Below, in pieces: positions 1 to 64,000 of a DNA stretch of 64,000 nucleotides. The stretch comes from Heterodontus francisci (lineage: Eukaryota): positions 146,462,365 to 146,526,364 of the forward strand of contig NC_090372.1 in the NCBI RefSeq assembly GCF_036365525.1. The letters run 5' to 3'. A program made the position numbers and the translations under genes. How positions within the stretch are numbered: position 1 is the first letter of the stretch; each line of letters starts with the position of its first letter. The notes beneath the pieces are model-generated. The model saw only the letters and a list, made by a program, of their open reading frames with translations. It made no database searches and was not told the origin of the DNA.

Positions 1-137
1 AAGAGATTAGGGGTGATTGGAGGTCGCATGCTTGGTGCAGCACGGGCAACAGGGGATGTCTTGGTTTTCATGGACTCACACTGCGAATGCCACAATGGCT
101 GGCTTGAACCACTATTGGATAGAATAACTTATGACAG
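1..137 (+). CDS. GALNT15: Polypeptide GalNAc-transferase coding exon (5' part outside window), catalytic GT-A domain with DxH motif
   Basis: Frame 1 reads [45 protein letters not shown](R), then donor AG|GTATGG at 138 (phase 2). The [27 protein letters not shown] pattern matches GALNT15 as recalled. Confidence 0.93.
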
Positions 138-357
138 GTATGGTTGGCGAGCTCTCATTTTTAAAGTCTGATGAAAAGAGATGTTTAAAGCTGAAGATAA
201 TATTTCTTTATCAGGATTTGATACCCAGTTGTAGTAGGTGGTGCATTGTTCTATTTGGTCTCTATTGGACATTACTGTTGCTTCTATTTAATACTAACAG
301 AGAGCCGCAAAGCATTTGCGGTGAAATTAGTATCTTTATTGCAACAGTACATCTTTA

Positions 358-580
358 AATCCCCATCCCATGTCACTCCATCCTTCCCATGCCATCCCTC
401 TCATGCCATACCCAACCATTCCTTTCATCCCTCTCATATCACCCCATCCCACCCCTTCTTCCTATGCCATCCCCATCCCCCATTCTATTCCTCCCATTCC
501 ATCCTTTCCCATATTTCTTATCTCCCATGCCATTAACCCCCCCCCATGCCATTCCCAACCCTCCTTCCCAATCCCTCCAG
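358..580. repeat. Degenerate CCATGCCATCC-type minisatellite inside Helitron copy 1
   Basis: Tandem pyrimidine-rich units; the same array type occurs at 42735-43170. Confidence 0.85.
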
Positions 581-989
581 CCAGGGTAACTTTGTTGTTG
601 GGCTCTCCTTACCTTCCGCTGTTTATTTTCTCCACCAATGCTCCATACACAACCGTCACTGTGGAGGGAAACCCCAGTTCCACAATTAATGTCGAAAATA
701 CTATTTGGGGTTTGTGTTGCCAAATGTACTTTTTGGGGGTGGAAACAGCATGTGCTCAGCTTCGCTCCCCAAACCCCGCATGTTGGGAGGATGAGAAGAG
801 ACGTTGTGGAGCAGTCGGGGGGACAAGGCACCTTGCTTGACTGTTCCCTGGGAGAGAGAGTCAGCTCCTCACCTGACAGTACCCCGGGGTTGGGGGGGGG
901 AGAGAAAGAGAGAGAGAGAGAGAGTCGGCACCTCACGTGACCATACCGCAGGGAACTTATCTATCGCTGTTTAGTCTCGCAGTTGGCAA

Positions 990-1775
990 ACACTTCCCTG
1001 AAACATTTTTACAAATCTATCATGCATCTCATCCTGCTAAAAAAAATCATTTCCACTACTCACCTCTGTCCCAGTCAAAAAATGGCGCCAAAAATTAACC
1101 CCCCCCCCCCCCACCAAGAGGACAACACTCACAAATCTCGAAGTTTAATTTAATGCAATGAACTGAACTGGGTTTTAAAAATTGCAGTTATTAACCACTT
1201 CCCAGAAACAAAATTTTTACAAATTTGTAATGCATCTCATCCTGCTAAAAAAAAGATTTAATTTCCACTACTCACCTCCATCCCAGTCGAAAATGGCGCT
1301 GAAAACTAAACCCAGCGCCCTGTTGTGTGATTCACTCTTAACACAAATGTACCAACCACTATAACAATGATTGGTAAACAAAATGAAGCATTCTTTATTG
1401 AAGAATAACTGGATTCCAGGAAAGTTCTTCAATACACGTTCTACCTGCTGACTAACACTGCACCAATTACTATATTACATGTTAACTTGCATCACTCCCT
1501 CTGATAACGGTTCCAAACTATTTACATATTCAGTAGTATGTTAATCAATATTAAAGCAATTAAAGCAATATCACAACACCCTTCCCCCCTCCCCATGTGG
1601 ACGATGCTCACATGTCTCGAAGATTAATGCAATAAACGGAATTGGGTTTTAAAAAATTGAAGTATTCAGCCACTTCCCAGAAACAACATTTTTACAAATT
1701 TGTCATGCATCTCATCCCACTACTGACCTCCATCCCAGGTGAAAATGGAGCCAAATTCTAAATCCAGGCACCGCC
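990..1775. repeat. About 2.5-3 tandem ~200-bp units inside Helitron copy 1
   Basis: CACTTCCC.GAAAC...TTTTACAAAT...ATGCATCTCATCC...AAAATGG recurs at ~991, ~1196 and ~1671. Confidence 0.8.
1321..1578 (-). mobile_element. Probable solo LTR inserted into the Helitron tandem array
   Basis: TGTTGTG...CACAACA termini and a minus-strand AATAAA; it interrupts one repeat unit. TSD imperfect. Confidence 0.6.
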
Positions 1776-2437
1776 CACCAAAACCCACCCCCCCTGACAG
1801 ACGCACCCTTTATGGTAACATTAAAGTACCGGGTGTACTGAATGTAACAATTTTTGATCCATTTGATGGAAGCCACCAAAATAAAGAGGAAAGGTCCTAA
1901 ACCAACAGATGCACCCCTTTAACTGACCAATCAAAGCAGTCCAGACAGGCAAAACTGCGTATTACTCTAGATTATTTACAGATTATTTAGTGTGGCACTG
2001 AGCCATAAATTTCCAGGTTTAATCTGCAATCTGATTTTAGCTGGGACTGCAGTGGTGGTGCTATAATTAGTTTCAGTGGCCCTGAGCTAAGGAGAAGAAA
2101 ACAACCAAATTGCATTTTCACTCCTAACCACTGTCCAGTATACCGGATGAGCCAAAATCGTACTCTTTCGAGATACCACAAGGGGTAGTTTACCCCTCAC
2201 CGCAGTGGAATTGAAAATCGGGCAGGTGATCCCCTCCACCACTTCTCCATCCAAGTGATGAAGATGACCATTGTTTTATAGGTTCAATGGCAGAAAATGG
2301 TCACTTGGGTGAGATCGCACAGGGTCACCATAACCTGAATAAATAAACCATATTTCATAGTACCTTCAACAGGGGAGGAGTAGGGATAAGAATTCGGGAA
2401 AAAATTTTATGCTACAATGGAAAAAGCAATCTGTGGC

Positions 2438-2617
2438 AAACCATCTGCTCCTATGCTCCTGATGCATGCCACGAGTGCATATTGCAAAATTGTGCACCTG
2501 CAGCTTGTGATTTTCCACCCATTATAATTAATGGACAGGAAGCTATGAACTGGAAGAGCACAGTTTTACAATATGTGTTCCTGTTGTGCACATGAAAAGC
2601 AGAAGCAGAATTTTACT
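2438..2617. repeat. Old palindromic MITE-like element
   Basis: Degenerate inverted arms (CATATTGCAAAATTGTGC vs GCACAGTTTTACAATATG) around the centre CCATTATAATTAATGG. Confidence 0.55.
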
Positions 2618-3127
2618 TCTAAAAACCATCATTGTGTTAAGTTGAATAATATATCTTGCCTGTGATTGTCAGCATATGGGAGTTCTTTTGTGAATGTGCA
2701 AATCCCAATACATCACACAAGTGCTACAAGTGCAAATTATCTACTATATAGTGACTGTCTTTAGGATGAGTGTAAGGACAGTTGGAACTCACCATCATGG
2801 GTTGGTTACTCTGCTTAGCCTACAGTCCAAGTTTCAATTTCATGGAAATACTATGTACACATTGCTGAACTGATACTTTCCATTCTTGTACACATGAACT
2901 ATCAATTTGGTACTTTCACACTTGTGTGAATGGAATATTTTGGATTTTTACAATTGTGAAGTAACAATTTTTTGAGTGAATTATATAGATGTATCTATTC
3001 CATGTCCATTATTCCCAGTGTTCTGGCTCTTTCTAGCTTTTTTTAGTGAATTAACCCTAGGGATTGACTACTTGAATGTCACTGAGCACTGGGCTGTCCC
3101 AGGCACTACATCCATCAGATGCTTAGA

Positions 3128-3504
3128 GGGAGGCAGTGGCATCGTGGTATTGTCACTGGACTAGTGACCCAGAGACCCAGGGTTTTGCTCTGGGGACATG
3201 GATTTGAATCCCACCACAACAGATGGTGAAATTTGAATTTAATTAATAAATCTGGAATTAAAAAGCTAGTCTAATGATGACCATGAAACCATTGTTGTAA
3301 AAATCCATCTCATTGACCAATGTCCTTTAAGAAAGAAAATCTGTCATCCTTACCTGGTCAGGCCTACATGTGACTCCAGACCCACAGCAATGTGGTTGAC
3401 TCTTAAAATGGCCTAGCAAGCCACTTAGTTCAAGGGCAATTAGGAATGGGCAATAAATGCTGGTCTAGCCAGAGACGCCTACATCCCACAAACAAATAAA
3501 AAAA
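3128..3504 (+). mobile_element. tRNA-headed SINE made of the 5' ~300 nt plus 3' ~75 nt of the LINE at 27427/47088
   Basis: A-box-like TGGCATCGTGG and B-box-like GATTTGAATCC. Colinear with LINE 27427-27747, then jumps at ~3430 to the LINE 3' end (30641 onward) and an A-rich tail. Confidence 0.9.
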
Positions 3505-5705
3505 TGTTTAATATCACGTTCCTCAAATACCAGCAGGAACCACTTCCAGAGCTGACCAACTCTCAAGAATAAAAATAATAAAATCTAACAAATCTTCACC
3601 AAACATTGTGTTCACCCTCCATAAAGTAATTAGATGCTTTAGGAACGATTACTACCACATTGTTTAGCTTTTAGGACAAAATGCCAAGACCATATGCATA
3701 CTTTTTATTCCTGATACAGTCCTCAAACTGAATACTGCAGTAGTCCATTAATTTCTGTAAAATTTCACTGGATTTATGACATTGCACCAAAGGTAGAACT
3801 GACCCAGTTAACGTGCATCTGATGTAAGATCTGTTTGTGCTTCCTAAACCCTGGGGTTGCATTGATTTCAAATCATAATGGCTTGAACTGGATGTGATCC
3901 TCCCTCCGGGCTTACAGTGAAGACTGGCCTGAATCAGTTCTTGTACTGAGTGACACTAAACTGAATTAAATTACCTGAACAACGCAAGTGTGCTGATTTT
4001 TAATTAATGGTTCCTGGACACAGGAGATTCCTATCAGCTGTTTACATTAATGGGTACGAATCTTCAGTACCAAGACAAAACTGAGAGGAAGAGATGAGGA
4101 TTTTACCCAAATGCAATCGGAGTAAATAATTCCCCATCATTTACACTGAACCAGTAGCTGTGATTGTGCTGCAGATTCACAGGAAATGTAAATGTACAGC
4201 ACTTATACATGAATGGCATGAAAATAGCACAGTAAACTGCTGAAAGCCAACTCATGTGAAAATACTGCAACCAATAGACTGTAGCAGATGATAATCACAA
4301 TCAGTAATATCTGTGTCCACAGGTACAGGAATAAACTCCATGGGGCCAAAAAAATTTGTTCTTGACATATTACCCTATTACCCTGAAGGGATGGCACAAG
4401 GACAAGTGACCATTTGTTTACAGTCATTCGGGGTTAAATAGCAACAGTACCTGAACTCTTCTCAGTTATTATCCCTGCATGGATGAACAGCCAGGAACAT
4501 TTATCAGAACTGTTCAAATAACTATAATCTAGCTGTGCCTTCCCAATATTGTCAAATATTGTTATGCTCTTTCTCTTTTAAGTAAATTGATAAGTAACTT
4601 GCATACCTCATAACTGATCAAAGTTAAAGCCACCAAATTGATGCATTAGTTTAATTATAAGTCACTATAACCTTATTAAACATTGTTTATGAGTAACATG
4701 AGCCTGTATATGTTGCTACACTGGAATGAATCAAGGAGGTAAGGTTTTCAACAGCCCATTTCTCATCCGAAAAACAGACCAGCAGCAGAAGAAAATTGAA
4801 TGGGCACCTTGGACACTCCATTGGTGCACAAGGCCTGTCTAATTCAATTTTCAAGCTGGCTTTTAAATGGTTGTTCAGCGCTCCAACCCAAAACAGGCAG
4901 AAGGCCATTTATAGGACCCAATTGTAATTTTCACATACAATTGGCCAGAATGTGCGTCATGCTTACTAAGCCCAGTTATATCAGACATTGAGTGAAATAT
5001 GCAATGGTCCTTAAAGGGACCACTGGAGGCTGCTCAGGAAAAGACATGGTTTTGCTTTCTTTAGACTTCTGTGCGGCCAGAAGGAGCATTCATGCTCCTT
5101 TCATGCTCCACCTAGCCTCAAATGTTTGGTCCACTGCCAAAAATACAAAGTAGTTACCTAAAGAAGAGGGACTGTTTGGCCTGGATAACGACATGGTTAT
5201 ATAGACATCCAGGTAAAGCTGTGCCATTAGATTATATTTGAAGGGCTGTGTTACCTTCATGCTTTAGCTCAACTTCCATAAGCAATCTCCAAATATACTA
5301 ATTCAGGATTCAGGAAGACATTCTTCCGCTAGCTGGTTTGATGGGAATTCCAGAGCAGCTTTGGCTGACACCTGTTCAGTTCACTTGGTGTGCCTATATC
5401 ATTACAGCATCTTGAGAAATCTCTGCACAAGGACACAACATTTATACAGCCAGTATTTTTAATCTTCTGAAACTTCTTAAAAAAAGGATTCATTCTGAAA
5501 ACATGGTGGCAGCAGCAGCATATGAAAGCATCACTGTAACCCTATTAACACTACATCCTGGGTAAGCAAAACAGACGTAAAAACAAACATCTCGAATTCA
5601 GTAAGGACTTTAGGACTGATTCTTGAAGAAGGTAGAGCTGAGTGCAGCCATGAGCCCTGCCAGTGACATTTTTTGTAAGTTTAATAAATTTGAGACATTG
5701 CTTAA

Positions 5706-5895
5706 GATTGGAAAGCAGCTAATATAACTCCATTATTCAAAACAGGTTCTGGAAACCTGCAAACTATAGATTGGCAAGTGTGACATCCGTTGTTGGGGAA
5801 AATCCTTGAAACAATCTGATGTTTGAACATTTGGAAAAGCAGAATTTGTTAAAGGAAGCTCAGCATGGATTCAGGAAAGGGTGATTGGCTTAGGA
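5706..5895 (+). mobile_element. Old CR1 RT fragment
   Basis: Remnant peptides DWKAANITPLFK...TSVVG...HLEKQNLLKEAQHGFRKG. Confidence 0.7.
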
Positions 5896-5986
5896 AATTG
5901 TTAACACTGCCCTCGCTTTCCAGACATAAAATGAGCTACTAAGCATCCAATAGCACAGTTGGCATACCCATGTGCATTCCACACCA

Positions 5987-6500
5987 GGGGCTGAATTTTG
6001 TTCCCACCCGATGGCGGGATCTGTGGCGGTGGGGGTGCTGGAGAATCAGAGTGGCAGCAGCCGCCACAGAACACAATGCCAGGATTGCCAGGCCCAATCT
6101 TCCCAGCGAAGGGGAAGCTCCATGGCGGCCACTCCGCCGCTCTGCAACGGGACCCTGCTTTCCATATGCTAATTAGATGTTTGCATTAATTTAAAGGTAG
6201 CTCACAGCGACCTTACCTTCAGTTCCTGCTCTTCAGTGCGACGTGCGGCACTCGTGCCTTCACTTTCCTGTCCAGGGAAAACTGGCACCACTGAGGTGAG
6301 GAAAGGGTCAACTCTGCATTTTGCTGAACTGTCTGCGGGACTGGCAGCCTTTAAAAATGGCCCCAGCACCTGCTTCCGCATCAGGTGACGCTGTGAATGG
6401 CATTGCCAATGCCGCCCCCGCCACGTAATCACGGCGGCATGGCGGCGCGGGTCCCACGGGGGACGGCTGCCATGTTCCGTGCCCAACGCCGCTCCTGGCA
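5987..6500. mobile_element. GC-rich Harbinger-type MITE fragment
   Basis: Starts GGGGCTGAATTTT, the same terminal motif as other MITEs in the window. Confidence 0.5.
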
Positions 6501-6504
6501 ACAG

Positions 6505-6688
6505 GACTATCTACCTCTTTCCTCCTTTAAGACACATCTTAAAATCTACCTTTTTGACCAAGCTTTTGGCCATCTGCCCTAATTTGGCCTTACGTGGCTC
6601 AGTTTTGCTTTAGAATGCACCTGTGAAGTGCCTTGGGATGTTTCAATACGTTGAAGGTGCTGTTTAAACATAAGTTGTTGTTGTTGCT
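6505..6688 (+). mobile_element. L2 LINE 3' end
   Basis: SSFKTHLKIYLF ORF end, then TGTGAAGTGCCTTGGGATG...AAGTTGTTGTTGTTG tail. Confidence 0.75.
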
Positions 6689-6825
6689 GAATCACTATCA
6701 CCCATTTTACACTATCGCAAAGTCAAAATGACCTCGAAACCTCGGCTTCTAATCCATTATCATACAACAAGAAAGAACCCAGCAAAGAACTATTCGATAC
6801 CTAATCAAAAAACCTAACTGAAAAT

Positions 6826-9800
6826 CACAGGATCACAGAATTGTTACAGCACAGAAGGAGGCCATTCGGCCCATCGTGTCTGCATCGGCTTTCCGATTGA
6901 ACAATTCACCTAATGCCATTCCACCACCTTTTCCCCGTAACCCTGCACATTCTTCCTTTTCATATAAAAGTCTATTTCCCTTTTGAATGTTTCAATTGAA
7001 CCTGCCTCCACCAAACTCCCAGGCATGCATTCTAGACCTTAACCATTCACTGCGTGAAAATGTTTTTCCTCATGTCGCTTTTGCTTCTCTTACCCATTAC
7101 TTTAAATCTGTGCCCTCTCGTTCTCAATACTTTCACGAGTGGGAACAGTTTCTCCCTATCTAATCTGTCCAGACCCCTCATGATTTTGAATACCTCTATC
7201 AAATCACCTCTCAGCCTTCTCTTCTCCAAGGAAAACAGTCCTAACTTCTCCAATCTATCTTCATAACTGAAATTCCTCATCCTTGGAACCATTCTCGTGA
7301 ATCTTTTCTCTACTCTCTCCAGTGCCCTCATATCTTTCCTATAGTGTGGTGCCCAGAACTGGATGTAATACTCCAGCTGAGGCTGAACTAGTGTCTTATA
7401 TAAGTTCTACATAACTTCCTTGTTCTTGTACTCTATTCCGCTAGTAATAAAGCCCAGGATACAGTACGCTTTATTAACCGCTCTCTCAACTGTCCTGCCA
7501 CCTTCAATGACTTATGTATATATACACCCAGGTCCCTCTACTCCTGCACCCTCTTTAGAATTATACACTTTATATTGTCTCTCCATGCTCTTCCTACCAA
7601 AGTGAATCACTTCACATTTCTCTGTGTTGAACTTCATCTGCCACCTGTCCACCCATTCCACCAACTTGTCTATGTCCTTTTGCAGTTCTACATTATCCTC
7701 CTCACAGTTCACAATGCTTCCAAGTTTCGTATCATCTGCAAATTTTGAAATTGTGCCCTATACACCAGAGTCTAGGTCATTAATATATATCAGGAAAAGC
7801 AAGGGAAAACCAACACTAACCCCTGAGAAACTCCACTACAAACCTTCCTCCAGCCCAAAAAACATCCATTAACCACTACTCTTGGTTTCCTGTCACTCAA
7901 GCAATTCCATATCCATGTTGCTACTGCCCCTTTTTATTCCATGAGCTATAACTTTGCTCATAAGTGTGTTGTGTGACATTGTATCAAACACCTTTTGAAA
8001 GTTCATGTACAGCACATTAACTGCATTGCCCTCATCAACCCTCTCTGTTACCTCCTCAAAAAATTCCAGCAAGTTAGTTAAACATGATTTTCCCTTAAGA
8101 AATCCATGCTGGCTTTCTTTAATTAACCTGTGACTATTAATTTTGTCCTGAATTATTCTTTCTAGAAGTTTTCCCACCATCAAAGTTAAACTGACTGGCC
8201 TGCAGTTGCTGGGCTTATCTTTACACCCTTTTTTGAACAAGGGTGTAATATTTGCAATTCTCCAGGCCTCTGGCACTACCCCGAGTCTAAGGAAGACTGA
8301 AAAATTATGGCCCGTGCCTCTGCGGTCTCCACCCTCACTTCCCTCAGTATCCTTGGATGCATCTTATCCGGTCCTGGTGCTTTATCCAATTTAAGTACAG
8401 ACAGCCTAACTAATACATCCTCCTTATCAATTTTAAACACTTCTAGGGCTGGATTTTAAGAGTGAGATCAGCGGTAAGCCGCTGCAATCTCAAGTGCGGC
8501 AGCTCATTTAAATAGCCAGGGTGGCCCGCCCCCACCCCCCACCCCATCTCGTGGAGGGGGTGGGCTGTTCGTCCCCGGCAATGGCGTCAGCTGCCTGTGC
8601 ACAGACGCTGGTGCCATTTTTAAAGGGCAGACAGCCCTGCCCGCGAATTTAAATCATCAAATGCATACCCCCCAAATTAAATTAATAAATTTCTTATACC
8701 CCTTTCCCACCCCCCAACAATGATTACATTAACTATTTTCCCTTTCCCCCAAAACACTTACCTTTTACATCTGACCTTCCCCACCCCCCCCCCCACCCCC
8801 CACAAACTGCACAAAGTTTGAAGTTCAACCCTTCCCCCCCATCCCTATACCCAGTACGTGCATTTGAGCCCGTTCCCCTCTCCCCCACTGAAAATCATAC
8901 CTCCTCCCCTCTACCCACTAGTGTCACACCGCCTTGCCCCGGACGGGGAATTGAAGGCGCAGGAGTGCCGGCTTCAAGATTGGAGGCAAGTCGATGTAAA
9001 TTTATTAATTTTATTCATTTGAATATTGTAATTGAGGTTCTGTCGCCCAGCAGTGGCAGGGGGAGGTGTGGTGCAGCCACAGAGCCTCGCCACCGCCAGG
9101 AGGATCAGGCTGGGCCCTCTCGGCAGCAACATCCGTGGCGGCCCTCATCCAGACCAATCTTCAGGACCTTCCTTTAAATGTTAACTGCCAATCTCTTTTC
9201 ATGCTCTCTCTTTGCTTCTCTTATTTGCTTTTTCACTTCCCCTCTGGACCTTCTATATTCAGCCTGGTTCTGAATAGTATTTTCTACCTGGCATCTGTTA
9301 TAAGCACACTTATTCTTCTTTATCTTAATTTATACCTCTTTTATCATCTAGGGAACTCTGGATATTTTTTACCCTACCTTTCCCCTTCGAGAGAACGTAC
9401 CTTGACTGTGCCCGAAATATCTCTTCTTTGAAGGTACCCATTGTTCAGCTACCATTTTTCCTGCCAACCTTTGACTCCAATTTATTCGCCCCAGCTCCAT
9501 TCTTACCCCGTTGAAGTTGGCTTTCCCCAGTTAATTATTCTTACTTTGGATTGTTCTTCGTCCTTTTCCATAGTCAGCCTAAACCTTATGATACAATGAT
9601 CACTGTCCCCTAAATGCTCCCCTTCTGATACTTAATCCACTTGGCCCACCTCATTCCCAAGAACCAGGTCTCGCAGTGCCTCTCTCATTGGACTAGAAAC
9701 ATACTGCTGTAGAAAATTTTCCTGAACACACTCCAGGAACTCTTGCCCCTCACTGCCCTTTACACTACTACTATCCCAGTTGATGTTTTGATAATTAAAG

Positions 9801-10620
9801 TCCCCCATTATAACTACACTATAAGTTTTGCACCTCTCTGTAATTTCCTTGCAAATTTGTTCTTCCATGTCCTTCGCACTAGTCAGTGGCCTATAGACAA
9901 CACCGAACAATGTAACTGCGTCTTTTTTGTTCCCTAGCTCTAGCCAAGTTGAATCTGTCCTTGACCCCTCTCGGACATCCTTTTTCTACATCAGTGCAAT
10001 TCTCTCCTTAATACCACCATTCCTCCCCATTATTTCCCTTTTCTATCTTTCCTGAACATCTTGTATCCAGAAATATTTGAATACCCAGTCTTGCCCTTCT
10101 TTGCGCCAGGTCTCTTATAGCCATAACATCATCTTTCCACATGTCAATCTCGGCCTGTAACTCACCAGTCTTATACACAACACTCCGTGCATTCACATAC
10201 ATGCACAGTAACCCTGATTTAGACTTTATTACTTTCTCCCTTAATCTGATCCGGCCTAATAACTTACTATTCTCTACTCTCATGCTATCTATCTCTCCCA
10301 GTATTCTGTGCACCTTGGTATTCCTCTCTGATATTTCCTCCTGGTTTCCACACCCCTGCCAAGTTAGTTTAAACCCTTCCCAGTAGCACTAGCAAATCGC
10401 CCCACAAGGAAATTTGTCCCAGCTCTGTTCAGGTGCAATCTGTCTGGCCTGTACAGGTCCCACCTTCTCCAGAACTGGTTCCTGTGTCCCAGGAATCTAA
10501 AGCCCTCCCTCCTGCACCATCTTTCCAGCCACACATTCATCTGCACTATCTGACTATTTCTATACTCACTTGCGCGTGGTGCTGGGAGTAATCTGGAGAT
10601 TAATACTTTTGAGGCCCTGC
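6826..10620 (-). mobile_element. Decayed CR1 LINE (ORF1 esterase end, APE and RT), interrupted by a MITE
   Basis: ORF fragments 7047-7331, 7893-8276, 9632-9910 (GDFN) and 10364-10620 (WCRREGFRFLGH...DRLHLNRAG). Confidence 0.9.
8446..9165. mobile_element. Harbinger-type MITE nested in CR1 (right end lost)
   Basis: Starts GGGCTGGATTTTAAGAG; colinear with 44395-45165. Confidence 0.65.
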
Positions 10621-11019
10621 TTGTGAAAAGTTTGTGCTTTTTGGTAACTGCCTTCCACCTGCAGCTTACCTTTAATGTTAGGTGTGAATGTTTATACGAG
10701 TGGACATTACTTTGGCTTGAAGTTTGGAAAATACTTTGGGGCAACATAAGTCCCTCATTTGCATGGACGGTACATATGAAATGAAGCTCTCACAGCTTTT
10801 ATTTGTTGGATTTTTACACATGCAAGGAAGCTCTTGCAAATCATTCAAGTTTAAGTACTAATCAGAAAGCCATGTAGGATGGGGAAATTTTCCAGTGGAG
10901 ACCAGGTGAGATCAGTAGACTCCCAGTGGACTCCCAGTTTCCTTGTTTCCACATAGCTGAATCATGTTGGTGGTATCCAGTCTGATAACAGGAAAATTGA
11001 CAGTTCTATTTGTGTAACT

Positions 11020-11335
11020 GATGGCATTTCCTTTAATCATTTTGAACAACTCAATTAGATCACCCCTTAATCTTCTATACTTGTGGGAATATAAACCTAG
11101 GCTATGCAACCTGTCCTCATAATTTAACCCTCTAAATCAGTGTTTCATTCTGGTGAATCTACACTGCACCCCTCCAAGGTCAATATATCCTTCCCGAGGT
11201 GCGGTGCCCAGTACCAAACACAGTTTGCGGCCACACAAGTTATGCTCTAACCAGAGCTCGATACAACTGAAGCATAACTCTACCCCTTTGTATTCCAGTC
11301 CCCATGAGATGAAGGCTAACATGCCATTAGCTCTT
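11020..11335 (-). mobile_element. CR1 3' ORF2 fragment
   Basis: MLAFISWGLEYKG and RRLRGDLIELFKM peptides. Confidence 0.8.
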
Positions 11336-13574
11336 AATCCAACTTAATTCTTTCCTAAGTTCTCAAATGGTTGAATTAGGTATCTCACCAACCTTTGCTT
11401 CTTCCTGCAATTTTCAGGCTTCTAAAACCAAGTTTAGTGCTACCTTACCATTCTTCCGTAGTTTGACTTGTCTTCTTATTTTACTCTTTTCAAGCTTGGT
11501 AGAGCCCCATACCCTGAGTCTTGGCTCTTTACCCTGGTTCCACATTAAAATACATTAAATTGGCCTTTATTTAATCTTGTATCATGTGTGCATTTTGGAA
11601 TTATTTTAGTTTATTTCCCACCAAGGAAATTTAGCTGTTGAGAAGGGTAAAATTCTGTTAATTGTTTTTAATCTGATTTTGAGCTGTTTGAAATGGTTAC
11701 AAGAATATGTCTAAGCACCAATGCATTTGCACTCGTCTGCAATTTTTGGAAATTGTGTCTTGCTTACTTCCAATAACGCAATCATGAATATGTTTATTTA
11801 AAGAAAATAAACAGCAAATTTCCAAGACGTTGGGGATATCTGACAGTGAAGTTAGTTAGTTCTTCACAGAGGTCCAGACTTAAAAGTCAATTTAATTTTC
11901 AATAAAGTATTAATTGTCATGAACGTAAAAGTATTCGTCCCCTGGTCTGACCACCTACTATTTGAGATCAAACATTATTCCAGGTTGATAAGTGTTAAAG
12001 GGCCACGATTAATTCTATTAAAGATATGCGTTGCTTTTTCTAAATACCTTCAAGTGGAATAAATGATTAGTTGTCTGGACAAGTGGTTAATTTGAAAAGA
12101 ACATTTGGCTGCAGGTGTCACTTTCTCCATGTTAGTTACGTAAGGAGAAATATAAAAACATATTCAAACTTTAATTGCTCTGTGAAATTTTTGGGACAGA
12201 ATTTCCCACATACTTTTGAGAAAAAATACCTTTTTTGCATGCCTGTGCTGTAGCAAATAAAGCACGACCCTTTATGAGGTAATTTTATGAATCTGAGCTA
12301 CTGGTGGAAAATTATCAGAAAGGCGTGGACAGCAAACATCCGAATTTCTGATATATGCTCCCAGTGGGTGAAGCGCTCAGGCACCAGTGTGGACTCATAA
12401 AATTATCCCCTGAATGTTCTGTTGAAATATTTTCCTGTGCTATTTTATTGAAGGGTTTAACCCATTTTAAATAGCAGAGGGTGAAATTTCAGATGAACGA
12501 ATAAAGCAGCACTCCTGTCTACTTCCTCCCAGCATCCTTTCCAAACGATGCCAGTTAAAGCCACGTATTTGTACTTAGAGTTAAATCATATACACTTATC
12601 ATATAGCACTCATCATCATATAGCAGCCTCAGAAGTGCATTCCTACTACATCAGTATTACATTTCCCCCCACCAGCTATCTTTGTGTTTTCTGTGAATGA
12701 ATTTGCCAATTCTTGTGCTAGTTGTGTGCCTACTAGAAATTAGGTTCAAATTGTCCAGATTAATTTTACACAGGACTCTTACAAGGAGAGGATACTTTTA
12801 TCCAAACAAAATCCAAACGTATTTCTCTGAGTGTGTATTACCTTACTGAGGCTGGCATTGCCAGAACAAATTCTTTAGGGATTGCTTGGAGCTCCTTGAA
12901 TACAGAGTGAGATGGTGGTGCACTTGCTCACCAATTTTTATCACAATATTTACATATCCAGTACCAGAAAGCATTATTTATGTATTTGCTATTAAGCAGA
13001 ATCTGGAAATAAAAATATCTCTTTGACCCCAGTACTGATGGTAGGGGTCAAGAACTCTGGAGCACCTAGCTTGATTTAGGGCAGGTCAATGATAATAGCT
13101 TATTTTAGAAATGCTATTCTGATGTAAGAGCTTAGTGATTCAAGTTATGTCTCAAATGGTATAGCCACGACACTTACAATAATCCCAGAAATCTTTTCTT
13201 TTTCTACAAGATGTAGATTTAGAAAATTATTTCCTCCCTAACATTCCCTACAACACTAATATAACCCAAGGTGTAATTAATTGTATCTGCATTTCTCTTT
13301 CCAGTAGCAGTAGTACCACTCTTTATTGTGTCTGTGCAGGCTGAAATGAATGACTGCACCCTACACACACAATTCTCACTTGCCCTAATGCAGATTTAAA
13401 TCAAGGAGTATTTTCAATAAAAAGTGTGTCCTAGAGTCATTTATGACACAGAAGGAGACCATTCGGCCCTTTGAGCCCATGCTGACTCCCCACGGAGCTC
13501 TGTTGTCTGCTGCTTGTTGCTGGATATAGCACAGATTCCGCCCAATCACTAGCTGCCATTAGCTGTATATATAG

Positions 13575-14220
13575 CTCTGGAATTCCCTCCCTAAACTTTG
13601 CTGCTTGGCAAGCTCATTACTCCTTTAAAACACTTCTTAAAACCTAATTCTTTGACCAAGCTTCTGGTCATCCGCTTTCTTAGTTCCTTATCCTTGCCAA
13701 TCTTGACTCAGTTGCTTGCACTCTTATCTTTGAGTCAGAAGGTTGTGGGTTCATAGTCCCACTCCAGTGCAGTAGTGAGGGTGTACTGCACTGTTGGTCG
13801 ATATGGTCTTTTGAATGTAATGTTAAACTGAAGCCCAGTCTGTCCTCTCAGGTGGATGTAAAAGATCCCATCATACTATGTCAAAGAGGAGAAGTTCTCT
13901 CCAAGTTCCTGGTCAATATTTATCCCTCAATCAACATTACAAAAAACTGATTATCTGTTCATTATTACATGGCTCTTTTTGGGAGTTTGCTGTGCACAAA
14001 TTGGCTGTTTCCTTCATTACAACAGTGACTACACTTCAAAGATACTTCATTGGCTGTAAAGGGCTTTAGGATGTCCTGAGTTTTTGAAAGGTGGTATATA
14101 AATGCAAGTCTTTAGTTTTCTTTTTTGTGGATCGTTGTCAATTTTGGTCGTTACTGATTTTGTGAAGCGCCTTGGGACGTTTTATTACCTTAAAGGTGCT
14201 ATATAAATGTAAGTTGTGTT
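13575..14220 (+). mobile_element. L2 3' end interrupted by a DeuSINE
   Basis: CTCTGGAATTCCCTCCCTAAAC...TTTGACCAAGCTT (13575-13690) resumes as TGTGAAGCGCCTTGGGACG...TATATAAATG (14160-14220). Confidence 0.7.
13703..14112 (+). mobile_element. Deu-domain SINE (SacSINE1-like)
   Basis: GAGTCAGAAGGTTGTGGGTTCA head, CTCTCAGGTGGATGTAAAAGATCCCAT core, and L2-like tail TATATAAATGCAAGTC. Confidence 0.75.
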
Positions 14221-14937
14221 TGTATAATGTATTTATCTTTATCAGTAAAAAAACACAGCAACAATTGGAGAAGTGATGACCTTTCAGAACTTCAGTCATT
14301 GGTGATGTTATTCTGGCTATGATTAATCTGGAAGATTCAGTGCTTTGGGCTTGTTAGCACTTGTTTGTCATACCAGGACACACCATCAGACCATGTGAAA
14401 AGCCATTGAGTAATGGTAGATTTAGCAAAAAACTGTGCTTTGTCTTTATTACAGTAATAATGTATTTTGCATAATGGAATTGAACTTCCAACTGGAAAAT
14501 TGACAAAACTACTATTTTAAATGAAGATAAATGATTGTATTTTCTTGCAATATGTGATCCAAATTTTGTTCTTTATATTCAACATTACCTCAATAAAACG
14601 GTATTGCACTACTATAGTTTTCTATGATAGTGTATTGCAAGTTAAAAAGTCTAAACATTTAGCAGGATGGAGAATGTAAAATAATTATACAGTATTTTAA
14701 TTGCACACATTGTCCAGACTAATGACTTTTAATGATGTTTTTATATGACTGGAAATATTTTTTGAACTTAAGCCAAACTGCAGGATAGCATACATCAAAG
14801 TGAAAAATATTAACAGCACAGTCTATTTAATTACCACATGAGGTCCAAGCCCTGAGCAGTGACTGAAGTCTTATAAAATTATTTTATGCCATAAGCAGAA
14901 AGAATATCCAAGTAGATTCATTAGAGGACTTATGGAA

Positions 14938-15480
14938 GGGATAATGATGATGGTTTGTCCATTGTTGATGATAATGGCAACCTATGATTCATCTCCAATT
15001 AATACAGGTTGTGGGTTTTCATATGGCTGTAAAGTCCGATTTTAATGAGGAATGTTTTCCTTGTGAGATTGACCTGAAGACTGACCGTTCCTTTATTTAC
15101 TTTGGTCTCTCTTTTCTTCAGTTAGTTGGATACCACTTGCTTCAAGCTTTGTTGTGCCATTGCAAATCATCTTTTGCCACTTTTTCCTTTCACAAGCATC
15201 ATTTTTCCAGTGGAGATACCACTTTTTTTTTTAAATTGGTCTTTAGACAATCCTTATCTTTTGAAATGACCACCAAGAGACTATTTGCCAAGCTTCAGCT
15301 CACACTGTAGAATACCTTTGTGTGCAGCATCACGCATTCCAACTAAGTGACGAGCCAGCCTTAGCTGCATCTTTACTCTCGTTGCATCTGTGCCTGACAT
15401 ATTTGTTGTTCTGAATCCTGTCTCACTATCAAATTTTCATGATCATTTTGAGGCAACCTAGTTGGAAATTATTAGTTTTC
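14938..15480 (-). mobile_element. Old RTE LINE 3' fragment
   Basis: Minus-strand remnants QLRLARHL, KLGK.SLGGHFKR and KIGLYSHMKTH, with an (ATC)n tail at ~14940. Confidence 0.65.
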
Positions 15481-15699
15481 TGATGTGGTGACTGTAAGTC
15501 ATCCAGCTATCACACACAATACAGTAGGGTTGCTATAAGTATTGCCTTGTCAACTTTAAATTTTGTTGTCAGTTTAAAGTCCCTTTTATTCCAGAACCTC
15601 ACATGAAGCCTTCCAAAAGCACTACTGACTTTAAACAATCTATAATTTATTTCATCATCTAAAAGTGCATCAAATGACATGGTGCTTCCTCAGTTGGTG

Positions 15700-15875
15700 A
15701 ACCTCACTGGGTCACATTTCTAGAACTCCCTCCCTAACAGCACTGTGGGTGTGCCGACACCACATGGACTGCAGAGGTTCAAGAAGGTGGCTCACCACCA
15801 CCTTCTCAATTTGGGATGGGCAATAAATGCTGGCCTGGCCAGCAATGCTCACATCCCAAGAAGGAATTTTAAAAA
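15700..15875 (+). mobile_element. 5'-truncated 3' end of the tRNA-headed LINE family
   Basis: Matches 30540-30716 (AACAGCACTGTGGGTGT...CACCACCACCTTCTCAA...GCAATAAATGCTGGCC). Confidence 0.85.
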
Positions 15876-15926
15876 TTCACTCCTGACAGTGTGTGCCCTT
15901 TGATGGTCATATTTGGTGGCACACAA

Positions 15927-16582
15927 GGGGCGGAATTTAATGGGCCCCCAGGTGACAGGCTGGGAGGCGGGTAACCCATAAAATTTCAATGTAAGGAGTG
16001 GAGGGCCCATCACCTTCCATTGCCCAGAAGCCAATTGAAGCTCTTAAGTGGCCATTTAATAGCTACTTAAGCGCCTCTTCCCACTGTTGGGGGCGACGTC
16101 TGCCACGCGGAGAGGTCACTCAGTAAAACATGGTGGCTTCCCACGGGATGAGGGGCCCTCCTCCATGGGCCATAGATGGCCCACAGAGGGCACCTGGTGA
16201 ACACCCGCACCCCCCCACCCTCCCGCCGCCGGCCTCAACACTCACCCCACCCTCTTCGCTGGAATGGCCCCGGTCACCCTGCCACACTCACCTTGGGTCC
16301 TGGGTTCCAGCGCTGGCCTGGTCCCAGGCCTGTTGTAATACTAGCAGTGGCCACTGCTGCTGGTGACCTTGCCAGTACTATTGAATTGCCGGCCCTCTGA
16401 TTGGCGGCAACTCTTGGAGGCGGGATCCCAGTCCTTAAAGGGACAGGGAACCCAGAACTAGCCAATTAATTGCCCATGCACCATTGAATTGGGCCAGGGA
16501 GGTGCTCCGAAGGACAGGTGGGTTTCCCCTCACCTTTTCGCCCCACTGCCAGGACCCCCGCCAGATCAACTAAATTCATCCC
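15927..16582. mobile_element. Harbinger-type MITE
   Basis: TIR-like GGGCGGAATTTA / TAAATTCATCCC; a related copy lies in the opposite orientation at 37495-38120. Confidence 0.65.
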
Positions 16583-16796
16583 AAAGTGTTCTTGGGAAAA
16601 GGCTGACATATATAACCTCAATCTCAGACTGACAGTGAAGCCAAATTTCTTATCAGCATCTGAGAAATAGTTCATGTTGACTTGAAGGTCCTCTTCTTTG
16701 CAGACAACAAAAGCAGTCGTCAACAACAACAACCTGCATTTATCTAACACCTTTAACATAGTAAAATGTCCCAAGGTACTCTACAGGAGCATTACA

Positions 16797-19219
16797 GTTC
16801 GCAATTGGGGCAAGGCCAATTTTACTAAACTGAGGAGTGATTAAGCGAAAGTGGACTGGAAACAGCTACTTGAAGGTAAATCAGTGTCAGAGCAGTGGGA
16901 GGCATTCAAAGTGCAGATTCAAGGGGTTCAGAATAAACATGTTCCCACCAAGAAAAAGGATGAGACGGCCAAATCTATAGCCCCATGGAAGCTTATATAA
17001 AAGCAAAATACTGCAGATGCTGGAAATCTGAAATAAAAACAAGAAATACTGGAAATACTCAACAGGTCTGGCAGCATCTGTGGAGAGAGAAGCAGAGTTA
17101 ACGTTTCAGGTCAGTGACCTGACCTGATGAAGGGTCACTGACCTGAAAGGAAATCTGCTTCTCTCTCCACAGATGCTGCCAGACCTGCTGAATATTTCCA
17201 GTATTTCTTGTTTTTATTTCAGATTTCCAGCATCTGCAGTATTTTGCTTTTATATAACAATTTCTTGCTTTTATTCTTATTATTAAAGGAAAGCTTATGT
17301 CCAACACCGAGAACTCAATACCACAGAAAGAGGAGTATAGAAAGTGGTGGGGTGAAATCAAAAAAGAAATTAGGAAAGCAAAGAGAGGGCATGAAAGAAT
17401 ATTGGCAAGCAAAGTCAAGGTGAACCCAAAGATGTTTTATCATTACATTAAGAGTAAGAGGATAACTAAGGAGAGAGTAGGGCCCATAAAAGACCAAAAA
17501 GGTAACCTATGTGTTGGGCCAGAAGATGTTGGTATAGTTCTTAATGAATACTTTGCATCTGTCTTCACAAAAGAGGGGAACGATGCAGATATTGTCGTTA
17601 AGGAGGAGGAATATGAAGTATTGGATGTGATAAACATAGGGAGAGAGGAAATATTAATGGGATTAGCAACCTTGAAAGTTGATAAATCACCAGAGCCAGG
17701 TGAAATGTACCCCAGGCTGTTGAAAGAAGCAAGAAAGGAAATAGCAGAAGGTCTGACCATCATTTTCCAGTCCTCACTAGATACAGGTGTGGTGATGGAG
17801 GACTGGAGAACTGCTAATGTTGTATCTCTGTTTAAAAAGGGATAGGCCGAATAATTACAGGCCAGTAAGTCTAACCTCAGTAGTGGGCAAATTATTGGAA
17901 TCTATTCTGAGAGACAGGATAAACTGTCACTTAGAAAGGCACAGGTTAATCAAGGATAGTCGGCATGGATTGGTTAAGGGGAGAGCTTATTAGACCAACT
18001 TGATTGTATTTTTTGAAGAAGTAACAAGGAAGATAGATGAGGGTAGTGCAGTTGATGTGGTCTACATGGACTTTAGCAAGGCTTTTGACAAGGTCCCACA
18101 CGGCAGACTGTTTAACAAAATAAAATCCCATGGGATCCAGGGAAATGCAGCAAGGTGGATACAAAATTGGCTCAGTGGCAGGAAACAAAGGGGAATTGTT
18201 GACGGGTGTTTTAGTGACTGGAGGACTCTTTCCAGTGGCGTTCCACAGGGCTCAGTACTGGGTCCCCTGCTTTTTGTGATATATATTAACGATTTGGGCG
18301 TAAATGTAAATGGGGGCATGATCAAGAGTTTGCAGACATAAAGATTGGCCGTGTGGTAGATAGCGAGGAGGACAGCTATAGGCTGCAGAATGATATTGAT
18401 GGTCTGGTCAGATGGGCAGAAAAGTGGCGAATGGAATTCAACCTGGAGAAGTGTGAGGTGATGCATTTGGGGAGGTCAAACAAGGCAAAGGAATACACGA
18501 TTAATGGAAAAATACTGAGAAGTGTAGAGGAAGTGAGGGACTGAAGGTAGCAGGACAGGTTGATAAGGTGGTTAAGAGGGCAAATGGAATACTTTCCTTT
18601 ATTAGCCGAGGTATGGAATATTAGAGCAGGGAGGTTATGCTGGAACTGTATAACTCATTGGTTTGACCACAGCTTGAGTACTGTGCAGTTCTGGTCACCT
18701 CATTATAGAAAGGCTGAACTAGAGAGGGTACAGAGGAGATTTATGAGGATGTTGTCAGGACTGGAAAAATGCAGGAATGAGGAAAGATTGGATAGGCTGG
18801 GGTTGTTCTCCTTGGAATAGAGAAGGCTGAGGGACGATCTGATTGAAAAAATGTACAAAATTTTGAGGGGCCCATAGAATGGGTGTGAAGGGTCTATTCA
18901 CCTTAACAGAGAGGTCAGTGATATGGGGGCATAGATTTGAAGTAATTGGTAGAAAAATTAGAGGGGAGATGAGGAAAAGTTTTTTCACCCAGAGGGTGGT
19001 GGGGGTCTGGAACTCACTGCCTGAAAGGGTAGTTGAGGCACAGACCCTCACATCATTCAAAAGGAGTCTGGATATGCACCTCAAGTGCTGTAATCTGCAG
19101 GGCTAGGGACCAAATGCTGGAAGGTGGGATTAGAATAGGTGGATCATTTTTCGGCTGGCGCAGACACGATGGGCCAAGTGGCCTCTTTCTGTGCCTTAAA
19201 CTTTCTATGATTCTATGAT
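16797..19219 (+). mobile_element. 5'-truncated CR1 LINE nested in L2
   Basis: ORFs 17297-17845 and 18000-18341 (MDFSKAFDKVPH, GVPQGSVLGP); (TTCTATGA)n tail. Confidence 0.92.
16993..17257. mobile_element. Palindromic Penelope-type terminal-repeat element with a hammerhead-like core
   Basis: Near-perfect ~125-bp inverted arms; CTGATGA-stem II-GAAA at 17124-17148. Inserted in CR1 with a possible AAGCTTAT duplication. Confidence 0.7.
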
Positions 19220-22200
19220 TGTCAAACAAAATTTGACACTGAGCCACATATGGAGATATGAAGTCCGATGACTTAAAGCTTGGTCAAAGAGGCAGGTTTT
19301 AAGGAGTGTCTTAAAAGAGAAAAGAGAAGTAGAGAGATGAGAGGTTTAGGGGGGAATTCCAGAGCCTAGGGCCTAGGCAACTGAAGCCGCGGCCACCAAT
19401 GGTGGAATGATTCAAATTGGGGATGCTCAAGAGGACAGAAATGGAGGAACATATACCTCGAAGTTGTAGGGCTGGAGGAGATGACAGAATTAGGAGGGGC
19501 GAGGCCACAGAGGGATTTGAGAGCAAGGATGAGAATTTTAAAATAGAGGCTTTGCTTAAACAGGAGCCATTGTAGGTCAGCAAGCACAGGGGTGATGGGT
19601 GAACAGAACTTGGTGCGAGCTAGGAGACAAGCAGCAGGGTTTCGGATGACCTCAAGTGTACGGAGGGTAGAACGTGGAAGGCAGGCCAGAAGTGCATTGG
19701 AATAGTCAAGTCTGGACGTAACAAAGGCATGAAGAGGGTTTTAGCAGCAGATGGGCTGAGGCAGGTGTGGAGTTGGGTGATGTGACTGAGGTGGAAATAA
19801 TGGTTTTGATGGCATGGATCTGTGGTCAGAAGCTCATCTCAGGATCCAGTAAGACACCAGGTTTGCGAACAGTCTGGTTCAGCCTCAGACAGTTGCCAGG
19901 GAGAAGAATGAGGTTGGTGCCGAGGGAATGGAGTTTGTGGAAAGGGCCAAATACAATGGTTTCATTCTTCCCAATATTTAGTTGGAGGAAATTTTGGCTC
20001 ATCCAGTACTTGATATCGGGCATGTAGTCTGATAGTTTAGAGGAGGTGGTAAGGTAGAGCTGGGTGTTGTCAGCTACTTGTGGAAACTGATGCTGTGTTT
20101 TCAAATGATGCTGCCAAAGGGCTGCATGTAGATGAGAAATAGGAGCGGGCCAGGAATAGATCCTTGGGGGACACCAGAGGTTAATGGTGTGGGAGAGGGA
20201 AGAGAAACCTTTGCAGGTGATACTTTTAAACCTTTAAATAGAGACAGTGGGAGAAGGGGAGAGAGAGAGAGAGAGGGAGGGAGACAGATACAGAGAGAGA
20301 CAGGCACAGGAAAGTTCTGTGACAATTATCTCTGGCCCCTCGCTTTGCCTAAACCTCCTGTCTGCCGCGGTCTGTCAGTTGGGTATTAATGCCACCAACT
20401 TCTCTTCCCTGCACCTCCCCTCCACCACCACCCCTGGCTCCTCTGGCCTCAAGTCGGTTTCGCTGTGTTTTTCCCATCACATCAAGTGCTGTTTCCAACA
20501 TCGGGGGGACTGAGAAGCCAGGGGTGGGGGAAGGAGCCAGGGTTGTGGGAGTGGAGGGGAGCCGGGGTAGCCAGACTATTTCTGACCCTCTTTCAGTCAT
20601 GGCAGTCAATCGTGAAAAACTATGATTTTATTGCTGATATTTTCATCTCTACTATCCTGCCTCACAGATTATCACCACTAACTTAGTCCTTCTTTGCTGA
20701 CTTATGCCTGTGATTATCATCCCCAATTCTTTGCGCCTAAAAATCCATGCAAGTTGTGGGCAAATAGGCAAAATTCTCCCATTACTGATCCCTGCGGCTC
20801 TTGCAACGGCGGGACCATCAGTGTGGGCTCCTCCAAGTCCATTGTGCCGCACCGCAGCTTCCGGCTTTCGGCATACATGAGATCACCGAAGGTTGTGGTA
20901 CCATTGCAGTCCTCAGTAGCAGCAAACTTCTCAGCGTTTGCCGCTATTGGGAAAGGAAAGTCCAAGCCAACAGATCATTGGTATCATGTAAACTTTAGTA
21001 CTCAAGAGTCATGTAATAAACTAGATGGTAGAAAATTGTACATGAACTGCACTCAGGATTCTCTGGTGCATTTGGTTCCATAAGCAACTTCAGGTGTTGT
21101 CATTTGCTACATTTATTCAGAATGAACAGAGGTGTCATCTGAAGTCCAATCTAATGTGACCTGGATAAAACTGAATGTATTAGTGTTGTTGTCGGGTACA
21201 GTATGCCACCAGAATACATATCTGGAGAGCTATTCTCACTGCCATCCAAATGTTAGTTAAACTTTTAATGTTAGTAAATAGCAAACAGGAAAGCTGACCT
21301 TTCGCTAGAATGTTTATAAATGGAGTTTAAAAAGTCCCAACTGGTCTCTTTGGAAATTTTTTAAAATTTGGTTTCCAAAAGTTACAATTCTCCTGCAGTC
21401 AGTGCATAGCAGTAGTGGTGTGAGAACCTCCTCCTGCTGACCTTCAGCACTTCCCAGAAAAATTATTGCAGTTTGCCAACTTCATTCCTTATTCATATTG
21501 CGTCTTTCAATGAATGCAACAAGAAAAACTCATTGCATCAACACAAAACTACTCTTTAACTGACCCATAGAACTGGTCCAGCTCAGAGCCTGTCTATGGT
21601 AGTAAATGGCACATAATTACATAATTTCCTTAGTCGGAATACAGGCCTCTACATAAACTGGCACATAGCCAGCTTGTTAAAATAATTACAGCTGTTTGCT
21701 GGCCAATTACATGACAGCACTAAATATAAAACCTAGGTCAGTGCAAAGCAGTCACCTATTAGGTGGAATAATTTGGGCTAATGGCATTCTAACAGTAAGA
21801 TGACATTGGAACTGACATTCAAATAATCGGTGCAAATACTTTGCTGTGGAAATGTTGCAAATTCCTTGCATCTAAGTTCAATAGTTGCTCACAAACATGG
21901 GAACCCTTCAAATCTTTGTATTTTAAAGCAACTGAAACCTAAACTACTCGACTTTCTCAGGATATAATTTTTAAAGTACTCTTATTTTATGAAGTCATTC
22001 TAATTTGATTTTTAACAGTTATGCAGCAAATTCTGTTGCTACAATTTGCATTGTTCAAAAAATATAAAGCAATCAGAAGCCTTGCAAAATTGCTGCAGAT
22101 TATTAGGATTTCGTAGAAGCAGAGCTGGCCTTAGGCACCCATAACAGCACAACTATGGGTGGTCCCTGAGGCACAGAGCACCTACCTTGTCACTATATAC

Positions 22201-24483
22201 TGTCAGCTGCAAAATGTGAAATTGAACTGATGAAGCTGAATGTTAAGTTTAGGAAGGTTCAGAACTTCACAAGTGACAGGTAGGTGTTGTGACAATTAAA
22301 TGCAGTAACGATAGTAACGGTACACTTCCACTGAGTAATGTCCTACAAAATTCATGCAGTGATGCTTTTACTCCAATTTTATCAAATGAAAACCTGCAAC
22401 AAAATGACTTGCAGAAGTGCAAATAAACTTTGGTTACAGCAATCCTGTTGTAATTCTGCCTGGCTTGAAAACATAAATCTAAATGTAAATGTACGCAATG
22501 CACTACAATACAATGGAGGGTATTGGTGTTAACACAGGAACATAAGAAATAGGAGCAGGAGTAAGCCATTCAGCTCCTCGAGCCTGCTCCGCCATTCAAT
22601 TAGATCATGGCTGATCTTCTACTTCAACACCATTTCCCCGCACTATCCCATATCCCTTGGTATCTTTAATATCTAGAAATCTATCAATCTCTGTCCTGAA
22701 TATACTCAATGAGTGAGCCTCCACAGCTCTCTGGGGTAGAGAATTCCAAAGATTCACCACCATCTGAGTGAAGAAATTCCTCCTCCTCTCAGTCCTAAAT
22801 GGTCTACCTCTTATTTTGAGACTGTATCCCCTGGTTTTAGATCCCCCCAGCGCCCCCCGCCCCCCACAACCCCAGCCAGGGAAACATCCTTCCTGCATCT
22901 ACCCTGTCAAGCCCTGTAATAATTTTGTATGCTTCAATGGGCTCACCTCTCATTCGTCTAAACTCTAGAGGATAGGCCCAGTCTCCTCAATCTTTCCTCA
23001 TAGGACAATCCCAGCATCCCAGAGATCAGTCTGGTGAACCTTCATTGCATTCCCTCTATAGAAAGTATACTCTTCCTTAGGTTAAGGAGACCAAAACTGT
23101 ATACAATACAGTTGTATTGGTGCAGTCTCACCAAGGCTTTATACAATTGCAGCAAGATTTCTTTACTCTTGTACTCAAATCCTCTTGCAATAAAAGCCAA
23201 GATACCATTTGCCTTCCTAATTGCTTGCTGCACCTGCATGTTAGCTTTCAGTGACTTATGAACAAGGACACCCAGGTCCCTTTGCACATCAACACTTCCC
23301 AATCTCTCACCATTTAAGAAATACTCTGCACTTCTGTTTTTCCTACCAAAGTGGATAACTTCACATTTTTTCCACATTATATTCCATCTGCCATGTTCTT
23401 GCCCACTCATTTAGCCTGTATAAATTCCCTTGAAACCTCTTTGTATCCTCTTCACAACTCACATTCTCACCTAGCTTTGTGTCATCAGCAAATTTGGAAA
23501 TATTACATTTGGTCCCCACATCCAAATCATTGATATAGATTGTGAATAGCCGGGAACCAAGCACTGATCCTTGCATTACCACACTAGTCACAGTCTGCCA
23601 ACCTGAGAATGACCCATTTATTCCTACTCTGTTTTCTGTCCGTTAACCAATTCTCAATCCATGCCGGTATATTACCCCCACTCCCATGTGCTCTAATTTT
23701 GCTCATTAACTTCCCGTGTGGGACCATATCGAAAGCCTTCTGAATATCCAAATATACCACATCCAATGGTTCCCCCTTATCTATTCTGCTAGTTACATCC
23801 TCAAGGTTTGTCAAACATGATGTCCCTTCCATAAATCCATGTTGACTATACCCAATCCTACCATTATTTTCTAAGTGCCCAGTTATCACATCCTTTATAA
23901 AATAGATTCCAGCATTTTCCCTACCGCTGATGTCAGGCTAACAGGCCTGTAGTTCCCTATTTTCTCTCTCCCTCCTTTCTTAAAAAGTGGGGTTACTTTT
24001 GCCATCTTTCAATCTGCAAGAACCACTCCAGAATCCATAGAATTTTGGAAGATCACCACCAACACATCCACTATCTCTACAGCCACCTCTTTCAACACTC
24101 TTGAGATGTAGATCATTAGGTTCAGGGGATTTATCAACTTTCAGTTCCATTAATTTCTCCAGTACTACCTTTTTACTAATACTAATTTCTTTCAGTTCCT
24201 CATTCTCCCTGGTCCCTTGGTTCTCTAGTATTCCCGGGAGGTTTTTATATCCTCCTCCGTGAAGACAGACACAAAGTATTTGTTTAGTTTCTCTGCCATT
24301 TCCTTATTCCCCATTATAAATTCCCCTGTCTCTGCCTTTTAGGGCCCACATTTGTCTTTGCTAATCTTTTCCTTTTTAGATAACTATAGAAGCATTTACC
24401 GTCCATTTTTATGTTTCTTGCTAGTTTGCTTTCATATTCTATACTCTCTTTCTTTATCAGTTTCTTGTACCTCCTTTGCTGAA

Positions 24484-24570
24484 TTAAGATCAGCCATGAT
24501 CTTATTGAATGGCGGAGCAGGCTCGAGGGGCCGGACGGCCTACTCCTGCTCCTAGTTCTTATGATCTTAT
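24484..24570 (+). mobile_element. Very short CR1 3'-tail insertion
   Basis: GATCAGCCATGATC...GGCCTACTCCTGCTCCT...(CTTATGA)n, flanked by duplicated TGAATT. Confidence 0.75.
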
Positions 24571-25626
24571 GAATTCTAAAATGTTCACAATCCTCAGGCA
24601 TACTACATTTTGGCAACATTATATGCCTTTTCCTTTGATCTAATACAATCTTTGACTTCTCTTGTTAGCTATGGTTAGATCACCTTTCCTGTTGGGTTTT
24701 TGTGACTCAAAGGAATGTAAATTTATTGTAAACCATGTATTAATTATTTAAGTGCTGGCCATTGCCTGTGTATAGTCATACCTTTTAATGTAGTTTCCAA
24801 ATCTACCACAGCCAATTTGCCCCTGATACCTTTGTAGTTTCCTTTATTGAGATTTAAGGCCCTAGTTTTAGATTGATCTACATCACTTTCAAATGTACAA
24901 TTCCATCATATTATGATCACTCTTCTCTAAAGGCTCTTTTACAATGAGATTATTAACTAGCCCTTTCACATTGTAGAATACAAGATCTAAAATAGCCTAT
25001 TCTCTAGTTGGTTCCTCAACATACTGTTCTAGAAAACCATCTCATATACATTCCAGGAATTCATCCTCCACAGCATTAGTTCTAATTAGGTTTACCCAGT
25101 CTATATGTAGATTGAAATCTACCATGATTACTGCATTACCCTTGTTAATGCATCTCTAACTTCCTGATTTATACTGTGCCCTACATTATCACTGCTGTTT
25201 GGTGGCCTATAGACAACTCATACCAATGTTTTCTGCTCATTGCTGTTACTTAGCTCCACCCAAACTGATTCTACATCTTCATCTTCCAATCTAAGATCCT
25301 CTCTTACTAATGTACTGATCTTAACCTTTATTAAAAGCACTACCCTACCTCCTTTTCCTTTTTGCCTATCCTTACTAAATGTCAAATACTCTTCGATATT
25401 CAGTTCCCAGCTTTGGTCACCCAGCAGCCACGTCTCCGAAATGACAATTAGATCATACCTATTTACTTCCATTTTTGCCATCAATTCATCCACCATGTTG
25501 TTAATTCTGTGTGCATTCAGATAGAGTGTCTTTAATTCTGTCTTTTTGGATTATTTTCGCACCCTCTAGCCTTATCTACTGGTGCCCACTCTTCAGTTTG
25601 TACTCTCTGTCCCTTCCTGCCACACT

Positions 25627-26355
25627 CATACATATGAACATACGAATTAGGAACAGGAGTAGGCCATTCAGCCCCTTTGTGCCTGCTCTGCCATTTAATT
25701 AGATCATGGCTGACCTGATTGTGGCCTCAACTCCACTTTCCCACCTACACCCGATACCCTTTGACTCCCCTGTTAGTCAAGAATTTATCTACATTTGCCT
25801 TAAAAATATTCAATGACCTTGCTTCCACCACTCTCTGGGGAAGAGTTCCAAAGACTCACAAACCTCTGAGAGAAAAAAATTCTCCTTATCTCCATTTTAA
25901 ATGTGCATACCCTTATTTTTAAACTGTGTCCCCTCGTTCTAATCTCTCCCAGAAGGGGAAACATCCTTTCAGCATCCACCCTGTCAAGTCCCTTCAGGAT
26001 CTTATATGTTTCAATAAGATCACCTCTCATTTTTCTAAACTCCAATGAATACAGACCCAACCTTTCCTCATAAGATAATGCCCCCCACCCCACATCCCAG
26101 GGAGCAGTCGAGTGAACCTTCTCTGCACTGCCTCTAACGCATTTATATCCTTTCTCAAAACTGTACACAGTCCTCCAGATGTGGCCTCACCAATACCCTA
26201 TACAACTGGAGTAAAACATCCCTACTTTTATATTCCATTCCCTTTGCAATAAACGACAGCATTCCATTTGCCTTCCTAATTACTTGCTGTATCTGCATCG
26301 CAACCTTTTGTAATTTAAGTACCAGGACACCCAGATCCCTCAATACCTCAGAGTA
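25627..26355 (-). mobile_element. 5'-truncated CR1 nested in the previous CR1
   Basis: ORFs 25800-26168 and 26155-26343 (RPHLEDCVQF), with its own tail at ~25630. Confidence 0.85.
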
Positions 26356-27426
26356 CCTCCCCCTTATCGATTCCCTTAATACTACCTTGCTCTCTTGCCT
26401 TGTCCTCTTTCTTTAATTTACCACAGCTTCCCTCATTCAATCCCTTGCCCCACTATTTAGTTTAAAGCCCTCTGTGCTGCCCCAGTTATATGTGCTGCCC
26501 CAGAATACTGGTCCCAGCACGGTTCAGGGGAAGACCGCCCCAATGGTACAGCTCCCACTTTCCCCAGTACTGGTGCCGGCACCCCATGAATCAACACCCT
26601 GTTTTCCTACACCAGTCTTTGAGCCACACATTTAACTCTCTAATCTTATTTACTGTACTCCAATTTGCTCATGGTTGAGGTAATAATCCAGAGATTAAAG
26701 GTAATAATCCAGAGATTATTACCTTTGAGAATCTGCTTTTTAATTTAGCCCCTATCTGCTCATACTCTCTAAGTAGAACCTCTTTCCTAGTCCTACCTAT
26801 TTCATTGGTACCTAACGGACCACGACAACTGGATCCTCCCCCTCCCACTGTAGGTTCCTCTCCAGCCCAGAGCAGATAGCCTGAACCCTAGCACCAGGCA
26901 GGCAACACAGCCTTCTGGACTCTCGCTCTCAGCTGAAGAGAACGGTGTCTATCCCCCGACTATACTGCCCCTACTACAACTACATTCCTATGTACTCCCC
27001 CACTTGAATGGGTTTTATGTACCACGGTGCCATGGTCAGTTTGCTCATTCACCCTGCAGCCCTCTCATCCATACAAGATGCAAGAACCTCGAACTTGTTG
27101 GACAATTGAAAGGGCTGATGCTTCCCCACTTCTACCTTCTTGATCCTCTAATCTGCCTCACTTGCAGTCACACCCTCCTGTCCCTGACCATGGTCCAAAT
27201 CAGATGACTCTATCCTTAGTGATGTGAGCACCTCTGGAACAAAGTGTCCAGGTAACGTTCACCCTCCCTGACAGGTCACCGTTAATTATTTTGATCACTG
27301 GGATGATAAAACAAACCTAAAGTACCCATTTCCATACATTTGATTTTGAATTTTAAGGGATTGAAAGAAAGAATAGTGACAGAGGAATTTCATACAAGTG
27401 TGCTAAGCATTTGTACAATAACATTA

Positions 27427-30400
27427 GGGAAGGCAGTGGCGTAGTGGTATTATTACTGGACTAATAACCCAGAGACCCAGGGTATTGATCTGGAGACATG
27501 GATTCAAATCCCACCACAGCAGAAGGTGGAATTTGAATTTAATTAATAAATCTGGAATTAAAAGCTAGTCTAATGATGGCCATGAAACCACTGTCGATTG
27601 TTGTAAAAACCCATCTGGTTCACTAATGTCCTTCAGGGAAGGAAATCTGTTGTCCTTACCTGGTCTGGCCTACATGTGATTTCAGACCCACAGCAATGTG
27701 GTTAACTCTTACGTGCCCTCTGAAACGGCCTAGCATGCCACTCAGTTGTACCTAACCGCTACAAAGTCAATAAAAAGGAATGAAACCGGGTGGACCTTCC
27801 GGCATCGACCTCGGCACCAGAAATGACAATGGCAAACTCAGCCCTGTCGACCCTGCAAAGTCCTCCTTGCGAACATCTGGGGACTTGTGCCAAAGTTGGG
27901 AGAGCTGTCCCACAGACCAGTCAAGCAACAGCCTGACATAGTCATACTCACGTCATACCTTACGTACAATGTCCCAGACACTGCAATCACTATCCTTGGG
28001 TATGGCCTGTCCCACCGGCAGGACAGACCCAGCAGAGGTGGCGGGACAGTGGTCTACAGTAGGGAGGGAGTTACCCTGGGAGTCCTCAACATCAACTCCG
28101 GACCCCATGAAGTCTCATGGCATCAGGTCAAACATGGGCAAGGTAACATCCTACTGGTTACCACCTACCGCCCTCCCTCAGCTGATGACTCAGTACTCCT
28201 CCATGTTGAACACCACTTGGAGGAAGCACTGAGGGTGGCAAGGGCACAAGATGTACTCTGGGTGGGGGACTTCAATGCCCATCACCAAGAGTGGCTCGGT
28301 AGCACCACTACTGACCGAGCTGGCCAAGTCCAAAAGGACATAGTTGCTAGACTGGGTATGCGGCAGGTGGCGAGGGAACCAACATGAGGGTAAAACATAC
28401 TTGACCTTGTCCACACCAATCTGCCTGCCGCAGATGAGTCTGTCCACGACTGTATTGGTAGGAGTGACCACCGCACAGTCTATGTGGAGACGAAGTCCCG
28501 CCTTCACATTGAGGATACCGTCCATCGTGATTGTGAGGCACTATCACCTTGCTAAATGGGATAGATTTCAAACAAATCTAGCAATGCAAAACTGGGCATC
28601 CATGAGGTGCTGTGGGCCATCAGCAGCAGCAGAATTGTACTCAACCACAATCTGTAACGTCATGGCCCGGCATATCCCCCACTCTACCATTACCATCAAG
28701 CCAGGAGACCAACTCTGGTTCAATGAAGAGTGCAGGAGGGCATGCCAGGAGCAGCACCAGGCATACCTCAAAATGAGGTGTCAGCCTGGTGAAGCTACAA
28801 CCCAGGACTACTTGCCTGCCAAACTGCATAAGCAGCATGCAATAGACTGAGCTAAGCGATCCCATAACTAACGGATCAGATCTAAGCTCTGCAGTCCTGC
28901 CACATCCAGCCGTGAATGGTGGTGGACAGTTAAACAACTAACTGGAGGAGGTGGCTCCACAAATATCCCCATCCTCAATAATGGGGGAGCCCAGCACATC
29001 AGTGCGAAAGATAAGGCAGAAGCATTTGCAACAATCTTCGGCCAGAAGTACTGAGTTGATGACCCATCTCGGCCACCTCCTGAAGTCCCCAGCATTATAG
29101 ATGCCAGACGTCAGCCAGTTCGATTCACTCCGCGTGATATCAAGAAACGACTGAAGGCACTGGATTCTGCAAAGGCTATACTGACAATATTCCGGCAATA
29201 GTACTGAAGACCTGTGCTCCAGAACTTTCTGCGCCCCTAGCCAAGCTGTTCCAGTACAGCTACAACACTGGCATCTACCCGGCAATGTGGAAAATTGCCC
29301 ATGTATGTCCTGGACAGAAAAAGCAGGACAAGTCCAACCCGGCCAATTACTGCCCCATCAATCTACTCTCAATCATCAGCAAAGTGATGGAAGGTGTCAT
29401 CAACAGTGCCATCAAGCAGCACTTGCTTAGCAATAACCTGCTCAGTGACGCTCAGTTTGGGTTCCGCCAGAGCCACTCAGCACCTGACCTCATTACAGTC
29501 TTGGTTCAAACATGGATAAAAGAGCTGAATGCAAGAGGTGAGCAGAGAGTGACTACCCTTGACATCAAGGCAGCATTTGACCGAGTATGGCATCAAGGAG
29601 CCCTAGCAAAACTGGAGTCAATGGGAATCAGGGGGAAAACTCTCCGCTGGTTAGAGTCATGCCTAGTGCAAAGGAAGGTGGCTGTGGTTGTTGGAGGTCA
29701 ATCATCTGAGCTCCAGGACATCACTGCAGGAGTTCCTCAGGGTAGTGTCCGAGGCCCAACCATCTTCAGCTGCTTCATCATGACCTTCCTTCAATTATAA
29801 GGTCAGAAGTGGGGATGTTCGCTGATGATTGCACAATGTTCAGCACCATTGATGACTCCTCAAATACTGAAGCAGTCTGTGTAGAAATGCAGCAAGACCT
29901 GGACAATATCCAGGCTTGGGCTGATAAGTGGCAAGTGACATTTGCGCCACACAAGTGCCAGGCAATGACCATCTCCAACAAGAGAGAATCTAACCATGTC
30001 CCCTTGACATTCAATGGCATTACCATCGCTGAATCCCCCACTATCAACATCCTAGGGGCTACCATTGACGAGAAACTGAACTGGAGTAGCCATATAAATA
30101 CCATGGCTACAAGAGCAGGTCAGAGGCTAGGAATCCTGCGACGTGTAACTCACCTCCTGATTCCCCAAAGCCTGTCCACCATCTACAAGGCACAAGTCAG
30201 GAGTGTGATGGAATAGTCTCCATTTGCCTGGATGGGTGCAGCTCCAACAACAGTCAAGACGCTCGACACCATCCAGGACAAAGCAGCCCGCTTGATTGGC
30301 ACCCCATCCACAAACATTCACTGCCTCCACCAGCGGCGCACAGTGGCAGCAGTGTGTACCATCTACAAGATGCACTGCAGCAATGCACCAAGGCTCCTTA

Positions 30401-30716
30401 GACAGCACCTTCCAAACCCGCGACCTCTACCACCTCGAAGGACAAGAGCAGCAGATGCATGGGAACACCACCACCTGCAAGTTCCCCTCCAAGCCACACA
30501 CTATCCTGACCTGGAACTATATCGCCGTTCCTTCACTGTCGCTGGGTCAAAATCCTGGAACTCCCTTCCTAACAGCACTGTGGGTGTACCTACCTCACAT
30601 GGACTGCAGTGGTTCAAGAAGACAGCTCACCACCACCTTCTCAATGGCAATTAGGGATGGGCAATAAATGCTGGCATAGCCAGTGATACCCACAACCCAT
30701 GAATGAATTAAAAAAA
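27427..30716 (+). mobile_element. Full-length tRNA-headed, single-ORF (APE-RT) LINE of the CR1/Jockey group (not canonical CR1), copy 1, decayed
   Basis: A box TGGCGTAGTGG (27437-27447) and B box GATTCAAATCC (27501-27511). APE motifs NIWGL, DIVILT, YRPP, GDFNAH, SDH. RT motifs LDIKAAFDRVWH, GVPQGS, FADD. Stop at 30654, 3' hairpin and A tail. Confidence 0.92.
27437..27511 (+). promoter_or_regulatory. Internal RNA polymerase III type-2 promoter (A and B boxes) at the LINE 5' end
   Basis: Perfect match to TRGCNNARYGG and near match to GGTTCRAATCC; homologous boxes occur in copy 2 and in the SINE. Confidence 0.75.
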
Positions 30717-31321
30717 TGGCAAAAATCATTTCTAGAGCAGTATAAAACACAGGATTTTTTTGAATTTTGGAACTGGTGAGGAAAGGGTCTGCAATATTGC
30801 TGTCTTTATGCACCACATATGCAGTGTAATAATCCTACCCATTTAAATTGGGTATTTGTGGTTAACTGAGATCTCACATTTCAGAAACCAAAACAGAAAC
30901 AGAGTTAATTTGCTTTTGTTGGCAGACACTTCTCAGTTATGAAGAATAATTTGAGTGACAATGGAGCAGAAAGAGCAGGAATGTCAGTTGGCATTATATG
31001 CAGCCACCTATATGCTGCCCACCATTTCTATAGGTCTGTTCAGAACTGCCTGACAAACACTGACAGTCGTACATTATGGATCATCAGGAAGGCAATTACT
31101 GACTATGCCATCTGCTTCATGTGCTTCTACCATTGGCATGCCATGGTCAGTGCTTAACTGCATAGACAGTAATAGATATCTGTCCAACTACAACCCACAC
31201 GGGCTGATAGTAAATAAATTTGCAACATGCAGCTCGGTGGTGTTGCAAGGATTTGTTGTGTGAAGGTCCTTTAACTTTCATTTCCAAGTGCCAATTTCTG
31301 TTGTGCTCTGCTGCAGGATGG

Positions 31322-32367
31322 TCATAGAATCATAAAATGATACAGCACAAAAGGGGGCCCTTTGGCCTTTCCTCCCTCTGCCGGCTCTTTGGCAGAGCTA
31401 TTCTCCTACTTCCACTCTCCCACTCTTTCCCCACAGCCATATAATTTTTTTCACTTCAAGCATTTATCCAATTTCCTTTGGAAAGTTACTATTGAATCTG
31501 TATCCACCGCCTTTTCAGGCAGAACATTCCAGATCACAACAACTCGCAGTTTCTCCTTATTTACTCTATCAAATCTTCTCTTAATCTTGTCTGCTCTAAG
31601 GAGAACAACCACAGCTTCTGCAGTTTGGCCACATAACTGAAGTCTGTCATCCCTGTTACCATTCAAGTAAATCTCTTTTGTACCCTCTCCAAAACCTCGC
31701 CATCCTTTCTAAAGTGTGGTGCCCAGAATTGTACACTGTGCTCGAGCTGAGGCCGAACTAGTGATTTGTAAAGCTTTAGCATGATCTTTTTGTTTTTGTA
31801 TTCAATGCCCCTATTTACAAAGCCAAGTATCCCATACACTTTCTTAACCACCACCTCAACTTGCCTGGCACCTTCAAAGATTTATGAATATCCCCACCAG
31901 GCCCCTCTGCTCTTGGAACCTACTCAAAATAGTACCATTTAGATTATACTGCTTCTCCACGTTGTTTTTCCCGAAGTACACAACTGTGCCAGTTTCTGAC
32001 TTATCTGCATTAAATTGCATCTGCCACGTGTCTGCCCATTTCATCAGTTTATCTGTGTCCTCCTGAAATATGCTACCATTCTGTTCACTATTTACTATAT
32101 TGTCAAGTTTTGTATCATCTGCAAACTTCAAAACTGTACTCCCTATACCCAAGTCCAGGCCGTTTATATATAACAAGAAAAGCAATACTGACTGTGGGGG
32201 ACCCCAATGTATACTTCTGTCCAGTCAGATAAACATTTGTTCACCACTACTCTTTGCCTCCTATTCCATAACCAATTCTGTGCCAAGTTACTACCATCCC
32301 TTTAATACCACGTGCTTCTATTTCCTGTGTTATGTGGTACTTCATCAAATGTCTTTTGGAAGTCCAT
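31322..32367 (-). mobile_element. Decayed CR1 3' portion
   Basis: ORFs 31451-32185 (FADDTKL, RPQLEHSVQFW). Confidence 0.85.
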
Positions 32368-33055
32368 GGCTGTAAAATTAGGCTCCATAATACCCATAGC
32401 TTCAGCACAATAGGTGGCATTGGCTCTAAAATGCTGTCCACACCATGCAGTCACACTTCCCGAGCAGCCTGAGCTAGACGCCATCTTGGTGAGGGCATTA
32501 GCACTGCTGTTAGGAGCATGCATCGGAAGTGTGCAGACTAGGCAGATCGTGATGTCAGTCAGTGTGTGGCCCTGATTTAACGCCAGTGCTGCCATTTTCA
32601 ACATCACTGCTCCAGCACAGCTGATCATTCATTCAGCAGCAGGAAGGATGTCTCTACCCACCTCCACCAGCCCTATTTAAAGGGCTTCTCAACCACTGTC
32701 GGGTTAGTTGCTGATTAATTTTTACTGCCTTTGTTTAAGTTTGTAGAGTGCCTGGTGGTTTGCAGCATTGTTTAAAGCTGATGAAGTCAACAGGAAGTGA
32801 TGTTGCATATGGTGAAGGTCTTTGTTCTGACTTCAAGGGTACCAGCCAGACCACTTGCTCCCAGTCATGAGTGCTGTAGTTCCCCACTGGGCTGCAGCAT
32901 AGGAAAGAGAGAGAGAGAGAGATGGAGCAGAGGCAGCAAAGAAGAGGGCAAGGTGTTCGCAGAGGGAGGAGGACAAGGAGAGGGAGGAAGGTTCTCAGCA
33001 GATGGCCTTGTCTACCTTGGGTCTTTCAGGAGCATTTCTCTTTCCTCCACCTAGG
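32368..33055 (+). mobile_element. Harbinger transposon left end (truncated)
   Basis: Colinear with 33928-34270 plus 35342-35640, which run into the transposase. Confidence 0.65.
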
Positions 33056-33077
33056 CCAGGAATGGTGTGTGTAATGT

Positions 33078-33927
33078 CATGCCTATTATGTGGTATTTTC
33101 TCGAGCATCTTTTGAAAGTCCATATACATAGCAACAACCATACTACTTTTCTCAATCCTCTTCATTACTTCATCAAACAACTCAGTCAAGTTAGTCAAAC
33201 ACCGTTTTCCTTTAACAGATCTGTGCTGACTTTCATTTGTTAGCCCATACATTTCCAAATGTCAATTAACTTTGTGATGGTTTATCATAGTCTTTAAATA
33301 TTTCCACACCACCAACATTAACCTGACTGGCCTGTAGGTGCTGGGATTATCCCTCTCCCTTTTTTAAACAGCAGTGTAACATTTGCAATCTCCCTGTCCT
33401 CTAGCACCACTCCCATATCCAAGGAGCAGTGGAAGATGGTGGCCGGAGCCTCTGCAAATTCAATCCTTACTTCCTTCAGTAACATAGGATGTATCCCAAC
33501 CAGACTGGGTGATTTTTCTAGTTTGAAGACTGCCAACCTTTTAAGTCCTGCCTCGTTACCTATTTTTATCCAATATTGATACTGCCTCCTCCTTTACTGT
33601 GACATTGACAGCGTCCTCTTTTCTAGTGAAGATAGGTGAAAAGTACTCATTTAGTACCTCAGTCATGCTCTCTGCCTGCAGAAGATCTTTTTAGTCCCTA
33701 TTTGGCCCCACCCTTCCTTTGTGTACCTTTTTACTATTTATATGTTTGTAAAAGATGTTTGAGTTTCCTTTTATGTTATCAACTAATCTATTCTCATATT
33801 CTCTCTTGCCCCACTTATTCCCTTCTTTAGATCTCCTTTGTACTTTCTATATTCAGCTTGGTTCTCTACTGTATTATGGATCTTACATTTGTCATTAGCC
33901 TTCTTTTTCTGTCTCATTTTTATCTCT
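33078..33927 (-). mobile_element. Decayed CR1 RT fragment
   Basis: MYMDFQKMLEKIPH and KSPSLVGIHPMLLKE. Confidence 0.8.
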
Positions 33928-34277
33928 ATGGCTACAAAATTTGGTTCCATAGTGCCCGTATTTTCTGTGTGGCTCATGCCAGCCGCTATTTTGCTGAGGG
34001 CGTTAGCATGGACGTTAAGGAGCGTGTGCTGGAAGTATGCAGAGTAGGCAGATCGTGACATCAGTCAGCACATAACGCTGATAGATGCCAGCGGTGCCAT
34101 TTTCTACATCAATGCTCCAGCTAATGACCTCTCTTAACTTCACACAACTGAAAATGCATTCAGCAGCAGGAAGGATCCCCACCAGCGTTATTTAAAGGGA
34201 TCATCAAATACATTGAGTTTAGTTGCTTTTATCTGAGTTCAGTTGCTGATTGGTTTCTGCTGGTTCTGTTTGATTTT

Positions 34278-35342
34278 ATAGAGTCATACAGCATAGAAAC
34301 AGGCCCTTCGGCCCACCGCATCCATGCCGACCATAATGCCTATCTATACTAATCCCACCGGCCTGCATTAATTCCACATCCCTCTACGCCTTTCTCATTC
34401 AAGTACCTGTCCAGATGCCTCTTAAATGTTGTTACTGTTCCTGCTTCCACCACCTCCTCTGGCAGCTCATTCCAGATACCCACTATTCTTTGTGTGAAAA
34501 ATGTACCCCTTTGATCCCCTTTAAACCTCCTCCTTCTCACCTTAAATCTATGCCCTCTAGTTTTAGTCACCCCTACCATGGGAAACAGACTCTGGCTATC
34601 TACCCTATCTGTGCCTCTCATAACTTTATATACCTCTATCATGTCCCCTCTCAGCCTCCTTCGCTCCAGGGAAAACAGACCCAGCCTATCCAATCTCTCT
34701 TTATAACTCAAGCCCTCCAAATCAGGCAACACCCTTGTGAATTTTTTCTGCACCCTCTCTAGCTTAATCACATCTTTTCTGTAGTGCGGCGACCAGAGCT
34801 GCACACAGTACTCCAAATGCGGCCTAACCAACGTTATGTACAACTGTAACATGACGTCCCAACTCTTGTACTCAGTGCCTCGGCCGATGAAGGCAAGCAT
34901 GCCATTTGCCTTCTTCACCACCCTGTCTACCTGTGTTGCCACTTTCAGGGAACTATGTACTTGCATCCCAAGGTCTCTCTGCTCAACAACACTCCCCAGG
35001 GCCCTGCCATTCACTGCATATGTCCTGCCCTGGTTTAACTTCCCAAAATGCATCACTTTGCACTTGTCTGCATTAAATTCCATTTGCCACTCCCTTGTCC
35101 ACTTTCCCAGTTGATCCATAACCTTAGACAACCTTCTTCACTGTCCACTATACCACCAATTTTGGTGCCATCTGCAAACTTATTAATCATGCCCCCTACA
35201 TTCACATCCAAGTCATTAATATATATGACAAACAACAGAGGGCCCAGCACTGATCCCTGCGGCACACCACTGGTCACCGGCCTCCAATCTGAAAAACAAC
35301 CCTCCACTGCCACCCTCTGCCTCCTATCACCAAGCCAATTTT
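34278..35342 (-). mobile_element. Fairly young 5'-truncated CR1 (HER1-like tail)
   Basis: 260-aa ORF 34349-35131; its 3' tail matches the V-SINE tails. Confidence 0.92.
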
Positions 35343-35559
35343 GTAGAAGTGCTGTGAGTTTTGTTCGACTGTTTAAAATTGGTAAAGTCTACAGGGATGG
35401 TATTGCATGTGGTGAAGGCCTATGTTCGGACTTCAAGAGCTCTGCTCAGACCACTTGCTTCCAGTCATAGGTGCTGTAGGTACCATCCTCCTTGACCTGC
35501 AACTTGACAGTGAGATTGATCAAAGGCAATGCAGAGGAGCCAAGCTACTTGCAGATGGA

Positions 35560-36460
35560 GGAAGAGGAGCAGGACTGTCAGCAGGAGACCTTATGCATCC
35601 AATCCAGGGTCTTCAGCGAGCCATTTTCTTACCTCAACCTCACAGAGGAACAGTGTGTTCGCATCTGCATTTTACAAAAGAGGTGCTCACTGAAATCTGC
35701 CACCTCTTTCAGGCAGACCTGCAACCTCACAGCAGGGCAAGGATGGCACTACCAGTAGCTGTGAAGCTGACTGTGGCGATGAATGTCTTTGTGTCGGGAT
35801 TCTTCCAGGCTGGAGCAGGGGACATCGCCAACATCTTCCAGTTTGCCGTTCATTGTTTTATAAGGGAGGTGACTGACACTCTTTATATCAGGAAAAGAGA
35901 ATGCATTGTGTTCTCTCTGACCAAAGAGAAACATGCACAGCATGCATGTGCCTTTGCCAGAATGGCAGGATTCCCCATGGGGCAGGGTGCCCCATGGTAC
36001 AGGGTATCATCGACTGTACACTTGTGGCTTTGAGGGTGCCATATCTAAATGCAAAGGGTTCCACTTCCTGAATGTGCATTCGGTGTGCGATCATGCTCAG
36101 CACATCATGCAAGCGAATTCCTGATACCCGGGCAGCAGTCATGAAGTCTTTATTCTGTGCCTGTTTGCCCATCAGTATTTGAGCCACCACTTCAAACCAG
36201 AGCCTGGCTACTGGGTGACAAGGGCTATCCGCTGGCCATCTGGCTCATGACTCCAGTGAGCAACCCACACATACATGGGTAACATGCATATAATGAGAGC
36301 CATGCTGCCATATCGAATGTCATCGAGCACACCATTGGGGTTCTTAATCTATGCTTGACTACCTGGACTTCTCTGGAGGAGCCTTGTACTTTGCCAAATT
36401 GTGTGTCACCATTCGTCATGGTGTGCTGCATCCTGCACAACCTCACCATCATGAGGGCAC
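35560..36460 (+). pseudogene. Harbinger (HARBI1-like) DDE transposase pseudogene
   Basis: ALPVAVKLTVAMN.F.SG.FQ, AGFP, KGFHFLNV...CD, WLLGDKGYPL..WLMTP, YNESHA, IEHTIG, CCILHNL; contains stops and frameshifts. Confidence 0.85.
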
Positions 36461-36470
36461 AGTCCTTATT

Positions 36471-36775
36471 TTTTTTTTATTTAGAGATATAGCACTGAAA
36501 CAGGCCCTTCGGCGCACCGAGTCTGTGCCGACCAAGAACCACCCATTTATACTAACCCTACAGTAATCCCATATTCCCGACCACCTACCTACACTCGGGG
36601 CAATTTACAATGGCCAATTTACCTATCACCTGCAAGTCTTTGGCGGTGGGTGGAAACCGGAGCACCCGGCGAAAACCCACGTGGTCACAGGTCACTTGCA
36701 AACTCCGCACAGGCAGTACCCAGAATTGAACCCGGGTCCCTGGAGCTGTGAGGCTGCAGTGCTAACCACTGCGCC
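36471..36775 (-). mobile_element. V-SINE (HE1-like)
   Basis: GGCGCAGTGGTTAGCAC head, GGGTGCTCCGGTTTCC core, CR1-like tail; CCTTATT duplicated at both ends. Confidence 0.9.
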
Positions 36776-37494
36776 TTATTACCAGGTATATGGCAAGCAG
36801 CTGAAGAGGAGGAGAGGGAGGAGGAAGAAGGGAGGAGGCAAGCAATGTCGCCCCTTTGTGGCCAAGCTGACCAAGATAGCTTCATTTGACTATGGTTCCT
36901 CTGAGCACAGCCCAAAATCCCCATTCGACAACAGCCACACACCTTACTTTCCCTCTGTTACTGACCATCACATCCTCCTGGCCACAGGGTTGAAATAAAA
37001 GCCACCACAAAACAACCATTCCAAACTAAGTTGATTAAACGATCCAAGTTTCCATAAAAAAGTCAGGTATTCACCCTTATACATTCTCTTAGTGCCTGTC
37101 TTCCATGTGCCTTTGCCTGTCCTAATGCTCCTACACAGTGCTACCCCAGTGGCTGCAGCAGGAAGGCTGCTGAAATTCAGTGGGGGAAACTGCAGATGGC
37201 CTTGCAGAATGCCCTTCAATAGTTCTGGGTCTTGATGGATTGGCTTCAGACTGCACCACCTCTGCATGGGTAGCAGCTATCTGCGCTGGCAACAGCAGGT
37301 GCACTTGGAGAGTGGAAGTGGTGGGAGTAGGAATGCCATCATCCTGAGAGAGGACAGCAGGTTCATGCTCCATGGAGCCACTGCCACTCATCTGGGGAGG
37401 TGCCTCAGCAATTCTGGTAATCTGCTGGAGCATCAATTGTTGGACTGCTGTGATTCTCTGCAAGCTTCGTTGAGCACTGGAATCCAGAGCCATG

Positions 37495-38120
37495 GGGGGG
37501 ATTTTTATCCTGGCAGTGGGAGTCTCGATATTGGGAGAAACTGATACCGAGATCCCTCCGTCACCTCTTTCTTGGAAGGTTCACCAGATTTAGTGCCAAC
37601 CAAGCACATGTGGACAGCGGTGGGTCTTCCATACGATCGAGGATCCCATTGCCAGAAGTCTCGCCCTTGGAGTGCTGCCGGCCAATCAGAAGGAGATGGC
37701 TGCTGCTGGGGGTGACCAACCGGGAGGCCGAGGAGCGTCACTGGAGCCAGGCCTCAGGTAGATCAAGGTGGGAGGGGTCTCGTGGGGTGGAGCTCACAGG
37801 GAAGGGGAGGGGAGGGAGGGGGGTCAGCAGTAAGGGCAGGGAGGGTGGCCCTCAGCGGCCCTTCTTCGCGATGCCGGGTCCTTTGTTCCGGCACTAAATG
37901 CCTTTGAACGAGGGAACCTCCCCTGTCCCCAGAGCCGGGAAGCAGCCTGTACAGTTTTCCGTGGTGTGCTTCCTGTGTGCCAACACGGCTGCACGGCTAA
38001 TTGCGGTTGTGGTGGGAAGAGGCCCTCAATTGGGGGTTAATCACCCAGTTAAGGGCCTCAATTAGTAGCGGGGTGGAAAGGCCGTTCCTGGGCCTTCCCA
38101 CCCTGGACTAAAAATTTTGG
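37495..38120. mobile_element. Harbinger-type MITE
   Basis: Reverse-complement similarity to 15927-16582. Confidence 0.55.
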
Positions 38121-38169
38121 CAGAACCCTACTGACAATCTGCCAGTGTGATGCTAGGTATATAGACCAT

Positions 38170-39208
38170 TCAGTACCAAGGCCATTCCAACCTCTATCAT
38201 CAAGCTGCAGTATGCTGACGATGCTTGTGTCTGCGCACACTCAGAGGCTGAACTTCAAACCCTCGTTGAGGCATTTACGGATGCGTATAAAAGAGTGGTC
38301 CTGAAGCTAAACATCCGGAAGACAAAGGTCCTCTACCAGCCTGCTTCCACAGCGCAACACTGCCCCCCGACTAGCAAGATCCACCGCCAACCACTGGACA
38401 ATGTTGATCACTTCCCATACCTTGGGAGCCTCCTCTCAGCATGGGCAGACATAAACAATGAAACTCAATGTTGCCTCCAGTGTGCCAGTGCAGCCTTCGG
38501 TCCTCTGAGGAAAAGAGTGTTTGATGACAAAGACGTCAAACCTGGCACCAAACTCCTGGTCTACAGGTCACAGTGTTACCTGCCCTCCTGTATGTGTCAG
38601 GAACACGTACAGCAGACATCTCAAAGCCCTGGAGATATCATCAGCGGTGCCTCTGCAAGATCCTGTAAATTCAGCGGCAGGACAAGGGCTTCAATATCAG
38701 TGTCCTCTCTCAGGCCAACATCCCCAGTATCGAGACACTGGTCATGGCTAGTCAGCTACAGTGGGTGGGCCACATGGTCCACATGCCTGACAAAGACTGC
38801 CAAACAAACTTTCTGCTCCGAGATCCATTATGGCAAGAGGCTATCAGGAGGGCAGAGGAAACGCTACAAGGATGTCCTTAAAGCCTTCCTGAAAAATGTG
38901 GCATCTCCACCAATTTGTGGGAATCTCTTGCTCGAGATCACACAAAATGGAGAAGAAGCATCCGTGATGTTGCCAGCCAGTTCGAACAACATTGACATGC
39001 CCAGGCAGCAACCAAGTGCAAACAGCAGAAGATAGCATTCGGAATTTCGAGCATCCCATTCACTCGCCTCACCAAACACCACCTACCCCACCTGTGGCAG
39101 AGTATGTGGATCCAAAATTGGACTATTCAGTCACAGAAGGAACCACAACCCTGGAGTGGAAGAAAGTCATCCTCATTCCCGACGAACTGCCTAAGAAGAA
39201 GAAGACGA
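38170..39208 (+). mobile_element. RTE-clade LINE, 5'-truncated
   Basis: LQYADDAC, LKLNIRKTKVLYQP, FPYLGS, GGQRKRYKD; (AAG)n tail at ~39195. Confidence 0.88.
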
Positions 39209-39845
39209 CATCGCAAAGACTGGCGGATAGTATCAAATATCGTGTCCCTTCTGCTGTTCACAACAGGCAAGGTACAGGCCGTACCCAACCAGCCCATGTT
39301 TGCAAAACTCAAAACACAGTGTCCAATATTAGGTGTGATTCTGCGATTGGACAACATTTGCTAAACAATCCTCAGTATGCTAAGAATTACACTGACTACC
39401 AATTTAAGATTGTCAGCAGGGCTCGCAGTGTGGGGTATTTGCATGTACTGGAGGCTACATATATTAATACACAGGGCCATGTTCTTTGCAGACAGAAAGA
39501 ACATGTACAAACATTGTGCCTGTTCCAGCTGAACAAAATAAGTGACAGCCATTGCTGGTTTATTCTTCAGGGCAATGCCTTGACCAATCAGGGTCAAGCT
39601 GCCTGGTTTAAATTTCAAACAAAGCTTGGCAGTTAACTGTCAATCACTGTAAACAGGTGCATTCTCCATGGCAATGCCTCTACCAATCAGAGTTCACTTT
39701 CCAACCAATCAGCACTCTCTTCTCCTACAGTATAAAGTCTTTGTTTTCCCTTACATTGGTATTCTTTCAGATTGTCCTGATGAGTGCAAGACAAAAAGCT
39801 TTGACATTATGTCTCTATTTTCAGCAATACTCAAGTTCTGTACTA
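39209..39845 (+). mobile_element. Penelope-like element 3' part (GIY-YIG C-terminus and terminal repeat)
   Basis: SQRLADSIK...SAIGQHLLNN...FKIVSRARS...LEATYI...LCRQKE, followed by a CTGATGA hammerhead-like motif at 39777. Confidence 0.8.
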
Positions 39846-39852
39846 CCAAATG

Positions 39853-40300
39853 ACTATTTGATTGTTCCTTGTCCTTTTCCATAACTATTCTAAACCTGAT
39901 GATATTATTATCACTGTATCCCAAATGCTCCCCCACTGAAACATGCTCCACCTCCTTCACTTCATTCTCCAGAACTAGATCCAGCACTGCTGCCTCCCTC
40001 ATTGGGTTGGAAACACACTGATCAAAAAGGTTCGCTTGTACACATTTCAGTAATTCCTCCCCCTTGTTGCCCTTTACACTGTTACTATCCCAGTCTATAT
40101 TAGGATAATTGAAATCCTCCCTTTATCACTACTCTGTAGTTCTTGCATCTTTCTATAATTTGACTGCAAATTTGCTCCTCTATCTCCTTCTCACAATTTG
40201 GTGGCCAATAGTATATACACAGTAGCATAATAGTTCTTCACTTGTTCCTTAATTCTAACCAAGTAGATTCTGTCTTTGACTCCTCACAGACATCATCCCT
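39853..40300 (-). mobile_element. CR1 APE-domain fragment
   Basis: REAAVLDLVL...GEHLGYSDNNIIRF. Confidence 0.8.
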
Positions 40301-41529
40301 TAGTAGTGCATGGTAAGCATTTCATGGGATGTTTATCTCTTGGCAACACTGTACAGGGTTTGAAAGCATTGATAGGATAACAGTGTATGAGTGACAGTTA
40401 TCATGGATCACTTAGTGGCCTCTAATCTCCGGGCTGCTACTTCACATTAGAGCTGTTCTATAATCTTACCTTGGTAGCTTTCTTCTGGTCAACCATCTCC
40501 TTGCAGATGCCAAGTCTGGTGAGTTATGCAGACAGTAACATTTTACTGGGTGAGCAGAGCAAGACCCCTGCCTTTTATGTCAAGTAGAAGAAGAATTTTG
40601 TGTTTTCTTATGAGCTAGTATGGAAAAATTTCCATTGGCATGTATTAAAATTATAACCTTGGAGTATAATTTTGCCAAATTTAGCAAAGAGCGGAAATAT
40701 TCCTCTTACATAAGTAAAGGATAGCTCAGTAGCTTGCTTGTTGCAAGGAATTTTCCACAATAATTTGGATTGTTCTGGAAGATGAATTAGTCATGTTCTG
40801 ATAGCTGTTGCTGGCACTCAAGGAATGGCGTATTATTCCAGAAGACATTTTCTACTTGGCTAGTGACATTTTTCCTAAGTTGTCATGGATACCTCAAGAA
40901 ACAGAAACAATGTTGATTGGATTCCATTCCAGCCTTGGGTCTGAGTGGGCTTTTCTTTGGTGGGAAGTCCAGTCTTTATCCAACAATAACATTTTTTGGA
41001 ACCCATGCACTCACTACATCTGCGCCACTTGATTATGTCACAGCTGGAGGCAGTATCTATCGGAGCCAAAGATGAAAGACCAGTTGAAAAGATATGCTGG
41101 TTTCTTCAGCTGATCTAAATATAAATACTATTAGTAAGTTGATTTATTTTCTCAGATAGGTATTCTCTCCAGTACTTAGAGGTGGAAAGAAATCAAATTT
41201 CAGTGGGAGGGGTGCTGTGGGTAGGGGGTGGGGGGGGGGCGGGGTGGGTGGTGGGGAAAGGAAAATTTTAAAAATCTAGACTTACTTTCTTTTGTTCAAC
41301 TATATGGACTACCCTGGGACTCTCCTCTCCTGAACCATCAGCTTGCAGGGTGTCCCACCACTAGCTTTCTTCAGATGGATGTCACTTGGATGCCCAAAGG
41401 TGAAGTGAGGATAGTAGAACAAAGTCCTGAAATAATTCATCTTGAGTCTCACGTCCTGTTTGCTGCACCTAAAAACTTAACCATTCCCTAGGCACCATGT
41501 AGAGGAATATCTGCCCTTTAGGGTAATAC

Positions 41530-44180
41530 AGAATGAAATTAGTGAGCAGTTAGAAAGCATGGGTTAATCAAGAACAGATTCATTTGAACATTTTTGAAGA
41601 AATTACTGAATGTGGTGGGATATTGTATAAAGTAGCAGGCAATTAATAAGATGGCACAAAAAGACCTGTTATGACAATTAAGGCACAGAGTATTAAAAAG
41701 AACTTAATCACATAGATCGAATAAGGCCTGTGGCCAGAAAGCAAAGCGTAGGAGTCAAACGATATTTTGCAGATTAGCGGGATGTGGGTTGTGGTGTGTC
41801 CAGGGATCTGTATTAGGATATCTTTTGTTTTCCAGTTATATAAATGATTTGGACATAGGCAGAAGAGGAATAATAATGAAGTTTGTTGATGATAAAAAAT
41901 TAGAGTAACAACAAACTGATGATGAACACACGTGATTTCCAGAGGAGGCAGACAGGTTAGTGGAATGGGTAGATAGGTGACAGTTGTGTTCCAATGCATA
42001 GAAATATGGAGTACATTTTAGGAAAAAGAACAATGAAAGGCAATAAAAACAGAAAATGCTGGAAATACTCAGCAGATGCATAAGGAAATAGTGAAAGAAA
42101 ATATAGTCTAAATTGTTAGGTTTGTACAGAGCACAGCTACAGGGAGATGTGCAGGTGCAGATATATAAGGGGTAACTTTCCAAATATAAATTGATAGTAG
42201 GGAACCTATCGACCAACAATGTATATCAACAAGTGGCTGACAGCAGGGAACCCACCAACCAGCAGAGCAGCATGTATGTTCTACACTGCCAGGGCATACT
42301 CTTCCCAATATATCTCTCAAGATGAAGTTCAGGTAGAAAACACCATTTAAAAGACAAATAGGATTTTAACACCTAAGGGCATGGAATATAAAGCCAAGGA
42401 AATGGCATTGCATTTGTACAAGACATTTGTTAGGCCACAGCAGAAGTATTGAGTGCAGTTGTGGGCACTTTATTATCGGTAGAACATTGGATCTATGGAG
42501 AAATTACAGTTAAGATTCATTCGAACGACAGCAGGAGTGACAGGTCAAAGTTCTGAAGAACAGCTCAAAAATTGATTTTTTTTTTAAATTACTGGAACAG
42601 AGATAATTAAGAGGAGCAATCTAATGGAGGTTTTTTACAAATTATTAGAAGTTTTGTCATGATAAATAGTGAAAGACTAGCAGAGACCCACAAAACATTT
42701 GCGGTCAAATTAGTATACTTTACCAATTCCGACATCTCATCCACCTCTCCCATGCCATCCCCATCCCATGCCATTCCATCCTTCCCATGCCATCTGTCCT
42801 TTCAATGCCATTCCTCTCATGCCACTCCTCCCTCCCATGTCATCCCAATCCCATGCCATTCCATCCTTCCCATGGCATCCCCCTGATGCCATCTCCTCCA
42901 ATGCTATCCCCATCCCATGCCATCCCTCCTGTGCCATCCCCTCAATTCCATATCATTCCCATCCCATGCCATTCCATCCTTCCCATGCCATCTCACTGAT
43001 GCCATCTCCTCCACTGCCATCCCTCCAATACCATTCTCTCAATTCCATGCCATCCCCATTTCAGGTCATCCTATCCTTCCCATGTCATTCCTCTCATGCC
43101 ACCCCATTCCATCCATCTCTCCCATGCCAACCCCATCCCACTCGTGCCAGCCCCATCTCTCCCATCATCACCTCAGTCTCTCTTTATTTTATATTATATT
43201 TTACCCCAGTCTTTATCTCATATTGGTCATATTTTACCTCAGTCTCTCTCTATTTTCTCTTTAAATTCTGTAATGTCAAACCTGTTTTATTCCAATCTGC
43301 CTTCAAATCTTTCCAGTACCAATCACCATAGTCTCCTCCTCACGCGCCAGGCACAGCCCCCAAAAATCTGTCTTCTCCATTCACCAGGTGCCTTGTTTGA
43401 ATCAATCAAAAACTATCACCCAATGCACACTGCCCTTTAATGTTACAGTATCTAATCAACCAACTGTCAGCCCACAGGTACAAAATTTCATTGGAACTTA
43501 CAAAACACTCCGCAAACCAAGATCTTTAAACCCAACAGAAGTTGTCCTATTTTTAAAATAGGTTTCCCTCTGCGATCTCTATTACACTGATTAGATTTTA
43601 TCTCAGTCTCTTTCTATTTTATATTATATTTTACCTCAGTCTTGCTGGATTTTCTATTATATTGGCTATATTTAACCTCAGTCTCTCTCCCTCTATTTGA
43701 TATTACCTTGATTAAATTTTACCTCAGTCTCTCTCTCAGTTTTATATTATAATCTCATGAGTGCTTACTAAACTCATCTCTCACAGTAAGTGTGAAAACC
43801 TTGAACATATCCACTCTATACCTGATCTGTCATTTGGAGCCAAATCTAAACACCATAAAAAGTTTTCATTTGCACAACTTACCTCCCTTGCAGTGGAAAA
43901 TGGGGCCAATAAACTTTCTGCTATGTACTGAGTGCTTGCTCCGCCACCAATTCAACCGACCGACCAATCAGAAAAGTGCAGACAGAGAGAAGCTGCGTAT
44001 TATTGTAATAGATTTTTGACAAATCAGTAAAAATGGTGTAGAATCCAGATTATCACTAGAAGAATAGAAATAGGAAGTTAGAAGATTTCATTTTACACAG
44101 CATTATTAGAACATGGAATGATTTATCACAAATAGCTATTGAAGCAAAGACTAGAACATTGTTTAAAAACAATTATACAA
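41530..44180 (+). mobile_element. Very old CR1 remnant split by Helitron copy 2
   Basis: Degenerate RT and C-terminal sequence; ...GATAAATAGTGAAAGA|TTTTTG... rejoins across the Helitron and continues to FHFTQ...WNDL. Confidence 0.65.
42677..44012 (-). mobile_element. Non-autonomous Helitron, copy 2
   Basis: Minus strand A|TCTATTACAATAATACGCAG ... hairpin (42688-42704), 11 nt, CTAG|T; no TSD. Internal CCATGCC and CCTCAGTCTCTC minisatellites. Confidence 0.85.
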
Positions 44181-44394
44181 GCCTCTGAAAGTGAAGAATA
44201 GGCCATGATGTGTGAAAAGGCTGGGGAAATAGTCTCCTTTTGTGCAGCAATTTCTAGATTCTTTAAGACTAAATTCCGTACATATAGTTGCTCCATCAGT
44301 AGAAAGCTGTTCTTGTACTAAGTACAACTTTAAGTCCTGAGTGTATACCATTCAACAATTCTGTTGACTTTCCTCTCATATCTGTGAATGTGTT

Positions 44395-45165
44395 GGGCTG
44401 CATTTTAAGAGTCTGCTGCCAAAATAGGGCACTACGTCATGGAGCCGCCGCAATTTCAAAAGTGGTGGCTCATTAGCGTGGCCTCGGCGCCCACCCTCCG
44501 CGATAACGTGGAGGGGGTGGGCAAACCGCCACAGGCGATGGCGTCCGTCGCCAATGCGCAGGCGCTGGTGCCATTTTTAAAGTGTTTCAAGCCCTCAATG
44601 CACATTTAAAATTTAAATGGACAGGTAAGTTTAGGTTTCCTAAAACTAAATAAAATAAACATACTATGCACACTCCCACCCCCACAATGGCAAATCACAA
44701 CATTCCTGCCCTTTTCCCTCCCAGAATACAGATATTCAAAATTTGACCTTACCCCCCTCAAAGTTCGGCACCTTTGCCCTTTACCCCTTCCCATCACCCC
44801 CACCCCCCCCCCCCCCACAGTCCAATCTGTAGCATTTTAACCCTGCTCCCCACTCCCGCACAGTGAAAAAAATCCTCCTCCCCACAGGTATCACACCCCT
44901 TCCCCGAACGGGGATTCGAAGGCACGGCATTGTCGGCCGTCCCAATGAGGATTGGTGCAGCGATTAAGGAAGCGATGGGACCCTCATTAAATCAGGTATG
45001 TAAATTAGTTTACATATTTAAATGGGGGTCCCGTCACCGAGTGGCGGGGCGGCCACCATGAGCCCCTACCCCTGAGATTGGCACGGGGCCTGTCGCCGTT
45101 GGTGTCTTCATTGCCCCCCCCACCACCAATATTCCTGATGGCAGAGGGGCTTTAAAATCCAGCCT
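44395..45165. mobile_element. Complete Harbinger-type MITE
   Basis: TIRs GGGCTGCATTTTAA / TTAAAATCCAGCCT. Confidence 0.75.
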
Positions 45166-46377
45166 CTTGGGTGAATTGAATATGCTGGGTGAACTGAGAA
45201 CAAACCAACATTTAAGTCGATAGCTTCAGGTGTGAGTTGTTGAAGTCCTGATGTTATCATATTCCATACAAATAACTTTATGAGTTCACACTCCGAGCAG
45301 AAATCTTCATAAAATTAAAATTAATGCATGGGAAATCTGATGGGGCCTGCTGACTATAACAAAAACCCCTTACTTTCCTCATTTGTAATCTTCTTATTTT
45401 ACTATCTCATATTTAATTGCAAAGAGCGAACTGAAGAAATGAGTTTGATTGTCAACTAAGTATCTGTATTCTGCCTTTGTGGCTTTGACTTCTTTTAATT
45501 TAATTTTAAACTTGAACTTGAAGTGTTTTTTTTTATTAGTGATGTTCTGAGGCAGAAATGTTAGGGTAGAGAAAAATGCCCTATCCCCCAGAGGAGACCA
45601 TCTAGAGCCCTCAACATGTTACATTATTACAGTTACCAGTCCCTCTTGATCTTTTTTGTCCATTCTACAAGCCCTGGCACTGCAGTGGTTGTTAGATAGT
45701 TTATTCCTTTACAAGACTCAAATTTTTCAATCGGGAAAGGTGACCTCTTGTCCTCCCCAGGGCAATTAAAGATAGTACATTGAACCAAAGGATGCCTTGA
45801 GGCATTTGAATTGGCTCGCTACCCTCAACAACTCAGAATAGCAGAGGCTGAATGGATAATTGAGACAGCAAATGAACTGAAGGTTTCACCCTTAGGATTG
45901 ATTTCCACATCCTTAACTCCCTCTGTATAGTGTTATGGCAGTTCTTACATAATTTAGTAATGCACCAGAGGAGTATAACTTTCTGTTATTGCTATTTGAT
46001 TAGTCGAAGCTACTGTTCGAGCCACTTATTTCTCTGATCCTTTGCAGCTTCCAAAGTAGCTCTGTGTGCTCAAACAATAGTGGAAATCTCTTCATTGGCG
46101 CTCAAGAGATTAATTGGTTGATACTTCGTCGTGTGCTTCTCATGAAGGTATTCTCAAACATGGCTGACTGATTAGATCACTGATTGAATAATGATTGTTG
46201 GCAAGTACCAGAAAACATTCGAAGTTTGCAGTTGTTAATGCTTCTTACTGAAGTGAAATACAAGCTGAAAGAAATGCTAATAAATTTAAGGAGGGGTAGT
46301 TAAGATCAGTTCTTATAAAATGCAATCCCATTGAAGAGAAAATGAAGATAAGTTTTTACCTTTTTTTTCCATTACAG

Positions 46378-46545
46378 GACTCGTGTTGTTTCTCCTGTAA
46401 TAGATGTTATTGACTGGAAAACATTTCAGTATTATCACTCAGTTGATCCACAACGAGGAGTTTTCAACTGGAAGCTGGACTTTCATTGGGAACCAATACC
46501 GGAGTACGAGCAGAAATGGCGGAAGTCTCCCATCAGCCCTATACA
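46378..46545 (+). CDS. GALNT15: GALNT15 internal exon (168 nt)
   Basis: Polypyrimidine tract and acceptor TTACAG|G; reads TRVVSPVIDVIDWKTFQYYHSVDPQRGVFNWKLDFHWEPIPEYEQKWRKSPISPI; donor CA|GTAGGT. Phases (2/2) join in frame with both neighbouring exons. Confidence 0.95.
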
Positions 46546-46764
46546 GTAGGTGTCCACTTAACTGTCTGTTTAATTATACTTGAAAGCTATAAGGCAAACA
46601 AATATACAATAGGAAGTATTTAGTTAGAACAAACAGTTCCTAATACATCTGTAAAGCAAAGGGGTAAGTGAATGAAGTAAAGCAGTATAAAAATTAAGTG
46701 TTGAAAATTAAAGAGAAACCATTTTCCTATTTTATTTTATTTTATGTTGCATTATGGAGCTTTT

Positions 46765-47075
46765 TGAGTGGCTTAATGGGAGAATGTACCATCTGGTATG
46801 GCACTGAGCTGCACAGACCTGGAAGGTCCAGGGTTTGATCTCCAATTAGCAAAGAACTTGTTAACTTCAGCAGTGGCAACAGTGTAGTACTATTGCTGGC
46901 TTCAAAGTGCCCATAGAGGGGAGCACGAGCTTGGTTCCTGCTTCCATTTTTTATCAGTTATTCTTACTGCAAAGTGACCGTGTATGGAGATCAAGTGAAG
47001 ACATGATCCAGGATTGGCTATGATGCCCACCACAGTTGAATAGCTTGGTTTACTTTGGTTACTGGGACAAGATAC
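46765..47075 (+). mobile_element. Old tRNA-derived SINE remnant (related fragment at ~1990-2150)
   Basis: GGCACTGAGC...GGAAGGTCCAGGGTTTGATC head shared between the two sites. Confidence 0.45.
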
Positions 47076-47087
47076 TATAAGTGGGGA

Positions 47088-50000
47088 GGGGAGGTGGTGG
47101 CATAGTGGTATTGTCACTGGACTAGTAACCCAGAGACCCAGGGTATTGCTCTGGGGTCATGGGTTTGAATACCAGCACAGCAGAAGGTGGAATTTGAATT
47201 CAATTAATAAATCTGGAATTAAAAGCTAGTCTAATGATGGCCATGAAACCATTGTCGATTGTTGTAAAAACCCATCTGGTTCACTAATGTCCTTCAGGGA
47301 AGGAAATCTGCTCTCCAAACCTGGACTGGTCTTCATGTGACTCCAGACCCACAGCAATGTGGTTGACTCTTACATGCCCTGTGAAATGGCCTAGCAAGCC
47401 ACCGCTATGAAGTCAATAAGAAAAAATGAAACTGGTCGGAACACCTGGCATCAACCGAGGCACCGGAAACGACAACGGCAAACCCAGCCCTGTCGACCCT
47501 GCAAAGTCTTCCTTACTAACATCTGGGGGCTTGTGCCAAAGTTTAGTTTAGTTTAGTTTAGTTTAGAGATACAGCACTGAAACAGGCCCTTCGGCCCACC
47601 AAGTCTGTGCCGACCATCAACCACCCATGTATACTAACCCTACACTAATTCCATATTCCTACCACATCCCCACCTGTTCCTATATTTCCCTACCACCTAC
47701 CTATACTAGGGGCAATTGCTAATGGCCAATTTACCTATCAACCTGCAAGTCTTTGGCATGCGGGAGGAAACCGGAGCACCCGGAGGAAACCCACGCAGAC
47801 ACAGGGAGAACTTGCAAACTCCACACAGGCAGTACCCAGAATTGAACCCGGGTCGCTGGAGCTGTGAGGCTGCGGTGCTGACCACTGCGCCACTGTGCCG
47901 CCCCGCAAAAGTTGGGAGAGCTGTCCCACAGACGAGTCAAGCAACAGACTGGCATAGTCATACTCACGGAATCATACCTTACAGATAATGTCCCAGAAAC
48001 TGCCATCACCATCCCCGGGTATGTCCTGTCCCACTGGCAGGACAGACCCAGCAGAGGTGGTGGCACAGGGGTATACAGTAGGGAGGGAGTTGCCCTGGGA
48101 GTCCTCAACATCAACTCCGGACCCCATGAAATCTCATGGCATCAGGTCAAACATGGGCAAGGTAACCTCCTACTGATTACCACCTACCGCCCTCCCTCAG
48201 CTGATGACTCAGTACTCCTCCATCTTGAACACCACTGGAGGAAGCACTGAGAGCGGCAAGGGTGCAGAATGGGAGACTTCAAAGTCCATCATCAGGAGTG
48301 GCTCGGTAGCACCACTACTGACCGAGCTGGCTGAGTCTTAAAGACCTAGTTGCTAGACTGGGTATGTTCCAGGTGGTGGGGGAACCAACAAGAGGGAAAA
48401 ATAGACTTGACCTCGTCCTCACCAATCTGCCTGCCGCAGATGCATTTGTCCATGACAGTATTGGTCAGAGTGACCACCGCACAGTCCTTGTGGAGACGAA
48501 GTCCCGCCTTCACATTGAAGATACCCTCCACTGTGTTGTATGGCACTACCACCATGCTAAATGGGATAGATTTCGAACAGATCTAGCAATGCAAAACTGG
48601 GCATCCATGAGGCACTGTGGGCCATCAGCAGCAGTAGAATTATACTCAACCACAATCTGTAACGACATGGCCCGGCATATCCCCTACTCTACCATTACCA
48701 TCAAGCCAGGAGACCAACCCTGGTTCAATGAAGAGTGCAGGAGGGCATGCCAGGAGCAGCACCAGGCATAACTCAAAATGAGGTGTCAACCTGGTGAAGC
48801 TACAACACAGGATTACAAACTGCGTAAGCAGCATGCAATAGACAGAGCTAAGCGATCCCCTACCCAACGGATCAGACCTAAGCTCTGCAGTCCTGCCACA
48901 TCCAGACATGATTGGTGGTGGACAATTAAACAACTAACTGGAGGAGGTGGCTCCACAAATATCCCCATCCTCAATAATGGGGGAGCCCAGCACATCAGTG
49001 CGAAAGATAAGGCTGAAGTATTTGCAGTAATCTTCAGCCAGAAGTGCCGAGTTGATGATCCATCTCGGCCTCCTCCTGAAGTCCCCAGCATCACAGATGC
49101 CAGACTTCAGCCAATTCGATTCACTCCATGTGATATCAAGAAACAAATGAAGGCACTGGATACTGCAAAGGCTATGGGCCCTAACAATATTCCGTTAGTA
49201 GTACTGAAGACCTGTGCTCCAGAACTTGCCACGCCCCTAGCCAAGCTGTTCCAGTACAGCTACAACACTGGCATCTACCCTGCAATGTGGAAAATTGCCC
49301 AGGTATGTCCTGTACACACAAAGCAGGACAAGTCCAACTCGGCCAATTACTGCCCCATCAGACTACTCTCAATCATCAGTAAAGTATGGAAGGTGTCATC
49401 AACAGTGCCATCAAGCGGCACTTGCTTAGCAATAACCTGCTCAGTGATGCTCAGTTTGGTTTCCACCAGGGCCGCTCAGCTCCTGACCACATTACAGCCT
49501 TGGTTCAAACATGGACAAAAGAGCTGAACTCAAGAGGTGATGTGAGAATGACTGCCCTTGACATCAAGGCAGCATTTGACCGAGTATGGCATCAAGGAGC
49601 CCTAGCAAAACTGAGGTCAATGGGAAGCAGGGGGAAAACCCTCCACTGGCTGGAGTCATACCTAGTGCAAAGGAAGATGGTTGTCGTTGTAGGAGATCAA
49701 TCATCTCAGCTCCAGGACATCGCTGCAGGAGTTCCTCAGGGTAGTGCCCTAGGCCCAACCATCTTCAGCTGCTTCATCAATGACCTTCCTTCAATCATAA
49801 GGTCAGAAGTGGGGATGTTTGCTGATGATTGTACAATGTTCAGCACCATTTGTGACTCCTCAAATACTGAAGCAGTCCGTGTAGAAATGCAGCAAGACCT
49901 GGACAATATCCAGGCTTGGGCTGATAAGTGGCAAGTGACATTTGCGCCACACAAGTGCCAGGCAATGACCATCTCCAACAAGAGAGAATCTAACCATCTC

Positions 50001-50712
50001 CCCTTGACAGTCAATGGAATTACCATCACTGAATCCCCCACTATCAACATCCTAGGGGCTACCATTGACCAGAAACTGAACTGGAGTAGCCATATAAATA
50101 CCGTGGCTACAAGATCAGGTCAGAGGCTAGGAATCCTGCGGCGGGTAACTCACCTCCTGACTCCCCAAACCTGTCCACCATCTACAAGGCACAAGCCAGG
50201 AGTGTGATGGAATACTCTCCTCTTGCCTGGATGGGTGCAGCTCCAACAACACTCAAGAAGCTCGACACCATCCAGGACAAAGCAGCCCGCTTGATTGGCA
50301 CATCTACAAACATTCACTGCCTCCACCACCGGCGCACAGTGGCAGCAGTGTGTACCATCTACAAGATGCACTGCAGCAACGCACCAAGGCTCCTTCGACA
50401 GCACCTTCCAAACCCGCGACCTCTACCAACTAGAAGGACAAGTGCATCAAATGCATGGGAACACCACCACCTGCAAGATACCCTCCAAATCACACACCAT
50501 CCTGACTTGGAACTATATCGCTGTTCCTTCACTGTCGCTGGGTCAAAATCCTGGAACTCCCTTCCTAACAGCACTGTGAGTGTACCTACCCCACATGGAC
50601 TGCAGCGGTTCAAGAAGGTAGCTCACCACCACCTTCTCAATGGCAATTAGGGATGGGCAATAAATGCTGGCCTGGCCAGCGATGCCCACATCCCATGTAT
50701 GAATAAAAAAAA
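47088..50712 (+). mobile_element. Full-length tRNA-headed APE-RT LINE, copy 2, interrupted by a V-SINE
   Basis: Colinear with 27427-30716 from the first nucleotides to the A tail; ORF pieces 47912-50650. Confidence 0.92.
47541..47904 (-). mobile_element. Full-length V-SINE (HE1-like) with (TAAAC)n tail
   Basis: GGGGCGGCACAGTGGCGCAGTGG head; AAAGTT duplicated at both junctions. Confidence 0.92.
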
Positions 50713-51135
50713 CCTCACAGTAATAGTAACTCTACCACAAGCAAACAAGCAGATAGCTAAACTAGTTAGGACATTCTCCGTCCAGCTTCTACTGAATTCA
50801 CAGCATTAACCAGCCCTTACCTTTCCTCTAATTTGCAATTTCCCGCTGGCAGTAAGGATAACTTTTGTGGAAAGTATAAAGTAAGGATACTGTTCAAAAA
50901 CTGTTGCTAAGACACGTTTATGGGGCACAGTAAAGGGAGAGTTGCTCTGAATCTGACTGTATTGTACCTGATTTAATGCAGAAACTGGATGATGATTAGT
51001 CAAATAGGCAACATTGCCGACCTATAGGTTGATGATATTCCCCTGAAAAACGTTGGGGAAAATCTTCACTAGCCATTTATTTTATTCATTACCTTAATTC
51101 GGCATGATTTCGCTCTTTCGCTGTTCTTGTTTCAG

Positions 51136-51253
51136 GAGTCCTGCAGTATCTGGAGGAGCGCTAGGGATCAATCGGCATTACTTCCAAAATATTGGTGCAT
51201 ACGATCCTGGAATGCTGATGTGGGGAACAGAAAATGTGGAACTCTCTCTGAGG
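51136..51253 (+). CDS. GALNT15: GALNT15 internal exon (118 nt) with Gal/GalNAc-T motif
   Basis: Acceptor TTGTTTCAG|G; reads (Q)[39 protein letters not shown]; donor AGG|GTAAGG. Confidence 0.95.
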
Positions 51254-51720
51254 GTAAGGTTCTAATCAGAATGTCAGAACCCTCAAATCTGACTGATATC
51301 TGGTGCATTAGTCTTTAGCACACTGTACTGCATATGACAACATAGTGCCGGAGTTCTGAAAGCTTTGAAATGCTGATATCCTTGATTCTGTGCAGAGGAA
51401 TGACACCATTCTTTGGTACTATCATGTGATAAAGTGATGACTCGGTTGCTCTGAAACAAAGGGATACTGAGGGATTGATTGCAACATGAGGTTAGGCAAT
51501 GATAATGCTCGGACAACAGGCATTAATGTTTATCATGTAGCTTAGTTAGCGGACATATTTAATACCAAATTATGATCAAAACCACAGCATCTCTAGCTAT
51601 GGTTTCTCTTCATGCCACCATACCACATCCTCTGGAGCCCCTCAACGATCTGTCCTTGGCCACCCCCACACCTTTCCTCATCCACAGGCTGTCCCACACT
51701 GACATCATTCAAAGACACGG

Positions 51721-52330
51721 GGCCACTATTTTTAACTCTCTGCCAAGTGGAAACCAAGCGGTTAGTGGCGGGTAGCTAAAATGGAGTGGCGGACATACCT
51801 ACTTTTCTTCCAACCCGATTTTAAATTGCTGGCGGTAAGGACACGGGCTTCAGTCGCAAGATCCTCTTTAAATAGACACATTGAGCTCCGTTTATATTAT
51901 ATTATCCTGAAGCCCGAGCTTGGGAATAGTCACCAGCAGGACAAACCTGCTGGGTGCTGGTTCGTGATTGCAGAACAGGCCCAGTAAGGTAAATTTTTAA
52001 CTGAACAATTGTCCTTGTGGGCCAGGAGACACAAGTGCGCTCCTTTGCTTGGGCTTCTCCTTGTCCAGGTTGGGATCACTTCTCGGCCCCTCCCCCTCAC
52101 CACTTACCTGACTGGCAAGACTGTTCCCGCGGATGCCTGGCAGCAGCTTCCTGCCGTCTGAACTCCTGCTTCTGGCCACCTGCCAGGAAGTCAGTGTCAG
52201 GCAGGAGTCAGAGCCTGAATATGGAAATAAGGGGCGGAGAGATTTTAGCTTGAGTTTAACCTGGGAATCTGTCACTCACCCTTGCCCCACCCCTCTTGAA
52301 CTGATCCTGAACAGAGTTAAAATCGAGGCC
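51721..52330. mobile_element. MITE with ~18-bp TIRs
   Basis: GGCCACTATTTTTAACTCT / AGAGTTAAAATCGAGGCC. Confidence 0.7.
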
Positions 52331-52884
52331 AATCAACTTCCACATGGACATTGGCAAAGCATAGCTCTACCTTCTCGTTTGACCCTCTATTACCTCTGTG
52401 CTGTCCAATATTCAGTTTTGAATGAAACACGTTTTCTCTCAGTTACATATGGCAAAGCTCAAAGCCTTGGGCCTCCACCAGAAACTTTGTTGCCTTGCCA
52501 CTGATTCCACATCTTCCCATATTAAACTCAAGAGCTAAAATCTCCCCAAGCCTCATTTCCATATTCAGGCTACAACTCCCACCTGATCCTGGCTGCCAGG
52601 CCTCAGCTTCCCTCAACCTACTACCTGAAATCTCTTCAAGGGCACCCCACCGTTGAGGCACTGTCTTCCTGGAGCTGCAGCCTCAGCAATGGTCACCTCT
52701 GATTAGGCTAGCAGTTTGTGGGGGTGGGTCACCATCCTTAATTGGATGGCGATCCCAGTGGCAGCCTGTTAATTGGGCATCGCCGGCAATATGCCATCCC
52801 GGGTCCTGCCACCTGCCAAAGTGGGGTCACCTTCCACTTTCAGCCACGCGGCACGACTTGCCGATAATCAGCAAAATTCAGCCT

Positions 52885-53215
52885 CATGTATCCTCCATCA
52901 CCGAGAGCGTCTGCTTCCACCTTCGTAACATTGCCTGCTTCTGCCCCTCCCTCAGCCCATCTGCTGCTGAAACCCTCATTCGTGCTTTCTTTACCTCCAG
53001 GCTTGACTATTCCAGTTCTCTCCTGGCTGGTTCCAATTCTTCATGCTCTTTAAACTTCAGCTCATCCAAAACTCTGCTGCACATTCCCTGTTCCACATCA
53101 AGACCAACTCATCTATTGCTCCTGTTCCCGGCCTTTTTTTGTTCAATTACACCTCTGCAAAGAGCCTTGAGACATTTTCTCAAGTTAAAAGTGTTATATA
53201 AATTCATCTTATTGT
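52885..53215 (+). mobile_element. Old L2 fragment
   Basis: FHLRNIA...AETLIRAFFTSRLDYSSSLLAG. Confidence 0.75.
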
Positions 53216-53489
53216 TACAAAGAGCTTTCTGTCATTCTTGGAAGGAGCCATGATGAAATATACAATGAACGGAAGGAATTATGAAATAAAAGTCAGCTAT
53301 TGAACTGAACCACAAGCAATGGGCACATTTGTACCACAGACAAAATGGAGTAGAGATCAAGTGACCCCTCCTATACAATCAATAAACAAGCTTGTCTGCA
53401 AAGATGAAACTCATTAACGGCATCTGAATTAATTCTGGGAAGAACCCATTGAAATTTAAATGAGTCCATTACATTTTGATGACTCCTAT

Positions 53490-54702
53490 TGTTATGACCA
53501 AGGCTGGAGGAATGCACTATCTTTCTCTAGTTGCACTACTCCACAGGTCACAGCATATATTTAAATGTTTACCAAGTTACCGATACGGGCAAATATAGAC
53601 TCTATTTTTATTTCAGAATAAAATCCATCAAGCAGGTTTCTTTAATAAACAACAATATCACCAATATATTATTAAACTAGGCTTATTCGGTAAAGATGCA
53701 AAACATTAACACACAGATTGAAATCTGAAAGTTCCCTTCTAAATTAGCCCTACACATACAAGCACACAGCAGTTAAAGAAAAAATAAAGAAGTTTTCTCT
53801 GCAGAGATCTCTTTACAAAAAAAACCTTAGCCAGATACTTGTTAACTCTTGAAGGGAAAGAGAGGATATGGAATGATATCAGTTGTCCCTTTATTCTGGC
53901 ATCCCAAATACGTGTAGACAGCTGTCACTGGGATTTTTTGGAGCAGTTCTCTTTCGGTGATGTCGAGGATTAGTCTGGCAGGCTTTCCAGGGGAAATGCT
54001 GCATCGGGGGTTTCAGCTATCACTCTGGATTCTCAGGCTTTCAGAGAAGTGAAGAAAGGATGAGCTTGGTGTTTCTCTCAGCAGGCTGCAATCCTCAACT
54101 CACGCAAAACAACATCTAAAACGAAACCAACTCCTGACCACCATAAATCTTGACATGTCACTTCTCTGTAAATAACTCCCCTAGTCACCAAGACTCTTGC
54201 TGTTTACTTAGCTGAAGACATGTGACTTCCAGTAAGTGTGTTTCTAAACCAAGTTCCAAGTCCTTTTTTTTATTTTTAGAGATACAGCACTGAAACAGGC
54301 CCTTCAGCCCACCGAGTCTGTGCCGACCAACAACCACCCATTTATATTAACCCTACAGTAATCCCATATTCCCTACCACCTACCTACACTAGGGGCAATT
54401 TACAACGACCAATTTACCTATCACCTGCAAGTCTTTGGCTGTGGGAGGAAACCGGAGCACCCTGCGAAAACCCACGCGGTCACAGGGAGAACTTGCAAAC
54501 TCTGCACAGGCAGTACCCAGAATCGAACCCGGGTCCCTGGAGCTGTGAGGCTGCGGTGCTAACCACTGCGCCACTGTGCCACCCCTTGCGCCACTGTCCA
54601 GCATCTATGTAATCTGTTCTGTCCTCCAAAAGGAATCCATTTCCACAATTTTAAAACACAAGTCCTCACAAAATATTAAGAAATGGAAGTACTTTCATAA
54701 CA
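53490..54702. mobile_element. Solo LTR containing a V-SINE
   Basis: TGTTATGA...TCATAACA termini and a perfect 4-bp TSD CTAT (53486-53489, 54703-54706). Confidence 0.85.
54263..54585 (-). mobile_element. V-SINE (HE1-like)
   Basis: Same head, core and tail as 36471-36775 and 47541-47904. Confidence 0.92.
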
Positions 54703-55609
54703 CTATCTAAGGAATGAAATTACAAAGGTTCTCTAGACAGACTGACTCCACAGCCCAAACCAAGATGAATAGGTGTGAAGAAGCACAATTGTAACAGAAT
54801 GGTCCCACCCAGATGTCAACAGATAGTAATGGTTTCCATGTCCTGGACCATTGTGTGCTCACACCAGGTGAGAGGGCCATGTGTCACCTGACAGAGACTC
54901 AAATGTGATGGATTTTTAGCTTATAAGGTAGCCCTCTGGAGAGAAAGAGGAGTTCAAGCAAAGACCACAGAAAGCCAGTTCTAGCCAAATGCTGAGAGAT
55001 TGGTCCAGCTAAGGAAGAAGCCCTGCTGCTGTACCTCAACTTGCTGCAGCAGAGAACCTAAAAAAGTGACCACTGCCTGACTTTTAACCACCAGAAATCT
55101 ACAACACCTCAGCAAGTTCATGACTGCAAACATCCAGGCGTGCACCTTTGAAAAGACTTTCCTCCCGAGAAGATTCAACAGGTTTTGGTGAACCACGACC
55201 TCTTACATCACTTGAAACTTTAATTGCCTCCCTTCTATCTATCTATATGTATGCATGTGTGCATGTGTGAATGCCGTGAGTGGGTGAAGGTTGCGAACAA
55301 TTTGGATTTTGCTGTTAAATAAAAAATGTAACCTTCCTTTTCTTCAACCTATGAGAAAACCTGTCATTTGTCTGTTTATTTGACCTTTAAAAGCACTCAG
55401 GGACTGACACACCATTTTTAACAAAACACCAGCACAGACACGATGGGCCAAGTGACCTCTTTCTATGTCTTAAACTTTCTATGATTCTATCTGCAGTCAA
55501 TTGGGAGGTGAAAATTGGAAGTCACCCACACCACTTAGCACCTGTGCATCATAGTTTCCTTCAAAATATAGTTAAAATTCTGTTTGTGTGTGATACTCAT
55601 GCATACTTT

Positions 55610-58600
55610 TGTAATGAGTTCTTTTATGTTGTCTGATGCAACATAAGTGAGATGTGTGAAGTCCAGTTGGTTGAAGATCTCAAACAGATTTATTTACAGC
55701 TAGACTATTAGAAACCGTACAGAGCTAACTATTTACAGACCCTTGCTCTGGAGTAAGTTACAGTTACAGAGTGACCCTGGTTCGGAGTCACATGACAGCA
55801 TCCTGGTACTTGGCTTATAAGCATACTAAGATCTTAAAGGGACATCACTCTTAAAGGCATTCATACAACATCTTTTTCTTTCCAGAGATACGTCTCATCT
55901 GCTAATAGTAAAAAAACACATAACATTAGATAACATCAGAATTAGTTACACGGAACATAGATTATAAAATTTACAAGTATAGAGGCTCAAAAATCCATAT
56001 ATCGCCTTGGTGGTTTGACAACTCTTGCTTGGGGACTTTGTGTCTCATCTGTTACTGTTCTTTCTGAAGTTTCTCCCTCACTGCATTCAGTTTCTGTGGC
56101 TCTGCCTTCAACCTGCTAACATATTCTATTAATAATAACGTATTCTATTGCTTTTCTCAAAATGACCATTTTTGAGGCCTTGTCATTCTTGGAAAGCTCC
56201 AGCATCTCATCTCGAAGATCCAACAGACAATACTTCAAGTCATTCCTCCTCTGCCTCTTCAGGACATTGCGTATCCTTCACCTCTCCTCATCTTCTGCGT
56301 CTGAAGGCCTGGGGCTCAAGGTCGAGGACTTGTTGGGGAAAGGAGTACTTGGCCTCATGGCGATACCTGTCCATTCTGGCTCACAGTGCTGACGGTTCTC
56401 TGGATAGCAGAGGTGAAGGCGTGGCCTAGTTGTGCTGTTGCTGGGTTTCCGGACTGCACTGTTTGATGCTAGTCAGAGTCTGCAAGCGGGTTCCGGTCCT
56501 TGTAGATTTCCTCTCGGGATTGCTCCCTACTGCCCACTTTTGCTTCTCAGCGTTTGCAACATCAATCTCTTCTTCTGAGTTGCTGGAAGGCGATGAGACA
56601 GTGCTTGTTGACAGAGAACTTTCACCGCAAGGAATGGGTGGCCCGTTGTATGCGGATAACTTGGCAGTTGTCGGTTGCATCATTGATTTCCAACGACTCT
56701 GATACATATCTTTGAGTATTCGAACTGATAGGATATTTGCACTAGCACCGGTGTCAATCTTAATCCTGAGTGTATGTTTGCCAGCTTTCTTTGGGCACGT
56801 GATGTTAATAGTGGCGAAAGCTTCCAGTTGTTTGACTTCATCCACATGATGTGCCAGGTTCACAATGTGGAACGCCTGTTCGTCGTCTGGCTGAGAATTA
56901 CTCCTCCTTGAGTCTTGTCTCAGTTCTGCTTCGCTGTGAATTTTGTGTATCGGCTTGTGTTTACACAGGTGCTTTCCTTGCCGCTGTTGCCCTGTTCTCT
57001 GTTTGTTTGTGTTCTACCATGACGTCTGGCTGTGTCTTTGGTGTCTTTCATTGGTGGGCCCAGTGTCCTTTTGCATCGCAAACCTTGCACAGTTCACGAA
57101 ATGCAAGGCATTGTGACAGTGACCAGGCTTACCACATAGCTTGCTTGCTTGTTTCAACCTGGTTATGGTGCTGATACTGTTGGTTGCACTAGTGCTTGCA
57201 AATGCTGTTGTCCAGCTACAATGGCTTCGTATTTCCTGCCATCTTCCAGCAGTGCGTCAATGCTGTGACCTTTCTCCCCACACCCCCCACCCCTCCAAGA
57301 GGCCTTTCTGAAACACTTCAATAGGCGTCGTCGATACAATCACTAGTTCCATTATTTGGACCGACGGCTCAATTTGAGAAGTCACGTTCGTTGTCCTTAC
57401 TACAGTATGTGCTGATGAACTGGTCTATTGATTCCTGTGGCTGTTGCCTGTAGGACATCAATTCCAGGTGGTGAATTCTAAAATTCACTCGTAATCGGAG
57501 CTGATCTTCTAGCACTTTCCATATCTTTGCAGGATCTTTCTGGTCCTCATCAGATAGTCCAGAGGTGTTGATTCTGTGTAATCCCTCATTTCCAACTGCA
57601 ATTAGTATTTTTACAGCCTGTTCTTCTGGTTCTAGAATTATTTGGTCTGTGAAGAATCACTGTATTCTTTGTTTGAATAGTTGCAACTTGGATAGAATAT
57701 TCAAGGCCTTCCAGTTCATGCTGGGAAATTTTGTATCCATATTTCTGGTGTTCTTTTGCTTTAAAACTTGCTTTAAGACTAGTTCTATGACTCTGCACTG
57801 TTTCCCCTTTAAGAAACTCTGTTATTTATACTAGCTGCTTTGATTGACAGAAGCAGGTGTTTCCCAGTGCTGTGCTTATCTTGCTTCCAGAACTTAAGCC
57901 TGTTCTGTTTACATTGCTGTTTAATAGACAGTTCAGTGGGGTTTTTTTTAGAGTTTATGTTCTTCACACCTGAGTGGTTTTAATGTTTTTTTTACTGTGG
58001 CTTTGTGAATGGAAGCTGCTTTCATGCTCGAGTAGTTTAATAGGTTTTTTTAAAACTTTGGCTGCACGAATGAAGGGTTTTTCCACGCTTTTTACAACAG
58101 ACGCCTCCTGTAATGATGCCAATCTCGATCAGCCTGGTAAGGGAGTACGATTTTCCCCCTTTTTTAACTTGGAGCTTTTAGGAGGGAGAAAAAAGATCTT
58201 TTGAAGGATTTCAAAGATTTTTTTTAAAGCAGTATCCCTCGCCCGCCAGCACAATGACTCACCTGATTTACTTGCAGCCTGTTGTTCTGTGCTCTGTCTT
58301 CTACAGCTTGAGGTAAGTTCTTTGTTCACTGTTTGAGCCAGTACTTTTCTTGAACTTTTGCTCTACTGGCTGTAGGAAAAGTTGTTCTCAGAACTGTTAA
58401 CCGTGGTCTTCAACCTTAGACTTTGTCTTCTCACCACAGCTGCCACCATATAATGAGTTATTTTATGTTGTCTGCTACAAGCAACATAAATGAGATGCAT
58501 GGAGTAAAATTGGTTGAAGATCTCAAACAGGTTTATTTACAGCTAGACTATTATATACAGTACAGAGCTAATTATTTACGGCATCTTACTCTGGGTGTTG

Positions 58601-58710
58601 CAGTTGCAGAGTGACCCTGGCTCCCAGTCACATGACTGCATCCTGGTACTTGCCTCAAGAGCATACTAAGATCTTAAAAGGACATTACTCTTAAAGTCAA
58701 TGAAACAATA
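55610..58710 (-). mobile_element. Gypsy LTR retrotransposon with most of pol deleted
   Basis: Direct ~260-bp LTRs (55610-55870, 58449-58710). PBS TGGTGGCAGC is complementary to the tRNA-Leu 3' end; PPT at 55871-55885. Gag zinc knuckle CKVCDAKGHWA, protease KIDTGASAN, and integrase-tail-like RVVKPPRR. Confidence 0.88.
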
Positions 58711-59227
58711 ATTTTTACATCAAATTATATTTTATATTTCAACAAAGTTGATTTGTTTGGCATTGCATTCCACCAGCACACAGTGTAGCATACACTGCTA
58801 TTTGTGAGGTAAATGCAAATAATAATTACCTTCCTATGTATTGAATTGTTTTTTGATTTTTTAGCTTTCAACAACATTGACACAGGTTTAATGCTACCAG
58901 CTTTAACTAGCAATATGTGAACTCCAAAAATTACTTTTCTAAATGCACCTGATCATTTGTAGAACATATGTCATTATATATCACAAGGTAACACAGTAGC
59001 CAGGCTTTATTGCTTCATTACCAAGGGCAATTAAATTATAGGATGAAACCAGCAAAAATATCCTTAAAGGGAAAAATTCAGCTCGTCACTCATCTGAAAA
59101 ATGTAATTCAACTTAGATAGTTCAGTTGGGCTGATTTGCTGCAGCAATATGCATTGTAATTTGTCACTTTGCAGTGTGCAAACCTACACAGTGTAAGATT
59201 TGATAAGATGGGGGTGTTTTATACCCC

Positions 59228-62200
59228 AAAGAACAAAGAACAAAGAACAAAGATAATTACAGCACAGGAACAGGCCCTTCGGCCCTCCAAGCCTGCGCCG
59301 ATCCAGATCCTCTCTCTAAACATGTCGCCTATTTTCTAAGCTTCTGTATCTCTTTTCTTCCTGCCCATTCATGTATCTGTCTAGATACATCTTAAAAGAC
59401 TCCATCGTGCCCGCATCTACCACCTCCGCTGGCAATGCATTCCAGGTGCCCACCACCCTCTGCGTAAAGAACTTTCCACGCATATCCCCCCTAAACTTTT
59501 CCCCTTTCACTTTGAACTCGTGTCCTCTAGTAATTGAAACCCCCACTCTGGGAAAAAGCTTCTTGCTATCCACCCTGTCTATACCTCTCATGATTTTGTA
59601 CACCTCAATCAGGTCCCCCCTCAACCTCCGTCTTTCTAATGAAAATAATCCTAATCTACTCAACCTCTCTTCATAGCTAGCGCCCTCCATACCAGGCAAC
59701 ATCCTGGTGAACCTCCTCTGCACCCTTTCCAAAGCATCCACATCCTTTTGATAATGTGGCGACCAGAACTGTACGCAGTATTCCAAATGTGGCCGAACCA
59801 AAGTCCTATACAACTGTAACATGACCTGCCAACTCTTGTACTCAATGCCCCGTCCGATGAAGGAAAGCATGCCGTATGCCTTCTTGACCACTCTATTTAC
59901 CTGCGTTGCCACCTTCAGGGAACAGTGGACCTGAACACCCAAATCTCTCTGGACATCAATTTTCCCCAGGACTTTTCCATTTATTGTACAGTTCACTCTT
60001 GAATTGGATCTTCCAAAATGCATCACCTCGCATTTGCCCGGATTGAACTCCATCTGCCATTTCTCTGCCCAACTCTCCAATCTATCTATATTCTGCTGTA
60101 TTCTCTGACAGTCCCCTTCACTATCTGCTACTCCACCAATCTTAGTGTCGTCTGCAAATTTGCTAATCAGTCCACCTATACTTTCCTCCAAATCATTAAT
60201 GTATATCACAAACAACAGTGGTCCCAGCACGGATCCCTGTGGAACACCACTGGTCACACGTCTCCATTTTGAGAAACTCCCTTCTACTGCTACTCTCTGT
60301 CTCCTGTTGCCCAGCCAGTTCTTTATCCATCTAGCTAGTACACCTTGGACCCCAAGCGCCTTCACTTTCTCCATCAGTCTGCCATGGGGAACCTTATCAA
60401 ACGCCTTACTGAAGTCCATGTATATGACATCGACAGCCCTTCCGTCATCAATCAACTTTGTCACTTCCTCAAAGAATTCTATTAAGTTGGTAAGACATGA
60501 CCTTCCCTGCACAAAACCATGTTGCCTATCACTGATGAGCCCATTTTCTTCCAAATGGGAATAGATCCTATCCCTCAGTATCTTCTCCAGCAGCTTCCCT
60601 ACCACTGACGTCAGGCTCACCGGTCTATAATTACCTGGATTATCCCTGCTACCCTTCTTAAACAAGGGGACAACATTAGCAATTCTCCAGTCCTCCGGGA
60701 CCTCACCCGTGTTTAAGGATGCTGCAAAGATATCTGTTAAGGCCCCAGCTATTTCCTCTCTCGCTTCCCTCAGTAACCTGGGATAGATCCCATCCGGACC
60801 TGGGGACTTGTCCACCTTAATGCCCTTTAGAATACCCAACACTTCCTCCCTCCTTATGCCGACTTGACCTAGAGTAATCAAACATCTGTTCCTAACCTCA
60901 ACATCCGTCATGTCCCTCTCCTCGGTGAATACCGATGCAAAGTACTCGTTTAGAATCTCACCCATTTTCTCTGAGTCCAAGCATAACATTCCTCCTTTGT
61001 CCTTTAGTGGGCCAATCCTTTCTCTGGTTACCCTCTTTCTCCTTATATATGAATAAAAGGCTTTGGGACTTTCCTTAACCCTGTTTGCTAAAGATATTTC
61101 ATGACCCCTTTTAGCCCTCTTAATTCCTCGTTTCAGATTGGTCCTACATTCCCGATATTCTTTCAAAGCTTCGTCTTTCATCAGCCGCCTAGACCTTATG
61201 TATGCTTCCTTTTTCCTCTTAGCAAGTCTCACAATTTCACCTGTCATCCATGGTTCCCTAATCTTGCCATTTCTATCCCTCATTTTCACAGGAACATGTC
61301 TCTCCTGCACGCTAATCAACCTCTCTTTAAAAGCCTCCCACATATCACATGTGGATTTACCTTCAAACAGCTGCTCCCAATCTACATTTCCCAGCTCCTG
61401 CCGAATTTTGGTATAGTTGGCCTTCCCCCAATTTAGCACTCTTCCTTTAGGACCACTCTCGTCTTTGTCCATGAGTATTTTAAAGCTTACGGAATTGTGA
61501 TCACTATTCCCAAAGTAGTCCCCTACTGAAACTTCAACAACCTGGCCGGGCTCATTCCCCAACACCAGGTCCAGTATGGCCCCTTCCCGAGTTGGACTAT
61601 TTACATACTGCTCTAGAAAACCCTCCTGGATGCTCCTTACAAATTCTGCTCCATCTGGACCTCTAACATTAAGCGAATCCCAGTCAATGTTGGGAAAATT
61701 AAAATCTCCTATCACCACCACCCTGTTGCTCCTACATCTTTCCATAATCTGTTTACATATTTGTACCTCTATCTCACGCTCGCTGTTGGGAGGCCTGTAG
61801 TACAGCCCCAACATTGTTACCGCACCCTTCCTATTTCTGAGTTCTGTCCATATTGCCTCACTGCTCGAGTCCTCCATAGTGCCCTCCTTCAGCACAGCTG
61901 TGATATCCTCTTTGACCAGTAATGCAACTCCTCCACCCCTTTTACCTCCCTCTCTATCCCGCCTGAAGCATCGATATCCTGGGATATTTAGTTGCCAATC
62001 ATGCCCTTCCCTCAACCAAGTCTCAGTAATAGCAATAACATCATACTCCCAGGTACTAATCCAAGCCCTAAGTTCATCTGCCTTACCAACTACACTTCTT
62101 GCATTAAAACAAATGCACCTCAGACCACCAGTCCCTTTATATTCATCATCTGCTCCCTGCCTGCTCTTCCCCTTAGTCACACTGACTTCATTATCTAGTT

Positions 62201-62296
62201 TCTTACAGGCTTTTGTTACTACCTCCTCACTGTCAACTGACCTCAATTGGTTCCCATCCCCCTGCCACATTAGTTTAAACCCTCCCCAACAGCGTT
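59228..62296 (-). mobile_element. Young CR1 LINE, 5'-truncated within the end of ORF1
   Basis: (TTCTTTG)n tail at 59228-59253 and an uninterrupted ORF2. Confidence 0.95.
59316..62270 (-). CDS. CR1 ORF2, APE endonuclease plus reverse transcriptase, 984 aa, intact
   Basis: Starts MWQGDG at a TAATG stop/start overlap with the ORF1 remnant; motifs NARS, ITETWL, GDFN, SDH, DFSKAFD and FADD are present. Confidence 0.92.
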   Translation of the reverse strand: MWQGDGNQLRSVDSEEVVTKACKKLDNEVSVTKGKSRQGADDEYKGTGGLRCICFNARSVVGKADELRAWISTWEYDVIAITETWLREGHDWQLNIPGYRCFRRDREGGKRGGGVALLVKEDITAVLKEGTMEDSSSEAIWTELRNRKGAVTMLGLYYRPPNSEREIEVQICKQIMERCRSNRVVVIGDFNFPNIDWDSLNVRGPDGAEFVRSIQEGFLEQYVNSPTREGAILDLVLGNEPGQVVEVSVGDYFGNSDHNSVSFKILMDKDESGPKGRVLNWGKANYTKIRQELGNVDWEQLFEGKSTCDMWEAFKERLISVQERHVPVKMRDRNGKIREPWMTGEIVRLAKRKKEAYIRSRRLMKDEALKEYRECRTNLKRGIKRAKRGHEISLANRVKESPKAFYSYIRRKRVTRERIGPLKDKGGMLCLDSEKMGEILNEYFASVFTEERDMTDVEVRNRCLITLGQVGIRREEVLGILKGIKVDKSPGPDGIYPRLLREAREEIAGALTDIFAASLNTGEVPEDWRIANVVPLFKKGSRDNPGNYRPVSLTSVVGKLLEKILRDRIYSHLEENGLISDRQHGFVQGRSCLTNLIEFFEEVTKLIDDGRAVDVIYMDFSKAFDKVPHGRLMEKVKALGVQGVLARWIKNWLGNRRQRVAVEGSFSKWRRVTSGVPQGSVLGPLLFVIYINDLEESIGGLISKFADDTKIGGVADSEGDCQRIQQNIDRLESWAEKWQMEFNPGKCEVMHFGRSNSRVNCTINGKVLGKIDVQRDLGVQVHCSLKVATQVNRVVKKAYGMLSFIGRGIEYKSWQVMLQLYRTLVRPHLEYCVQFWSPHYQKDVDALERVQRRFTRMLPGMEGASYEERLSRLGLFSLERRRLRGDLIEVYKIMRGIDRVDSKKLFPRVGVSITRGHEFKVKGEKFRGDMRGKFFTQRVVGTWNALPAEVVDAGTMESFKMYLDRYMNGQEEKRYRSLENRRHV

Positions 62297-64000
62297 GGGA
62301 ACAGACTTGGCAGCACAAAACTTGTTATGAATGATGTTATTGAGATAAAGGTAAGGACAAGTTTGTTAAGTTTTCAGATAAACCATAGTCATGAACTCAG
62401 GCAGTAATTAACAGTCTAACACAGATACTACCTGTATTAGAGATTGGACAGCAGAGTGCACGACTAGTTTCTTTTGCAGCTTTGGGGTCCTCAAGCTTTT
62501 TGGTCGCTCTCTCTCTCTTGTAATTTCTCTTGTTGTTCGAAGATTCTCTGCCGCACAGTAGCAAGGACAGGACTTCTTTTATCCTGGCAGCTTTCCAGTT
62601 AACCCTCCCCTCTCCCAATCAGTGATTATTCTTGTATTAAAGGATGTCTTTCTTAACCAACCAAGGATCATTTTGTGATGGTTGCTAACTTTTCAGATTT
62701 GCACAAGTAGTACCCCTTTGTGTTGACTACTTTATCTCAATGCTTTTACATTTCGAGGATGCCTTTCTCAGTACAAGAAAATCTACGCAGATGCTGTTTT
62801 CACTGTCTGCTCTCAATGTCTCACCCTTTTGCTGCAAGTAAGCATTTTAAAACTTGACATAATCTCCCAGAATCCCTCTGTCTTGACATCTTGTCCATAC
62901 TTTACTCTATCTCCTAAGCTTTACCACTTTACCATACTACAAAAAAGGGTTCTAATAAAGCTAAATGTTAGTTTCTGATACTTAGTTAGTTGTTAGTTTA
63001 TAATAGCTGGATTTTAACAATTAGTATGCTATTAGTACATGGTGATCACGATGCGTGATTATCCCATGCCCGATTGAAGTGATGCAGGAGGCAGGCAAAC
63101 TTCATGCTGCCTGCTCATTTCCATGATAATGGCATGTAGCCCAGCACTGAACACTGAATATCCTGCTGAGGGGCTACCAGGGGTTGGCAATGTGTCTGTA
63201 CACGGACACTAGTATCCATGGTAAAAATGTTGAGGTCTGTGACTGGTAATTTCAAGGATGCAAAATTTCCCATTGCCTTCTTTCCAACCAGTTGGATGGG
63301 TTCCGTTCTAACAAGATCCCACCAAAAACCACGAACTGGTCCTAAGTTTGGAAGTGCTGTCTCTGCTCTAAGCACCTGTCAGCTGTGAAACTGACAGCTG
63401 CGATTTTTTGAAAAAACTGACCAACCTCAAAGCAGCTCTACTGGAAGTTCCCACTCTCTGCAACTGTCAGAGAAAGGGGAGGGGGGCAGGAGAGACCACA
63501 CATGGGATGGATGACACACAGAGGGAGGGAGAGAGAGAGCGATCAAGATCACTCCTGACAGATGGAGATGTGTCTGGAATACTCCACATTGCTACAAGAA
63601 GTGTGCAGGCAAACATTGATTACTTATGCAAGCATAAAAAAGCCAGGTATCACACTAAATCACTGTCCAACATAGTGACCAGAGAATAAGTCAATAAATT
63701 AGTCTCCTCATTTAAAGCTTCTTCATAAAAATGCACCTTTTTTGTTGTTTTGATGAATAGTAAGATAAATTTTTTATGTCTTTATCTTTGTGAAATTGTC
63801 ACATCAGCCCCCTATGTTAAGACAAAAATTGTAATGTGGCCCCCACGCTAAAATGTTGGATATTCCTGCTTCAAGCCTTTAACCTTGTGTTTTAAAATAA
63901 CCTAGCAGCAAAAGTAATTACAAAAGTAATTTTCATTGTCATTGCATACTATTTTGCTTGCTAGCTAGCTAATACAATTGTGCTGCTCTCCATTGATGTT

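Follow-up and report, generated by a model that had tools for sequence, protein, structure and literature searches.

A tRNA-headed SINE of Heterodontus francisci, probably derived by internal deletion from a LINE that already carried the head

A short repeat in Heterodontus francisci raises the question of how a SINE can share both of its ends with a LINE. The repeat lies at positions 3128–3504 (+ strand) of the DNA analyzed here, a 64,000-nt stretch of contig NC_090372.1 referred to as the window; it measures 377 nt, which corresponds to 397 nt of LINE sequence if the small deletions within it are filled in. In the standard account, SINEs arise by the fusion of a small-RNA head to parts of a LINE, and LINEs are transcribed by RNA polymerase (Pol) II and SINEs by Pol III. 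The initial annotation of this DNA offered two origins for the element: internal deletion of the LINE or capture of a SINE head by the LINE. Our analysis favors the first for 3128–3504, which probably goes back to an internal deletion in a LINE with a tRNA-type promoter already in place, followed by amplification of the shortened form; a gain of the capture type is still required deeper in time.

The element consists of the LINE leader fused to the LINE tail. In a self-BLAST of the window, 3123–3430 matched 27424–27747 of a full-length LINE, copy A (83% identity with gaps, E = 3e-95), and 3128–3424 matched 47089–47402 of a second, copy B (84%, E = 4e-94). The rest matched the opposite end of the same two copies, with 3430–3506 aligned to 30641–30718 of copy A (82%, E = 9e-14) and 3430–3504 to 50637–50711 of copy B (84%, E = 6e-16). 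Self-BLAST and alignments agree with the annotated make-up, in which 3128–3430 is the LINE leader up to 27747 and is followed by the last codons and 3′ UTR from 30641. By alignment, the tail piece (3431–3504, +) holds the last three codons, the stop codon (30652–30654 in copy A) and the 3′ UTR, including AATAAA, a short hairpin and an A-rich end. Folding of heads and tails gave z scores of −0.03 to −1.47, none beyond −1.5, and the tail hairpin was not significant. The SINE leader lacks 7 nt and 11 nt of the LINE leader and has one extra A. A possible left target-site duplication at 3119–3125 (+) is weak (7 nt, one mismatch to 3504–3510), and a search at LINE copies A and B found none.

Alignments and a read-out of positions place the joint at 3430/3431 (+), where LINE 27747 meets 30641/30642 with 1 nt of microhomology and no filler: T3430 can be read as LINE 27747 or as LINE 30641. 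No base at the joint is specific to the SINE, which is made of LINE leader and LINE tail alone. No long microhomology able to drive a local deletion was seen there; an 8-nt repeat at 27747 and 30585 of copy A lies away from the tail point of the SINE and is absent from copy B. The cut had been annotated as lying just before the start of the ORF. It actually falls 14 nt inside a stop-free frame that opens at 27734, and whether the earlier wording holds hinges on the start codon used. That long frame opens after AUG-GCC-UAG, in frame with it, which the SINE retains at 3408–3416 (+, position read-out). This AUG, in good context and 14–23 nt before the joint, is the only conserved in-frame AUG; it reads AUG in the SINE and copy B and ACG in copy A. 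Two whale shark gene models have Q or E at the UAG, a change for which gene prediction would select.

The parent LINE is represented in the window by two full-length copies and a fragment. Copy A (27426–30716, +; 3291 nt) is decayed and comprises a tRNA-like head, a leader and one APE-RT frame, with no room for an ORF1. Its leader, common to the SINE, spans 27426–27747 (+; self-BLAST and pattern scan), with the A box at 27437–27447 and the B box at 27501–27511. The single broken ORF (27734–30654, +) encodes a basic leader peptide, an APE endonuclease (PF14529, PF03372) and a reverse transcriptase (RT), and the RT domain PF00078 was found in the matching part of copy B. Copy B (47085–50712, +), a second full-length head-bearing copy missed in the initial annotation, has the same head, differs from copy A by 7.3% in the body and is interrupted by another SINE. 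Over 834 codons, the differences between the two copies fall evenly on the codon positions (67/52/54), so both are dead copies in neutral decay from near-identical masters. A 5′-truncated 3′ fragment at 15704–15876 (+) has no head upstream.

An APE endonuclease followed by RT in one frame places the parent among APE-type non-LTR elements, and the APE domain excludes the R2 clade. Its RT has CR1-type matches and is not obviously RTE, Ingi, Vingi or R2. In a quick tree of 100 rows, built with SH-aLRT support only, without named clade references and without candidates covering fewer than 180 query residues, the parent grouped with marine invertebrate elements in a 99% clade that comprised 44 rows. 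The CR1 of the window and a CR1-type match from a bird fell outside it, which separates the parent from a strict CR1 clade. Among proteins, gene models of the whale shark matched closely, as did an apparently exonised piece in horn shark. The latter, the CWC25 homolog XP_067908591.1 (P0274), has a predicted N terminus composed of pieces of the parent LINE frame, by exonisation or as an artefact of the gene model. Next in similarity come single-frame elements from marine invertebrates (P0002, P0003, P0007 and L001, with Amphiura and Acanthosepion matches), whose best matches reach 41–47% RT identity; like the parent, they have a single APE-RT frame, of about 930–990 aa, on contigs of 3.3–3.8 kb. 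Beyond these, 80 metagenome loci held distant relatives only (41% or less), the ESM Atlas gave generic APE-RT clusters only, and a full-library search returned no further named relatives. Direct copies numbered zero in viral contigs and zero in prokaryote genomes, and self-BLAST found no DNA similarity between the parent LINE and the RTE-like piece of the window.

All three heads have the same order of A box, AGT anticodon-like arm, extra hairpin and B box, and the SINE, copy A and copy B start within a few bases of each other, 9–13 nt before the A box. In the SINE, a pattern scan with A and B box consensus sequences placed the A box of a type 2 Pol III promoter at 3137–3147 (+) and a decayed B box at 3201–3211 (+). 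Between them, 3156–3172 (+) resembles an anticodon arm, with AGT in the loop of the SINE and copy B and a private change at that site in copy A; by this triplet the head is Thr-like. The B box has TG in the SINE and copy B and CA in copy A, two products of one CpG, and several other SINE/LINE differences in head and tail are TG and CA pairs of the same kind. ARAGORN found no tRNA genes at default settings and, with a relaxed threshold, a cloverleaf at 27433–27521 in the head of copy A only; Rfam returned only a chance snoRNA match (E = 0.49). The short element has in common with SINE2 elements a 5′ head with A and B boxes, short non-coding sequence and a 3′ tail homologous to a partner LINE. 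Over 296 head columns, private changes number 18 in the SINE, 14 in copy A and 13 in copy B, a near star in which the three are about equidistant. The SINE tail is more diverged (9 private changes over 67 columns compared with 3 and 2 in the LINE copies), in part through CpG decay. Both of the two full-length LINE copies in the window have the head, which is a family trait of the parent LINE.

The initial annotation called the parent a Pol III LINE, a label that is supported by sequence statistics only, and we put transcription of the parent by Pol III from its own head at about an even chance. TTTT and TVTTT, given as the shortest Pol III terminators in the accessible text of PMC8466645, were taken as the motif set. 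Neither motif occurs anywhere in the 3291 nt of copy A, where base shuffling predicts 8.9 (P = 0.002) and dinucleotide shuffling 4.9 (P = 0.004), and the ORF of this copy contains none against 4.8 expected by synonymous-codon shuffling (P = 0.001). Counts were at background on the antisense strand of copy A (23 versus 23.8 expected) and in the intact CR1 of the window (20 versus 19.6), and the observed/expected ratio was 0.80–1.33 in all 36 metagenome relatives whose ORFs reach at least 500 aa (from the 80 loci). Depletion was weaker in copy B (2 versus 4.4 by dinucleotide shuffling, P = 0.16), which belongs to the same family as copy A and is not an independent test. For TTTT alone, P was 0.06 by synonymous and 0.08 by dinucleotide shuffling. 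Phe codons gave no sign of a bias related to terminators (6 TTT, 13 TTC, P = 0.8). T content is 0.21 in copy A and 0.22–0.36 in most relatives. Pol III transcription would explain the avoidance of T-run terminators on the sense strand; translation of the uncapped parent RNA would then have to use a non-standard start or read through the UAG of AUG-GCC-UAG.

The strongest alternative accepts the deletion and differs in the polymerase: the parent would be an ordinary Pol II LINE that keeps its head for another reason, such as RNA structure or a leader that holds a Pol II promoter, and Pol III would be used by the short form alone. We give this somewhat less than an even chance, and it is compatible with the deletion step of the preferred explanation. 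TT is depleted generally in the parent LINE and a C-based version of the terminator motif is also low in copy A (13 versus 21.8, P = 0.008), as a Pol II parent would allow, but the complete lack of terminators in copy A stands against background counts in its antisense strand, the CR1 and the 36 relatives. An AATAAA about 120 nt into the leader of both LINE copies would threaten a Pol II transcript. The available text of PMC10886601 gives the usual division, with LINEs transcribed by Pol II and SINEs by Pol III, and describes Pol II as the polymerase of non-LTR retrotransposons and the processivity of Pol III as poor. A Pol III parent would also require translation of an uncapped 3.3-kb RNA, but reporters under Pol III promoters can be translated if TTTT is taken out of them, according to the accessible part of PMC8223928, which cites Gunnery and Mathews (1995).

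Further copies of the short form were sought in contigs of four public runs from three organisms (A, B and D), aligned on copy A; runs X1 and X17 are one sample, possibly the source of the window. The joints considered are the best 15 of 16,714 by support, from a set in which some joints are uncounted and the letters between the two sides of a joint are not known. Five of these 15 link 27660–27760 to 30574–30649 (random-joint probability 0.0014). Among the best joints, 27711 to 30642 was present in 8 contigs of organism B and 10 of organism D, and 27711 to 30646 in 4 of organism B, 12 of organism D and 1 + 3 of organism A. The joint 27703 to 30649 was present in 4 and 3 contigs, and two more occurred in single contigs: 27760 to 30574 (depth 534) and 27660 to 30614. 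A separate table adds a head-tail joint of 27750 to 30622.

The joints to 30642 and 30646 end within 5 nt of the tail point of the SINE, a match on the tail side in contigs whose heads are not visible, and their leader side at 27711 is exactly where the 11-nt deletion of the SINE starts. These recurring joints are likely to represent the same short form as 3128–3504, although the exact joint 27747 to 30642 is absent among the best 15 of 16,714. The other head-tail joints suggest that several short forms arose independently; in two of them, leader bases past 27747 that are missing from the SINE are retained. An earlier question was whether the joint is fixed or unique to this locus: uniqueness is not borne out, with joints in three organisms, and recurrence extends as far as the tail-side match.

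Other features of the contigs concern the LINE as a whole. A variant at 27753, just inside LINE-only sequence, was carried by 119–126 contigs in each DNA run, with counting capped at 128, across three organisms. Contig depth, which is no copy number, was about the same in the head and the 5′ body and similar on both sides of 27747; such a profile would place most heads on LINEs but was set aside as evidence. In run X17, possibly RNA, no start site was visible. At about 27596, hundreds of contigs (988, 554, 790 and 60 in the four runs) join the leader with a diverged, apparently homologous upstream part, which apparently represents an older or sister family with the same body. Between 30544 and 30603, recurrent joints go back by 46–56 nt in organisms B and D (5–31 contigs each), not in organism A, and correspond to a variant with a tandem duplication close to the ORF end.

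Taken together, the deletion origin is favored because no SINE-only base is present at the joint, the heads are equidistant, several distinct joints occur and the body matches none of the printed Deu, Meta, UCON3 or CORE SINE domains. The parent would be a 3.3-kb LINE, abundant in cartilaginous fish, with a single APE-RT ORF and, as its 5′ end, a tRNA-derived type 2 promoter with A and B boxes. A template jump during reverse transcription, or DNA repair, would have taken out about 2.9 kb and spared the two cis signals, namely the internal promoter and the 3′ end recognized by the LINE protein. The product would function as a SINE at once, with transcription driven by the head it inherited and copying in trans by the enzyme of its parent. 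A single deletion from a head-bearing LINE is the simplest account of 3128–3504 and was likely followed by amplification; deletions of this type would have happened more than once in the family.

Earlier still, the LINE lineage would have gained its tRNA head from a tRNA gene or a SINE. This step is needed because L001, the nearest invertebrate relative with DNA sequence and the only member of its group to have one, has no tRNA head; unlike the parent LINE, it also has 20 T4 runs in its ORF. A profile of the head found no match in the 80 distant metagenome loci, L001 included (best E = 7.9). The 5′ region of L001 (1–500) contains two similar 40-nt stretches, at about 390–430 and 450–490. Whale shark gene models P0272, P0273 and P0277 each match both the leader (27623–27749) and the endonuclease. 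Because L001 is headless and the whale shark models span leader and endonuclease, we infer that the head was gained before the split of whale shark and the three sampled organisms.

The order of events could also be reversed, with a pre-existing tRNA SINE that bore the tail of this LINE, a LINE that took its head and body as a 5′ end by template switching, and the SINE of the window as a member of the donor family. We consider this unlikely. The head was gained at some time, given that L001, in the same 99% clade of the quick tree, and the 80 metagenome loci are without it, but a capture breakpoint could fall anywhere and would usually leave SINE-only bases, and none are present. After the joint, a CAATAAA 7-mer occurs in the same register in the SINE and copy A (P = 0.005 for the exact register, 0.09 with 10 nt of slack) and may have been left over from a SINE tail that was captured; against this, the preceding 20 nt agree no better than by chance, whereas the heads are near-identical. 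The contigs with a diverged part upstream of 27596 would fit a donor, in that other families have the same body; other short forms, on the opposite side, retain leader bases beyond 27747. The body also matches no printed conserved SINE domain, and with no sign of an old SINE domain there, the main argument for a pre-existing SINE is removed. That a full-length LINE inserted at 3128 later lost 2.9 kb and never amplified is very improbable: it would suit the single copy in the window, the weak target-site duplication and the absence of the exact joint among the best 15, but joints near the same tail point, to 30642 and 30646, recur in contigs of organisms B (8 + 4), D (10 + 12) and A, their leader side coincides with the start of the 11-nt deletion, and no long microhomology is available for a local deletion.

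Several known families were considered for the short element. SacSINE1, a DeuSINE and the first label given to it, has only the A and B boxes in common by eye over the printed nt 2–78 (PMC5786205 supplement, as far as printed). The Deu domain printed in the PMC7245038 supplement, in the part available, has no counterpart in the body by eye, and the 25-nt Deu core motif had no matches in the window at 3 mismatches. The MetaSINE and UCON3-SINE domains printed in the same part of that supplement were absent from the body, by eye only, as was the printed CORE-SINE domain. An 11-nt word in common with the printed UCON3 domain is in the wrong order and in the SINE copy only, and was taken as chance. 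Self-BLAST found no match between 3128–3504 and the other tRNA SINE family of the window, which we take to be V-type.

The SacSINE1 and LmeSINE1 DeuSINEs are comparable in being tRNA-headed with a LINE-derived tail, and SacSINE1 also comes from a cartilaginous fish (Luchetti 2017, PMC5499810, available text). SacSINE1 measures 463 bp in the accessible part of PMC2746220, compared with 377 here, and for the shark SINEs the available text of PMC5499810 reports only the tail as common to a LINE. The initial annotation held that SINEs usually share only the 3′ tail with their LINE, which overstates the case: the available text of Kojima (2018, PMC5786205) describes derivatives with both ends for RTE, Ingi, Vingi and R2, and hagfish examples of bipartite non-autonomous LINEs and SINEs appear in that of PMC7245038. 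Like 3128–3504, these bipartite LINEs keep the 5′ and 3′ ends of the parent through internal deletion and are mobilized in trans. In the account given by the accessible text of Kojima (2018), they differ in that the parent is taken as Pol II-driven and a small-RNA head is added later, in a second step, whereas here the parent is already headed and one deletion yields a complete SINE. What is unusual here is that the 5′ end in common is the tRNA promoter itself.

Similar to this parent is RTE-1_DAn with its relatives, LINEs with a tRNA-like sequence that matches many SINE2 elements (PMC5786205). It belongs to the RTE clade, the available part of PMC5786205 gives no position, promoter test or derived SINE for it, and no other paper in the literature searched names it. 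No paper describing a tRNA-headed shark LINE or a SINE deleted from it was found in the literature outside most subscription journals; Repbase or Dfam may already name the families, and turtle genomes may contain a similar body and tail. The element at 3128–3504 may be classed with the bipartite non-autonomous LINEs while behaving as a tRNA SINE, and its parent may be of a categorically unusual kind. A LINE that owns a tRNA head offers a one-step route to SINEs, and the two elements form a natural pair of parent and offspring whose head, body and tail can each be followed; for conserved SINE bodies, no LINE source had been found, according to the accessible text of Kojima (2018, PMC5786205). 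Should the parent prove to be transcribed by Pol III, it would provide a natural Pol III messenger several kilobases long, and a single element would allow direct tests of Pol III processivity, of cap-independent translation and of how Pol II silencing is escaped.

The window contains further elements. An unrelated tRNA-type SINE lies inside copy B (47544–47904, −) with a short target duplication, so the family to which it belongs was active after the insertion of copy B. Other members of this second tRNA-type SINE family occur at 36466–36775 and 54264–54585 (−), with pieces at 34279 and 59258; the family is presumably HE1/V-SINE-like. The CR1-type LINE that served as terminator control (59316–62324, −) has an uninterrupted 1002-aa APE-RT frame and is therefore probably a young insertion. 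Decayed pieces at 38157–39035 (+) and 52657–53253 (+) are, by their motifs, presumably RTE-like and L2-like. Related low-complexity C/T-rich repeats occupy 290–564 and 42673–43689, about 42 kb apart.

Follow-up and report, generated by a model that had tools for sequence, protein, structure and literature searches.

LINEs are classically transcribed by Pol II into mRNA, SINEs by Pol III into short RNAs without coding capacity. Within a 64,000-nucleotide stretch of the Heterodontus francisci genome (contig NC_090372.1, positions 146,462,365 to 146,526,364; the window in what follows) lies a LINE copy that opens with the A and B boxes of a Pol III promoter and has no run of four T on its sense strand. 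The question raised by this locus is which polymerase makes the RNA of such an element, and how that RNA could be translated. From the sequence we infer that a Pol III transcript, translated independently of cap and AUG, is the best reading, with a probability of roughly 0.6. A fuller account is more tentative, and we would put it slightly below even odds: an autonomous elasmobranch Zenon whose 3-kb coding Pol III RNA would be polyadenylated in the fashion of T+ SINEs, carry an uncapped, IRES-like leader and start at a non-AUG codon, and which would have been present since before the shark-ray split and make up several percent of the genome, in effect a "self-sufficient SINE". The parts of the element and its relatives in the window are as follows.

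27427..30716, + strand: Zenon LINE copy, full-length but decayed, 95.8% identical to the family majority sequence; its 5' end was compared with the published consensi by eye
27437..27447, + strand: Pol III type-2 A box, from element position +11 onward
27501..27511, + strand: Pol III B box; the window copy has a damaged base at 27502
27427..27747, + strand: tRNA-like head and conserved body, common to the short SINE-type derivative
27755..27760, + strand: putative region of non-AUG initiation for the long frame, its spacing to the downstream frame being conserved
27780..27782, + strand: conserved out-of-frame ATG, which opens a short overlapping uORF
27755..30654, + strand: single APE endonuclease and reverse transcriptase ORF, broken in the window copy
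30652-30654, + strand: stop codon of the long APE-RT ORF
30641..30716, + strand: 3' tail, common to the LINE and the SINE derivative
30663-30668, + strand: AATAAA in the 3' tail of the window copy
30708-30709, + strand: TT before the A tail
30710-30716, + strand: A7 terminal tail
47088..50712, + strand: second full-length Zenon copy (copy 2), split by another repeat at 47544-47904
3123..3506, + strand: short non-autonomous derivative, element 1-321 joined to element 3215-3290
15704..15876, + strand: 5'-truncated Zenon 3'-end fragment, whose terminus is T4 followed by A5

The A and B boxes with which the initial annotation had the element open were located at 27437-27447 and 27501-27511. The tRNA-like head that it described fared less well: both boxes are present, but likeness to a whole tRNA is weak, the Rfam match (15.1 bits, E 3.3) falling below the gathering score of 29 and ARAGORN finding no tRNA. 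The invariant G of the B box, lost at 27502 in the window copy, is retained by 91% of 57 full-length copies. The single APE-RT frame is open in the majority sequence of the family, but the window copy carries several stops and frameshifts in it and is a dead element. We built the majority sequence (3297 nt) from a MAFFT alignment of 21 long copies; it holds one open frame of 975 codons with matches to Pfam Exo_endo_phos and RVT_1, a leader of about 330 nt and no ORF1. An initial majority sequence had a seeming frameshift, which the alignment had produced; the 4 bases concerned are present in 46 of 58 copies. Variants common to many copies comprise 55 synonymous, 32 non-synonymous and 1 stop, against 531 synonymous, 1653 non-synonymous and 84 stop among private variants. 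The APE-RT ORF is under purifying selection, and since this is seen on shared variants, source copies used their own protein, which backs the earlier claim that the element encodes its own enzyme.

A head missing from most long copies had been named as a possible refutation. We examined 26 copies picked by endonuclease sequence alone (30 less the window copy and three duplicates), and 22 extend into the head, the other 4 being truncated further in; 14 start no more than 12 nt, and 17 no more than 30 nt, from position 1. In two copies (L103 and L112) the match spans the passage from head to ORF at 80-85% identity, which marks the association of head and LINE as old. Full-length 5' ends are sharp and lie 10 nt ahead of the A box, as SINE ends do. 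Judged by these alignments, the A/B-box head is part of the LINE unit, in Heterodontus as in the five sharks and rays with published consensi. Among 24 full-length copies we found no consistent target-site duplication (a 6-7 nt match in 3), and the base directly 5' of the element is A in about half. We sampled the 6.0-Gb assembly at 40 arbitrary coordinates, 10 kb each; blastn matches to the family cover 33,650 of these 400,000 bases (8.4%), and most family pieces in this sample are 5'-truncated.

Stuart et al. 2026 (PMC13343379) describe ORF1-less, A-tailed Zenon elements in five elasmobranchs, the coelacanth and the hagfish. Their five shark and ray consensi (CarCar_Zenon-1, RhiTyp_Zenon-1, ScyCan_Zenon-1, SquAca_Zenon-1 and HypSab_Zenon-1; 3244-3314 nt) lack ORF1 and end in an A tail, like the Heterodontus element, and by eye their first 400 nt are nearly identical to its 5' end, A and B boxes included, whereas the hagfish and coelacanth Zenons start differently over the same length. 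When the first 400 nt of each of ∼1,000 CR1-group rows were searched with six B-box 10-mers, 6 rows matched, all of them elasmobranch Zenon. From these comparisons the Heterodontus element and the published elasmobranch Zenon very probably belong to the same family. The main text of PMC13343379 contains neither "tRNA" nor "promoter", and we found no remark on the head, the T depletion or the missing AUG in its accessible portions. A single APE-RT ORF without ORF1 and a poly(A) tail are the traits of a Zenon; the esterase ORF1 or close RT kinship of a canonical vertebrate CR1 is lacking. The 5' A and B boxes are those of a SINE2, but the element is neither short nor non-coding, and only the derivative at 3123-3506 is both. 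An RT tree of 41 rows, none labelled Zenon, places the family outside the co-resident CR1 clade, among unlabelled APE-RT proteins, with 24-31% protein identity to the co-resident CR1s.

We recounted the T runs on which the initial annotation had built its case, and its numbers held. The window copy (27427-30716) has no T4 run and 14 A4 runs, where "at least a dozen" had been claimed; copy 2 (47088-50712) has no T4 with or without its 361-nt insertion; the first T run past the window copy lies in the flank at 30755; and the canonical CR1 of the window, cited as rich in sense-strand T4, has 12 over 59316-62324. The consensus count that had been proposed gave the same result, the whole majority sequence having T3 8 and T4 0 against A3 44, C3 47 and G3 40. 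Within the majority ORF there are 5 T3 runs against 14.5 expected, none of 3000 synonymous permutations being as low, and all five can be accounted for by five TTT codons. Likewise, a single 5-mer has four or more T where 12.4 are expected (0 of 2000 permutations as low), TVTTT is absent against 3.1 expected (P=0.024, synonymous permutation), and T4 is absent against 2.45 expected (P=0.058, synonymous-codon permutation). Runs of A, C and G in the ORF are as expected, and the antisense strand has 21 TTTT and 10 TVTTT matches. Dinucleotide shuffles of the whole element gave 2 T-rich 5-mers against 12.6 (P=0.002), 0 matches to TTTT or TVTTT against 5.0 (P=0.011), and 0 T4 alone against 1.9 (P=0.14). 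Assays on SINEs found TTTT and TVTTT to be the minimal sequences that still terminate Pol III (PMC8466645).

Other LINEs, the comparison that the initial annotation had called for, show no comparable loss. The window CR1 has 12 T4 against 12.4 expected, and further CR1-like frames from the genome sample are close to expectation, one having 3 T4 against 7.1. Among 23 distant metagenome relatives with ORFs of 800 or more codons, the T3 observed/expected ratio is nowhere below 0.75 and has a median of 1.02, where the Zenon element has 0.35; one of these relatives (L168, ratio 0.75) has z=-3.4. Genomic Zenon copies carry 0.12-0.40 T4 per kb, increasing with age, where the genome sample carries 6.1. 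T-rich runs are selectively lost from the sense strand of the element. The depletion beyond composition that had been postulated therefore stands for T3 runs and T-rich 5-mers, whose loss goes beyond the codon and dinucleotide nulls, but T4 by itself is borderline, and avoidance of terminators is the presumed cause. TT is depleted throughout (odds 0.72), which could stem from other forces, TA stands at genome background (0.69 vs 0.70), and the T content is 20.6%. A T4 at position 1142, present in nine copies, was rejected as a real feature of the element, since it fits CpG decay where the change creates a stop codon. Two partial, T-poor relatives from one metagenome assembly series (L142 and L148) have 0-1 T4 against 2.0 and 3.0 expected; their 5' ends are absent.

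The ORF and leader of the earlier account stood, but it had overlooked the absent in-frame AUG and the T runs at 3' ends. The first in-frame ATG lies at element position 1160 (codon 285), behind the endonuclease region, and ten out-of-frame ATGs precede it in the majority sequence, all before position 430 and 9 of them within head and body. Two subfamilies differ across the ATG-less stretch at 11 well-supported non-CpG sites, 10 of them third codon positions, which shows that the endonuclease is translated despite the absent AUG. The A-rich spacer from 27755 to the next conserved codons keeps its 24 nt in diverged old copies and measures, by eye, 24, 24, 24 and 21 nt in four of the published species and 23 in the fifth; this conserved length points to a non-AUG start near 27755, just past the SINE-shared part. 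The out-of-frame ATG at 27780, present in the main consensus of all five published elasmobranch species, may offer a frameshift route to the long frame. Its uORF has no Pfam match, we saw no canonical slippery heptamer by eye, and two old copies (L103 and L284) lack this ATG and keep the frame spacing. A possible helix between 27700-27704 and 27753-27757, with a path from one mismatch through wobble to Watson-Crick, may serve as a lead, one pair being too little for more; leader structure as a whole is not unusual (z=-1.3). AUG-independent initiation is known for L1 ORF2 and R2, and an AUG-less frame fits an uncapped RNA without proving it.

We scored 77 LINE-type 3' ends, many from loci picked by likeness to the end of the window copy. 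The A tail is preceded by no T in 8, one in 37, two in 12, three in 1 and T4-6 in 17, with 2 unscored, so that T1-2 is the majority state; 75 of the 77 have A4-11 tails, and AATAAA lies about 40 nt upstream of the T run or A tail. The T4-6 subset resembles T+ SINEs, in which AATAAA and a Pol III terminator precede the A tail. The T+ SINEs B2, Dip and Ves (PMC8466645) likewise have an A/B-box head, AATAAA, a variable T run and a short A tail, and T4+ occurs in 24-48% of Ves copies with A5-10 tails, against 22% in the shark element; however, T+ SINEs are short and non-coding, whereas the shark element is 3.3 kb long and encodes an APE-RT. In T+ SINEs, T elongation beside short A tails occurs in part after insertion (PMC8466645), so the 3' T runs need not be functional, and we regard them as weak support for Pol III termination.

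The family also has shorter members. In the short derivative, element 1-321 is followed directly by the last ∼75 nt; it is about 385 bp long with the Zenon tail, and has at least 40 matches. Further internally deleted derivatives (L128:6286-7047, L241 and L258) differ in their head/3' junctions, and these varied junctions suggest that SINE-like forms were born repeatedly from the LINE. A near-full-length subfamily (L292-L299) has a 36-nt deletion in the endonuclease region, common to all 8 of its copies; it spread in trans or with an altered enzyme.

Under the Pol III reading, the 5' end of an ORF1-less shark and ray Zenon LINE would be a SINE-type head of tRNA origin, and the LINE would be transcribed mainly by Pol III from the internal A and B boxes. 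Source copies that gained T-rich terminators would yield no full-length RNA, and the sense strand would be purged of them. A T run, either terminal in the element or in flanking DNA, would end the RNA, which might be polyadenylated like T+ SINEs; uncapped, this RNA would be translated without scanning or AUG, probably from about 27755, by way of the conserved leader. The APE-RT would then copy its own RNA as well as the observed head-plus-tail and internally deleted derivatives. In the L1/Alu system Pol III transcripts need no ORF1p (PMC2666806); however, all Zenons share the loss of ORF1 and the A tail, including lepidopteran ones that have no Pol III promoter (PMC13343379, PMC6740152), so neither trait is evidence for Pol III. 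The 3.3-kb length, far above that of SINEs, counts against this reading, and Kojima ties SINE length to weak Pol III processivity (PMC10886601). Assembled contigs from four runs, one recorded as RNA, cover the element and not its flank; they carry no start, end or strand.

Alternatively, the element may be a Zenon transcribed by Pol II, with a SINE head acquired in the distant past. That head would then be retained for promoting Pol II transcription, for binding TFIIIC or for its RNA structure, or be renewed by exchange with the SINE, and U runs would be avoided for other reasons, for example nucleases that cleave UU, decay of U-rich RNA or 3' processing that comes too early. We consider this unlikely, although LINEs are ordinarily Pol II transcripts (PMC10886601) and the RTE LINE RTE-1_DAn carries a tRNA-like sequence with no Pol III claim in the accessible text of its description (PMC5786205). 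The absence of such a head from non-elasmobranch Zenons, the AATAAA close to the 3' end and the generality of the TT depletion are also in its favor. Yet T-rich 5-mers are depleted further than the TT dinucleotide level, and the co-resident CR1 is undepleted. RNase L cleaves UU and UA, and a TA frequency at genome background is unlike what that nuclease would leave. A capped RNA would face ten out-of-frame ATGs and no in-frame one, and the sharp 5' end 10 nt before the A box is that of a SINE.

Labor might instead be divided, Pol III making the T-purged template and the protein coming from a capped or spliced Pol II read-through RNA, or from the out-of-frame ATG with a frameshift. The T purge would then be explained with no need for an uncapped RNA to be translated, and this reading agrees with the out-of-frame ATG in all five published main consensi and with the spread in trans of defective derivatives, including the subfamily with the endonuclease deletion. 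We nevertheless hold it to be distinctly unlikely: purifying selection needs the protein of a source copy to be linked to that copy's own spread, inspection by eye showed no canonical slippery heptamer, L103 and L284 lost the ATG yet kept the frame spacing, and none of the 15 joints examined, of 1653, is like a GT-AG intron at its 5' end. That the head is a separate SINE lying by chance before some LINE copies, with T scarcity a by-product of base and codon composition, is very improbable and already contradicted: a free SINE with an identical head does exist and the element is T-poor (20.6%), but nearly all long copies, and five other species too, have one and the same junction, and the depletion persists under codon-preserving nulls.

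Parts of the architecture have parallels. The lepidopteran pair of Zenon and Persaeus (PMC6740152) likewise comprises a Zenon LINE and a derivative with 5' and 3' ends, a deletion between them and an A tail, but Persaeus, which carries the Zenon 5' UTR, has, in the accessible text, no tRNA homology and no Pol III promoter, unlike the shark element. SacSINE1 and the Deu-SINEs of sharks are also tRNA-headed retroposons with a LINE-derived tail; length and tail set SacSINE1 apart (463 bp and an L2-type tail, against ∼385 bp and a Zenon tail; PMC2746220, PMC5499810). Bov-tA and SINE2-1_ACar join tRNA-derived sequence to LINE parts but are non-coding (PMC4494074). Three motifs of the conserved body had no match in two MetaSINE supplement files. 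Pattern searches found no A/B-box pair, and comparison no similarity to the head, in 80 metagenome relatives (26-41% identity over the RT query), many of which are without 5' ends; viral contigs yielded no relative, three motif matches there being due to chance, and prokaryote genomes yielded none. Among the reports listed by searches of the open literature, none describes a Pol III-driven or tRNA-headed coding LINE. The family is known, and its mode of expression is apparently undescribed.

If the Pol III reading is true, a natural vertebrate 3-kb Pol III mRNA would break the polymerase split between LINEs and SINEs, allow translation independent of cap and AUG to be studied on a natural example, and illustrate one way in which a SINE and its LINE partner come to have both ends in common. 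It opens to test the limits of Pol III transcript length and coding, the association of ORF1 loss with Pol III use, and the role of the conserved SINE body, and a compact leader that combines Pol III promotion with translation would be of use as a part for expression constructs.

The window and the genome sample hold other repeats. The canonical CR1 at 59316-62324 (- strand) has an open ORF2 of 1002 codons and is about 95% identical to another copy (L134); its family has been active recently. The 361-nt repeat at 47544-47904, inverted within copy 2, has relatives at 36466-36775 and 54264-54585 and is presumably a V-domain SINE of HE1 type. At 38157-39035 (- strand) lies a decayed RT-like frame from another LINE type, which we take by motif to be RTE-like, and at 16993-17257 a self-inverted 265-nt stretch with 92% arm identity. 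Two loci of the sample (L116 and L121) carry frames of 530-630 codons unrelated to either LINE protein, which by motif we assume to be Penelope-type RT.
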